DNA from: Prorocentrum cordatum
Taxonomy: Eukaryota
Reading direction: 5' to 3'
Assembly (NCBI GenBank): GCA_963575745.1
Contig: CAUYUJ010000126.1
Span: 186,001-250,000 of the forward strand
DNA: 64,000 nucleotides
The notes under the pieces are model-generated. The model had not been told where the DNA came from and made no database searches. It saw only the letters and a list, made by a program, of their open reading frames with translations. Position 1 is the first letter of the stretch. Every line of letters starts with the position of its first letter. Position numbers and translations under genes: made by a program. Shown here piece after piece: positions 1 through 64,000 of this stretch.

Positions 1-2
1 TT

Positions 3-825
3 TGTGCGTTGGCACAGCAGGCGGATCTGATGGGCGCATCCCTGGGCGACCTTCCTGTAGATAAAGGCGAACAAGTTCCAGGAGTGAGAGCGGTGCGCGG
101 TGGCTTGTTTCAGCGCGGTCGCACGAATGATTTTAGGGGCACTCGCCAGTGCGACGCAAGCGAGCTGTGGAGCGCATTAGTTGATGCTGTCTGTGTTGCG
201 GAGGTGAGTGCGTTGACGGGCATGGGAATCCTTGCGCAGCACTACACAGTGGTAGACGGGTCTATACTGGGAAACACAATCCGTCAAAGGCGGTTTTGCG
301 GGGGGTGCGGTTGGGTTTCGGATGTGTACAGACGAGAACGATCCATGACAATCCAAATGTGGGAATATGCGGATATGTTGGGTCCAGTTGGTCTTGATCA
401 TCTGGTGGTGTTGGAATCCACGCGAGCTCAGCACGGTTTGCCATGCCCACATCGACCCGCCTTGCAACGCGGAGAGGTGTGGCACGGGTGCCAGGGCCCG
501 TCGCAAACTCATGACGTGCCATCGGAGACGCCCGCAAGGTTCCTTGTTGTGGTGCTGAGCAGAAGAATGGCGGACGGAATGACCAGAGTGAATGGCCGCG
601 TAAGCGTGCCAAGGGCGTTCGAGTGGCCGGGGGCGTCGGGCTGGACATATCGCTTCCAGGGCGCGATTTGCCATCTGGAGCAGCCAGCTCATTACGTCGC
701 CTACTTCGACTGCCCCGGAGTCGGTGTCGTGAGGTTCGACGACAACGTAGTTGCGCGGATGGAGTTCCAAGATTTTGCAGAGAATCAGAAGAACCAGGGA
801 GACATTGCCCTTGTGGTATTTTCCA
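3..825 (+). other. USP/UCH (peptidase C19)-like domain, C-terminal two-thirds, within the RepHel ORF
   Basis: Motifs in the USP order: QCDASELWSALVD (QxDAxE box, 147-185), CGGC fingers (~297), PARFLVVVLSRR, His-box YRFQGAICHLEQPAHYVAY (~648-704), RFDDNVV (732-752). The Cys box would lie upstream of the window. Confidence 0.78.
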
Positions 826-3800
826 AGCACCCGACGGACGCAGACGCGCCGACAGATGCCGCCAATGAAACGGCGTCGTCAACTGAGGGGCCGCTGTCGT
901 TGCGCGACAGACACCCAATGTCGTCAGCAACAACGGACACGGCAAAAGCTATACACGAGCTGGGTGTAGCTAGCCGTGGCCATGCACAATCGGTCGCCCA
1001 CGACGGCGCTGCCAAACCGGCTCTGGAAAGCGAGGTTGCTTTGGGCCGCGTCGATGGAGAGTCGAGCTCGATGCGCGCGCCATCGAGGGCGGGTGATGGT
1101 GTAGATGGTGCGTCTCCGTCTTTGCATGGCCCTCCTGTCGGCCGCCGTCAGCCAGAGGGGGGCGCAGGTTCCACAGAGGGTGCGCGGGTGAAGCGAACGA
1201 GGCGCCGGGGGAAGCAGAAAGAAACGTTTTGCGAGTCGTATAGACCGAGCGCGACAGAGCCCACGCCGTGTTCGTCCATGATGCGTGGTCTTTCGTGCAG
1301 AAACGATCCCGAGGCAGGCGCAGGCACGGTCGCGGGTGCGGCAACAGCAGACGACAACGACAAGCCAGTTCAGGAGGGTGCCGCAGTTGGTGCAGCCCCA
1401 AAGGCGGATGCGACGCAAGAGATGTTTTTTTCAGCACGCGTCAACCCAGCGTCGAACGATCCCCGTCGGGCACGGGAAGGAGCGGTGGCAACGGCAGCGA
1501 AGTTGTTGCGGGAGATGCCTACTGCGCCCGCGGATCCAGAGGACCCGAATAAACCGTGGGGGACTGCTTTGGTCGAGAACGACGCGGTAGAACTGCCACC
1601 AACTCATTGTGCTTTCCGAGGTTGCCCATGGACTGGCGTAGACGAGTCTGAGCTTCTGAACCATGTCTGCGTAGCACACGGAGATGTCGTGCAGCCGATC
1701 GCGGACATGTATTCGCCCGCGCACTCGCTGCAGAAGCGAATGCTCACTGCTTACAGTGAACTCGTCGCGTTCGCTGTGCGGCAAGGAGCACCAGTATCGT
1801 CGTATGCGACGCACCGGAGAAGTTTGAAAGCGTACGCAGAAACAGTGACACAGGAAAAGGTAGCATCGCCGATCTGTTTCATGTGCGGCTGTTCGTTTCC
1901 GTGGGTGTCGGGACGGAAAAATAATAATATTTCGTGGGAGCGAGTGTTTGGGAGCGACGCGCGGGATGGTAGTGGACTGACGCACATGGGAGCGTGGTCT
2001 ATGTGGGAGGTGTATCAGGAGTTGAGCCTCACGGCGTATCTGAGAAGGTACAGGTATGAAGAAGGGAATGATAAACTCGATCTCCAGAAGCACATGGAGG
2101 AGTTTGACGACTGGACGGTGCGCGTATGGTGCGCGTCGTCTACCGGAGTGCCTCGGGGCCACTTGGAGTTGGTATGTTGTCCAGAGGACCAGCGGTGCAT
2201 TGCAGGATGCCGGGCGAAGGGAGAAGCCTGTGCTCAATGCGAGGTTCCGTTATGTCGGGAGTGCTTTGAAGGTATAGATTCTCCGAAGCGGGCGTGGAAC
2301 GAAACGTCCCACGTGACGGTTCCGGTGATGCCTGCGCGATGCTTGGCGAACGATCTGATGTCGTTTTACGGTCCGAAAAGCATGTACGACGAGGGGATGA
2401 CCGTCATGGAGATGATTTGTTGCAGTCCGTGCATAACGGCCATGATCTGTTTCTCGTTGGAGGTGAAGTACCAAAACTTATTTGATTCCGTCGCTGGGAT
2501 GCAGGAGACGCGAGTCGCGGCTCGGGGGAATGCAACCTCGTTCGCCCTTCCATGGCAGGGCATCTTGTCAGAGCTTCGGAGGAGGGTCGCGTCAGGAGAG
2601 CACACGGGTGGTGCGCCTGTGCCGCGTGTGGGCCACGATCTTTCCCACGTTGTTCAAATTTTGTTGAAGGTGAGTGACGCGACGTCAAAGGACAACTTGC
2701 CGACATTCATCCATCAAGCCGCCGTGCGGCGGGATGTGGTGAAGCACCACATCAAGAAGATGATCGCTAACGGGCATAGGGCTTATAGGCACGTGGACGC
2801 TGCAGGAGTAGATGCTCGCGCCGAGCAACTACCAGAGAATGGCGTACCGCCCGAACTAGTGCGGTTGCTTCCGTATGACAATCACTTGGATAAGATCATG
2901 GTGCAAAAGAATGCGACGCCGTCGGATGCGAAGCAGGCGACGGTGCAAGATGCTTGCGACGACATGGACCGACGAATTCCGAACATGGTGGTCATGGAGA
3001 GGTCATCGTTCAACGAGGTAGATGAAAACGCTACGACGGAAGCAGCTTTGCAGCACATGACGCGCGGCGTACATGAAGGAGGCGCGGACGGGCATGGTGT
3101 CGGTTGCGCAACTTCCCGTGCAGAAGCACGTGCGAGCGTGCAGTTCGCGTACGAAGCATGGCGGGATCATTTTGTCGCGTTGGCTACCAATCTATTGAGC
3201 GACGAAGACAATGGCCGCGTACGATGCACATGCAAAGGAGTGTCGGATATCGCGAGGCTCGGAGAAGCGTCGCAGCGGCACAACCTGGTGCTGATGGACG
3301 TGAACGGACGGGGGACGTGGATGGAAAAGATGCGGTTGCGCCTCGTGGTGTCTCCAGGCACGGCCATGATGAGTCAGTTTGTTCCGTGGTTCTTCGGCGT
3401 CGCTTTTCCTTTCTGCTTCAAGTTTGGGGTAGGCATGCCTGATATGCCAGAATGGTCCGAAGTGAGCCGACACCGGCGTGTCGGAGAGGCACCCCGCGTG
3501 GAACTTCCGCTGTGGACACGAATCATGACACGCCGCGTGGAATCTCAGCTCCGGCGCGACTGGCGCTTCGGGTTCACGATGTCGTCCTTGTTGTACCAAA
3601 GCGCATTGAACACGTCTCGGAGCATGCGGCTGTTTGCAGATCATGAGCAGAGGGAGGACGAATCGGGTCGCGACTTTACGTATATGGAGGAGGCTGCCAT
3701 AAGCATAGTAGAAGCACTGCGAGGAACGTACCCAGATCCAGGCACTGGACAGCGGCGCGCAGTGAATGGGGACGTGTCGAAGTTGAAATTCGTCACCTCA

Positions 3801-6800
3801 TTATCGGAGACCGCGCAGAGAATGGTGCGGCAAGCGCAGGCCATTAATAAGAAGATCGCAGGAACAAATGAGGTACGTACCATTATGCGGTTCGATACCC
3901 ACGCTGGTCGGGTGGCTCAAGGCGTCCCCGTATTTTTTACGATGTCCCCAGATGAGCGGCACAACCTCGTCATGGTACGGCTGAGTAGGTCGCGCCGAAA
4001 GGACCCAGTCAACAGGCATCGGGTGCAGGAGAAACGAGGCCCGTCGAATGGCGGGTTGTTCGAACCCGATTTCACAAGCGCATGCGGCTTGCCATTGGAG
4101 GACGAGGCGGTGGAGGGCGACGCTGACGATGTGAACATGGCGATACCCATGGAGGTTGTATGCCAAAACGTTGCAGCGGCGAAGATGCGCTTGGAGTGCT
4201 TGGCACGGGACCCTCTGGCGGGCGTCGACGGCTTTCGCACAATCGTTGGCTTGGTGTTGGAGCACCTGTTCGGGATTCGATGGTGTCCGCGGTGCCCCGA
4301 CTGTGATTGCGCCGATCTGGCAGGTAGTAATGCGAAATTGGTAGGCGGGTGCGCGGGACGAGTGGACGGTGTGTACGGGTCCATAGAAGCTCAGAAATCC
4401 GCGGGCAGTTTACACCTGCACGCACAGTTGTTTGTCCAATGCCTCCATCAGCACACGCCGCTGCACGAGATCATTCGCCGTCCTCCGGACGAGCTTAAGC
4501 GTTTGATACGCGGGTACGCAGCATTTAAAAGGCTTGTGTCGCGGCAAGTATACGCAGATGTGGCGGAATGGCAGAGGCAGAAAGAGCAAGTCGAAAAAGA
4601 CTGGCCTGCGTACAAGGGCACGGAAGAGCTCATTCAGGCAGAAGAGTACCTGAAGCAGACCGATGCGGAGGTGCAGCGAACCCTGGAGGGGGCCCAAGAG
4701 CCCAGGCCAGAGTTTGAGAGGGGGAGCGCGTCGAAATGGTGGTTGCGAAAGTATTTGAGGTGCGTGCAGAGGGGCCAGGGATACCGTCAGAACCACGTGC
4801 ACAAGTGGAGTCATCGGCATTCTAAATTTGTGCCCTTGCTCCACTGTCAACGAGATGACGACCCTCTGAAATGCAAGAGCTTTTTCCCTCGGACGACATG
4901 GCTGGTGGAGAAGACCGTGCTTTTGTGTCCAGGGTTTCTCAAAAACCGCTCCATGCCGTGTGGAGGGCGCAGAGATATGACTGGATGCCTACACGGGCCA
5001 CAAAATGAAGAGAACCTGAACGGGACATTGCCTGCATTGTTAAGCGGCGGCCTTGGATTGAATTTCAACTCCGATGTGCAGCTCCCGTACAGGTTCCCAA
5101 TTCTGGAGCAGACGCACGACGGGGACGCGTGCGCAGAGAGGTGTTGGGACGGCGCGGAGGTGACAGATATCGTGCTCGCGGCACAGCGCGCGCAGAACGC
5201 CCAGGCAGGGTACGCGTGCGACTATGGGGCGAAGCGCCTGGCGTCGTCATTCAACGAGGTGAAAGAGTGTAAGAAAGGGCACCATGCGTTAGCGGAGAGA
5301 GTGCAAGGGCGCAGCGCCTCGTACGTGGCGCACCGCCACATCACGCGGTTACTCTCGGATCTGTACGGGAAAGGGATCGTGCGGTCCGCGCAAGAGAGTG
5401 TGAACTTGCGCGCGTACTCGGATGTGCGAGACGTGACGGCTGCGGAGAGTATTAAGACGTCGAAAACAGCGATGGTCCCTGGGTTTGACGTTGTGAGGAT
5501 GGTAGAAAAGGAGTGCGGAGTGGCGTCGGAGCGATCAGACCCTGGCAGAGTTCATCTTGAACGCGATGGTAGGCGCGCAAAGAGGCCGCGCGTGATAGCA
5601 AAGAATCCAGCATTCTTGTACGGCATGAGACCGTTGGATGCCAAGTGGGCCCCGGAACTACGGTACCTTTCTGTGTATGAGTTTTTCCGCTATTGGCGAA
5701 TTGAAATGACAAGGTGGTCCACGAAGATGAAGAAAAGGAAAGAGGTAGCAGAGGGGGACGAGGAAGAGACGGAGGACGAGGAGGATGAATGCCAGTATCA
5801 CGCGGTACTCACGGCGAGCGGCAAGACGAAGGTCCGTGAGGCACGGCAGAGGGGAGTGGAAGAAGCACCGTTATTGGCAGGAATCGATTATGTCATTCGC
5901 GGCGATGGCTGCGACGCATGGGTAGCGTTTCCTGATGTTGAAAGCATGGAAACGTCACGGCACAAGTGGGTGTTGGTTCGGAACGAGAGTCCGCGGAACC
6001 CGAGCTTTCATGGTGCACCGCAGCCGAAGCATCGGCCAGGGGAAGCAGATAGGAACGCGCTCATCTTGATGGCGTATTTTCGATCGTTCACTCTGCAAGA
6101 CACAGACTTGGACGGGGTTTCGAGGGTGTCAGAGTGGTGCACTGGTGAGAAGACGCTGGCAGAAGCCGCACGTGAGTGGTTGGACGGAGGACTGCCTTGC
6201 GAGGAGTCGAAGAGGTATGTACAGAATTTCATGACCGTCGTCGACATGCGTCCCGATGGGGAGGACGCTGGAAGGAAGCACGAGGATGACTTGTTCAGCG
6301 ACGAAGATGTGGACGTCGACGAGCTCGACGAGGGTGTCCAGCGGCGCGTGCACGTTGGAGGCACGCGCCTAGAGGACGATACAAGGGAAACGACAGGCGC
6401 CGTTGCAGAAGCGCGTCGGTTGAGTGCAGAAGCCATGGCATTATCGACGCGTGTGTGGGGTCGAGAGGCGGGCGGAGATGAAAGGGGCAAACGAGGGGCG
6501 TGGGCGAGAACAGACGGGCGCGTAGAGGTGCCAGGGGAAGAGTTGAAGCGACGGGAAGCAGACGCTCGGGCATCTCAGACAAAGATGAGAGGTGACGGGT
6601 TGGAGGGTTGCGAAATTGAAGAGGGGAGAGTGAGACAGGTGCCTGCAGGCGGCGCTGAGGAGTTGCGGCGGTGGAAAGCACGACTGCGCGGACCTAGCAG
6701 CGGACGCGACGTAGATATGAATGGGAAACAAAGAGAAGTCGTAGAGAAGGTCATAGAGAGGATGATCGTTGAGTGTCAAGAAGATGAGAGGACAATCGGC

Positions 6801-9800
6801 AGTTCGGAGCCGTTGCTGTGGATGCTGCACGGAGGCCCAGGCACAGGGAAGAGCTTTGTGGTAGAGACCTTACGGAAACACGTGTTCGAGAGAGTCATGG
6901 GCTGGGAACACGGGCTGGACTTCCAAGTGGCTGCGTTACAAGCTACGAACGCGTCCAGTCTGGATGGTCACACGTTGCACGCCGCGTTTGGGATGACTCC
7001 GTACGGTGCCAGTACGGAAACCAGTAAGAAGCGCGGAGAGCCGGGTGCAAAGAAAGTAGAAGCAGCGAAGCGAATTCAACAGTGGCGTTGGCTCATCATC
7101 GACGAAATCAGTATGGTCAGTGCAAATTTTCTTGCAGAGCTGGATGCGCATTTGCGGTCTGTGATGTCGGCAGCGAGGCAAGGGAAGGTGGGTGCCGATA
7201 AGGTAGACCGTCCGTTTGGAGGTGTGAACGTGTTATTCTGCGGTGATTTCTACCAGTTGGAACCTCCCGGCGGAACTCCATTGAATGCGATTCCGACGTC
7301 GTGGGTACGGAAGGCGAGGCAGTATGCGCCAGGCGCCGAAGAAGATCATGGTCAGTACATCTTCTGGGGCGACGGGCCAGGGTCCGTGGCGGGGATGACG
7401 GAATTGGTAGAGTGCAAGCGCTTGAAAGAGAAGGACGAGTGGTTCCTGGGAGTACAAGATGAGTTCCGACGGGGAGCTCTGACTGAGAGGACGCACCAGT
7501 TTCTGCATGGGAAACCTACAGACGTTCCAGGGTCGTGGTTGAATGAGAAGCCAATGTGTGGTTCGCAGGTCTGCATGCAGAACGTGGAAGCTATCGCAAA
7601 AGACAACGAGCTGGAGTGTGGGTTCTGTGCAGAGGAAAGAAAGCGTCGATGTCTCGTAGCCACTAGTGCCGCAGACGAACGGTTCGCACTTCCGCAGTTC
7701 GTCGAAGCCACTGCTATCTATCCCAATCAGGATGTGAAGTGCAAGGTAGCGCGGCAGCGGGCCGTGGACTGGGCTGCGTGCGAGAAGAAACAGATTTCGT
7801 GGGTTTACGCGCGGGATAAGGCAACGCACGCGACGTATCAGGAAAGACCATACACCTCAGCAGACAAAGTGCGGTGGCTCGGATACCACGACAAGGCCTG
7901 TGCAGACATGCCGGGATGGTTACCGCTTGCCGTGGGCATGCCAGTTGTCCTGACGGACCATTTGGACCGATCAGAGAAGCAATTGTTACGAGGGTGCCGG
8001 GCGACGATACACTCATGGGTGGTAGATGAAGAAGAAGAAGACGTGCAGGACATGTCGTCGAGAGTCCTGCGTAGGATGCCGAGACAAATCGTGCTGGACT
8101 TTCACACCGACAAGTGGACGCTCAAAAGCATGCCGGGGCCAGGGCTGTATCCCATAGTCCCTCGTTCTCGGACGTGGCATCTGGACTCGTATCGAAAGAA
8201 GCCCGTGTTGGGGGTGCGACGGAGACAGTTTATAATTTCGCCTGGGTTGGCGTGCACGGCGCACGCAGCGCAAGGGCGAACACTCGACGCGGTAATTGCG
8301 GACTTGGAGGAAGGCAGAAACGTGAGCTGGATGTCGAGCTACGTGGCCATAACGCGCGTGAAGGCTCGGCAGAGTCTGCTCATCTATCGGCCATTTTCGA
8401 GACAGCCGTACACTCAAGGGGAATTGGAAGGCACGAGGTTGCTGTTGCAGAAGTTGCGGGGGGAAGCGTTGCCGTGGCCCGACATCGAGGAGAGGTTGAT
8501 GCCGCGGAAAGCATGCGGGAAATGTCAGAAGGTGAAGGAAAAGGCTGAATTCAGCACAAATGAGTTCGGCGCGAAGTCGGGCCCGAGCTTCTGCTGCGAG
8601 TGCGCGGAGATGTTGAAGGGAGCAGGGGAAAAATGGTGCACGACTTGTGACCAATGGGCCGAGATGGTCTCCAGAGTGGGGGGGGGCGAGTCCGAAAGGG
8701 TCAGAGTATTCGTGAGGACAAGCAAATGCGACAGGTGCGCAGGGCCACCAGCCCGGAGGAAGTCGCGGAAAGAGTCTCAGGGGTGGCAGCAGAATGTACG
8801 AGACAAATTCAAGATCCGTTGCGGTGAATGCTGTGAATTCATGAAGACGGAGGCAGAAATTACGGCGAACCAGTACGCCACGAAGGGCGCAGGGGAGAAG
8901 CTCTGCAAGAAGTGCGCAGGGAAGAGGAAAGGCGGATGGAACAAGTGGAGCCAATCGCAGAAGAAAGCGGAGTGGATGAATGCAACGAACACTGCTCGAC
9001 AAAGCGCGCGCCAGGAACAGCCGCTGAGGTGTTCGGAGTGCCCGAAAGACGCAGACGGAAGAGGGCGGGAATTCACGGACGCGGCGCATCTGACAACAGA
9101 ACAAATCAACCACTATTATAAAACGGGCGCAGCCCACAGGCCAGTGAAATGCCGCGACTGCGACGCGCGTCACAAGCGATCGCGGGTGTTCAGGTGCTTC
9201 GCGTGCCCGAAAGAAACAGATGGGAAAGAGCGAGAATTCACGGACAGGACGCACCTAACAGATGAGCAAGTGAATCATTTCTTCAGGAAGGGTTCGGGCC
9301 ATCGCCCAGTCAAGTGCCGCGCGTGCCAGGAAGAACGCAATCAGCCGCGAGTGTTCACGTGCTCCGCGTGCCCGACAGAAGCAGATGGGAAAGAGCGAGA
9401 ATTCACAGACAGGGCGCATCTGACAGATAAGCAGGTGGGGGAGAAGCTCTGCAAGAAGTGCGCAGGGAAGAGGAAAGGCGGATGGAACAAGTGGAGCCAA
9501 TCGCAGAAGAAAGCGGAGTGGATGAATGCAACGAACACTGCTCGACAAAGCGCGCGCCAGGAACAGCCGCTGAGGTGTTCGGAGTGCCCGAAAGACGCAG
9601 ACGGAAGAGGGCGGGAATTCACGGACGCGGCGCATCTGACAACAGAACAAATCAACCACTATTATAAAACGGGCGCAGCCCACAGGCCAGTGAAATGCCG
9701 CGACTGCGACGCGCGTCACAAGCGATCGCGGGTGTTCAGGTGCTTCGCGTGCCCGAAAGAAACAGATGGGAAAGAGCGAGAATTCACGGACAGGACGCAC

Positions 9801-10292
9801 CTAACAGATGAGCAAGTGAATCATTTCTTCAGGAAGGGTTCGGGCCATCGCCCAGTCAAGTGCCGCGCGTGCCAGGAAGAACGCAATCAGCCGCGAGTGT
9901 TCACGTGCTCCGCGTGCCCGACAGAAGCAGATGGGAAAGAGCGAGAATTCACGGACAGGGCGCATCTGACAGATAAGCAGGTGGAGCACTTCTGCGCGAT
10001 GGGCTCGGAGCATCGCTCGGTGGTGTGCCGAGCGTGCCACGAGCAAAGGCAGGTGGCGAAGAAGTTGGAATGTTCCGCATGTCCCCTGAAGAAGGACGGA
10101 TCAAAGCCTACGTTCACTGACGGCGGCCATCTGTCGATAGCCGAGAAGAAGAATTATTTCCACCGAGGCACTCTGGTGGTTTGCGCCAAGTGCTATATGG
10201 CGGGGCGGGCGCCGCGGAAAGACCCGCCGAAACGCCCTGCGGAGGCAAGTGACGAGCACGGCGGGAAGCAATGCAAGTTGCGAGGAATCTAA
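3..10292 (+). CDS. Giant Helitron/Helentron-like RepHel transposase polyprotein (USP-like protease + C2H2 + DUF6570-like + HUH Rep + PIF1 helicase + Zn-finger array), 5'-truncated by the window edge
   Basis: Uninterrupted 3427-aa ORF with the frame open at the left edge. Rep motifs: VFFTMSP (~3930), SIEAQKSAGSLHLH (HUH, ~4380-4421), YACDYGAK (two Tyr, 5211-5234). PIF1/SF1B motifs: GGPGTGKS (6831-6854), LIIDEISMV (~7092-7118), FGGVNVLFCGDFYQLEPP (~7215-7270), TAHAAQGRTLD (~8256), YVAITRV (~8340). Confidence 0.92.
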   Translation, partial: CALAQQADLMGASLGDLPVDKGEQVPGVRAVRGGLFQRGRTNDFRGTRQCDASELWSALVDAVCVAEVSALTGMGILAQHYTVVDGSILGNTIRQRRFCGGCGWVSDVYRRERSMTIQMWEYADMLGPVGLDHLVVLESTRAQHGLPCPHRPALQRGEVWHGCQGPSQTHDVPSETPARFLVVVLSRRMADGMTRVNGRVSVPRAFEWPGASGWTYRFQGAICHLEQPAHYVAYFDCPGVGVVRFDDNVVARMEFQDFAENQKNQGDIALVVFSKHPTDADAPTDAANETASSTEGPLSLRDRHPMSSATTDTAKAIHELGVASRGHAQSVAHDGAAKPALESEVALGRVDGESSSMRAPSRAGDGVDGASPSLHGPPVGRRQPEGGAGSTEGARVKRTRRRGKQKETFCESYRPSATEPTPCSSMMRGLSCRNDPEAGAGTVAGAATADDNDKPVQEGAAVGAAPKADATQEMFFSARVNPASNDPRRAREGAVATAAKLLREMPTAPADPEDPNKPWGTALVENDAVELPPTHCAFRGCPWTGVDESELLNHVCVAHGDVVQPIADMYSPAHSLQKRMLTAYSELVAFAVRQGAPVSSYATHRRSLKAYAETVTQEKVASPICFMCGCSFPWVSGRKNNNISWERVFGSDARDGSGLTHMGAWSMWEVYQELSLTAYLRRYRYEEGNDKLDLQKHMEEFDDWTVRVWCASSTGVPRGHLELVCCPEDQRCIAGCRAKGEACAQCEVPLCRECFEGIDSPKRAWNETSHVTVPVMPARCLANDLMSFYGPKSMYDEGMTVMEMICCSPCITAMICFSLEVKYQNLFDSVAGMQETRVAARGNATSFALPWQGILSELRRRVASGEHTGGAPVPRVGHDLSHVVQILLKVSDATSKDNLPTFIHQAAVRRDVVKHHIKKMIANGHRAYRHVDAAGVDARAEQLPENGVPPELVRLLPYDNHLDKIMVQKNATPSDAKQATVQDACDDMDRRIPNMVVMERSSFNEVDENATTEAALQHMTRGVHEGGADGHGVGCATSRAEARASVQFAYEAWRDHFVALATNLLSDEDNGRVRCTCKGVSDIARLGEASQRHNLVLMDVNGRGTWMEKMRLRLVVSPGTAMMSQFVPWFFGVAFPFCFKFGVGMPDMPEWSEVSRHRRVGEAPRVELPLWTRIMTRRVESQLRRDWRFGFTMSSLLYQSALNTSRSMRLFADHEQREDESGRDFTYMEEAAISIVEALRGTYPDPGTGQRRAVNGDVSKLKFVTSLSETAQRMVRQAQAINKKIAGTNEVRTIMRFDTHAGRVAQGVPVFFTMSPDERHNLVMVRLSRSRRKDPVNRHRVQEKRGPSNGGLFEPDFTSACGLPLEDEAVEGDADDVNMAIPMEVVCQNVAAAKMRLECLARDPLAGVDGFRTIVGLVLEHLFGIRWCPRCPDCDCADLAGSNAKLVGGCAGRVDGVYGSIEAQKSAGSLHLHAQLFVQCLHQHTPLHEIIRRPPDELKRLIRGYAAFKRLVSRQVYADVAEWQRQKEQVEKDWPAYKGTEELIQAEEYLKQTDAEVQRTLEGAQEPRPEFERGSASKWWLRKYLRCVQRGQGYRQNHVHKWSHRHSKFVPLLHCQRDDDPLKCKSFFPRTTWLVEKTVLLCPGFLKNRSMPCGGRRDMTGCLHGPQNEENLNGTLPALLSGGLGLNFNSDVQLPYRFPILEQTHDGDACAERCWDGAEVTDIVLAAQRAQNAQAGYACDYGAKRLASSFNEVKECKKGHHALAERVQGRSASYVAHRHITRLLSDLYGKGIVRSAQESVNLRAYSDVRDVTAAESIKTSKTAMVPGFDVVRMVEKECGVASERSDPGRVHLERDGRRAKRPRVIAKNPAFLYGMRPLDAKWAPELRYLSVYEFFRYWRIEMTRWSTKMKKRKEVAEGDEEETEDEEDECQYHAVLTASGKTKVREARQRGVEEAPLLAGIDYVIRGDGCDAWVAFPDVESMETSRHKWVLVRNESPRNPSFHGAPQPKHRPGEADRNALILMAYFRSFTLQDTDLDGVSRVSEWCTGEKTLAEAAREWLDGGLPCEESKRYVQNFMTVVDMRPDGEDAGRKHEDDLFSDEDVDVDELDEGVQRRVHVGGTRLEDDTRETTGAVAEARRLSAEAMALSTRVWGREAGGDERGKRGAWARTDGRVEVPGEELKRREADARASQTKMRGDGLEGCEIEEGRVRQVPAGGAEELRRWKARLRGPSSGRDVDMNGKQREVVEKVIERMIVECQEDERTIGSSEPLLWMLHGGPGTGKSFVVETLRKHVFERVMGWEHGLDFQVAALQATNASSLDGHTLHAAFGMTPYGASTETSKKRGEPGAKKVEAAKRIQQWRWLIIDEISMVSANFLAELDAHLRSVMSAARQGKVGADKVDRPFGGVNVLFCGDFYQLEPPGGTPLNAIPTSWVRKARQYAPGAEEDHGQYIFWGDGPGSVAGMTELVECKRLKEKDEWFLGVQDEFRRGALTERTHQFLHGKPTDVPGSWLNEKPMCGSQVCMQNVEAIAKDNELECGFCAEERKRRCLVATSAADERFALPQFVEATAIYPNQDVKCKVARQRAVDWAACEKKQISWVYARDKATHATYQERPYTSADKVRWLGYHDKACADMPGWLPLAVGMPVVLTDHLDRSEKQLLRGCRATIHSWVVDEEEEDVQDMSSRVLRRMPRQIVLDFHTDKWTLKSMPGPGLYPIVPRSRTWHLDSYRKKPVLGVRRRQFIISPGLACTAHAAQGRTLDAVIADLEEGRNVSWMSSYVAITRVKARQSLLIYRPFSRQPYTQGELEGTRLLLQKLRGEALPWPDIEERLMPRKACGKCQKVKEKAEFSTNEFGAKSGPSFCCECAEMLKGAGEKWCTTCDQWAEMVSRVGGGESERVRVFVRTSKCDRCAGPPARRKSRKESQGWQQNVRDKFKIRCGECCEFMKTEAEITANQYATKGAGEKLCKKCAGKRKGGWNKWSQSQKKAEWMNATNTARQSARQEQPLRCSECPKDADGRGREFTDAAHLTTEQINHYYKTGAAHRPVKCRDCDARHKRSRVFRCFACPKETDGKEREFTDRTHLTDEQVNHFFRKGSGHRPVKCRACQEERNQPRVFTCSACPTEADGKEREFTDRAHLTDKQVGEKLCKKCAGKRKGGWNKWSQSQKKAEWMNATNTARQSARQEQPLRCSECPKDADGRGREFTDAAHLTTEQINHYYKTGAAHRPVKCRDCDARHKRSRVFRCFACPKETDGKEREFTDRTHLTDEQVNHFFRKGSGHRPVKCRACQEERNQPRVFTCSACPTEADGKEREFTDRAHLTDKQVEHFCAMGSEHRSVVCRACHEQRQVAKKLECSACPLKKDGSKPTFTDGGHLSIAEKKNYFHRGTLVVCAKCYMAGRAPRKDPPKRPAEASDEHGGKQCKLRGI
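8514..10195 (+). repeat. C-terminal tandem CxxC...CxxC zinc-binding modules of the RepHel protein
   Basis: 165-bp (55-aa) period units C..CP...DG..REFTD..HLT..Q..H....G..HR.V.C..C starting at ~9030, 9195, 9360, 9576, 9741, 9906 and 10071. Three shorter CxxC-pair modules precede them from ~8514. Confidence 0.85.
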
Positions 10293-10299
10293 CCGCGAG

Positions 10300-11910
10300 T
10301 CGCGCGCGCGTCGTCTTCGGAGCTCTCTTGGGCCGTCCTCGGCCTCTCTGGGCCCGTCTTGGCGCCCTCTTGGCCCGTCGCGGGGCCCTCGTGGAGGCTA
10401 CTTGGACCGTCTTGGCGCGGTCTCGGGAGGCTCTCGGGCCGCCCCGGAGCGCCCCAGAAGGCGCGCGTGCGGAAAAAATACACGTTTTACGAAGAGAACG
10501 GGCAATTTTATACAGCCAGAGGCCCTCCAGGGGCGCATAGTGAAAGCCTAGTGGGGCGTCTTGGGGGGCCTCTGCAGCCGTCGGGAGGCCGTCGTCAGCG
10601 TTTTGGATCGCTCTTGGACCGTCGAGGACCATGTGGAGCTCTCGACGAGGCCGCTCGGACCGCTCCTGGAGCGCTCTCGGAGCCGTTGTCGGAGCCCTTT
10701 TGGGCCGTCTTGGACGTGTGTTGGCGCGTCTTGGGGCCCTGGAGGGCTCTGTGGGAACCCTCTTGGGGGCGTCTTGGGCCTTCTGGGAGCGGGTTTGGGT
10801 GGCTCTGGGGCCGTCCAGGAGCGGGGGGCACCCCCAAAGGCGCACTTTTGAAATAGTATACGTTTGACGAAGGAAACGGAGGTTTTTTTGCGTCTAGAGG
10901 CCCTCTTGGATCGCATCGTGGATGCCTCTTGGGGCGTCTTGGGGGCCTCTTCAGCCGTTTGGAGGCCGTCGTCAGCGTTTTCGATCGCGCTTGGACGGTC
11001 GAGGACCATGTGGAGCTCTCTTCGAGGCCACTCGGGCCGCTCCTGGAGCGCTCTCGGGGCCGTTGTCGGAGCCCTTCTTGGCCGTCTTGGACGTTAGTTG
11101 GATCGCATCGTGGATGCCTCTTGGGGCGTCTTGGGGGCCTCTTCAGCCGTTTGGAGGCCGTCGTCAGCGTTTTCGATCGCGCTTGGACGGTCGAGGACCA
11201 TGTGGAGCTCTCTTCGAGGCCACTCGGGCCGCTCCTGGAGCGCTCTCGGGGCCGTTGTCGGAGCCCTTCTTGGCCGTCTTGGACGTTAGTTGGCCCGTAT
11301 TGGGGCCCTCGACGGGCCCCGTCTTGGGGCCCGTCTTGGAGGCGTCTTGGACAGTCTGGGAGCGGGTTTGGGGGCCCTGGGGCCGTGCAGGAGCGGGGGT
11401 CACCCCCAAAGGCGCACGTGGGGAAAAACATATACGTTGTACAAAGGAAACGAGCGATCTTTTGCGTCTAGAGGGCCTCTTGGGGGGAATCTTGGATGCC
11501 TGTGGGGGCGTCTGGGGAGGCCTCGTGAGCCGTCGGGAGGTCGTCGTCGATGTTTCTGATCGCTCTGGGACCGTCTTGGACCATGTGGAGCTTCGGAGAG
11601 GCAACTCGGAGCGCTCCTGGAACGCTCGTGGGGCCATTTTCGGAGCCCTCTTGGGCCGTCTTGGACGCCTGTTGGCCCATCTTAGGCCCTCTCGGGGTCT
11701 GTGGGGGCCCTCTGCGAGGCTTCTGGGGCCGTCTGGGGGCGGGTTTGGGAACCTCTTTGGCCGTCGGGGAGCATCGGAAAGATCCACAGCTGAATGTTTC
11801 GAAAATGTACATTTCACGAAGGGAATGGCCCAATTTTGGCGTCGAGGGACCCTTGTGGAACGCATCTCGGAGGCCCTCGGGGGAGCTCGTGGGGACCCCT
11901 TCTGCCGTCG
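10300..11910. repeat. Diverged ~380-bp tandem repeat (TCTTGGGGCC-rich family), about 4 units
   Basis: An A-rich anchor (aaaatacacgttttacgaag-like) recurs at ~10475, 10852, 11425 and 11801. The second unit carries an exact 192-bp internal duplication. Confidence 0.8.
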
Positions 11911-11911
11911 A

Positions 11912-14447
11912 GGACGCCTCGTGGCCCGTCTTCGGGCAAACTTGGACGTCTTGGAGCGCTCGTGGGGCGTCCCAAACCCATTTCGAGGCCACCAGACGCG
12001 TCCCTACACGATTTCACGTGTTTTTTTCCACGTTTTTCGGGAGCGGATGAGACCTCCGGGGGTCCGGGCCCGTCCGGCCGGACCCCCCCCCCCCCCCCCA
12101 AATGAACCGGACCGGGCTCCCGGGGGAGGGGTTTGGGGGGGGGGACATCTGGACGCCTCGTGGCCCGTCTTCGGGCAAACTTGGACGTCTTGGAGCGCTC
12201 GTGGGGCGTCCCAAACCCATTTCGAGGCCACCAGACGCGTCTCTACACGAATTTCACGTGTTTTTCCACGTTTTTCGGGAGCGGATGAGACCTCCGGGGG
12301 GTTCCGGCGTCCGGTCCGGCCGGACCCCCCCCCCCCCCCCTCCAAATGAACCGGACCGGACTCCCGGGGGAGGGGTTTGGGGAGGGGGAACATCTGGACG
12401 CCTCGTGGCCCGTCTTCGGGCAAACTTGGACGTCTTGGAGCGCTCGTGGGGCGTCCCAAACCCATTTCGAGGCCACCAGACGCGTCCCTACACGAATTCA
12501 CGTGTTTTTCCACGTTTTTCGGGAGCGGATGAGACCTCCGGGGTGTTCCGGGCCGTATCCGTCCGGACGCCCCCCCCCCCCCCCCTCCAAATGAAACCGG
12601 ACCGGACTCCCGGGGAGGAGTTGGGGAGGGGGGACATCTGGACGCCCTCTGTGGCCCGTCTTCGGGCAAACTTGGGACGCTTGGAGCGCTCGTGGGCGTC
12701 CGCAAACCCCTTTCGAGGCCCCCAGACGCGTCCTCTACCCTAATTTCACTGTGTTTTTCCCGTTTTTCGGGAGCAGTTGATACCTCCGTGGGGTTTCCGG
12801 CCGGTCCGCCGACGCCCCCCCCCCCCCCCTTCCAAATGAACCGGACCGGACTCCCGGGGGAGGGGTTTGGGGAGGGGGGACATCTGGACGCCTCGTGGCC
12901 CGTCTTCGGGCAAACTTGGACGTCTTGGAGCGCTCGTGGGGCGTCCCAAACCCATTTCGAGGCCACCAGACGCGTCCCTACACGAATTCCACGTGTTTTT
13001 TTCCACGTTTTTTGGGAGCGGATGAGACCTCCGGGGGGGTCCGGCCGTCCGGCCGACCCGCCCCCCCCGCCCTCCAAATGAACTCGGACCGGACTCCCGG
13101 GGGAGGGTGTTTTTGGGAGGGGAAACATCTGGACTCCTCGTGGCCCGTCTTCGGGCAAACTTGGACGTCTTGGAGCGCTCGTGGGGCGTCCCAAACCCAT
13201 TTCGAGGCCACCAGACGCGTCCCTACACGAATTTCACGTGTTTTTCCACGTTTCTCGGGAGCAGATGAGACCTCCGGGGGGTTCCGGCCGGTCCGGCCGG
13301 ACCCCCCCCCCCTGCGCCCTTTCCACCCAAAACCGGACGGACTCCCGGGAGGGGGTTTTGGCGGGAGGGGGGTCATCTGGACGCCTCGTGGCCCGTCCTT
13401 CGGGCAACTTGGACTCTTGGAGGCGCTCGGTGGGGACGTCCCGCCACCCATTTCGAAGGCCCCAGACGCGTCCTCTAAACACGAATTTCACGTGTTTTTT
13501 CCACTTTTTTTTCACGGGAGCGGATGAGATCTCCGGGGGGTTCCAGGCCGCCCGGGGCCGTCCAGGGCCGTCCGGCCGGACCCCCCCACCCCCCTCCAAA
13601 TGGACCGGACCAGGCTCCCGGGGGAGGGGTTTGGGGAGGGGGAACATCTGACGCCTCGTGGCCTGCGTCTTCGGGCAAACTTGGGTAACGTCTTTTGGAG
13701 GCTCGTGGGGCGTCCCAAACCCATTTCGAGGCACCAGACCGCGTCTCTACAAATCGAATTTCACGTTCGTTTTTTTCGTTTCCACGTTTTCTTTTTTTTC
13801 GGGAGCTTGATGAGACCTCCGTGGGGTTCCCGGCTCGGTCCGGCCCGGGACCCCCCCCCCCCCCCCCCTCCAAATGAACCCGACCGGACTCCCGGGGGAG
13901 GGGTTTGGGGAGGGGGAACATCTGGACGCCTCGTGGCCCGTCTTCGGGCAAACTTGGACGGCCCGTCTTCGGGCAAACTTGGACGTCTTGGAGCGCTCGT
14001 GGGGCGTCCCAAACCCATTTCGAGGCCACCAGACGCGTCTCTACACGAATTTCACGTGTTTTTCCACGTTTTTCGGGAGCGGATGAGACCTCCGGGGGGT
14101 TCCGGCCGGGTCGTCGCGGACCCCCCCACCCCACGCCCCTCCAAATGAACCTGGACCGGACTCCCGGTGGAGGGGTTTGGTGGAGGGGGAACATCTGACG
14201 CCTCGTGGCCTCTTCGGCAAACTTGGGACGTCTTGGAGCGCCCGTGGGGCGTCCACCCAAAACCCAATTTCGTTTTTTTTCCACCATACGCGTCCCTACA
14301 CGAATTTCACTTGTTTTTTCCACGTTTTTTACGGAGCGGAATGAGCCCTCCGGGGGGTTCCGGCCGGTCCGGCCGGACCCCCCCCCCCCCCCTCCAAATG
14401 AACCGGACCGGACTCCCGGGGAAGGGGTTTGGGGAGGGGGAACATCT
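11912..14447. repeat. ~245-bp tandem satellite, about 10 copies
   Basis: The unit ggacgcctcgtggcccgtcttcgggcaaacttgg...gggaacatct starts at ~11912, 12151, 12396, 12639, 12886, 13131, 13379, 13650, 13924 and 14197. Copies differ mostly by homopolymer-type indels. Confidence 0.95.
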
Positions 14448-14994
14448 CACACGCCGATGAACCCCAAGGGGTCGGCGGATTAACTCCCAATCGCGCCAGA
14501 AACGTTGTGCCTTAGGGGGAAATAAAAAAAAAAAGCAAACCAAGAACCGCCCTACACCCCGCGCCAAACTGGCGCATGGGGGCTCGGGATCGGCGCCTAA
14601 GGGACAATGCACGGAGCGTTGCCCAGCGCCCGCACCCCCACAAGCACGGCAACAGTATGCCCGCGGCACACAGCACTGCAACCAAGAGGTTACAGGCGGG
14701 AAGCCGCGGGCCCCGCCTCCGTGATCGTCAACGGCGGTTCACCTCAGACCAGGAGGTGCCACTGGGGTTTCCCCGCGCCCAGGCTGCACTTCTTGGCCAA
14801 GGTGGCAGAGCACTAAAAGCCCTGGCCTGACGGCAGCAGAGGCGGGGAGGGGGGAAGGGCCACTCTCCGGCCCAGGAGCGCAAACAACGTCCACCCTGGA
14901 AATCAATCCAGGGCCGTGCCGCAACTCCCAAAGAGGGAAGGGGCGACGGACACGACGACGAAGCGAGACACGAAGGACGGCAACGAACGACCAC

Positions 14995-15105
<111 letters not shown>

Positions 15106-15344
15106 CGACACGACAGGGAAGACGGACAGCCAGTCCCGCCCCAAGGCGGCGAACGCAGGGGGGGGATTCCTGCACCGCCCTGGGGGAGGCCCCGGGACCT
15201 GGCTGCCCCCCCATGGGAAGGGGACCCCGCTTAGGGGCCGTCCCAAGGGAGCGGGGGCTTTTCGCCCCTCGGGCCCGGCGCTCCCCGCCTACGCCAGGAG
15301 GACCCTGGGGTCCCGACCCCTCCCCCAACGGAAGGGGCGCCCTC

Positions 15345-15945
15345 GGGGAGGGAGGAGTGAGGAGGAAGAAGAGAGGATAGCGGAGGAAAGAGAACGGAGG
15401 GAGGAGGAACGAGGAGGGAGGAGGCAGGCGGGGAGGAGGGAGGAGGGGCGGGAGGAGGGGCGGGAGGGGAAAGCAAGGGGGAGGAGGAGGAGGAGGTAGG
15501 AGGAGAGGACGAGACGAGAGGGAGGAGCAGGAGGAGGAGGAGGATGAGGAGGAGGACGCGGACGAGGACCAGGACGAGGAGGAGAGGAGAGGAGCGAGAT
15601 GAGAGATGAGAGGAGAGGAGAGGGAAGAGAGGAGAGGAGAGGAGAGGAGAGGGGAGGAGAGGAGAGGAGAGGGGAGGGAGGAGAGGAGAGAACAAGAGAG
15701 AGGAGAGGGAGGGAGAGGAAAGGAAAGGAGAGGAGAGGAGAGGAAAGGAGAGGAGAGAAGAGGAGAGAGGAGGAGAGGAAGAGGGGGAGGAGGAGGATGA
15801 GGAGGAGGAGGAGGAGGAGGAGGAGCATGAGGAGGAGGAGGAGGAGGAGAAGAAGGAGGACGAGGAAGAGGAGGAGGAGGACGAGGAAGAGGAGGAGGAG
15901 GAGGAGGAGGACGAGGAAGAGGAGGAGGAGGAGGAGGAGGAGGTA
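15345..15945. repeat. Polypurine (GAG/GGAGA)n low-complexity tract
   Basis: About 600 bp of almost only G and A. Confidence 0.95.
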
Positions 15946-17169
15946 ACGAGGGGATCTCCCCGAGGGCGAGGCCCACCCCTGTGTCGGGGACTGCGCGCTG
16001 CGGCTGGCTGACTTGAGTGGAACGATGCCAGTCATCCCCGCCGCTCCCATCTTCACGCAGTTTTCCTTTGTTCCCGCGCGCACAGTACTCTCTTGCATCC
16101 CCCCCTCTGTCCCACCTCCCCTCGTCACCTTACCATCCCTGCCCCCATCACACATCCCCGCCATCTCCTCCCCCCGCTCCTGCCGCTACGCAGCCCGTTG
16201 CGTGGAGGGCGGCCCAGACGAGGGGAGGCTGGGGAGTATGGTCGGGAACTTTGCGTTCGAGTGTCGCGCTGCCGATTCTGGCCCACCGCGCTTCGACGCG
16301 ACACGCTGACCATTTCCCGGCCCCCAGTGCACAAGCGTCAACGCCCCGAGCTGTTCCCAGCCTCCCGCCCCGCGGAGCGGAACGACACGCTGGCCCGCTC
16401 GCAGGGCGTGGTGTGTTGCCGGAGCCGCCGCCGCGACACGCGCAGCGAGAGCTCCCGACCGCAACGACCCTGACGGCCCCAGGCCGAAGCAGCGAGCGAG
16501 AGTGCATGGCTGGGCGTGGGGTGCACGTGCAAGTGCTGCCGTCGTCTGCTGCCGCGGCGGTGCTCGCAGGAGGCCCTGGCGCCCGCGCCCGCCACGGGCA
16601 AGGGGAAGACCAAGGGGAAGGCCGAGCGCCAGGACCGCGGGGCGGAGGTGAGTCGGGAGCCAAGAAACAAACAACGGCAGAAGCACTAGTTTTGGGATCA
16701 GGGGAGATCCTCTTCCTCCTCCTCATCCTCCTGTTTACGTTCGACCGACATTAGGTGCGAGCCTGTTGCGCTTTCGAAGTGCAGCCTGGAACAATTATAA
16801 GGTACGGCTCGGGTCAAAAAGGTACCTGGCGGGCGCCGCGGAATATGAAGCAAACAGAGACGAAGCTACGAGTAGGGTGAAGAGTAGGGGCCCGCCAGGT
16901 CGTCGAGGTAGGCACTAACCTTAGTCGCACTGCCTTCTCCACCTCCTCGCCCGTAGTTAAGCATAAGCCCCCGTTTAATCAAAGTTCGTGTCTCCTCAGT
17001 GGCAAAAAACATGTAAAATGCAAGGAGGTACGTCGAGCAGCAAGTACATGAAGTGACGTTTTCAAGCATGTCCGCCCAACCCACCCATCAGATGCATCGC
17101 CACCCACACCTCCCCCAGATGTGACGTCCTACATGGGCAGACTGCTCACGTGTGGACCAGCAAAAATCG

Positions 17170-17660
17170 ATGAGAATTGCTGTTTTACTGCTGCGCAGAC
17201 CCAAATCTCCAAAGTATTGCTGCCTGGCTGTGTCCGAGGCTGCATGTGAAATACGTCAAAGCTTATTAACCAAGTCCGAAATATTAAAACGTGTGTGAGT
17301 CATTGGCACATGCTTTGCTAGCTGGCCACGCTGTGGCATCTGCTGACGCCTTGCTTAACAGTGTTGCAGTAACGCTGCGTAGTACCCCCAGTACCGCGCG
17401 GGAAAGGGAGGAGAGGTGTATTGCAGGTCAGGTTGTGAACAATGATGCTGAGGAGCTGCTTGTACACTGGGGCTGGGAGCATGCAGCCATCGATGTGTAC
17501 TGAAAAAAGTGGCTGTCGCCTTAGTGATGCTGCCGGGTTGTGTCCGAGGCTGCATGTGTGAGACATAAATTGGACTGGGCCTTGCAATAAAAGGAGCATG
17601 TGTGAGTGGCTGGCGCATGTAGTGTTGGTTGGCCACGCGCGTGATAAGAAACATCGTTTC
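17170..17660. repeat. Degenerate ~310-bp direct repeat
   Basis: gtgtccgaggctgcatgtg at ~17230 and ~17540, each followed by a similar tgtgagt..tggc.catg...tggccacgc segment. Confidence 0.6.
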
Positions 17661-17999
17661 AATATGCTAAGAGAGGCTGAACAAACTTCGATAACACAGT
17701 GTGCGATCCGAGGGCCGCCACCCAGGGCTTTGTAGGGAAACCTCAAGCCCGCAGAGGTCGCATCTCCTCATTTGTCATCCACCCCGAATGTTGGCTGTAC
17801 GCACCAATGGGCTGGCCTAAACGGTAGGCTTGCCAAACCGATTGTCAGGAAGTACCACTGGCATGTCAGAAGAGCCGCGGGGAGGATGAGAAGGTGCGTA
17901 TTGCAAATCAGTGGTTATGGTAGACTTTCTGACTGCCGGTATGGCTGCGCTGCCCTATCAGTAGGGGTCCTTATGCGGTAATCGACCCACTAGGAGTAC

Positions 18000-20900
18000 T
18001 TGTTGTTGAAGTTGCGGTAGTCTGCCGTGCACCGACCGGTTGTAATGTCGAATTGGTTCGGTTGGCGCGTCGTGGTGTTTGTCGGCTTGGGCTCGGGAGC
18101 GGCCTTGTGTATCGTCACCATGTGCTTTGGCGGTAGCTCCCTAAATGGTGCTCTCCACTTCTGTGTGCGCTTACGCTATTGAGGTAGGTATTGTAGCGAG
18201 CTTGGTGCATGCGTAGTCTGTCGGTGTAGTTCTGGAACGTGGGGCCACCAGTCTTGTTGATGAAGATAATGCGTCAGTTGAAGATGTGTATATGTTGCTC
18301 CCCGCGTCGCGCTGCGTCTTGATGTGCTGCAATTGCTTGAGCGGCTTGCGTCGGGAAGCACGCGCGCCGCGTCGCCAGCGTCTGCAGTGCTAACTGCCGC
18401 CACGGGATGGCGCGTAGCCATTGCTGTGTGCTGATGTCCTCTTCAGGCGGGTATACGATCGGCATCGTGTGCGCGGGTGGCGGTGGGTGTGGCGGTAGGA
18501 ATCTGTACGATGGCGACCATTTGATCATTGCGCTAAATGCAGGTGAAGATGTGGTTGCCGCTGCTGTTGTACTGTTGGCGTTAGGTGTTCGCCGGTTGTT
18601 GGACTAGGTGCGCTGGCGGTGGCTTGCACGGTTGCTGTCGCGGTGCGGTCGTGATTGCAGTGGTCGTTTTGCTGCCGCGTATCTTTGGTATGGGCTTACT
18701 TGGAATCCTGTTCTGTTTTGGTTGCGTGTGCGGTGAGCTGCCATGCTGCGCGGGTGCTGGTGGTGTGAACATTTCAGGTTGCTTCGGCTGCTGCGTAGTC
18801 TGGTGTTCCGCTGCTTGGCCGCGCGGGTTGTCAGCTGCGTGTGTTGGGCTGGCCGGCGCGCTGTCAGCGGTCCATGCTGGTGGTGGAGCGGGCGCGGGCG
18901 GTTCGAGCATGGGCAGCGCTGATGGCCGTGGTTTGGTTTGTTTTGGTTGGGTTCATCGCAGTGCGCCGGCAGTGCCTCCCCTGTCGTTGGAGCCGTCGCC
19001 GTCGTCGCGTTTGTTGGCGAAGTGTGGCCTCGAATCTCGCGGCTTGCAGATGCGTTGTAGTAGTGGCGCTCGTCGTGGCCACTTCTTGCACGGTTGTGAT
19101 CTCGGCATTGCCGAGCGGCGCGCGTCCTCCTGCGATCAGCGCAGCGGCGCGGTCACATGCCGGGGCGACTTGTACTCTGAATGTTCGGTTGTCGCGGTAT
19201 TGTGCCGCAAACGATTGCAAATCGTCGCCGCATCGTGAGAAGCGCGGTTTTGGGCGGTTTGCGCAGCGGTTGGCGCGAGTCCGCGTTGACGGCGATTTTG
19301 GGTTCGAATTGTCGCGCGCAGGTCGTAGCGGGAAATGCGCAGGCGGTCAGTGGCGCGGTTTGGGGGTCGGGTCGCAGCGGCGGACGCGGCAGGTACTGTT
19401 CGCCGTCACGGCTCGCAAAGATCTCATTGTTAAATGTGCGGGGATATCTGTGCCATCCAGGTAGTAGTAGGTAATCGCCGGGAAATCTGAATGCGCATGT
19501 GTTGGTTGCTTCGTGGCAGTATACTGCAGGGTGCCAAAGGTCTTCTCCTTGAATGTCCTCGCCTACGTCGTCGGAGTACTGCCAGTAGGCGGTCCAGCCA
19601 CTAGGTAGATGCATGTCATGGTATCTGTTTGGTTTGATAGGTGATAGGCAAGCTTCGAAGAAGCCAGATGTTCGGCTCATCTTGGCCCGTGGGTCGTCTC
19701 TGTCGCTGTTATTGCCCTCTGTTACTGAAATGCCGTAACCTTCGCATTGGTCGTCTTGCCATAAGGCCGTTGTTGCTTCGTCACTGTTCTGCGTCGGCGG
19801 CATCGGCTTCCCTGGCGACTCGGGCGGGGTGCATTCGCGGCTGTCCACGTACATTTCTGTCTGTCGTGTTTCGTGTTCTTTTTCTTGGAGGCGAGGTTGG
19901 GTATAGTTTGCTCGGGTGGTGGCATTTTCATTGACCTCTGCGCATGCATCGTAACTCTTTCAGGCGGTCGTAGAAGTCCTTCTCGACGTCGTACCGTTAT
20001 GCAAGATGTTGTTGTGCAAATGCGTAGTGCCCATCGTCTGCCGATTGGCCGGCGCGGAATCGGAAACCGTTTTTGTTTGCATGCACTTCGGCGGGTCGCA
20101 TGCGAATTGCGGCCCATGGGAGGTGCGGCAGGACGTCGGATGGCTCGTCCTGAATGTTGTTCGGGTTGCAGTTCTCGTAAATGGCGCGTTTGCTTGGGTA
20201 GAGCTATGTGATGGGCGTAGGTCCGAGGCTTCCAATCATTCGCGGCCACTCGGGGCTGTGTCTGGTTGGTGATTTGAGCTCGTAGTGCGTTGGAGGCGTC
20301 GGGCTTGCATGGCAATTGTGTTGGTAGCGCGCAGTGGTGCCCCATTGGTTGAGTAGCTCGCGTTCAAGCGCGGCGGCGTCTTCTAGTCCAAGGTATTTTA
20401 GCTGCTCGCATGCGACTGGTGGAGCGATGCGGCGCCGGCTCTTTTCTAGCATGCATGTTGCCCATGGCGCGCGGAGGGTCGAGGCGCCCGATGTGCGTCG
20501 TGCGTCTGCTGAGTACTTGGTGAGCGAGAGTAGCTCAGACCCTGAGGCGACGTTGCGGCGCGAGTCTGTCACCGAGCATATGAAGGCACGTGCATCACAG
20601 TTCTTCGCGTCGAACTTGAAGTTCGCGCGGACAACGCAGTCCTCGTTCATCTGGAGCTGCACCTCTCGGTGTTCTGCTGGCGGTATATGTTGTCTAGCGT
20701 CTCTTCGAGGCTCTGTTCGGTGCCGTTCTCATTGGAGCAGGTGTAGTTTAGTCGTATATTGTTGTAGCCGATGTCGTTGCTGAGCTGCCCCCATGCGCCG
20801 TGCATTAGCGGTGCTATGCGCGAGTATATATTGGCTGCCCCTCGCCGTCGATGGATGGCTGGTGGTCGGGTCTGTAGCCAGTTTTCCTGTAGTGTCGAAT

Positions 20901-21440
20901 TTCCTTCGGCCGCTGCGACCAGCGTAGCTCGATTTGATGGCGTGCGCACATGTACTTCCAGCCAGTGAGTGTTGAGGTGAGGCTCCCGCGTAGTAAGTTG
21001 AAGTAGTTATTGTTGATGTCGGGTAGGTATGCAATCGTGATATGCGTCGCTCTCCTGGCCTTGGCCCAGCCTCTGCTGGTCGGCACAGGCAGGCACCCGC
21101 GGCCTAGTCGCAGTGAGCCGTAGAAGAAGTGTTTCTTGATGTCGGTATCGCCGGTCATGTCCCGCTCCCCTGGCTCGACATGTGCGCGCAGTTGTTGAGC
21201 TCAGTCTGGGTCGCATGTGGATGGCGTAGCTGCGCGCGGTAGGTCGGGTCTGGCGCTTCTACCGCGGGTGCGAAATAGTGGAGGTCTGGCGTCGATTCCT
21301 CCATCAATGCACTGGTCGGTCGGCAATCGGTGCAGCGATTCGATCAGGCACATGCGCTGCTCGGTGAAGTCGTCGTCCTTCTTGAGCGACCATGTCACGT
21401 GCACCGACAGCGAAGGTAGGTAGGCGAATCGCGATGCATT
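18000..21440 (-). pseudogene. Decayed protein-coding region of unknown product, probably retroelement-associated
   Basis: Same strand skew (A/C-rich minus strand) as the LINE at 23250-32090. Fragmentary minus-strand frames read as protein-like (e.g. LPSGWTAYWQY, HITIAYLP, HVTWSL) but are broken by stops and frameshifts. Confidence 0.4.
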
Positions 21441-23249
21441 GGCCCATGCACTCTCCAAAACAGTTCACGCATTGCTGTTGATTGGATTGTAAGGGGGCGG
21501 CGTTGGGAGCATGATATTGAAAATGCATGCAAGGGCGAACACGCCAGCAATAGAATTGAGCCCGGTGGTAACGGAGACTGCGCATGAGAAATTGCATTTG
21601 TAACCAAATCAATCGGCACAAGTTTCACAAGTGTTCCCGCGCTCATGCATAGGCCCCCTTTCGACGCCTCTCCCCCATGTGCGCCTCCAAAGGCTCCTGT
21701 GCAGGGAATGAGGCTGTCTATCACTGTCTGTGACGTATGGGCGGTGTGATGATGAGTAAAGCCTGCTTCGGCCATGCACGTACGTTGGGTCCCTGCGCTC
21801 AGGCTCGTAGACAGATGCATTGGTGCCGTAGTCCAATTCAAAGTCCAATACTTCTCGCGGATGGACTTCTGAATGCGTTGTCGGCGCCTGAGTGCGCCTA
21901 AACAGTCGGCATGTCTGCGAGTGACAATGGTATATGTCTCAGACGAGGTCGCATCACAGATGTACCTCCTTGATACATCGTAGGTAGCGCCTGGACATGC
22001 CCCTTGGGGGTCCCATGCAGGGTATGAGGCAGTAGTTGTCCGTTGTTCGCCTGTATGTGTTGGGTGTCGTTGCACTGTGGATGCGCGGCGCTGCTCGATG
22101 CCAGCGACACATGCCTCTCCCCCAGGCATGCCCTGCAGGGCCCCCATGCAGAGCATGATGCTGTTTGTTGAGCTGTAGTCGAGTTGTGGTTGTTCTGTCG
22201 GTCCCTTGTCGCTGAACTGCGCTGGGTAGCGCGCTGCGCGGTGCCTAGACAGGTGCCGCGTCGGCCCGCGGAGCACTGGAGCCAAGAATGGCACGGCAGA
22301 GATGAGGACAAATGGTTGTGGGAGGGCACAGCACTGGCATTGGCTGGTGCGCATCATTGCGTCGACTTGTCACGTCACCAATTGGATGTCACGGATCCCT
22401 GCGCAATTGGGCGGGTGATCATTCAAGCCGAGGCTGATGTTGGGATGTGGGGCCTTGCACTTCGCGCTGTGAGGTGTTGGCTCATGATGGGTACGTATGT
22501 ACATATAACATCACGTATAGATTACCGTAGGCGTGTGAGCATCGGACCCCGCCTGCCCACGTGCCAGACTTAGGTGTGCGCGTGCTCTTATGTCGCGCGT
22601 GGGCGCATAAAGATAAGCTGTCTGGTGCAGCAGAACAATACAAATATCTTCTCTTCTCTCAAGGTAGCACATCATATGAGGAAATCGTGGTGGGAGGGTT
22701 GATGTCTCTGTCGCATGATCAACTGAAGTCTCTGAACTTTCTGGTAGCGCTTCTCCACCCAGGTATGCCCCGTAGGGCTCCCGTGCAGGGCGCGAAGCAA
22801 TGCCCACTTTAGATGGGTGTCGCTGTCCTGTTGCGTTGGTCGGGCACGCGAGTGGCGCCCGTGTTTCGCGCTGTCGCTGCGCGGTGCTGCCAGTGCCAGC
22901 ATCGCACGCCTCTCCCCAAGGCATTCCCCTCAGGGCCCCCATGCAGAGTATGAGGCGACTGGTGTGCCGTCTTCTTGTTGCGACACTGCTCGGCCCGTCG
23001 CCCGCGCGTCGGTGCTGCGCAAGAGAGATACGTGGGTCCTTGGACAGGTGCTACGTCTATATTTGCAGTAAGCCGTGGAGACAAGACTGCATTGACGGCG
23101 TAGGAGCACATGGCTACGGAAGGGCACTGTGTTGATTAGACTAGTTCTCGTCTTGGAACGTCACCTCTCTCCATGGAAAAAAGACGCGTGTGGGACAGCT
23201 GTATGCCATAGTGTGCATGTGTAGGGTTATACCAATACTGACTGTCGCT

Positions 23250-26200
23250 GTATCTTTTGGTCGGTAGTTGTGCTTGTGGTGTTGCTATGGGGCTGGTCTT
23301 GCTACGCATGGTAACGGGGCTGGAAGTTGTTGTGCGCGTGTTTAGAAGTAGGGATCAAGCGGTATGTATCCCTGCATGGTCCACGGTGTGCTTGGCGCTG
23401 GGAATTCATTGTGCTAGTCTGCCAGCTATGCACGCGATGATCGGGTAGCACATTCGCGATGGAATGTTGTAGGAGCAGTCGATGTCGCTCGCGTGAGCCT
23501 GTGGGTGTGCCGAGCGGGTGCATCGATTGCCGTCGCTCTTGGTATTGGGTGTGTGCGCGTGGCATTTGCCATGGTTGAATGAGTGTTGTGCTCTGGTCGC
23601 CGTGGCCCGTTGTGCATAGGTCGATCGCATTGTGTTGCGCTAAGCTCAGTTGGCTCATTTGTATAATGTTACGGACGCTGCGCTGGTCTCTGCTGTGTTT
23701 GGTTTTGGTAATAATTCTGGCTGGCGCGTTGGTGTGTTGAGCTGCTGCGATGAGTAGTGCTGTGTGCTGTAGTCTCCGGTTGGTGTTGCGTGTATTGTGC
23801 GGTTGGTTGGTTGATTGGTCTGGGCATCCCAGTATGCGGTGCGTGGGCGTGGAGTGCCGTTGCGGTTGCTATTGTTGTCCATGACCGCGATGATAGCAGC
23901 GACTCGGCCTTGGGTGATGTTGTCCATCCATGTTTCAGTTGTGCGCTGGCGGGCTAAATCGCATCATGTTGCGTCAGCTGTGTTGGTGCGTATGCACGTT
24001 TAGTGTCTTGTTACGGGATTATGCTCGAGGTTGCGTTGCAGGTCGTTGTTGTGTCAGTCATGCTGGTTGCGTAACAGGATGTATACGGGGCTTGTCTTGT
24101 TGTCGGCGAGTGGGGCCATTGGTGTTGGTTGCGCGTGTGATGTCGCAATCGGTGGGTCAGCGTCGTCATGTTGTGGTTTTCTTGTATGAATTTCGTGATT
24201 GGGCGGTGGAGTGGCTGCTAGTGTCGCGGCGTCGTGCCGTAGGCCCTTGCTTCGGTTGGTATTGTTCTCCCCGTCCTCCTCGGTGCGTGGCATTGCTAGC
24301 CCCTCTCTTGCCATGCTGGCGATGCTCTGCATGTACTGACACAACACCTTGTGACACGGAGCTTGAGACGCGTGGGAAGCCGCTGTTTTTCGTGACATTG
24401 TGCGTGGTCGTTTTGGGCAGTTGCTTTCTGTCACTTTGCATGGAATGTTGTAAGCTAGTGCGTGTTTTTGTTGCGCTGTATAGTTTCCCGTCTTTGGTGG
24501 TTATGCCTGCGCGGTCGGGTTCGTAGCAGAGGTGGGTTACAAGTTGCGGGGCATGATTGGGTAGTTGTGTCGCGTTGCCGTGGTCGAGTTGTGACATCGC
24601 CTGTGTCCAGGGCGCCGCGCTGGGCAGGTCGCTACATGCGATGCGCTGTCTCTTCTTCGCCGCGGCAACTTGGCTGTTGATCTGCTTGGGTGCCTCGCGC
24701 AAGTAATGTAGCAATCTGAATATGTCCCATTGCCTTTTGCGGGCCGTCTGTCGCGGTGGCAAGCGCTGCCATCGATCTGACGTCATCTACGAGGTCGACC
24801 CAAGCGCGCGGCGCAGCCGCGGCCTGGTCGCATTACGTCCGTTGCCCGTGGCACAGGCCGATGAGTCGGAGCAGAATGCGCGGTCCATTGAGAGTCAGTC
24901 CTGCCAAGCACTCAAGCCGTCGGGGTCTGAGCTCAGTGGCGTAGTCGAACCTGTCGGCGAATGGTAGTCATTGCGTGTCGGGAGTGCGTGGTTGTTGGCG
25001 GTGGTGCGCATGGGTCGCGCTGAGGCATGCACGGTTGCGAGCTGTGCTGGATGCTGCGGTGATGTTGCTTGATGCGGGACACAATGTCTCACTTGGCAAA
25101 TGCGTCTGCAAGTCTGACTTTTATTTATGTTCGTAGTTGCTTGTTCTTGAAGTGCGTCGCTGTGAGTGGCATGAGTGCTGCTCTTTGTTTTGTGATATGG
25201 TGGTGCGCTCGCACTGTGGCGCTGCATGTCGGGGCGATGCGCATGCCTCGGTAGTCGCACGCATGCGCAATCGTAATGTGCATGTCCCATGTTGGACAGA
25301 AGATGTTGGCATCCGCTCGTGCCAGTAGCCGCTGCTTTGCATGCATGGCACCAGGTCCTGCTATGTGCAAAGAGAATGCTGATTTGCGTGGTGCGCAGTT
25401 CATATTGAAACCGTAGCTGGTGAGAAGGCCATGCGCGTCCGTTGCTAAGTCTGCCATGTAATGCCCCAGTAGGTCGTTGTCCTTGCATTGAGCCATGGTG
25501 AGCGCATCGTCTACGAATGCAATGCCGGTCCCGCGTTCGTCCTTCGCGGCGCGCGTCGCCTGGTATTTGGAGAGCAATGGGTGGTTTGGTAAAGGCAAAG
25601 CTGTGGCGCGCGGTTTTCTCGGGTGCTGCTGGCCAGCTCTTCGAGGGGTCTTACGAACGATAGGTTGTATATCGCGTCGGCTAAGCTGTCGCCAGGTCTG
25701 GTGCCCTTTGTTGGGTGCACAGTGAGACTGGAATGCGCACGCGTGAAGCGCGCTGCTCTGTATGACTCAATCAGCTGCGCTGCTAGGTGCCTGGCGCACT
25801 GGTGCTTGCTCAGCATGCCACGTTGCGCGAGCATCGCTTGTGCTAGAGGTGTGTGTGTGGTGCTGGGATGCTGCTATTGCTGTAGTAGTTTTCTTGCTCG
25901 CTATTACCTGCAGTGCTGAAAGCAGTTTCTTACCACGGTGTGGAATGTTGCCGCGAGGTCAATGTAGCACCTGATGGTAGTGGCCTTGCGGTATGTGTTG
26001 TAGATTGTGACCAGCGCTGCTGCGCGCGCTGCAAATTACGTCGGTCTTCGCGCAAGTCTCCTACGCTGCGTTGGGACCAGTGCTTGTTGTAGTAAGGATG
26101 TTAGGTTCTCCCTGAGGCGTAGTGCAGCTCGGGTATCTCAGATGCTAGTAGGATTGGTATGTATTGAGCTTCCTCGCTGGTTGCGCCATGTCCTCTGTGT

Positions 26201-29200
26201 AAGGGCACCGCCGCTCCGTTGGCATAGTGATGCTTTGAGTAAAAGCGGGCGCATGTGTCTGGATGTATGTGTGGGTGATGCTTTAACAATGTTGGTCGTG
26301 CTACGGTCGGGCCCAGATTGCGTGCGTCTCCTTATTTTCCTGATCATAGTGTTGAGCCTGAGCATTGTGATGATGCGTTGGAGTGATTGTGGTGTCGTCG
26401 GTGCCTTCGTTGTGTCGTTGTAGAAAATGTACATGTAGCCGTTGTCGGTCCGCAAAGTGTCGCGAGAATTCGTTTACTCATTGCTCGTCCGATTCGAGTA
26501 CGTCTCTTTCGAAGCCGGCGAAGACTGGCATAGCTCGTGCCGCGTTAGTCTTTCATACGGGTGCTGGCCCGTATCGTCGCATTGCTCTTTGCGCGTTGCC
26601 AGTATGATATGTGTTCTTGCATGTCTTATAGGCGTTGGAACTGGTTGAAGAGATGCTTAATGTGGTTGGCTCGGTCAAGTTCGAGTTGCATAGCTAATGA
26701 CGTTCTGGTTGCTTTGAGGAAGTCGCGCATTGCTGCGCGCGCGTCGGCGCGGGCGTCGTGTTCGGCTGCATGTAACGCTAATTGTAGTGCGTGGATGTGG
26801 CGGTCCGTCGGTCTGCTTGTTGCGTAGGTTGCCGGGCACTCGCTAAGCTTGCAGTACACTACGGCTGGGATGGTCTTGCGGTCTTGTCGTGGAATTGCGA
26901 TGGCGTGTCGACGTAGTCAGATGAGCTTCACGGCGTCGGTTGCGATGCATGGTGTTGTGAAGCTGTCTTTCGGAAATTGGGATTGTGCTGCTGCGTGCAG
27001 CGCGTCAGTTACTGCCTGGTGGGGCTCGTTGACGGTTACGCCCCATGTAGGTAAGGATTGGTTGCCGATCATCTCGGCGAAGGTTGCTTGGCTTGCAGGG
27101 TCTTGCATCTTGAGTGGGTCGTATGTTGTATGTGTGTTGTTCCTCTTGGTGGTGCTTCTGGTGTGATGAAGAGCGGCGCGTATTGGGAAATAGTTTTCGT
27201 TTTGGGTTCCAGAGTCGCGTTGGCGGTCGATGTAGAGCCCCTGTATGCATGGTGTCCAGGCGTCGGCAATGGCAACGCATTCATTTCTGTATTTGAGCGG
27301 TGTGTCTTTGCAGTGCCTGATGCACGTGCGAGTTGGTTCCCGCGTGGTTGTTGCGCTATTTCACGTTAGGCCGTATACTGACATGAGTAGTCTCATTTGC
27401 GACGCGTTGTCGCCTTCTTTTTGTTGGGCTGCGGGCGGCGGCACGCTCCCAACGCCTGGTGGGGGGCATTGAAGTCAGCAAGGATGATGGTCGGTGGCCA
27501 TTTGGTCGCTAGTGTTCGAAGTGCTGCCCAACATTTGGCTGGGCGGCTTGGGTCGCGGCTGACGCGTGGAGCGCGCGCAACGCAAATGGTCCCGCTAATG
27601 AGTGGTGCGTGGAGCTTGATGATCAAGAGGCGGCGCGATGCGTGTAGCACTCTGAAATGTTGGCATTGGAGATGTAGCCCTTTCTTGGTTAGTCAGTCAC
27701 GTAAGGTATTGAGGTGTTGACGAGTAAGTTGCATGCAAGTTTAGATGGGTATTGTGGAGTGGTGAATTGGAGATATGCGTCTGATGTGCCGAAGTCGTTG
27801 CGTGCTGTTGTTTTTGTTGTACTCCCATAAGATGGGTATTGTGAAGTAGCGCTTGTGCTCGTAGGTACTGTCCTCTCGTCATGTGCTGTAGTGCCCTTTT
27901 TTCCAATGCCGTCTCTTCGTTGAATGCATCGATGTTTGATGTGTGTGCGTTGCATGCGGTTACGTCGACGTGGATCTCAGTCGAGTTGGCCTTTTTGTCG
28001 GCGGGCTTGGGCCAGGCGTTGGTCTGCCGCTGTAAGTTGGTAGCCGTGCGCGGCTATGTTTGGTGTGCTGTGTGCGTTGCATAGTGTCGTCAATGGGTTC
28101 AGGCCAATGGATATGCACAGTAGTCGTTTTTTTTCTGATTACTTTGCGCATGGTCCAGTAGATGTTTGGGTGGTATGACAGTAGCGCTTGGATGCCGTCG
28201 CCTGGTTGCTTTGGTATTTTTGCGACGTTGCTGAGGTCGTCTTGCGCGTGGGTGGCGGCATGATGCTTTGCTTTTGTATGTGCTAGTTCGTTCCATGGGT
28301 GGTTGTCGCGTCCGCGGACGCAATAGGTGGTGATTCGACGTCGTTGTTTGGCAGTATGGAAGACAGCCTGTGCTAGTCGTGTGAGTGGGTCGGTTGACTC
28401 TTGTAGTTGTGCGATTAGGTGCATTGCGTTCGTTGGGTCGGTGCGCATTTGTTTATCCACGTGGGGTGGTTGCTGCGTCGCGTGCATGGTAGCCCAAAAG
28501 ACTGCTGCCAGTTCGATGCTGGTGATGTCGAGTCAGTCGCAATCACTGATGGAGTGCATGATGAGTGCGATGCTGCCAGAGTAGTACCTATGTAGCTCGA
28601 CGGGTGTCCATCGTAGTGGAAGGTTGCAAATGCCCATGCTGAGCTCTCGTTCTGTGCCTGTAATCGTCCATATGAGTAGATGAGTAGGCTGTCGGTTGTT
28701 GGAAGTTGTCTAGGGTAGAGAGGTAGAGCGGCTCTGGTCACTGGGCGGAGCTCAACGTCAGCGAGGTCGCGCGTGAGTCTGCTTCCTATAGTTGCGAGTC
28801 GGAAATACATAGGAGGATGCATGTGGGAACAGGCTGCTGGGTGTGGCGAGCACAGAAGCTGGCTTTAGTGGCTAAGCTAGGGTGGAGAAGTCTCTGGTTA
28901 GTGTCAACATATCCACTTGTTGGGTCGCATGGCGCTAAGCTTCAGGCAGTGCTGGTGAAACTTGTTAATGGTTGAGCCGGGTCGGTGATTTGATTTTTGG
29001 GGCAGCGGTCGCTCCTGGGAAATCTGGCATGGTTGGTGTTTGTCGCGATGCTAGTGGGCAGTGCTGAAGTGAGCTTCTTGGCGGTGAATGTGAGGCTTTC
29101 GGTCTTTCGTTTGCAGCGGCGTGGATGGTGACCTCTCTTTGTAGGGAGTAGCCTTCTTCTCTGGTTTGCTTTCGTGCGTCGCTTTGTGCGGCCACCTCTT

Positions 29201-32090
29201 GCTGCTGGGGAGCGTCGAAGCATCTTGGCGTGTCTCCAGTGGTCACGTCGCGTGTGACTGTAGCTCTGGGTTCTGGCGCGTGGAGTGGTGAGTCGTGCTC
29301 GCTTGCAAACTTAGCCGGCGTTGTTGGTGTGTGTGTCGTCCTTGGTGCTCTGGGCGTGGCTGGTTCTGTCGGCGTGATTGGAGCCGGTTCTGTCGGTGCG
29401 AATAGTGACTGCTGGGTGGAGTCGATAGTTACGTCGTTGTGTGTGTTATCTGTTGGCTCTCTTGTGCTCTCCTCGTAGTGTTCGATACGCTTGCCATCTC
29501 AATTGTGATCTCTGGAGTTGCGTCGCCGATGGTGTCATTCAGTTGGTCTCGTATCCGTTGTAGTTCCTCCTCTGCTCGTGCTTGTTTTGATTGCGCGTGT
29601 TGCATTTTCTGTTGTTCCTGGTCGCTGATGCTGTGTTCTAGGTCGACGAGTTGGTTATTCAAGCGTATTCGTCCAGGTGTCGGTCGTCAGGCAGCGCTGG
29701 CAGTTGGCGTTGTGGTGACCCCTGTCGTAGTAGTTATTGCAGCTCTGCTTGGTTTCGGTTGTGCCATCGCTCAGAATGTGCTCGTGCTTCCACGCGTCTC
29801 AAGCGTGAGCTGTTGTTGTCTGATCTGGCATGCCGTGTCTTGTTGGCGCAGGCCAGCCGTGGTCAGTTGTCGCTGGTAGCGTCGGTTGACCGTCCGAAGA
29901 CTTGCCCCCGCGTTGCCTATGATGATCCTGGCTGCTGCCTCTTCGCGGTAATTTGCCAGAAACGTGGTTTATTGGTGTTGTAGTCTTTGCGCTATTGTGA
30001 CTGCATCTCGCGCTGCGATCATTTCTTGGTCGTATATTCCTTGGGCGCGTGCTCTCTGGACTTCTTTTTCTGCATGCGTGCATTCGTAGGCGCTGCCCTT
30101 GCCATCGTAGCGCGGTCGCCTTTTGTTGCAGGCCTTGTTCTAGCAGCTGAATCCGTTGCTCGGCCATGCTGACGCATGGTGCTTGCCGTTGCCCAAGTGC
30201 CGCGTGTTGTGTGTGCGTGGTAGCGGTTGTGGAGACATTGCATGGTGTGTTGCATAGTTTGTTGTGTTGGTCTATGTGTTTGGTCGATGCCTGTTTGGTG
30301 CTGGTGTGCCCTGTGTAGCGGTTGGGCTGTGAGCTGCGGGCGGTTTGCTTATAGCTCCAGTCGAATGTCAGCAATGGTCGCCATGCGTTATGTCTTTATC
30401 TTTCCGCGTCGTTTGTAGGCTGGGGCTTGGTCGACCAATGCCTTGGCGTGCGCTCGTTTCGCTCGCTGCAATATGGTGTGGCAGCGCAGCAGATGCGTCG
30501 TGGCCACTTCCATTTGTTGGTTTCGCTGTATTGGTTGGGCTGCCGTGAGCTTCGCGCGTTCTTCTTCGTTGGTAGCGAGTTGAACTGCAAGCTGTTCTGT
30601 GCGAGTGGTTTGGTGTTCAAAGTATTGCGCTTCTAGTAGCTGCTCTCTTGTGTTGTGGCAGTCGGTTGAGAGGTAGTCATTGGCTGTTCGTAGTTGCAGC
30701 ATGGTGTCCTCTGCGCACTCAAGCACGCGTTGTGCTTGCTTGTCGTCGGTGCTGGTATGTTGGGCTAGTGGCCGCTGTATGATTGCGCCGCTTGCTTGTA
30801 GGTCGTCGAGTGCCTTTTTGAGTAGCGTCTCGAGTCGAGTAACGTTTTGATTTGCGCGTGGGCTCGGCGTCGTTGGTCTGAGTGGTTGGAGGGGCTCTGC
30901 GATGTGAATGTTGGTTGAGTTGGATACCTTGGGCTCCTGGTGATGCATTGTGGGTCGATTGCGGGCACGGCATGTGATGTCGTTGCTGGATAATCACCTC
31001 CTCGATGTTTTCGCAGGTCTTGGTGAGTCGTAGGTTGCCGTCGCGTCGGCGTTGTGTCTGCCTGCTTGAGCGTGGCCTCGGAGATCTTGTTGGATGCTGC
31101 GTAGTCGTCTTTGAGTTGGCGCATGTATTGTAGCCTTTCATGCAGCGGTTTCTGTTCGAGAAGTTGTCTTTTCGTAATTGCAAATTCGCGTCGTAGGTGG
31201 TCTGCTTTGTGGCCGGCCTTCTCAGCGGCTTGCATTTGTGACATTGGCTTCCTGATGCTGGTTGTCATCGATGCAATACATGCTCCTACTTCAAGTGGTG
31301 CAATGCCTGGGCGGTCCTTGTTCTGGACGTCGTCATATCATGCCTCCGATGTGCTGTCTATGATCTCCTCGATTTCTTGGTCGATGTATGCTGCGTAGAC
31401 AGCGTCGTTGCCGAAGTTGCGTTGTGGTTCTTGGTTGTCATGTAGATTGCTTGATTGGGCCTGTCGCTGGTGCGTGCCAGGCCTTGGTGTGATGGGCATG
31501 ATTTGATTGTGGTTGTATTGATGCTTGTAAGTTGTGTGTGGGGGCTGTTTTCGTTGCCTTTGTTGTGCTGCTGTGTGGCACGGATTGGCATGTAGTTGGA
31601 CGCATGCGCGTTGGGTGCCTTGTAACCTGTGTGGCCTTTTGGCTGCCACGTTGAATTGTGACCTTTGCCGCATGGCTCTTGCTGGTGGTATCCCCTTTCC
31701 CTCGGCCGTTGGCTTGGGGCGCTGGCGCCTGCCCGTGTGCGTCGTCGATTTGGTTGTACATGTTGTATGCCGTGTTGTGTGGCGGTCGTTGTGCGCTGTG
31801 ATGTTGGCGAAGAAGTCGTCGCGCTTCTTGCAATTGCCCCTGATCAGGTTGATCCAGTAATGATCTTGCTGAGGCAATACGCATTAGCGCGCGCAGTGTC
31901 GTTTGTGTTCCTTTTCTCGTCTATGCCACGTTGGGTTGGGAGCTATGGTCGGCGTCGCGGTGGTCGTGAGGGCGCACGGTTTTGGATGTCGATGTCGACG
32001 TGGGGCACCGTCTTTTCGTCTGGTGCGCTTAGGCGCACGATGCCGCCGTCGGTGTCGCGAGCCCTTCGCGCTGCGCAGTGCTCGTAACTC
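23250..32090 (-). mobile_element. Large degenerate LINE (coiled-coil ORF1-like region, RNase H, APE endonuclease, RT)
   Basis: Minus-strand motifs: coiled-coil segments at 29430-31270; RNase H IYSYG...SAWA (~28690-28630), SIELAAVFWA (~28520), VRGRDNHPWNELAHTKAK (~28320-28268); endonuclease IILADFNA (~27490-27465); RT GTRPGDSLADAIY (~25710-25665), IAFVDDAL (~25525-25500), GFNMN..PRKS. Many frameshifts and stops; both ends approximate. Confidence 0.8.
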
Positions 32091-32247
32091 AAGCGCGGGA
32101 AATGATATCGAAGTGCAATAAGGGAATATAGGTGTGTAATGTAAATGGAGATTGGTTAAAGGATGTAGGATGTTGATCTCCAGAATGTTTCGTTCGTGGC
32201 TTGGCCCCTAGGGCTGGCGCGCTGCCGCGGGCTCCTGGGCCCGAGGC

Positions 32248-32575
32248 CTCCTCCTGCTCCTCTTATTCCTCCTCTTCTTCCTCCTCCTCCTTCTCCTCCT
32301 CCTTCCCCTCCTTCTTCTCCTCCCTCTTTTCCTCCCCCGTCTCCTCCTCCTCCTCTTCCTCCCCCACTTCCTCCTCCTCCTGCTCCTGCCCCTCCTCCTC
32401 CTCCTCCTCCCCCCCCCCTCCTCCCGTTCCTCCTCCTCTTCCTCCTCCTCCCCCTCCCCCTCCTCCTCCTCCTCTTCTTCCTCCTCCTCCTCATCATCGC
32501 AGATTTCTTGGATATCCTTCTCCCTCCTCTCCCTCCTCCCCTTCCTCGTCCTCCTCCTCCTCCCCCTCCCCCCCG
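32248..32575. repeat. (CCT)n polypyrimidine tract
   Basis: Degenerate cct/ctt run. Confidence 0.95.
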
Positions 32576-34727
32576 CGGCGGCGGCTGACCCCGCGGTGCC
32601 CTTTGCGCTCCGTGCGCCAGCGCAGGGGATCCAGCGCCGTTCCAAGAACCCCGCGCGGACCTCCCAGAGATCATGTTAATGCCGTGGTTTGTTCCTTTAG
32701 AGGGGGAGGACGGAGGCAAACAAGGAGGGAGGCCTGAATCTCACAGCACGCTTGATTCACAGCCAGCAGCTTAGAGTTCGATTGGGAAAGCGATGTGCAC
32801 AGACTAGACAGCCAGAAAATGACAAGTCACTCAGCATACGGCGAGGGCGGAGGAAACGACGCAAAGCCCACTAGGGTACAAATTACAGCGAGGGCGGAGG
32901 ACACCGAGCGAAGCCCAAGACGAATCGCTTTGAACAGGTGAGGTTGTATAGAGTATGGTCGTACTTTCCTTATCATGTGACGCTGGAACAGTCGCGAGAT
33001 CTAAGAGTGCAAGCGGCTTCGTTTTGGGCGGGAGTTTTTCGGTGATTCGCTCGTACAGGTATGGGAGAAGCGGATCGAGACAGGGTCCGCCTAAGACAGA
33101 CCCGACAGCAAGGATCCACTCACATCTGGGCCTCCTGCTCAGCCAGCACAGCGGCTGGCAAGAGGATCGGCTGGGTACAGCGCTAAAACGCGGAAGTGTC
33201 TGTCTCGTTGATGTTAGTTGCCCCCCCCCCCGAGGAAATGTTGCAAAAACAAGTTGGGGATGTCTCGGGCGAAAGCTTGGTTTGGGTTTTCCGCTTTATC
33301 CATCACAAGGCAATGCTTTTTTTATTGGACAAATGCATGTCGTTCGTGCCCGCTCGAGGAGAGGGCGCCCGCCGCATCGGATCCTTGACAAATCACCGGT
33401 CCGCAGGCCCCCGCTGTTCCCAGATGAGCAAACATTGATTTCGCCCGTGCCCGCTCGAGGATGGCACGCCCCCCCACACAGACTCTTTTACGAATAACGG
33501 TGCGCGGGGCCCCATTAGACCGCAGAAGGCGCCAGGACAGCCCAGGACGCGCCAGGAAGCCTCGGGAGGGCGGACCCAGCGAAATGTGCAGAGGAGTTTG
33601 GCCTTGGGCCTGTGGGCGCCCTTTTACGGATCATTGTCGAGGGACCGCGGATCCACAGTAATCTATAATAGATTGTGGCGCTGGGAGCGCGGGTCCATGA
33701 TGAATGAAAAGGGGTCATGGCTCTAGAAGCACGTGCGCAAGGGGCTTGGGACTGGAGTGTATATTGCAGCATCGTCGACATAGTTTGGGTTTACTCTGGT
33801 CCACTTGCTGTTGTTCATGAGCATCAGCCTCAAAATCGCGTTTATCTTTTCAAGTATTGGATTGCTGCGCCGCATCTTAGTTGTATTTGTTGAAACATAA
33901 ACATGCTCAATGTCAATCCTCATCGTTCCACTCGACGCCATAATGATATTGTCTCGCTTCTTTTTCCACCATTTTTGATGATTTCTGCGTGTGCATCATG
34001 CCCAGGGCAAGGGCAAGGCGAAAGGCTACAAGTGAGCCCTGGTGACGATCGCCGGAGCCGAGCTTCGTTGCGAGATCTGCTGCGTCCATCTCACCGTCGT
34101 GTTTCTCCTCACCCTTCCTCGCTCTAATCTTCACCTTCCTCCCAGACTCCAGCTCGGCTCAATGATCGCGCTCGTGGCCAGCCATAGCGCGAGGGAGTGA
34201 GGAGGATAATCAGGAATATGCTTGTGAACGGTCGGGGGGCGCATGTCTATACGTATCCTTTGTGAGCGTTCAGTGAACTCGCCTATATTATATTTGATCG
34301 CGATGTTGCTGCAAGTTCTTACGCAACTCTTCCCTTTAATCACGCGCTTCCCGTCCATGTTAGGAAAAGTCTTGAAAACGAGTGTTTCGCCAGAGACATC
34401 CTGTCCGAATCCCGATAGTTGCTGTCGTAGCTTAAGACGCCTTATGCTATAAGTGAGTGTTTTATCCGAGACATCCTCGGGCAATGGAGATTATGAAATC
34501 TCTTGTCTAAATTTCGGAACTTCAGAAATAACAGTTTCGTCCGAGACATCTTCGGAAACATGTGATGTGCCAAGAGTTGTTTTGAGACACCTTTTCGGAG
34601 AACTCTTGGATGGCTTCCAAGATGGCTAAAGAAGCGCAATTAAATCAATTGTATGCGTTTCGCTCGAGAAATCTTCTAGAATTCGAGCGGGTTCTCGAAA
34701 TCACCAGATCATGATGGACATTCCGAT

Positions 34728-35272
34728 GTAGGTGAGGGTCTGTATGGTTAGGATATGTAGGGTTAGGGTATGTAGGGTTAGTAGGGCCTGTAGGGTTTGC
34801 AGGGTCTTCAGGGTTAGTGTATGTAGGGTGAGGGTCTGTAGGGTTTGGGTATGTAGGATTTGGGTATGTAACGTTCAGGTCTCTAGGGTTAGTAGGGTCT
34901 GTAGGATTCGGGTATGTAGGGTTAGGGTCTGTGGGGTGTGGGTATGTAGGGTTAGATTTTTCAGGGTTCGGGTCTTCGGGTCTGTAGGGCTAGTAGGGTC
35001 TGTAGGGTTAGGGTATGTAGGGTTGGGGGTCTATAGGTACCGTTTGTAGGGTTAGGGTCTGTAGGGCCGGTAGGGTCCGTAGGGTTTGGGTCTGTTGGCT
35101 TAGGAGGGTATACAGGGTTAAGGTTTGTATGGTCGGGGCTTGTGGTTACGGCATGTAGGTTTCGTTGGGTCTGTAGTGTTCGGCGTTGTAGGGTTAGGAC
35201 TTGTAGGGTTAGGGTATGTAGGGTTAGAGTATGTCGAGTCAGGGTCTGTGGGGTGAGTAGGGTCTGCAGGGC
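34728..35272 (+). repeat. Degenerate telomere-like minisatellite (~15-bp GTAGGGTTAGGGTAT units)
   Basis: Dozens of tagggt/ttaggg hexamers arranged in 15-bp and 9-bp units. Confidence 0.85.
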
Positions 35273-36174
35273 GAGTAGATTGGGAAACACAGGAAGGAGG
35301 AAGCGGGAAGTGCACAGAGGAGGGAGACGATTCTCAGAAATTTGTTTTCGAACCTTCGGGGTGCGTATGTCCATAGGTATCCGTTGTGATATTTCGGAGA
35401 GCTCGCGTATGCTGCATTTGATCGTGATGGTGCTGTACGTGCTCGTGCTTTTCATCGTTTTTTTGTTCTGCGCTTCCCGTTCATGTCAGGAAAGGTTCAC
35501 ATTGACGGTGGTAGTAATGATGCTGCTGAGGGAAAACGGGTGAGTAGGTGTGAGGATTGCACAATCTGTCCACGGAAAACAACAACCCATTCAGGAAGTG
35601 GGGAGAAGTCGATGCAGGGTCGGCTGCTGTAGTTTGCAAACGTTCGTTTGTTGTGCGATATGGGCTCTTGACGTGGCGCTCGCACCAGCAAATTTGGTCG
35701 GTTGAAGAAGGCGTGTGTTGTTCGGCAGCGCGGTGTTCCCAAATGTAACAGGTTGCAGGCGCGTCCTGCCGGCGCAGGGAAACTCGCCGAGCCGGTTGAA
35801 CCAAGGCTGACTGAGTTGGCCGATCTTGCCGAAAATATGAATGGCATCTCGCCGTTGCCACTGGCATGTTTGTGCGTCCGGGGGCCACGCGGCGGGCAAG
35901 CCAGCTAGTGAAGATTGAGACATGGTGCGGGACATGCTCGTTGGCGAAGGTGGTTCAGATCGCCGCTATCGGTGAAAGCATATGCCAGGTGCATGGTCAC
36001 GCGCCCGCCTACAATCCCGCGGCGCAAGCTGCTGACATCGATGCGATTCGCATGCCCGCCCTATAACCTCATGAAGCAATTAAGGACCCCCTGCCCCCCT
36101 CCGGCGAAACGATATCCCCCCCGCACCTGGAAGCGTTAACTCCGGCACCTGCGGCTAGGAGGAGGAGGAAGCAC

Positions 36175-37612
36175 ATCGCCTGAGACATCCTCGTATTTCT
36201 TGATAGAATTCGCCAAATCGCCTGAGACATCCTCACATTTCTTCATAGACTTGGCCAAATCGCTTGAGACATCCTCATATTTCTTAACAGAATTGGCCAA
36301 ATCGCTTGAGACATCCTCAGATTTCGTACGAGAATTAGCCAAATAGTTTGAGACGTCCTCACATTTCTTACGAAAGTTGGAAAAATCGCTTCAGAAATCT
36401 TCACATATCTTAATACAATTGCCCAAATCGCCTGAGACATCAACGCATTTCTTAATAGAATTGGCCAAATCGCTTGAGACGTCGTCGCATTTCCGAGTAG
36501 AACTTGCCAAATTGCTTGAGACACCCTCACATTTCTTAACAGAATTGGCCAAATCGCTTGAGACGTCCTCACATGTCTTAATAGAATTTGCTAAATCGCC
36601 TCAGACATCTTCACATTTCTTAATAGAATTTGCCAAATTGCTTAAGACATCCTCGTATTTCTAAATAGAATTGGCCAAATCGCTTGAGGCATCCTCACAT
36701 TTCTTAGTAGAATTGGCCAAATCGCTTGAGACATCCTTACATTTTTTAGTAGAGTAAACGAAATCGCTTGAGACATCTCACATTTCTTAGCAGAATTTGC
36801 CACAGCGCTTGAGACATCCTCACATTGCTCAATCCTTCTCCTCCTCCTTCCCCCTCCCCCTCCTTCCCCCCCAGCTCGCCTTTTCATTGTCCTGGCAATA
36901 TTAGGGCAACCTTTCCGTGCTCAGGAGAGTTCCTGCCTGTGCCTGCCGCCCTTTTCAGAACTCAAGCGTTCAGTTTTCAGATAGGATTGGCCAGATCGCT
37001 TGAGACGTCCTCACATTTCCAACTAGAACTTGCCAAATTGCCTGAGACATCCTCGCAATTCTTATCAGCATTTGCCAAATCGCTTTAGACATCCTCACAT
37101 GTCTTAACAGACTCAGCCAAATCGCTTGAGACATCCTTACATGTTTATTAGAATTGGCCACGCCGCTTGAGACATCCTCGCAATTCGTATCAGCATTTGC
37201 CAAATCGCTTGAGACATCCTCATTTCTTAACAGACTTGGCCAAATCGCCTGAGACACCCTTACACGTCTTAGTAGAAGTGGCAAAATTACATCCGACATG
37301 CTCATATTTCTGAATAGAATTTGTCAAATCGCCTGAGACATCCTCACATATCTTAGCCGAATTAGCCAAATGACATGAGACATCCTCATACGTCTAAATA
37401 GAATTGGCCAACTCGCTTGAGCCATCCTCACATTTCTTTGTAGAATTGGCCAAATCGCTTGAGACATGCTTACATTTCTTCATAGAATGAACTAGCCAAA
37501 ATCGCCTGAGACATCCCCACGCTTCTTAATAGAATTGGCCAAATCGCTTCAGACATCCTCACATTTCTTAATAGAATTGGCCACAACGCCTGAGACGTCC
37601 TCGCAATTCTTA
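36175..37612 (+). repeat. 42-bp tandem satellite (two blocks split by a CT-rich spacer at ~36830-36980)
   Basis: Consensus gagacatcctcacatttcttaatagaattggccaaatcgctt in head-to-tail copies. Confidence 0.95.
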
Positions 37613-38099
37613 AGAAAATGTGCCTACTCGTTTACTCGCACTCGTACTCTTATTCGTATTCCTACTCCTATTCCTATACTCCTAGTCCAACTCCAATTCC
37701 ACCTCCCTCTCCTCCTACTCCTACTCCAACTCATACTTCTACGAGCCTCACGACTCCTGCGCGGCCCAGGGAACCCCATAAGAATTTCAGATGGCCAAGA
37801 GGTTCCAGAAAAATCCAAGACGGTCCAAGACGTATCGCAAGGGGTTATCATAGCAGGGCCCTGGAGATGCCTTCAGCCAATGGCCCCTCGCCTTCCCTCA
37901 GTGGCCACGGCCTTTCAGGGCCCAGGGAGCTCTTATTCTCAGAGGCCTTCGGCCGATCCGCCTGACCTCCTCCCCCATCGGGGTCCAGGGCCTCTCAGGG
38001 CCCAGGGAGCTCTTATTCTCAGAGGCCTCCGGAGGCAGTAGTCCAGGTACTGGCAGGAGTCCAGGTACCCAGAAAGAAGCAGTGGCGCCTTATAGTTGT

Positions 38100-39260
38100 T
38101 GTAGAAGTGGCCACGTCGCCTACGACATCCTCGCATGTCTTGGTAGAATTGGCAAACTCGCTTGAGACATCCTCGCATGTCTTAATAAAATTTGCCAAAT
38201 CGCCTGAAACATCAGTTGTTCCTTGGGCCTCTCAGCCATGTCATGGTTGTCAGGAGTAACTATCTACCATTGGTGTCTTCCGACGATTACGGCGACGACG
38301 AGCACGACCTGGCTGTCGCACTGATATTTTTTTGGCCGGGTGCTAAGATAACGCCACGGTGCGGGGCGGGGGCGATACCCTCAGGTGGACCACCCCCTAC
38401 GACACCCGAAAAAAACGCATGTCTCTGAAGGATTTCCAATAGAAGCCTCATTGGTGGAAAAAAAAAAAAAAAAAAAAAAAAAAACTGATCAGAACAAAGA
38501 GTAGACAAGGAAGAAAAAATCGCTTGAAACATCCTCACATCTCTTAGTAAAATGGCACAAATCGCCTGAGACATCCTCGCACTTCTTCGTTAGAATTAGC
38601 CAAATCGCGTGAGACATCCTCACATTGCCTAACAGAATTGTCCAAATCGCCTGAGCACCCTCACATTTCTTATTCGAGTTGGCCAAATCGCTGGAGACAT
38701 CCTCACATGTCTTAATAGAACTGGCCAAATCCCTTGAGACATCCTCACATTTCTTCTTAGTCTTCGTTCGTATCTTCGTTCGTTTTAGTCGTATCCTCAT
38801 TCGTAGGCTGCGAGGGTCGCTGCTTTGTTCGGAGTACCTCGGTTATCATGCGTTCTCTTCTGCTTATTATTATTCTTATCTTGGTTCGTATCTTCGTATC
38901 TTCGGCGACGACGAGCACGATCTGGCTGTCACACGGATATTTGTTTTGGCCGGGTGCTAAGATAACGCCACGGTGCGGGGTGGGGGCGATACCCTCGGGT
39001 GGACCACCCCCTACGACGGCCGAAAAAAACGCATTTCTCTAAAGGATGTTCAATAGAAACCTCATCGGAAAAAAAAACAAGCGGATCATAACAAAGAGTA
39101 GAGAAGGAATAAGAAGAAATCATTTGACACATCCTCACACATCTTAGTAAAATGGCACAAATCGCCTGATACATCCTCACACCACTTCTTAGAATTAGCC
39201 AAATCGCTTGAGACATCCTCACGTTGCTGAATTGTCCAAATCGCCTGAGCACCCTCACAC
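38100..39260 (+). repeat. Higher-order repeat: two copies of a ~200-bp module, each followed by 42-bp satellite units
   Basis: cggcgacgacgagcacga.ctggctgtc...ggtggaccaccccctacgac at ~38290 and ~38903, each followed by an A-rich stretch and gagacatcctc units. Confidence 0.85.
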
Positions 39261-40474
39261 ATCGCGTAGCATCACGGTAGCAGTAGCATCACGGTAGCAG
39301 TAACAGTAGCATCACGCCATCAGGTTTCATCGTCATCACGGTAGCAGTAACAGTTACGGTGCCAGCAGTACCTGTGACACTCGCCTTATTATTATTGTTC
39401 TTATTCGTATGTTCATTCGTATTATTATTCCGATTTCAATTCCAATTGGGATGCCATCCGAGGCGGGACGCAGGAATTATTGACTTTCCTTTCAAGTGCG
39501 CAGTGCTAATTATATCGTTCGGCGAAAACCCCCCAGAATAATTATCTAATTACGGGGCGGTGCTAATGATAACCCCGGGGGGGATTTGCATGCTTGCCTG
39601 TTCGCACGCTGCGACGGAATGCGTCTTTTCAATGTCGGATCAGTCAGTAGATAGATGCTCAAATTCTGGCATGGCGTTTCTTGTTCAGCACGGCGCCAGG
39701 CTGCTGAACAAGCATCCACATGCAATGGCTCGATGCCCGACCTTGCCCTTTCCGAGCTTAATCACAGTAGCGCTGGGCGGTGGGCAAGAACTGGAAAACG
39801 CCCGTTGGCTCCGCCGCTCGAGCTGGAGCGGCCATGCATCCCAGGCGGCCGGAGAAAAGAAAATGCGCTCGGGCGATATACTCGAATCATTGAGGCGGCG
39901 TGCAGCCCAATCACTTTGCTGCGGAACCCGGGCGCACGTGGAACTATCGCGGCGCAGCGCGAGACGCCATGGAAGCACGCGCCAGTTCGGCACGACAGCA
40001 TTGAACCATATTGATGTGAGTGCTCTTTCCTCTTGACGTAGCACACCGCCGCCGACCTTGCGACACTCGGAACACGGTGTAATTTATCCTCTTGCGCAGG
40101 GTAGGGTGTCTAGGGTTCCGACCATTTTACTCCGCGTCGCCCCGCGCACCCCCCCCTGCACAATTACACAATATGAAAATACTCTCCCACTTCCCCTGAT
40201 GGCGTCCGGAAGATATTCGGCACCCCCCCGCGTACTGTTTTTTTACACACAGGATTCCCCGGAGTTGGGTTTTCGCTTGTGTTTTTTTCTAAAATGCTGC
40301 TCTCGCTGAGGCGCCGGCCTCATTTCTGCTCCCGAATCGTTCCGAATCGTGCTCCCGCTCCAGCGTGGGCCTCATTTTCGGATCGGTGTTTGGCCTCCGT
40401 CGTTCAGGATGGCGTTCTCGCCCCAGCGCGGGCCTCTTTCTCGCGCGCCCATCCGCCCGCCACCACCGCGCCGC

Positions 40475-40710
40475 ACCACCACCACCACCACCACCACCAC
40501 CACCACCACCACCACCACCACCACCACCACCACCACCACCACCCACCAGCACCAGCACCAGCACCAGCACCAGCACCAGCACCAGCACCAGCACCAGCAC
40601 CAGCACCAGCACCAGCACCAGCACCAGCACCAGCACCAGCACCAGCACCAGCACCAGCACCAGCACCAGCACCAGCACCAGCACCAGCACCCACCACCAC
40701 CACCACAACC
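40475..40710. repeat. (CAC)n followed by (CAGCAC)n microsatellite
   Basis: Direct runs at 40475-40545 and 40545-40690. Confidence 0.95.
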
Positions 40711-42804
40711 ACGCACACACGCACGCACGCACGCACGCGCACCACCACCCACTACGCACGCGCGCGCGGAGCCACAGGTCCGCTACGACACGCGTCCGCG
40801 GATAGAGAAAATCAGCGCCATGGTAAGGGATGGGAGGGAGGGGTAGGACGTCAGATATGACGCGAGCGCACCTAGCTTGTCCGACCCCCCTCCAACCCTT
40901 CCCCGGCGGTCCCCAGGTGCCCAGTGGAATTTTGCCCAGCGCCCCCCCCCGCCCCGACCATCCTATTCCGCGTCGCACCGCGCCCGCGCCCCCCCCCCCC
41001 TTCGCCCCCATCCCGCCCCCCCCCCTCTTGCCCGACCCGCCCGCCCCCCCCCACACCTCGCGCCCCCCAGTGGGAACTCCGCCCAGTGCCCCCCCTCAGC
41101 CCGCCCTCAGCTCTGCCCCCAGCGGCCCCCTTGTCTCCCCCGCCCCTCTGTCCCCAGCAGCCGAATGCCCCCTCCGCCCCGACCGCTTTATTGCGCGTCG
41201 CCCCCCTTCCCCCGCCTTCAGTTCTGTCCCGTCGCGGCGCGGCACCGGCCCCCCTTCCGCAGCCCCTTATGCGCTCTCCGCACACCTCCCCCAACAGCCA
41301 GCGCGCCCCTGCGCCCCGGCCGCGTCTTCGCGGAACCGCACGGCACCGGTCCCCATTCCGCCCCGACCAATTTATTATGTTGCACCGTTGTGTTTTAGAG
41401 CTCGGACTTCTTTCTTTTCGCCGTCGTCGTTCGTTCGTTCGTCGTTCGTCGTCGTCGTCGTTGTTCGTTCATTCGTCGTTCGTCCTCCCCCCGTTGGCCC
41501 CCATGGTCTCTTGCCCTGGACCCAGCCCTCCCCCTTGCCTTTGCCCTGGACCCAGCCCCCTCCTTCGCCCTTCCCCCCTTGCTCCCCTGACCCCCCCCTG
41601 GCCTCCCTGGCCTCCCTGGCCCCCTGGCCTGGCCCTGGACCCAACCCTCCCCCCTGCCCTTGCCTTGGACCCAGCCCCCATCGCTCCTCCCCCTGGCCTC
41701 CCTGGCCCACTCGTTCGTCCTCTCCCCTGCCCCCCTGGACTTGCCCGCTGTGTAGTAGGGCTCGGACATGTCTATTATCTTGCACTCGGACCTCTTTATT
41801 TTCGTTCGCCGTTCGCTCGTCGTTCGTCTTTTTTCGCCCCCCCCCAGCCGCGGAAGGAAGTTCCTGGAGGAAGGAGGCGAAAGCTTCCTGTCCTTCGCAG
41901 CTCTTCGGTGCGAGAGCCAGGGCACGAGCGCCACCTGTTTGGGCGCAGCGGGAGCAGCATGCTCATTCCATGCGCCAGAGCAGTTGCCAATATTACCATG
42001 GCCGAGCGCGAGTATTGTCCACGAGCCTGCCCGCCCCCACCCAGCCAACACTCACTGATAACGGGGGCACATCCTTGAAGGGAGGCGCCCAAAAAAGGCG
42101 AGAGGGTATCTTCGAATCCGGTTTGGTGATCGAACATGTATGTGTTATTGCGTTCGTGATTCATGTATGCGAAACAAAAGGTCTGCAATATCTTCATAGT
42201 CTCTCATTGTTGTTCTGCACGTCTCTCTGTTTTGTCTCTCCAATTTCCCATCTCCTAAGATGGGGTTGTTGTTATTACTTGGACGCCTCCTACTCCTCCA
42301 TCTTCCTCTTCTCCTCCCCTCTCCTCCTCATACCCAGACTTCCTCATACACAGACTGACTCACACTCAGACTTACTCATACCCAGACTTACTCACACACA
42401 CACACACACACAAAATTACCTATACGACCACCCTGCGGGTGATAAGGAGGTTGTGGGGGGGTGGGGGGAGGGGGGTGGCTCATGACGACAAGCGGGCAAC
42501 CGACGGGACAACGTGGGCTACCAGCTGGCAACCGGCGGGCAACCGACGGGACAACGTGGGCTACCGCTTGACAAGGCCGGGGGGGGGGGAAACATTTGTG
42601 TTGGTGGACCCCTAGCGACAGCAGAGTGAATTCCTCTCGCTGGCCCACGCAGCTTCGCCTCGCCCGCACGCACGGCACGAGCACGAACTCGAAACTCGAT
42701 TTCCCGGTGGGGGGACTCCGTTACACTGCGATCTCACCCCCCAACTTCCGACTCATACTCAGACCTACTCCTACTCAAACTTACTCATGGTGAGACTCAC
42801 GCAC

Positions 42805-43270
42805 GCCCCGTTCGCGGCCGTTTTGTGGGGAGGATGTCTCAGGCGGGGCGCTGGCTTCAGCCCCCCTAAGGGGAGCCGCCAGGAGTGTTTTCACGGTCCC
42901 GTTCGCGGCCGTTATGTGGAAATGTCTCAAGCGGTTTGCTTGTTTTCTGTCCCAACATCCTTCGCTTTCGGAGCAGATTTGGAGGATGTCTCAAGCGAGG
43001 CGCTCATTTTCAGCATCCCTAAGGGGGGGTGTTTTCACGGTCCCGTTCGCGGCCGTTTTGTGAGAATGTCTCAAGCGGTTTTCCCGTTTTCTGTCCCGAC
43101 ATCCTTCGTTTTCGGAGCAGATTTGGAGGATGTCTCGAGCGAGGCGCTCATTTTCAGCATCCCTAAGGGGAGCCGCCAGGGGTGTTTTCACGGTCCCGTT
43201 CGTGGCCGTTTTGTGGGAATGTCTCAAACGGTTTGCCCGTTTTCTGTCCCAACATCATTCGTTTTCGGGC
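42805..43270. repeat. ~145-155-bp tandem repeat (about 3 copies) containing GGATGTCTCAAGCG
   Basis: ttcacggtcccgttcgcggccgtt at ~42889, ~43034 and ~43187, each followed by tgtctcaa and ttttctgtccc. Confidence 0.85.
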
Positions 43271-43445
43271 ATCAGGAGGCCACAGAAAGATTCAAGAGGC
43301 CACAGGATGTCCCAAGAGGCTCTAGGAGACCCCAGGAAGCTCCGGGAGGCCTCAGGAAGCCACAGGAGGCCCCAGGAGGCCAGAGGAAGCGCCAGGAGGC
43401 CTCGGAAGGCAACAGGAGGCCCCGAGAGGCCCCAGGAGCAGTCCC
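43270..43445. repeat. 10-bp CCAGGAGGCC-type minisatellite
   Basis: Repeated caggaggcc/caggaagcc/caagaggc. Confidence 0.75.
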
Positions 43446-43659
43446 AAGCGCCCAAATGGCTAGACGCGCATTCCCAGATCCCACTGACAATTATCCTTTG
43501 AGAAAAATGCACATATGGGGATCTCCACGCAGTGAGTAATTATCCGTAAGGGCTTCGCCCTCTGCCGCCGGCCCCCTCTCTCGGAGAATGGGCCATGGAA
43601 GAGCGAAGTCATGCGGCTTTGGCATTGCCGTGAAGCAGTGTCGGGACATATTTGTTGTT

Positions 43660-44244
43660 CGACCTTGACCCTGCCGATCTGTGTGAGGGGTGCCGCCGAA
43701 TTTCAGACATGTGGCAAATCCCTTATGTTTTTGGACCCTGACCCTACGGATCTGCGTGAGAGGTGCCACGGGTTTTTGGACCCTGACCCCGCCGATCTGC
43801 GTGAGGGGTGCCACCGAATTACAGAAATGTGGCAAATCCAATGTGTTCTTGGACCCTGACCCCGTCGATCTGCGTGAGTGGTGCCACCGAATTTCAGAAA
43901 TGTGGCACATGCCCTATGTTTTTGGACCCTCACCCCGCCGATCTGCATGAGGGGTGCCACCGGATTTCCAACATGCCGCAAATACCTTGTGTTTTTGGAC
44001 CTTGACCCCGCCGATCTGCGTGAGGGGTGCCACCGAATTCCAGAAATGTGGCAAATCCCATGTGTGTTTCGACCCTGACCCCGCCGATCTGCGTGAGGGG
44101 TGCCACCGGACTTGAGAAATGTGGCAAATCCCATTTGTTTTTGGACCCTGACCCCGCCGATCTGCGTGAGGGGTGCCACCGAATTTCAGAAATGCGGCAA
44201 ATCCCTTGTGTTTTGGACCCTGTCCCCGCCGATCTGCGTGAGGG
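43660..44244 (+). repeat. 73-bp tandem satellite, about 8 copies
   Basis: Consensus ggaccctgaccccgccgatctgcgtgaggggtgccaccgaatttcagaaatgtggcaaatcccatgtgttttt with 72-73 bp spacing and one shortened copy. Confidence 0.95.
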
Positions 44245-45536
44245 ATTGAAATTTTTACCCTCCCAGGAATTCTGAGAACCTTCCCGGGGGACGCTAACCA
44301 GGGCAGCTTTCGGCACCCCCCCTCGCGCGGACAGTAGCAATTTACAGTTTGAAGCAGAAAGCAGTACTGTAACAATGGAAACTGGAAACTGGCACTGGCA
44401 CAGGGAGCAGCAAGCTTAACCCTCGCAGCCTGATGGCCCCGCAAGGGGGCCGGCGGATCTCTCTTTTTTGTTTCTCTCTTTCTCTCTCTCTCTCTCTCGC
44501 TCACGCTCTCTAGTCCTCCCCCCCTTCCGTAGACGTCCTCTCTTTCTCCCTCGTTCCATCCCTTTTCTCCTTCTCTTTTTCTATCTCTCTCTCTCTCTCT
44601 CTCTCTCTCCCCGTCTCTCCCCCAGCATGGCGGCACACCGTCCCGCCCTCGTTTCTCCCTCCCCTGCTCCGCACGTTTGGGAGGACGGCGGGCGGACACG
44701 CACGCTCGCTTCTGTGGCGCCGCTTAGCAGGTCAGTGCACCAGGCACTGCCAGCGGTGCGTTCGGACTGCACGTGGCCGAGCAGGTCGGCGCGGCGCACG
44801 GAAAAGCCCCACCTCCGTCGCGTTCGCCCCGCCCTTTCCTCACCCGATCGGCCGTGCGATTCGTTTCCTCCCGTTGCGGGCCCCACCTCCATGTCGCCCA
44901 CCGCTTTGCTCCCTCGCTTCCGTCTCCGCTCACGCCCTGCTTCCTCGCCCCCCGCCACCCGTTTGCGCTCGCACGTGTCGTGGTTCTCGCTTCTGCGTGG
45001 GAAGTGAGGTCACAGCATCTGCGTGCGAAAGCGTGCTATCGTCTGCTCGTGGCATGCACGGTTGTGTTTGTTCACGCACGCCTGCTTTGTGTTGATGCAC
45101 ACACGTCGTAACGACTCCAGGATGCGGTTTGTCCTGCCGTCGGGCCAACTTCGGGCGGCTGCGAAGCGAGCGGTTCAGAACCAGACCCGCCCCCTGGATT
45201 GAAGTGGGGGTCTGGGGTTCGAACCTTCCCCCCCCCCCTCTCTCCCCGTCCTCGTGCCGGCGCCGGCGTCGGCGGCGGCTGGCGGCGGCGGCGGGGAGCG
45301 TCGATGAAGACGACGTTTTCGTTTTCTGGGCCGGCGGCGGCGCCTGCGGCGGCTGGCGGCGGCTGCGGGAACCGTCGACGAGGACGACGGCGACGACGAC
45401 GACGACGCTCCGCCACGGTGCCTTGGTTTTGGGTCAGAGTCCTAATGGATGCCTCCTGGGTTTTCGTCTGAGGGCTGCCGGGGGCTTCTAAAGGGCATTT
45501 GTGAAGCCTCTTGGGCGTCGTTTGGGGCCTCTCTGA

Positions 45537-47408
45537 GGTGGTGGTGATGGTGGTGGGTGGTGGTGGTGGTGGCCGTGGTTGTGGCGGCGGTGGCAGTGGT
45601 GGTGGTGGTGTGGTGGTTGGTGGTGGTGGTTATTGTGGTGGTTGTGGTAGCAGGCTGTGTTTGTGGAGGTTGTGGTGGTGGTGGCGGTGGTGCTGGGTTG
45701 TGGTGGTGGTGTGGTGGTTTCAGGTGGTGAGAATGATGATAATTATAATGGTGGTGGGTTGAGGTGGTGGCGGTGGTGGCGGTGGTGGCGGTGGTGGTTT
45801 GTCGTGGTGGTGGTGGTGGTAGTGGTTGTGGTGGTGGTGGGTTGTGGTGGTGGTTGTGGTGGTCTGCGGTGGTGGTGGTGGTGGCGTAATGTTTTTCTGC
45901 GGTGGTCGTGGTTTTGTTGGTGGGTGGTGGTGGTGGTGGTGGTGGTGGTGGTGGTGGTGGTGGTGGTAGAAATGGTGGTGGTTTGTGGTGGGTGGTGGTG
46001 GTGGTGGTGGGGGGTGGTGGTGGTGGTGGCGGTGATGGTGGCGGCTGTAGAGTGGTGATTTGTGGTCATGGTGGCGTTGGTGGCTGTGGTGGTGGTAGTT
46101 GTGTTGTGGTGTGGTTTGTGGTGGTGGTAGTGGTTTGTGGTCGCGGTGGTGGTGGGTTGTGGAGGTGGTGCTTGTGGTGGTGGTGGCGGTGGTGGTGGTG
46201 GTGTGGTGGTGTGGTGGTTTGTGGTGGTGGTGGCAGTGGTAGGTTGTTCTGGTGCTGGGATGGTGGTTGTGGCTGTGGTGGTGGTGGTGTGGTGGTTTGC
46301 GGTGGTGGTGGTGGTGGTGTGGTGGTTTGTGGTGGTGGTTGTGGTGTGGTGGTTCGTTGTGGCTGTGGTGGTGGGTTGTGCTGCTGGTGGTGGCGGCGGT
46401 GGTTGTGGCGGTCGTGGTGTTGGTGGTGTGGTATATTGTGGTGGTTTGTGGTGGTAGTGGTGGTGGTTGTTGTGGAGGTGTGGGGGTGTTATGGTTGTGG
46501 TGGTGGTGGTGGTTGTGTAGTGGTTTGTGGTGGTGGTGTTGGGTTGAGGTGGTGGTGGTGGTGGTGGGTTGTGGTGTTTGTGGTGGTGGTGGTTGTGGTT
46601 GTGGTTGGTGTGGTGGTTTGTGGTGGTGCTGGTGGCGGTGGTAGGTTGTTCTGGTGGTGGGGTGGTGGTTGTGGCGGTGGTGGTGGTGGTGGTGGTGTTG
46701 GTGTTGGTGTGGTGGTTTGCGGTGGTGGTGGTGTGGTGATTTGTGGTGGTGGTGGTGGTGTGGTGGTGATTTGTGGTGGTGGTGTTGTGGTGGTGTGTGG
46801 TGGTCGTGGTGGCAGTGGTTGTGGCGGACGTGGTGGTGGTGGTGTGCTACATTGTGGTGGTGGTGGTAGTGGTGGTGGCTGTTGTGGTGGTGGTGGTGGG
46901 TTGTTGAGGTTGTGGTGGTGGTGGTGGCTGTGATGGTCGTGGTTGTGCGGTGGTTTGCCGTGGTGGTGGTGGGTTGAGGTGGTGGTGGTGGTGGTGGTAG
47001 TGGTGGTGGCGGTGGTGGTGGTGGTGGCAAGGTGGTTTGTACTGGTGGTGGTGGCGGGGTTGGTGGTGATTTTGGTGCTGGTGCTGGTGCTGGCGCTGGT
47101 GGGTGGTGGGTGGTGTTGGTTGTGGTGGTGGTGGTTTGGTGGTTTGTGGTGGTCGTGGTGGTGGTGGGTTTTGGTGATGGTGGTAGTGGTGACGGTGGTG
47201 GTGATGGTGGTGGTGGTGTGGTGGTTGGTAGTGGTGGTTGTGGTGGTGGTTGTGGTGGGTTGTGGTGGTTGTTGTGGTGGTGGTGGTAGCGTTTTTGGTG
47301 GGGGTGGTTATGGTGTAGTGGTTTGTGGTGATGGTGGTGGTTGTGGTGGTGGTGGGTTGTGGTGGTTGTGGTGGTGGTGGTGTACTGGTTTGTGGTGGTG
47401 GTGGTGGC
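45537..47408. repeat. Long degenerate (GTG/TGG)n microsatellite field
   Basis: About 1.9 kb of ggt/gtg/gtt triplets. Confidence 0.95.
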
Positions 47409-47939
47409 CGTCGGGTCTTTCCGCCACAGTGTTTTCCTTTGGGTCAAAGTTTCAACGGATTCCTTTGAGGTCTCGTCAGACCCGTCTCGGGGGCGTCTGA
47501 GGAGCATGTGTGAAGCTTCCTGGACCTCCCTCAGGGCCTCTCGGTGGCTTTTGGGGGGCGAGGGCTCGATATGGCGCTTTATGTTTTCCTTCTGCGGCCT
47601 CTTGGCCCTCTCTGGTCATCGTTCCTGCGTCCCCGCCGTCGGCGCTGCTGGCCGTTGGCCGCCGCCAGCGCCGCCGTCGCTGGCGTCAGCGCCGGGAGGG
47701 GGGGGTTGAACCCCCCCCCGTACCCTCCCTGAGCCCTCTCCCCGTACACTCCCGCCGTCAGCGCTGCTGGCCGCCGCCAGCGCCGTCGCTGGCGCCAGGG
47801 GGGGTGTTTTGTGGAAGGGGGTGGGCTAGGGGGGAGTGGAGTCCCCATGGTTCTGATCGACGGCGCGTGTGTTTGGCGGAGGGCGGGTTCGAAACGCGCC
47901 GCCGAATGTTCCCAAGGCAAGCGCCCGTGAAACGCGCTC

Positions 47940-48480
47940 GCTCTTATGTATCTACATTTGTAAGGATCACGTTGGGCCGAACAGAGCCATTTATGTATTT
48001 ACATTTCGTAAGGAATTGAGCATCTACGACTATATCCCCCAATCTTTCGCACACCACTCTTCCATCTTCGCCGAGCTTGTCAAAGGCGAGTTGCACCGAC
48101 TAACGTTGACAAACGCGAAGGAAGACGATTCCAGCAAAAGGTATTGTTATTCATGCATAACCTGAGAGCACGAGGCTACAACATGAGGCGAGTAGGCCAG
48201 ATAGTAAGTAGTTTCAAATTCGACCAGCGGCGGAATACGATCCCCAACGTGTCTGGTAGGGGCAGCATCAGACGTAGGAGTAAACGATCTCTTGTGCACG
48301 ACTTCGGTGTCACCTTCACCTACGCCCAGGGTTTGGAAAGAGTCCGTCCTCCGACGGCTTCCCGAAAGGCAGCCCAGATCTTGTCTGAAAGGTTGGGGGG
48401 GCCAGTGAGGGCCCGCCCACGGTTCGGAGTAGGCAGGAAAATGTTCAGGCGTCTGTATAGGCACACGTGGCAGGGTAAGG
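47940..48480 (+). mobile_element. Penelope-like element, 3' fragment (RT thumb/C-terminal region)
   Basis: TFRKELSIYDYIPQSFAHHSSIFAELVKGELHRLTLTN, then a frameshift, then LRARGY. This matches the PLE pattern YRK..N.Y.YIP..S.H.......KGEL.R...NS...L..RGY. The segment ends MFRRLYRHTW. Confidence 0.7.
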
Positions 48481-50919
48481 TTTTTTGGGGTGCCGTGTTT
48501 TTTGTGACAACCGGAAGTCATGAGAAAACGGCGTCGCAGTTTGTTCGCCCCCTCAAGCTCAAGTTGTCTGCAAGGACCAGAAGCGGGTTGCAGCAGCACC
48601 GTTTAGGAAGTCCAGTGGTGCATGCAACGTTGCTTCGAGCATCATGCGAAGATCAGTCTGAATTTGTTGCGTACGCATGCGGTTGCATACACAGTGAGGC
48701 ACAGGCGGGAGAGACGGGTTTGCAGCAAGGCTTCCCAAACTCTGCAGCCGTTGTTAGCCTCAGAAGCCCCGTAAGGGGCCGTGCTGGCAGCACGGATTTA
48801 CTGTACACGCGTTGGGTCCAGGAAAAAGTCCTCGCTGTGTTTGAGTGTGCGTTCCGCCTCCAGCGGCCTCCTACCGCCGCGGACCTTTGGGGGCCTCCAG
48901 AGTCTTCGGGCCCCGCGGCCCGCCTCCACTGCTGCTGCCGTTGAACGAGGGGGGCTCCCACACCCCGGGCGGGCGCTCCGGGCTCCTCGGCCTCCTCTGC
49001 GCCTCTGGCCCCCGGGCGCCGGCCGTGAGCCGACCTCAGCCTCGGCGTCGTCGTCCCGGGACTCTTGGCATCGCTCGGACGTGTGCATTTCTTCTCGGCG
49101 AGAGCCATCGAGGACCATCCTGGACCATCGAGCAACGTAAAGCACGCACGAGACCGGAAAATGCACGGGAAGTGGACGTCCGAGCGACGGCCAGGATTGC
49201 GGCTGCGATCCGGCGACGGCGTCTGCGCGCGCTTGGCGGCAGCGCGTCCGTCGGCCTTCTCCCGCGGCCGCTGGCGGCGCCACACCCGCGTGCCAGCGCC
49301 GCGGCCAGCCCATTCCGCGTCCAGCGCCGCACGGGGGCACGCACGGCTCGCCTCCGCCCCCCCAGGCCGGGCAGGGCGGCTTGGGCCCCGACATTGGGCA
49401 TAACGCAGCAGGCACGCCAAATGCGCGATGTGCGATTCGGTGCCGGGAAGGAGCCGCGTCTCCAACTAGGGATGGCGATTCATTTCTCCAGGCGCCTATC
49501 CTCGCGAAGCTCCTGGCAGCATTCGTTCGCCACCCTGTATCGCAGCTGCTGTTCTGCAGCCTGGCGGTCGCGTGGTCCTCGGAGTCAAGTGCGCATGAAG
49601 ACCCGGACGTAGACCAGATTGCGTTGATCGCGGTGGGGCGCTTCTCTGGCTGCCGCCTGCGGGCGTGTGACTTCGTTGCCAATCGCATGGAAACGCATGC
49701 CATCAAACGTAAATTCGTGCAGTTCAACGCTAGATGGCCGCGCGGAATGCGTGCCTTTCGAGGGGGGCCGCGCTTTGCGCTGACGGCGCACGTGCATGCG
49801 CGCGCGCGAACTCAGTGCGTAAGTCGGAAGGCAGTTTCGCAAACTGGAGTTCTAATAGCCCGCCGATGCCCCAAACCAAGCTCTGTCGGGCGAGCTGCTG
49901 GGAGCGAAACCGGAACGCCCGCGCAAAGCGCGCGCGGCATGAGAGCGCCATTGCCGCCGTGGAAGAGGGGGGAAGTGCGAATCCCAGCCCGGCCGCGCAC
50001 GTGGCGAGCATCAGTTTCCAACGCGGGTGTGCCTTTGGCGCGGGCGCAGCGGCGTCCGGTGCGCAGGCAGGCCGCGCAAGATACGCAAGCGCAAACAGTG
50101 CGCGCCCCAGCAGGAGCGAGCGCGCAAGAGTAACCGGAAAGCTCAATCAAGCCGATGTTTTACCAAATTCTGTGGCCACAATGATGCCAAGTTCTGTCAG
50201 CGTACGAACCGCATTGGCAGCGACTCGGCCACCGACTCCGACGGGCTCGGCTACTGGCGCGCAGTTCGCTTGCAAGCAGTGGAACGAGCCCAGGAAACCC
50301 AGCACATCGCCATCACCACTCAACTTCCGCAGTCAGTAAACATCCATCACAACGCAGGAGCGGCGGCACTGATGTGGCTCAATGGTGCCCCGATGGTGTC
50401 CCGATCGTATTCAGCGCCGCTCAGCGCAAGATCTCTGAGATCCATAGTGGGTCGATAAGGACATCGCATCGCGGCGCGGCATCGTCATCGCACTTCGTCG
50501 CCAACTCGAAGGGGCACCACCAACGTCGTCATCGTCGCACCCATCGCAGTTGCCAGCAGTCTCTGCGTCCTATTCCTCAAGCTGTTGCGGCGCAAATTCC
50601 GCAATTCCATCCCGCGCCCTTGCAAACGGGGCGCTAGTAAACGGGGCTGTGGCTAAGGGACCTCTTCAAGCGAGAACAGGGCGACAGGGCATTTACTTCG
50701 CACCAGTGCGCGGCGCATCGGGACGACAAAAACGTCGACGCATCATCACAATGCTGGGCGGGTGGGGGGGTCCTCGCACTTGTGCACGGCAAATCAGCCC
50801 CTTGAAAACAATTACTCTTCATTATGGGCCCATTTGCCAACGCCCCGTTTGCAGAGGTTTGCGTCCCACCGGCCCTTTGGGCGTAAATTGTTTCAGAAAT
50901 TCTTGTCTTCTGTCTTCTA

Positions 50920-52280
50920 ACAATCCCTGACGCGGTGCTACGACAAAGCAGACTCGGGCTCAACGGAGGCCTATGGGGAAGCCGGCACGAGCATTGCAAA
51001 ATCTGTCTCGCAGATGAAAACGCACTTCAAATCATTCGCGACGTGGCCAAACGGGTGGCGAAGGCCGAGATCCCGCTGATTATCAGAGACGTCATGGTTA
51101 TCTCATCCCTGACGGCGGCATTGAAGCCCAACTCGCGAGTCACAGGAATATCCAGCGGGGATGCGGTCAAGCGATTGGTGGCGAAAACGCTGGCGAAACC
51201 GTTTCAGCAACAATTACGTAGAGCAACATGGCCCAATAATTCTAGAATCCAGGATCGATGCGGCACAGATGCAGCCATACACCTGCTGCAATACATATCT
51301 CGGACAACGACCCAGACAGTGTCATTGTGAGTATTGATGGCTGGGGGGCCTTTGACCACGTATGCAGAGCCCGTATGTTCGAGGCTCTCTTGGCAAACGC
51401 TTCGTTATTGGGTTTAGCTCTGTTCGTCCACCAATGGTACGGCATCAGATCACAATTCGATTGGGCAGACAACAATTGGGATGTTTACGACACTTTTCAA
51501 GTTGATGGGGGAGAACAAAGGGAGAACAAGGAAATGAAGTTAGCGCATGCCTGGACGACATCTATCTCACCTGCCACCCGCAAGACGTTGCAACGATTTA
51601 CGACGACGTGCGGACGACGCTTACTGAAGTCTGTCACATCGACGTGAACACTGGGAAATTGGTAGCTTGGAGTAAAACCCGAACGTTTGCCCCCCAGGGC
51701 TACGCGACAGAGCACCCGACGCCTGGGTCCACGACAAAACTGGGCATCCGCATTCTGGGCGCGCCACTTGGTACGGAAACCTACATAATTTCGCAAGCTG
51801 GAAAACGAGACTACGCTCATGCATGGGCGCGCATGCTGCTACGTGGCTCAATTCGTGCCTTCCTACTGTTTGCCCTGTGCAATTCATACATATTTTGCGC
51901 TATCCGACGGCGACTGGAGGTTGGAGTCCTATGCGACGGACCGGACCCGCATGGACACACCAAAACGACCACGGACGAGAATGTTCGATTGAATACGCGC
52001 CACACTTGGATGGTGACGGCCTGGCGGCAGGTCTTCATTGAGGCTGGGGGGCTCATCCCCGATCGCAATGTGGAGCTTTTCATTGGGGCATACACACATC
52101 CCCATACCACCAGGCGATACATGACGGTTAGACCTCGTGGTCCCGTGCCTTAAACGTGGCAAGGGGGTTGCCATTGTTTTGCGACAAATGTGGTTTCCCC
52201 TATCTGTCGTACTGGAACGCCGCTGGGTGGGACGAGCAACGCGGGAGGTGCATTTTTGAAGGCAGTCGAAAGAGACAACC

Positions 52281-52325
<45 letters not shown>

Positions 52326-52620
52326 CGTACCAAGAAGTTGCTACTACAGGATTGTGTTTTGGGCGCGAGGTATTCGGCCGACAGGGACAACGGCCGATAA
52401 CCTTAGTGATAGCACTTGCGTACGAGCGCTGCCGGGACTTGCCAGTGCGAATACGCCGAAGCACGACAATGGGATTATTGCAGCGATGGTGCGGCATTCT
52501 GGGAGTAGCCCTTCAAAGATCAGCGGCCCACGGTGTCTTGCACGAGCCCGATCCGCGCCGAAGGTGTCGCGGTCTTTCCTATCACCTGTCCGACCCCGCC
52601 GCCCCGGCCAATAGCCAGTG
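50920..52620 (+). mobile_element. Degenerate, internally deleted CRE-like non-LTR retrotransposon (RT + restriction-like endonuclease)
   Basis: LTAALKPNSRVTGISSGDAVKRLVAKTLA, GTDAAIH, VSIDGWGAFDHVCR, GGEQ, ACLDDIYL (~51545), ILGAPLG; then DPHGH, RHTWMVTAWRQVFIEAG, DLVVP..NVARGLPLFCD, EVFGR, QRWCGILGVALQR. Confidence 0.8.
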
Positions 52621-53239
52621 GGAAGGGGTGTTCAAACGCAAAGTTTGGGCAAGGACGCCAGATGATTTGGTGAATGCCCCGGAGAGGAGGAAAGAGGGAG
52701 GAGGACGAGGGGGGGGAGGAGGAGGGGGAGGACAGAAACGAAGGAGCGCGGGCAGCAAGAGAGAGAGAGGGCGGGCAGCAGCAGGCTCAGCAGCAAGCAA
52801 GCAAACCATGGGCGGCGGGGCGGGGGCTGTCGTCGGGGTGGCCGCGGTCGCGGTCGTCAGGCAGGGTCGGGTCGCGGACGGGGGCGGTCGCGGTCGGGGG
52901 TGGTCGAAGTCGTGGCCGCGGCCAGGGGGCGGGTCGTCGGGGCAGGGCGTCGGTGGTGGGCGTGGTCGTGGTCGCGGTTGGGGGCGGTCGTCGACGTGGT
53001 TTGGGCAGAGGGCGGTCGCGGCTGGGGCGCTGGGGCAGGGCATCGGGAGCGGCCGGGGGCGGTCGTGGTCGTGGCCGCGGCCAGGGGTGGTCGTGGTCGC
53101 GGTCGGGGGTGGTCGTGGTCGAGTCGCGGGCAGAGAGGGTTATAGGTGGCGCCCTCGCCCCGGTCAGGCCAGCACGCTCGCACCTGCCAGGCGGCGCGGC
53201 GCCACACCTCAGTGCCGATGGCCGCGGCCAGCCGCTTGT

Positions 53240-56200
53240 ACCCCCACTCCCCGTCAGAACAGCCAGCCACGCCTCCGCGATTGTTTGGTCGCGATAGTGC
53301 GGAGGATGGCTGTCGTCCGGGGGTGCAGCCGGCCTTAGCAGGTGTAGACCAGCGGCTGGTAGGTGATGTTCTGCCGCGCCAGAACGTCGACGTGTGCCGA
53401 TTAGTACTCGACTTCGCGCCGGAACATGGTGGTCGCGCAGTCTGGGCCAGCCGCCACGGCGTCAGGCGAGGCGATGCCCACGTCGAGGGAAGAGGCCATT
53501 GCCAAGGGCACCAGTCAGCACGTCCGCTGGTCGGAGGCGCGTTCCTGGCACCAGGCCCGGGGCCTCGAGCTCTGCGCCAGGGTCGCAGATTCAAGCGGCG
53601 GCGTGCACCCGGCGCGCTACCGCGTGGTGCCCCCAGCCGATTCCGCGCGGCTGCAGCAGGGAGCGTGCGACCCTGCCCGGTCGAGGATCGCTTGGCCGCA
53701 GAGGCCGCACGGGACCGGTCCAGCGGCCCTGCGGCGCCGACGCGGAGGCGCAGTGCCTCGACGAAGTCGGGGCTGTCCATGTCGTTGTCGGATTGGTCGG
53801 TGCCGGATTGCTCGAGGTCGTCGAGCCGCCGCAGTGCCGAGTCGTCCCCGGCGTCCGCGCGCCCCTTTGCGGCGGTCGTGTCGCCCTTGCTCGTCGGGGT
53901 GGCGTAGGAGCGCCCGTTGTATGTGCAGCTGCCGCGTGCGCGGGGCCGAGTCGGGCTGCTCGTCGTCGTCGTCCTGGTCGAGCGGAAGCAGGTTGCGGCC
54001 AATGCCTCGTGGGCGGCCGCGGCGCTCCTGCGGCGCGGCTGCGGGCGCTTCCGCGTGCCGGCCGAAAAGGGCTGCCCAGCGGCCTTCGGCTTCCGCGGCG
54101 GCCTCCGAGAGCGCGGGCGCCCGCTGTGGGCAGCAGGCAGAGGGCAAGGCGGGCCGCGGCGTCGTCCGCGCGCCTGTCGCACTCGGCCATGATGACCCCC
54201 GCCTCGCCCAGGCGTCGAGATCTCTCCGTGAGGTGTGTGGCCATCTCCCGCGCGCGAGACCTCGAGCACGCGCGGCTGGCCACGAAGGCGGCAAGAGACT
54301 CTTGGGAAACGGTCCGCATGCCGAGGCCGTCTTGGCTCACGCCGAGCGCGCACTGGCCCCAGGAAGCGTCGGGGAGGTCGCCGCCCGCGACGAGCTGCAC
54401 GGCTTCGCGGAGGTCGTTGTCGAACTGCTGCAGGTGTTCGTCCTTCACCTTGTCTCCGTTCAGCCGTAGGTGGTAGGAGAGCTTCGACACGTCGGCGCAG
54501 AGCCTCGTGAGCACTGTCGCCGCGTGCCCCACCTCCAGCAGTGCGAGTCGCGTGTCGCGGGCCTTGTTCAGCACGGCCCTGACCTAGTCGTCGAGCGCGT
54601 CAGGGCTGCCGCAGGGAGCACCGAGTGCCAGAGTGGGTCCTGGGGCCAGCACGTTGCAGGTGGTCCGAACATAGTCCGCGTCCCAGGCGTCGCAGCGCTG
54701 CCGCTCGCTCAGGGCAGAGGAGGCGGCAGGAGCTCTTGGCGGTGCCGGCGGCCACGGTCCCCCGGGCGCCGCCGAATTGAGTGCCAGCCTGGCGTCGAGG
54801 CTGCGCGGGAAGGGGCCCAGCGCGCGCGGGCGGACAGAAACCTGGCCGTCGTCGATAAACCATTGCTCACAGAAGCCCGGGGCGGCGGCCCCTGCACGGG
54901 GCGGGCCGGTGTGGGGGGCGCGAGAGCCGGCGAGCGTGAGGCATGCTTGCACCGTGCCGAAACCGTCGCCTTGTTCAGCGCCGCGGTGCGTGGTGAAGGT
55001 CTCGCCAGAGAAGGGAGAGGCGTCTCGGACGATTCTGGCTGGTGCCAGGAGGTCCAAGCCGCAATTTCAGGAAACTCAGCGGGATCTATCCAAGGCCGCA
55101 TCGTGTCCAACTCCACGCTTCCGAACATGTTTACGAGGTCCACGTCCAGCGCCACCACGGCGGGGATGGTACCCTGGGCAGCCAGCTCCTTTACCGTTCC
55201 GCGCCGATGGGCCATGGTCTCACAGGCGCCCGGCACGCCCACGCCCCACTGGTGGGCGGCACGGAAGCGGGCGCGGCGGGCGGGGAAGCGTCGGTTGGCG
55301 CGGCGCTTGGCAGAGCTCGTGCGTTTCACTTCGCCCATCTTGATGGCTCTCGGTTTGCCGCTGCGCTTCCTCTGCCACACGAGCCGCGCGCGGGTGATCC
55401 AGCGCATGGGCGCCCCCCAGCTCACCTCCCCGCCTGGCCGCGCGGAGCTGCCCCAGAGCCCGCCGAAGGGCGGCTGCTTCGCGCTGCCGTGGCACGGAGA
55501 AAAGCTCTGAGAGGTGCTCTTGCCGTGCGCCGGAGGGTCCAGGGGCGGTGAGCTTGCTCCATCGCGCTCTATCGAAACGCCCGCCGTCGGTCGTCCTCCT
55601 GCTGGGTGCCGTCGGGGCGGTCGGCAGGAGGGCAGGGCGCCGGTGTTCCTGGAGGCTGCCGCGGCCCGCTGGGAGCTGTGCCAGGCCGCCCTGTGCGCGC
55701 TTGAGCGTGCGCCCTGTCCTCGGCGGCTGTGGTTGGCAGCATGCTGGAGGTTAGGGAGGTTGCTGCTTCCCTATAGGCCCCCTCGACGGCTAGGTGCCTA
55801 GCTCGCCTCCCACGGCGCCCCGGGCTCCGTCGATGATGATTCGTTGCTGCTCCAGCTTGTCCAGGAGAGCAGCAAAATCACACACACACACACACACACC
55901 CACACATGGAGGCCCGGGTACCGACCTCGTCGGCGGCGGCCATACCCTGGAGGGCCGAGCCAAGGAAGAGCTTGAAGCGAGCCTCCTCCAGGGCGGCCCA
56001 AGCAGGGCCACCGTCAGCACATCGATTCCAGCATTGCCGCGTGATGCGGAGGAGTCGCAACCGCTGGCGGACGCGAGCAGTGAGTTCTGGCGGCAGAGAA
56101 GGCGCCCCGACCACGGGCGCATCATCAGACTGGGCGCCCTCGGCGGCCGGCGCCGCAGCGGCGGCTGGCCCGTCGCCCGCGGACTGCCTTTGCGGTGGTG

Positions 56201-56760
56201 CGCCGGCGGAGGCGGGGCTAGCAAGAATGTCCCCAATTATGGGAGGCCGCTTCGGCGTGGTTTGGCGGCAGCGGGCGCAATGCCCTTGTCCGAAGAGACG
56301 GAGCTCACCGCAGGCATTGTTTGTGCATACGCTGCGGTGTATGGCGTGCAGGGTCAACCTCATTGGCTCATCAATGGGACGTCCTTGGTGAGCACTGCTG
56401 AGGTGGCGGACGAAACCTGCAGCGGAGCGAAACAATCGCCCCGGGCACCAAAAGTGGCGTCCACGGAACGGGACGCGTGCAGGTGTCGCTTGTGTGGGCG
56501 GAGCGCCGCCGTTGGTTCCGGGGAGAAGGGACGGGGCAGCGGCACCGGCGGGCCCCGGGCCCGACGCGCGCGCGGCGCCAGTTGGGGCAGCGGCACGCGA
56601 GCACCTACCTGCACCAAGTGGCGGCGGAATGGCAGGTTGGGCAGATGACCTCGGCAGTGCCAGCTTCGGTTGTTGAGCGCCAACATCCACCGCCATTTGC
56701 TTGGGTGCGGCATTGGCGCTCGAGGATCCCGCGCCGGCAGCGGCAGCGGGGGGCGCGGGC
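53240..56760 (-). mobile_element. Near-full-length degenerate CRE-like non-LTR retrotransposon (N-terminal Zn finger, RT, CCHC, RLE)
   Basis: Minus strand: CPGRLFRSAAGFVRHLSSAH; RKRSGKPRAIKMGE; QWGVGVPGACE; LDVDLVNMFGSV; RGAEQGDGFG; WFIDDGQV; GLGMR; FVEALRLRVG; CGLC..ILDRAGSHAPCC; ELEAPGLVPGTRLRPADV (~53570-53520); LDVGIASP; YQPLVY. Frameshifted. Confidence 0.85.
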
Positions 56761-57534
56761 GGCCTTGGTGTGTCTGAGCCCCGTGTTTCGTTTAAAGCGG
56801 TTGCGTGGCGAGACTCGGTGGAGATGTTGGCACCGAACTCCATACCAAGATTAAAAGTAGAATTAAACATAAATCCGCAATAATAAAGCCTAATCCCCAC
56901 GTGACCCAAAAAACGGTTTAGGAGCATTTAGGGAGTTCCTCTTGGAATTCCTATCGGCGGGTCATTGGGGAATCGAGCCGGACATACTAACAAATTCCCA
57001 AATTAAAATTATGTTTGCGGCCATCGTAGGACACTTTACTACTCTGTTTTATTCACAAAATTTGTGCACCATATCTATTGTCAATGACATAATGCCGGCA
57101 ACAAACATGTCGTTACATTTGCTTTTGGACAGAACGGGGCTTGTTTTTGCCGTGGCGGAAACTTTGGAAATCTCCTTTCGTACTTCCATCGGGAAACCAT
57201 TCGGAAACCGCAATGGCAAGCTTCGCATGGCGGTTTGTCGGCACACCTCTCACAAGCTTCGTGGCCCAATCGGTTGCAAACCTCAACGGCAAACTTCGCA
57301 TTGCTGCGGCGTCACTTCCATTTCGGTACACTTTGCACACGCGTTGCAGCCCCATATAGACGACCCAATGACATGGCTCGCATGCCTTTCTCTGGCTATT
57401 TTGTTACACCCAACGCCCTCATGCGTCCCTAGCCTACTTTGGCATACCCCACGGCGCGCCTGCCTATGATGCGAAGTATTCGCAGCCGCAAAGGGTTGGG
57501 TCTTTCGCCTAACTGATGCGAGGCTTCAGAATGG

Positions 57535-57862
57535 CCCTAGAATGGTTCCAACATGGCCCCAGGAGAGGCCCCAGAGAGCCTCAAGACGGCCCCAAGAGCG
57601 CTCCAAGAGCGCACCATGAGGGCCCCAAAAGGCGACGTTTGGGGCTCCCGAGGGGTGGAACTAATTGAAACTTTCCTCTTTCTTGATCGATATCCTCCAC
57701 GATGGCCCCAAGAGCGCCCCTGAGCACCACAAGAGGCGCCCACACGGCCCCAAGAGGCGTCCAAAGGCATCCGAAAGGCTCCCAAGAAACCACCAAGAAG
57801 CCTCAAGAGAAACCCCGAGGCACCAAATACGCCCAAAGAAGACCATGGGCTCGCCAAGATGT
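57535..57862 (-). repeat. Inverted copy of the TCTTGGGGCC-rich repeat family seen at 10300-11910, followed by (CCT)n
   Basis: ggccccaagagcgctccaagagcg-type motifs are the reverse complement of motifs at 10300-11900. Confidence 0.6.
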
Positions 57863-58334
57863 CCCTTCTCCTCCTCCTCCTCCTCCTCCTCCTCCTCCTC
57901 CTCCTCGTCCACTGTCTTCCTCCTTCCTCCTCTTCGCCCTCTTCCTCCTGCTCCTCCTCCTCCACCATCCTCCGCCTGTTGTGGTATCGGACAGCTTCCC
58001 CCGCCTTTTTTTTTCTGCATGCTCAACTCGTCTGGGCATCGCTTCTGGAAGGGCTAGTGGTTACATCAAGCGCCTGGAATGGAACAGAACAGAACAGAGG
58101 CCCGTCGCCCGGCTGCGAGAGCCGGTCCCTTGGGGGCGCGGGGCGCCCGGGCGGGCCCGAAGGAACGCACCATTGCAACAATGTATAGGATAATGACGGC
58201 GCAGCATCGCCTCTTCTCGCAAGCGCAATCCCACCAATACTCGTGATGAAGGGAACGCACCATTGCAATAATGTATAAGAAGACGACGGCGCAACCTCCC
58301 TTATTCTCACATCTTCCATACTCTTGACGACAAT

Positions 58335-60105
58335 TTACTTGAAATCGTCTGACCATCGCAAAACAGGTCGCCTATGTCGGCGGCGAGCCTCCGTGCGAAA
58401 CCATGGCTTCCACGAGAGTAATCTGCTGCTCCACTTGTCGCTATCGCGCGACTGTAACTGATTGAAGGCCCATTGCTTTCTCTGCGTCTGCGTCAGAACC
58501 CAGTCTGTGGCCCCGAAATCAGCAGCGCGCAAGCACACCGATCTTGTAGGTCGTCGCATGTACCGCACCCATGACTCTGAATCATTCCTGGGTACTTGGA
58601 AGATGTTGCTCATCATTTTTCGCCACGTGGTCCAGATTGTCTGTGTGTCTGCATTTTTCAGTGCCCAGGTGGAGCACGCGTATAAGGCTGACGGCGTGAC
58701 GACAGAGTCGAAAAGTTTCAACCGGGATGCCAAGGGGTACTTCTTTGAGCACAATACACTCTTGTATTTGGCGAAGGCGCGCCAGGCTGCGTTCATTATG
58801 TTCGTAAGCTCTGCTGCCTGAAAATTCCCTACAGATACAAGTCTGCCCAAGTATTTTTCTGCGGCGTCCGGCGGCAAGATAGAAACGTCGTCATCTCCCA
58901 CTCTGACAGAAGCCCCCCTTGTCAGCTCGCAGTTTCTGGGGATTTTCGTTTTTCCCAAGTGCACAGCTAAACCATATCTCGAAGCTTCTGTTTTCAGATC
59001 TGACAGCATTTTCCGTGCGTCGGCCTTGCTCTGCGCGAACAGCAGCACGTCGTCGGCGAAACGAAGGTTCGTGAGCGGCTCCTCTGGGTCGTCGATGACG
59101 AAGCCGTAGTACTGTCCCGTGCGCAGCTTGTTGAGAGAATGCCACTTGCTCTTAAGTTTTCCCGAAACATGCTTCCATGACGGCAATGAACAGCAACGCG
59201 CTGATCGGGCCCCCCTGTTTGACCCCTCGCGCCAAAGAAAGAACTCCTGGATTCTGCTCGGGCGCAGACAACAGCAGATTGGTGTGCGTATAATTTGTTC
59301 AATTGTGTGATGTAGTGCACATCGACGTCGAAGGTCAAAAAGAACTCTCCATAGCGCATTGTGTTCGACTGTGTCGAAGGCCTTTTCGAAATCCACAAGG
59401 CACAGCCACACGCATTGATTCCATGCTTGACACTTTTCCAGCAAAAAGTTAGAGACACGGTCGCATACCATCGTGGCAAAGAGCTAATACAACACGGGTA
59501 AGATTGCGATCGGTTTGCAATTCTGCGGCAGCTCACGGTCACGTTTTTTGAAAATGACAAACCAATCTCGTTTGCCTCCATGTTTCTGGAGGTTCCCTGC
59601 CCGGCCAGAGCACCTCGTTGAACAGCTGAAGGACACGATAGTGCAAGACAGCGCCCCCGTTCTTCAGCACTTCTGCTACAAATCCCGACCCATCACTGGA
59701 TTTCCTATTTTTCATTGTCTTTAAAGCTTGCTTCAGCTCTTGTCGTGTGAACGGCTGCACGGTAGCTGACGACAACGGGACAGGCTCGTTTTGATCTCCT
59801 TTGTTGGCGCCTAAGTTTTCGCAGAACTGATCAAAAACATCAGCTATAGTTTCGTTCGTTTCTTGTGCCACTCCGCTGTGACCAACAATTCTCGAAATGT
59901 GCTGCCGCTCTGAAGCTGACGACATAAGACTTATCTTTTTGATACCACGGAAGTCCGCGAAGATGGTATTGATTCTGTCGGAACGTCGTTCCGCTTGCGA
60001 TTTTCGGATTAGCTTCTTGATCTTTTTGTTGAGGATTGTGCGCTGCGCCTGCTTTGCCTGCGCGGTCACATCCTCTCGCTGCCTGAGCCGCCGGCCGTCC
60101 TCTAC
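58335..60105 (-). mobile_element. 5'-truncated APE-type LINE, RT region (pseudogenised)
   Basis: FTRQELKQALKTMKNRKSSDGSGFVAEVLK, LVDFEKAFDTVEH, GVKQGG-like (frameshifted), NLRFADDVLLF, GLAVHLGKTK, EKYLG, AAWRAF, RLKLFDSVVTPSALYACSTW. Confidence 0.9.
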
Positions 60106-60129
60106 CAGCTGTCGTATATATCAATATCA

Positions 60130-60550
60130 AATGATGTGGGATGCCTTTGGGTCCGCGCCTTGGGCGTTGCCAATGGGGTTCATCATCGCCCCATTGGTGA
60201 AACAAAGTGTGATCAGCTTCAAGCTCATGTCGGACAGGATCGTTTTATTACGTTTTCGTGTCCCTGGCAGTATTCTTAACTTTTTTACTGCTTATGCTCC
60301 ACAATCTGGAGACGACCCAGACGACAGGCGCGCTGTCTTTGATGAGTTGATCGGCGCATGGCCAAAACAAAGCAATCATACATGCACCATGGCACTCGGC
60401 AAATTCAATGCGAAGCTCTTCCAACAGCAGCCGGGAGAAGACAACACTGTTGGGCGATATGTATTCAAAAACAAATGGCCGCAATGCAGATGCAATTTGA
60501 ACAGAGATTTTTTGGTAGAGGCGTGCCGAGCCACAAAATCAGTTGTTGCG
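60130..60550 (+). mobile_element. APE endonuclease (N-terminal part) of a plus-strand LINE
   Basis: MGFIIAP...MSDRIVLLRF...FTAYAPQS...FDEL...ALGKFNAKL...NRDFLVEAC...VVA; continues after an insertion at 62404. Confidence 0.8.
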
Positions 60551-61252
60551 ACGGCAGCAACCGTTTCAGAAAAAGCGTAAAGCAGTATTAGAAAAAAACC
60601 GGTTTCAGAAAAAAGGCATGCCAATTCAGAAAAAGGCTGAGCAGTTTCAGAAAAAGGGCGCGTTGTTTCAGAAAAAACGTGAGGTTTCAGAAAAAGTGCG
60701 CGCGATTTCAGAAAAATGCCCCACCCCCGATTTGTTGGCCGGCCCCCGGGGCTCGGCCCGACCTTGGACCGCGGGCTCTGGACTTTTGCACCCGGACCCC
60801 CGCTTGTTTTCTGAAACGGTCGTTGCTGCATGGCCGTGCTTTGCTTCTTCGGGAGGAGCGCGGAGGAGGCTGGAGGAGGCGGGAGGACGACGGGGGAGTG
60901 GAGCAGGCGTGAGTGAGATTGAGAGGGTTGGGTTCGGGAGAGGCGAGGAAGGAAATCGCTTCCTCCGGCTCCGACTCCGGTTGCGATTCCGATTCTGTCT
61001 TCCTCCGCTTCCGACTCCGATTCCGACTCCCGTTCCGGCCTTGTCCGGCTCCGACTCTTGCGGGTTTTCTTCCGCTTCCGATTTCGAATCCGACTCCCGT
61101 TCTGGCTTCTTCCGGCTCTTTTTCCGGCTCTGGGTTTTCATCCGGCCTCGACTACGATTCCGGTTTGGTCGTCTTCCTCTTCCGACTCCAGATATATTTT
61201 GCCACTGCGCACGTGCGCAACTGAATTGAAAGCAATAGTACGTGGGAATATG

Positions 61253-61321
<69 letters not shown>

Positions 61322-62396
61322 ACGATAATGACAAGTATCTGCTGGGGGGTATCCGCTAAGCGCACGGCCCGTTGCTAAATAAACAAACATATGAATGCCC
61401 ATATCCCAAAGGAGGTATGAGGTAGAATATGTAAAGAAAGGCGGGGCGTAAGGGGACGCCGGAAAAAGCAAAAAATTATAAGAAAACGCACCGGGAATCA
61501 TCAAGAGCGCTGGAACAGAGTATTTAGACTTCGTGTGTGAAAATTGTTGCTCCTTAAACTACCTCTTCGTATTGTTACAAATGCGTTTTCATTTTCAAAC
61601 AGAAAAGCAGACGTTTCCCATTTGCGGCTGCCCTCTGACTGGTCCGTGTGAGAGATAGTGAGCAACACCGAAGTGTTGTTGGAACCCGCGTCGGTAATCG
61701 CACGTCGTCCGGAACAGTTTTCCGGTAATATAACCGCACCCGACAATATTCCATGAAGCGGTAATCCCACGGTTGCAGTGCGCGTATTCTGTCCGGAATG
61801 ATTTCCGGTAAGATAATTGAGCCCCCCATTATTTCCATGATGCCCAAACGATCTTCAATTCGCATGCCGCAGCCGTACATTTAACAAAAAACGGCCGGGG
61901 AAATGAAATGCCCGGCAAGACTCTTGAAATTATTGATTATGGTTCCAATTCTTTCGGAATCCGATTCGGGTTCCAACGCAGATTTTTTTCCCCGTCGCCG
62001 CAGCGCCCACGCACATTCCAGCAAGCGCTTACTCTGAAACCCAATCGCGTTGAGCCAACACCTGTTCCAGAGGAGCGCCAACTCAAGTTTCAGCAGGACC
62101 AAAAAGAAACGAATTCGCAGTGCCAACCCGCCCCGGTTCATTCTAATATTATTTCCGAACGTGCCCGCTGAGTGTCCGCCCTGTATTCAAACGGGCGTGC
62201 GAATTGGAATTTTACGCATCGGTACTGCCCCGGAAATTGCATGTCTTTTTCTTGAAACGGGTACAGTTGTTTCTGAGACTACAACTACTTTTTCTGAAAC
62301 AGCGAGATGTTTTTTCGGAAACAATTCTTGCGTTTTGTGAAGCGGCATTTTTTCTAAAATTGCTGTGCGTTTTTATCTGAAACGGCGGTCGCCCGT
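60551..62396. mobile_element. ~1.85-kb non-autonomous TIR DNA transposon with subterminal TTTCAGAAAAA repeats
   Basis: Left end acggcagcaaccgtttcagaaaaagcgtaaagcagtattagaaaaaaa; right-end reverse complement acgggcgaccgccgtttcagataaaaacgcacagcaattttagaaaaaat. Flanks tgttgcg (60544-60550) and ttttgcg (62397-62403). Internal (TA)n at 61253-61319. Confidence 0.8.
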
Positions 62397-62403
62397 TTTT
62401 GCG

Positions 62404-63900
62404 AATACATTTTTCGATCATGGGGCAAACTAATTTAGTCACAGAGTACTCCCCTGACAGTGTTGTAACACAAAATGCCTATGCAAAAAATTTCGCTCAA
62501 ATTGACCATTGCGTGGCGGATGCCCCGCCATTGGAATGTATTTCCAACATTGAAACCAACCGTGACGCGACGCTGGCATCACGTTATTTCTTGTTGCAAA
62601 TTTGGACGTTTATTTCGTTGGACACATCACGAAAAACAAAAAATGCGGTTTTCCACTCGGGGACAAGCTTTCCGTATTGATCGAAATTTGGCGGAGATCT
62701 ATGGCGACGCGTTCTGCTGGGCAATACTTGCGAATCCTATACCTGAAGATTTAGATTAACATGCCGAGCATATGAAAAATACAATGCCACTCCGATTCAG
62801 TGGTCGCCAGCGAGACTGGTAAACAACCGTAGCGGCCATGGATAGATTAAGTTTATTAAATGTCAGGGATGCCGCTCGACGTGCACGCCGACACGACGAA
62901 GAAGAACTTCTCTCCAAAACCATTCGGGATTCTTTGAAAAAAGATGGACGCATGAGGTTAATGACCAACTACACGGCGGCCATTGGCGAGCAGTTCGCCA
63001 GCTTCAGAAAGGTCCCGCAAAGAAACCAATACAAATCAAAGATTCAAATGGGGAGCTCGCTGAAAACAAAAAGCGTGGCAATGTATTGGCAAATTATTTT
63101 AAGCATACGCAGCGGGAAATCACGAACCCAAACACAAAACTTTCAGCTCGATCACACATGGGAGAGACAAATCAAATCAATATGGACGCTTTTATAATGG
63201 AAAAACTGACCAACGTGCTGAAAACAAATATCGGTTGGGAAGGCTGCCGGAAGACAAATTCGTGTTAGGCCAAAAATGGAAGGATCAAAACGACATTCCA
63301 ACACAATGGAAAGCATCATGTGTAACGCTGCTCTACAACAAAAAAGCGACGCAAACCTCCCGGCCAACTACAAGCCAATCGCGCTTTTACCAATTGGCTT
63401 CAATTATACAGAGACGCCTGCGAAATGGAGGAAAAGATACGCATGCAAAAAAACACAACGCTTCAGACCCGGCAAGAAAACAACGCAATGTATTTCCATC
63501 GTGCGTCGAATGATTGACGCGGTTTACGCCTCTGCCTCATCTGGTTTCTTGGCAATTCTTCTCGATTGGGCAAAAGGTTTAAAACAACTCAAACACGATG
63601 AATTGATTACCGCATTATGCCGATTTTGAGTTTTTTTTTCTTTTTTTGGGGGGGGGGAGCGTTTCTTCATCCTCAAAGACGAATCAGGCGATTCAGTAAC
63701 AAGAAGACAAAAAGCTGGGATCGGTCAAGGTTGCCTGTTGTCCCCATATTCGTTTTATCATTGTTCTATCGGTCATGTTCTTCGACGTCGACAAACACAT
63801 GGAAAAATTGAGCGAACATACCCAGGAAAAGAAAACTCGAATTATATAGTGCGATTGTTTTGGCAAAACTTCTGTATAGCCTCGAATCAATATGGTTAAT
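62404..63900 (+). mobile_element. Continuation of the plus-strand LINE: endonuclease C-terminus and RT (pseudogenised)
   Basis: NTFFDH, AQIDH...LASRYFLL, WKASCVTLL, PANYKPIALL, RFRPGKKTTQCI, ILLDWAKG, GIGQGCLLSPY (~63718). Confidence 0.82.
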
Positions 63901-64000
63901 GCAAGCCGACAAACGTCGTTTGGACGGTTTCCACGCGCGCTGCCCGAGGAAAATCATGTCCATCCCATCTTCATTCATCTCGAGAGTTTCCAACGCGGAA

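Follow-up and report, generated by a model that had tools for sequence, protein, structure and literature searches.

A probable group-2 Helitron-like transposase with an in-frame USP-type domain in a dinoflagellate genome

A single open reading frame (ORF) at the 5' edge of a 64-kb stretch of dinoflagellate DNA, here called the window, joins a USP-type domain to a RepHel transposase. We interpret it, with a probability of roughly 0.8, as the transposase gene of an autonomous group-2 (Helitron2-like) element that carries the USP as a putative deubiquitinase. Judged from its sequence, the ORF very probably represents a group-2 RepHel element that bears a USP; that this USP is catalytically active as a deubiquitinase and serves transposition is a prediction to which we give slightly less than an even chance. 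The combination of USP/UCH with a group-2 Helitron-like element is real here and already catalogued for the group, to which this case adds the dinoflagellate lineage and the clean fusion of USP and RepHel in one ORF.

Results

An intact frame of more than 10 kb

An ORF scan of the window identified one stop-free frame that ends with a TAA codon at 10290-10292 (Table 1). The frame is already open at the 5' edge of the window and runs past this edge upstream. Given the base composition of the ORF itself, the chance of such a stop-free span is ~1e-62, and the remaining five frames over the same interval contain 39 to 142 stops each. The second-longest stop-to-stop frame in the window measures 631 aa and lies within a GGT repeat. 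A sequence-only reading of this DNA had claimed an intact ORF of >10 kb holding a C2H2 finger, DUF6570, an HUH/Y2 Rep, a PIF1 helicase and about 10 CxxC pairs; the single stop-free frame bears this out, and all of these modules were located in it. The tandem-repeat arrays that follow the stop codon might still belong to the element, as its 3' portion.

Table 1. Coordinates of the ORF, its modules and the adjoining repeats in the window.
Feature	Position (nt)	Strand	Basis
USP-RepHel polyprotein ORF, Helitron-like element group 2	3..10292	+	Stop-free, 3429 codons
USP (peptidase C19 / Pfam UCH) domain, C-terminal ~4/5, aa 1-277	3..833	+	Pfam, family profile and collinear homologues
QQD-type box of USP, aa 48-55	144..167	+	Aligned with QEDAHEF box of USP36
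USP His box (H230 in AHYVAY) and RFDDN (aa 244-250), catalytic His and Asp/Asn positions	687..752	+	Alignment, 6/6 sequences
C2H2-like zinc-finger motif, aa 536-559	1608..1679	+	Motif C-x4-C-x12-H-x4-H
DUF6570 (PF20209)	2331..2798	+	31.3 bits against cut-off 24.3
Rep (HUH nuclease) region	3804..5234	+	Weak Helitron_like_N match aa 1268-1474, and motifs
HUH (HLH), nt 4413-4421; Y1737 and Y1741, nt 5211-5225	Inside Rep region	+	Conserved columns
PIF1-family SF1B helicase; Walker A 6831-6854, Walker B 7092-7112	6804..8405	+	Pfam aa 2268-2421; PDB match to aa ~2801
C-terminal array, 10 CxxC pairs, zinc-ribbon or treble-clef-like	8514..10193	+	Motif count
Two tandem 546-nt (182 aa) copies in zinc array, 545/546 nt identical	8892..9983	+	Repeat comparison
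Tandem-repeat arrays, units ~192 and ~245 nt, directly 3' of stop codon	10293..14461		Repeat scan

The N-terminal domain belongs to the USP family

The Pfam UCH profile matches the USP piece of the ORF, which is truncated by the window edge, at 13.4 bits (E 0.06, profile positions 80-241 of 254; cut-off 23.9). Searching aa 1-290 against 1.84 billion proteins with phmmer returned 14 hits, among them P0035 (E 7.6e-11) and P0037 (E 1.7e-8), which themselves score 52.5 and 48.7 bits with UCH. A family profile was assembled from the window sequence and 12 of these hits, P0036 and P0038 being excluded as repetitive or unrelated. When this profile was compared with the PDB, 16/16 matches at E <= 0.001 and 43/48 at E <= 1 proved to be USPs (best E 3.4e-7).

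Two homologues extend beyond the window edge. P0048 aligns collinearly with window aa 1-1016 (57% identity) and carries UCH (51.9 bits, profile positions 2-239) and DUF6570 (32 bits) in the same ORF, while P0043 shares 60% identity with window aa 1-235 and scores 41.3 bits with UCH. Both possess the Cys box that had been predicted to lie upstream, and that of P0048 sits 37 residues before window residue 1; the catalytic Cys of the window copy is thus expected ~37 codons upstream of the window, outside the view, as is the start codon of the ORF. In the alignment with USP36, H230 and D246/D247 fall on the GHY...ND positions, which are retained in 6/6 sequences that cover the site. USP-like boxes, as proposed earlier, are present, with support from homologues: a QQD-like box at aa 48-55, the His box at aa 229-235 and the Asp at aa 246-247. 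Domains and homologues together bear out a RepHel transposase with an in-frame USP-type domain. A structure model of the USP piece from the single sequence reached a pLDDT of 33.6, too low to support the USP fold.

An OTU deubiquitinase, the usual accessory of Helentrons, was looked for and not found: the window ORF yielded neither a Pfam hit for OTU nor a match to the OTU Cys/His motif (P0001), and OTU-type modules were seen in relatives only.

Rep, helicase and zinc modules

PIF1 (PF05970) is detected over aa 2268-2421 at 59.9-62.2 bits by Pfam searches of the whole protein and of its pieces; the helicase contains both Walker A and Walker B, and PIF1 structures in the PDB are matched down to E 8e-10. 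Helitron_like_N reaches 20.9 bits in the window ORF, under its cut-off of 28.9. As 20/23 relatives at 32-44% identity pass this cut-off, the window Rep is homologous to the Helitron_like_N family by transitivity; PIF1 is found in 19/23 of the same relatives and DUF6570 in 18/23. In an alignment of 24 sequences, HLH (aa 1471-1473) and GY..DY..K (aa 1736-1744) fall into columns that are at least 90% conserved.

DUF6570 (aa ~777-932) passes its Pfam cut-off upstream of Rep within the one ORF. Pfam searches at E up to 10, run on the complete protein and on seven overlapping segments of it, gave no hit to an AP (Exo_endo_phos) endonuclease. According to the sections of the HELIANO study that concern accessory domains (Li et al., NAR 2024; PMC11417382), DUF6570 is a group-2 marker located in the RepHel ORF. 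The probable placement in group 2 is based on this published marker together with the missing endonuclease hit. A Helentron sensu stricto was rejected, since Pfam gave no hit to a C-terminal AP endonuclease and the ORF terminates in the CxxC array instead.

The C2H2-like motif is conserved in P0005 and P0048 and is located in the N-terminal part of the core common to relatives, which starts at aa ~450-480 (nt ~1350-1440). From aa 2838 onward the ORF contains 20 CxxC motifs, that is, 10 pairs, three of which derive from the 546-nt tandem duplication with its single mismatch. The array reached no Pfam family; its nearest Atlas cluster is Stc1 (score 0.83), which is a lead only. Binding of DNA or of partner proteins is the probable role of the C2H2-like finger and of the CxxC array.

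Deubiquitinase-type modules recur among relatives

What varies among proteins related to the window ORF is the N-terminal extension. A Cys/His module is present in 8/23 relatives, and OTU deubiquitinases are matched by its structure model (pLDDT 81.4) at Z values of up to 9.9; P0021 shows an OTU motif at 20.2 bits, under the cut-off, and P0005 and P0039 harbour a full USP (112 bits). As the N-terminus of other relatives holds the OTU-fold module or a USP of another type, the class of deubiquitinase varies within the family, and alignments and models suggest that a deubiquitinase is a recurrent accessory of these transposases. The USPs of the window type and of the P0005 type align at the Cys box only, and a shared selected function would therefore follow from recurrence, not from conservation. 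No relatives of the window's N-terminus were found among proteins of 1885-6001 aa. The relatives with a species name are dinoflagellate proteins: P0026, which shares 87% identity with window aa 159-290, is assigned to Prorocentrum cordatum, and P0022 to Polarella glacialis. A dinoflagellate close to Prorocentrum is the most likely host.

The USP could alternatively be a passenger, a fragment of a captured host USP gene that is in frame but non-catalytic or decaying, which we consider unlikely; gene capture is frequent in Helitron-like elements. Divergence of the domain is strong, with 13.4 bits in the window and no more than 41-52 bits in full homologues, yet its segment remains open and collinear between copies that are only 57-60% identical. 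Other residues stand in for the Gly that usually precedes the catalytic His (AHY, SHY, NHY), as a passenger might permit, but the His and Asp positions are retained wherever the site is covered, and both homologues that extend far enough have an intact Cys box. P0035 and P0037, the closest non-element-like USPs (~30% identity), are encoded on short contigs on which RepHel is not visible and fit a host donor; moreover, the N-terminal extensions vary across the family, and HELIANO, in the part of that paper devoted to such accessory domains, treats them as gene captures (PMC11417382). Against this stands the recurrence of deubiquitinase-type modules of two classes at the same protein end in relatives, and we retain the putative deubiquitinase as the preferred reading of the domain.

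The element is multi-copy

Run X1 contains 1589 contig pieces on nt 1-9000, for which summed contig depth does not equal copy number. By identity, 259 of them fall at >=99%, 533 at 95-99%, 532 at 90-95% and 265 at <90%, and the USP part is covered by X1 pieces like the rest of nt 1-9000. In both X1 and X3, contigs cover 30/30 bins of this interval; within 8419-8842 they skip 112 nt (X1, X3) and 215 nt (X1 only). Related pieces also occur in marine metagenome runs, and public data hold many short, broken homologous ORFs. The presence of many near-identical pieces in a multi-copy family fits the recent activity that had been suggested for this ORF, and the element is probably young. The graded identity of the pieces indicates a family of many copies, which may be dispersed. 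Within the 64-kb window no second copy of the ORF was found. Beyond 10300 there are 156 ORFs of at least 140 aa, of which 107 are not low-complexity; Pfam scanning of 87 of these 107 gave a hit in one, RVT_1 at 58338-59483 (-).

It is very improbable that the ORF represents a domesticated or host gene of RepHel ancestry, single-copy, syntenic and non-mobile. Such a gene would accord with a frame that is intact over 10.3 kb amid a repeat-rich window and with the fact that no termini were identified, but not with the X1 pieces on 9 kb, which range from >99% to <90% identity, the marine metagenome pieces or the broken ORFs in public data; in addition, neither Rep nor the helicase has lost any of its catalytic motifs. 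That a chimeric join of repeats during assembly produced the junction of USP and RepHel, or set how long the zinc array is, is scarcely credible: although the window begins inside the USP domain and the array contains the near-perfect duplication, and although contigs skip sequence within 8419-8842, the independent contig P0048 displays the same USP-linker-C2H2-DUF6570 order over 1016 residues, and every bin of nt 1-9000 has contig cover in X1 and X3.

Discussion

Rolling-circle transposition has its mechanistic model in Helraiser, a group-1 Helitron transposase. In Helitron transposases, an HUH/two-tyrosine Rep nicks one strand at the element end and stays bound to it via a 5'-phosphotyrosine, and a PIF1-type 5'-3' helicase peels this strand off for circularisation and insertion elsewhere. 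By analogy with these studied enzymes, the Rep of the window transposase would introduce the same nick and form the 5'-phosphotyrosine link, and its helicase would peel off the nicked strand, leading to circularisation and insertion at another site. Helraiser likewise consists of an HUH/two-tyrosine Rep followed by a PIF1-like helicase, and its structure (PDB 7lcc) is faintly matched by the helicase part of the window ORF (E 0.081), but it lacks DUF6570, USP and the C-terminal zinc array, all three of which are present in the window ORF. The USP, in frame at the N-terminus, may take ubiquitin or a ubiquitin-like modifier off the transposase or transposition factors, which would shield them from ubiquitin-dependent degradation or restriction. 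The earlier notion that the protease processes the polyprotein is without support, because Pfam searches of the whole protein and of its pieces found no ubiquitin-like domain in the ORF.

The sequence-only reading had further proposed a distinct lineage. Its USP-RepHel fusion is real, whereas its lack of precedent does not hold, as UCH is already catalogued in group 2: where HELIANO describes accessory domains, UCH (PF00443) is one of 20 domains stably included in Helitron-like elements and occurs almost exclusively in group 2 (HLE2), subgroups c and d (PMC11417382). These elements resemble the window ORF in their Helitron_like_N/PIF1 RepHel, the upstream DUF6570 and the UCH accessory. The HLE2 hosts given in those sections are, however, mostly lungfish and axolotl, as opposed to apparently a dinoflagellate here, and HELIANO groups UCH with the domains 'encoded in different ORFs', whereas USP and RepHel share one 10-kb ORF in the window. 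The portions of the text and supplement of PMC11417382 considered here make no mention of dinoflagellates.

Deubiquitinases of other classes have been described in Helentrons. As reported in the relevant passages of Erven et al. (Nat Commun 2022; PMC9741609), Helentron ORFs, including zebrafish DrT1 and DrT2, encode VTD (tegument-like) and/or OTU deubiquitinases, and the VTDs had measured deubiquitinase activity. The same passages propose that the deubiquitinase protects proteins needed for transposition and that different classes can supply the activity. As in the window, the deubiquitinase of DrT1 and DrT2 resides inside the RepHel ORF, N-terminal to Rep. In contrast, it is a VTD or OTU there and a USP/C19 domain here, the AP endonuclease is absent from the window ORF, and the activity of the VTDs was measured whereas the window USP is known from sequence. 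From dinoflagellates, a passage of Heringer and Kuhn (MBE 2022; PMC8788227) describes the Symbiodinium microadriaticum RepHel CAE7237458.1 as Helitron2-like, without AP endonuclease and branching outside the Helitron2/Helentron split. Compared by description only, it is likewise a dinoflagellate RepHel without AP endonuclease; a deubiquitinase goes unmentioned in that passage, as opposed to the USP found here.

A broader and tentative reading, which we hold to be possible but rather doubtful, is that deubiquitinases of different classes came to occupy the N-terminal position several times, each time independently, and that the transposase is under selection to remove ubiquitin, as a near-obligatory function against host restriction. 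The classes comprised in this reading are two non-aligning USPs, a canonical OTU and an OTU-fold module too divergent to be recognised by Pfam. If it were true, ubiquitin-dependent host restriction of rolling-circle transposition would be countered by the transposase, and the window family would constitute a young, active, USP-armed lineage in which the host-restriction idea could be tested.

Our analysis extends the recently catalogued association of USP/UCH domains with group-2 Helitron-like elements by a protist (dinoflagellate) lineage and by a clean fusion within one ORF. The occurrence of USP and OTU-fold modules at the same end of the transposase within one family strengthens the published idea that rolling-circle transposons gain from carrying some deubiquitinase, whatever its class, and an intact, apparently young copy provides a concrete protein with which this idea can be tested. 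The result also concerns the annotation of dinoflagellate genomes, in which fragments of such ORFs are now filed as unnamed proteins or generic helicases.

A single giant frame encodes a RepHel protein

The forward strand of the window carries, from nucleotide 3 to 10292, one stop-free frame of 3429 codons that is open at the 5′ edge of the window and ends with TAA at 10290-10292. At the base composition of this stretch, a frame like this would arise by chance with a probability of about 1e-62; each of the remaining five frames carries between 39 and 142 stops, and the second-longest stop-to-stop frame in the 64 kb, of 631 aa, lies within a GGT repeat. The ORF is genuine and far beyond chance, as the sequence-only reading had claimed. 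That reading had also named a C2H2 finger, DUF6570, HUH and two-tyrosine Rep motifs and a PIF1 helicase, and all of these are found in the encoded protein, P0001, although the Helitron_like_N match stays below its cut-off (Table). AP endonuclease, OTU and ubiquitin-like domains were looked for in the ORF, and none was found.

Features of the ORF, of its 3′ flank and of the retroelement-like locus (aa, positions in the ORF product; other positions, nucleotides of the window)
Feature	Position	Strand	Evidence
C-x4-C-x12-H-x4-H motif (C2H2-like)	aa 536-559	+	conserved in the homologues P0005 and P0048
DUF6570	aa ~777-932	+	31.3 bits, cut-off 24.3; upstream of Rep
Rep region		+	Pfam Helitron_like_N 20.9 bits, below cut-off of 28.9
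HUH motif, HLH	aa 1471-1473	+	columns at least 90% conserved in window and 23 relatives
Two-tyrosine motif GY..DY..K	aa 1736-1744	+	columns at least 90% conserved in window and 23 relatives
PIF1 helicase	aa 2268-2421	+	59.9-62.2 bits; matches to solved PIF1 structures, best E 8e-10
Walker A of PIF1 helicase part	aa 2277	+	
Walker B of PIF1 helicase part	aa 2364	+	
20 CxxC motifs, 10 pairs	aa 2838-3397	+	motif count
Tandem duplication, 546 nt (182 aa)	8892-9437 and 9438-9983	+	one base differs; protein identical
Tandem array, ~192-nt unit	10529-11289		100% identity between two copies
Tandem array, ~245-nt unit	11912-14447		about ten copies
RVT_1 reverse-transcriptase ORF	58338-59483	-	48.1 bits

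We propose, with a probability of about 0.9, that the ORF encodes the transposase of an autonomous group 2 Helitron-like element. As it lacks an endonuclease, we class it as Helitron2-like and not as a Helentron. Helitron transposases nick DNA with their HUH domain, become covalently linked to it through tyrosine and peel off the strand with a 5′-3′ PIF1 helicase, which yields a circular intermediate. By analogy, the HUH domain of P0001 would nick the DNA and form the tyrosine link, and its helicase would peel the strand in the 5′-3′ direction on the way to a circular intermediate.

The N-terminus corresponds to a USP domain cut by the window edge

On its own, the segment aa 1-300 matches the Pfam UCH profile below threshold (13.4 bits, E 0.06), and the match runs from position 80 to 241 of the 254 in the profile, leaving its Cys-box end uncovered. 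An exhaustive phmmer search with aa 1-290 against 1.84 billion representative proteins returned 14 matches, 10 of which are short fragments with 49-89% identity to the window. Two longer proteins of ~30% identity, P0035 (E 7.6e-11) and P0037 (E 1.7e-8), score 52.5 and 48.7 bits in a UCH scan that took in 11 of the 14. P0036 and P0038, repetitive or unrelated, were left out of the alignment of the window piece with the 12 other matches. The profile of this alignment matched 48 PDB sequences at E ≤ 1, among them 43 USPs, and USPs only (16 of 16) at E ≤ 0.001. The alignment to its best match, USP36 (E 3.4e-7), extends from the QQD box as far as the His box and Asp; each of the six aligned sequences that reach the His and Asp positions retains them.

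Two homologues extend further upstream. P0043, of 670 aa, matches window aa 1-235 with 60% identity (E 1e-98), and its UCH score is 41.3 bits. The 1325-aa P0048, encoded on a contig of 5 kb, aligns collinearly with window aa 1-1016 (57% identity) and carries UCH (51.9 bits, profile 2-239) and DUF6570 (32 bits) in one ORF. Both contain a canonical Cys box, whose Cys in P0048 lies 37 residues ahead of the residue aligned with window residue 1. On the basis of the profile and PDB matches and of these homologues, we assign window aa 1-277 to the C-terminal four-fifths of a USP domain, which the window edge truncates. By homology, the ORF would extend upstream by at least 248 (P0048) to 421 (P0043) codons. 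An upstream Cys box had been predicted from the window; it is present in P0048 and P0043, but for this copy its site falls outside the window. A word-indexed search among proteins of 1885-6001 aa found no relatives of aa 1-320, and a scan of metagenome contigs with a single protein gave 43 pattern matches, none of which tblastn confirmed. The AlphaFold single-sequence model of aa 1-290 reached a pLDDT of 33.6, too low to be of use.

Relatives carry different modules ahead of a conserved core

Searching with window aa 560-1760 identified 23 relatives of 1996-4020 aa with 32-44% identity, in which Pfam found Helitron_like_N above cut-off in 20, PIF1 in 19, DUF6570 in 18 and UCH in one. By BLASTP, the conserved core begins at window aa ~450-480 in 20 of these relatives, just ahead of the C2H2-like motif, and in the remaining three the core match starts further downstream; in P0019, a weak match (24%) starts earlier, at window aa 263. 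The region N-terminal of the core differs from relative to relative.

The UCH-bearing relative, P0005 (112 bits), has intact Cys, QQD and His boxes, as does its cluster mate P0039. Its USP and the window-type USP are alignable at the Cys box alone (16 of 30 residues, E 2e-4 in a single comparison) and lie at different distances from the core; the window-type profile matched none of the N-termini of the 23 relatives, the P0005 USP included. A further protein, P0040, carries just the Cys-box end of the P0005-type USP. The two USP types are either very old or else were acquired separately.

Eight relatives (P0007, P0010, P0013-P0016, P0018 and P0019) share a module of ~230 aa with an invariant N-x-C-L-x-D box, in which P0010 has Ser in place of Cys, and a late H-x-D box. 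By sequence, a PDB profile search with this Cys/His module gave a best E of 1, and Pfam found nothing relevant in five members. Modelled from five members (pLDDT 81.4, pTM 0.66), the module gave a best Foldseek E of 4.4e-3, to an OTU, and no match at E ≤ 0.001. VIA-align scored it at Z up to 9.9, with an rmsd of 3.5-4.0 Å over 119-132 residues, and among the matches listed 50 of 50 are OTU-group deubiquitinases, judged by their titles. These Z values indicate an OTU fold for the modelled module, not a proven function. The module may represent a divergent OTU subfamily among dinoflagellate RepHel proteins. Elsewhere among the relatives, P0021 has a canonical OTU motif just under the cut-off (20.2 versus 23.3 bits), and a pattern search alone points to an OTU-like Cys motif in P0009. 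P0043 (aa 5-287) and P0010 (aa 44-342) have in common an N-terminal segment with 43% identity over ~300 residues, which by homology should also lie upstream of the window.

That the USP is an active deubiquitinase serving transposition is a tentative reading, to which we give slightly less than an even chance. It is suggested by the retained catalytic His and Asp positions, by a domain that has stayed open and collinear between copies of 57-60% identity, and by the fact that two classes of deubiquitinase-type module recur at the same protein end. The main rival, a captured passenger without function, is less likely: it has to contend with the His and Asp conserved throughout the six aligned sequences that cover them and with the frame kept open and collinear at that divergence. 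As a putative deubiquitinase, the USP would most likely stabilize the transposase or its cofactors. Polyprotein processing, also proposed from the window alone, was dropped because the ORF holds no ubiquitin-like domain.

The element belongs to a multi-copy family

Contigs of the public sequencing run X1 matched nucleotides 1-9000 in 1589 pieces, 259 at ≥99% identity, 533 at 95-99%, 532 at 90-95% and 265 below 90%, and covered 30 of 30 bins. From this graded cloud of variants it follows that the element is a multi-copy family with young and old members. Summed contig depth, which is not copy number, was 69-91 in the USP part and 55-340 in the rest, the low-complexity peak at 5701-6000 excepted; as the USP part is covered much like the rest, it is a portion of the repeated unit. 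The excepted stretch is acidic, GAG-rich and of low complexity, with many loose ends and a summed depth of up to 3038 (run X6); this peak is a simple repeat common to unrelated sequences and no sign of extra copies. Among the contig matches listed, none has a loose end at the first base of the window. Related pieces also occur in X2 and X3 (small-share marine metagenome runs) and in X6 (organism B). Species names are attached to just two of the homologues, P0022 from Polarella glacialis and P0026 from Prorocentrum cordatum, the latter a partial protein with 87% identity to window aa 159-290. Together with a G+C content of 57-65%, these names suggest a host among the dinoflagellates, close to Prorocentrum. 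The window itself holds no second copy, and tblastn of P0001 and the homologues P0005, P0007, P0015, P0021, P0035 and P0037 against it found nothing past nucleotide 10300.

A domesticated gene is very improbable in the face of 1589 contig pieces of graded identity. An assembly chimera, marginally less probable still, conflicts with the collinearity of P0048 with window aa 1-1016 and with the complete bin coverage.

Zinc array and sequence behind the stop codon

The estimate of about ten CxxC pairs from the sequence-only reading agrees with the count, and three of the pairs derive from the 546-nt tandem duplication. Scanned singly against Pfam, the modules matched no family at cut-off (best zf_Tbcl, 20.0 versus 24 bits); their nearest protein Atlas match, to Stc1-domain clusters (0.83), is a lead only. 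X1 contigs skip 112 and 215 nt within 8419-8842, one of these gaps also in X3, suggesting that copies differ in how many zinc modules they carry.

Tandem arrays occupy the sequence directly 3′ of the stop codon (10293-14461). Some group 2 elements carry satellite-like cargo in their 3′ part, and the arrays may be such cargo.

Remainder of the window

Among 87 ORFs scanned outside the element, the RVT_1 ORF is the sole Pfam match; together with minus-strand neighbours in other frames it would fit a degraded retroelement. A long run of ORFs of 140-324 aa in shifting frames lies at ~18600-31900 on the minus strand, where AT skew is strongly negative. Pfam matched none of them, and the longest gave no lead in the Atlas (score 0.76); the run could be the remains of a large coding element of unknown kind. 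Long tri- and hexanucleotide arrays (GGA, GGT, CCT, GCACCA) at 15351-15943, 45537-47407, 32247-32492 and 40473-40705 produce long spurious open frames. Further repeats are a degenerate TTAGGG-like array of 15-nt period and ~35 copies (34726-35254) and several blocks of a 42-nt tandem repeat, ~15 copies each with 73-80% matches (36088-39230).

Comparison with known elements

The HELIANO survey lists 20 accessory domains that Helitron-like elements stably contain; DUF6570 is its group 2 marker and sits in the same ORF as RepHel, and UCH is nearly exclusive to group 2 and enriched in subgroups c and d, whose elements are mostly from lungfish and axolotl (PMC11417382). Whereas HELIANO counts UCH among the domains in different ORFs (PMC11417382), the window has USP and RepHel in a single ORF. 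Dinoflagellate terms are absent from the available text of that paper and its supplement (PMC11417382). According to Erven et al., tegument-like deubiquitinase domains of Helentron ORFs are active against both ubiquitin and NEDD8, OTU domains can accompany or replace them, and deubiquitinase activity may be useful to Helitrons and suppliable by different classes (PMC9741609). Heringer and Kuhn place a Symbiodinium RepHel that lacks an endonuclease at the base of Helitron2 and Helentron (PMC8788227).

In a limited search of the Helitron literature, we found no USP-RepHel fusion described from dinoflagellates. The fusion that the sequence-only reading considered unusual is real, but its principle is already in print with the UCH domains of HELIANO and the Helentron deubiquitinases. 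New here are the probable dinoflagellate host group, the placement of USP and RepHel in a single ORF, the range of deubiquitinase modules inside one family, and an intact, apparently young copy that is amenable to testing.
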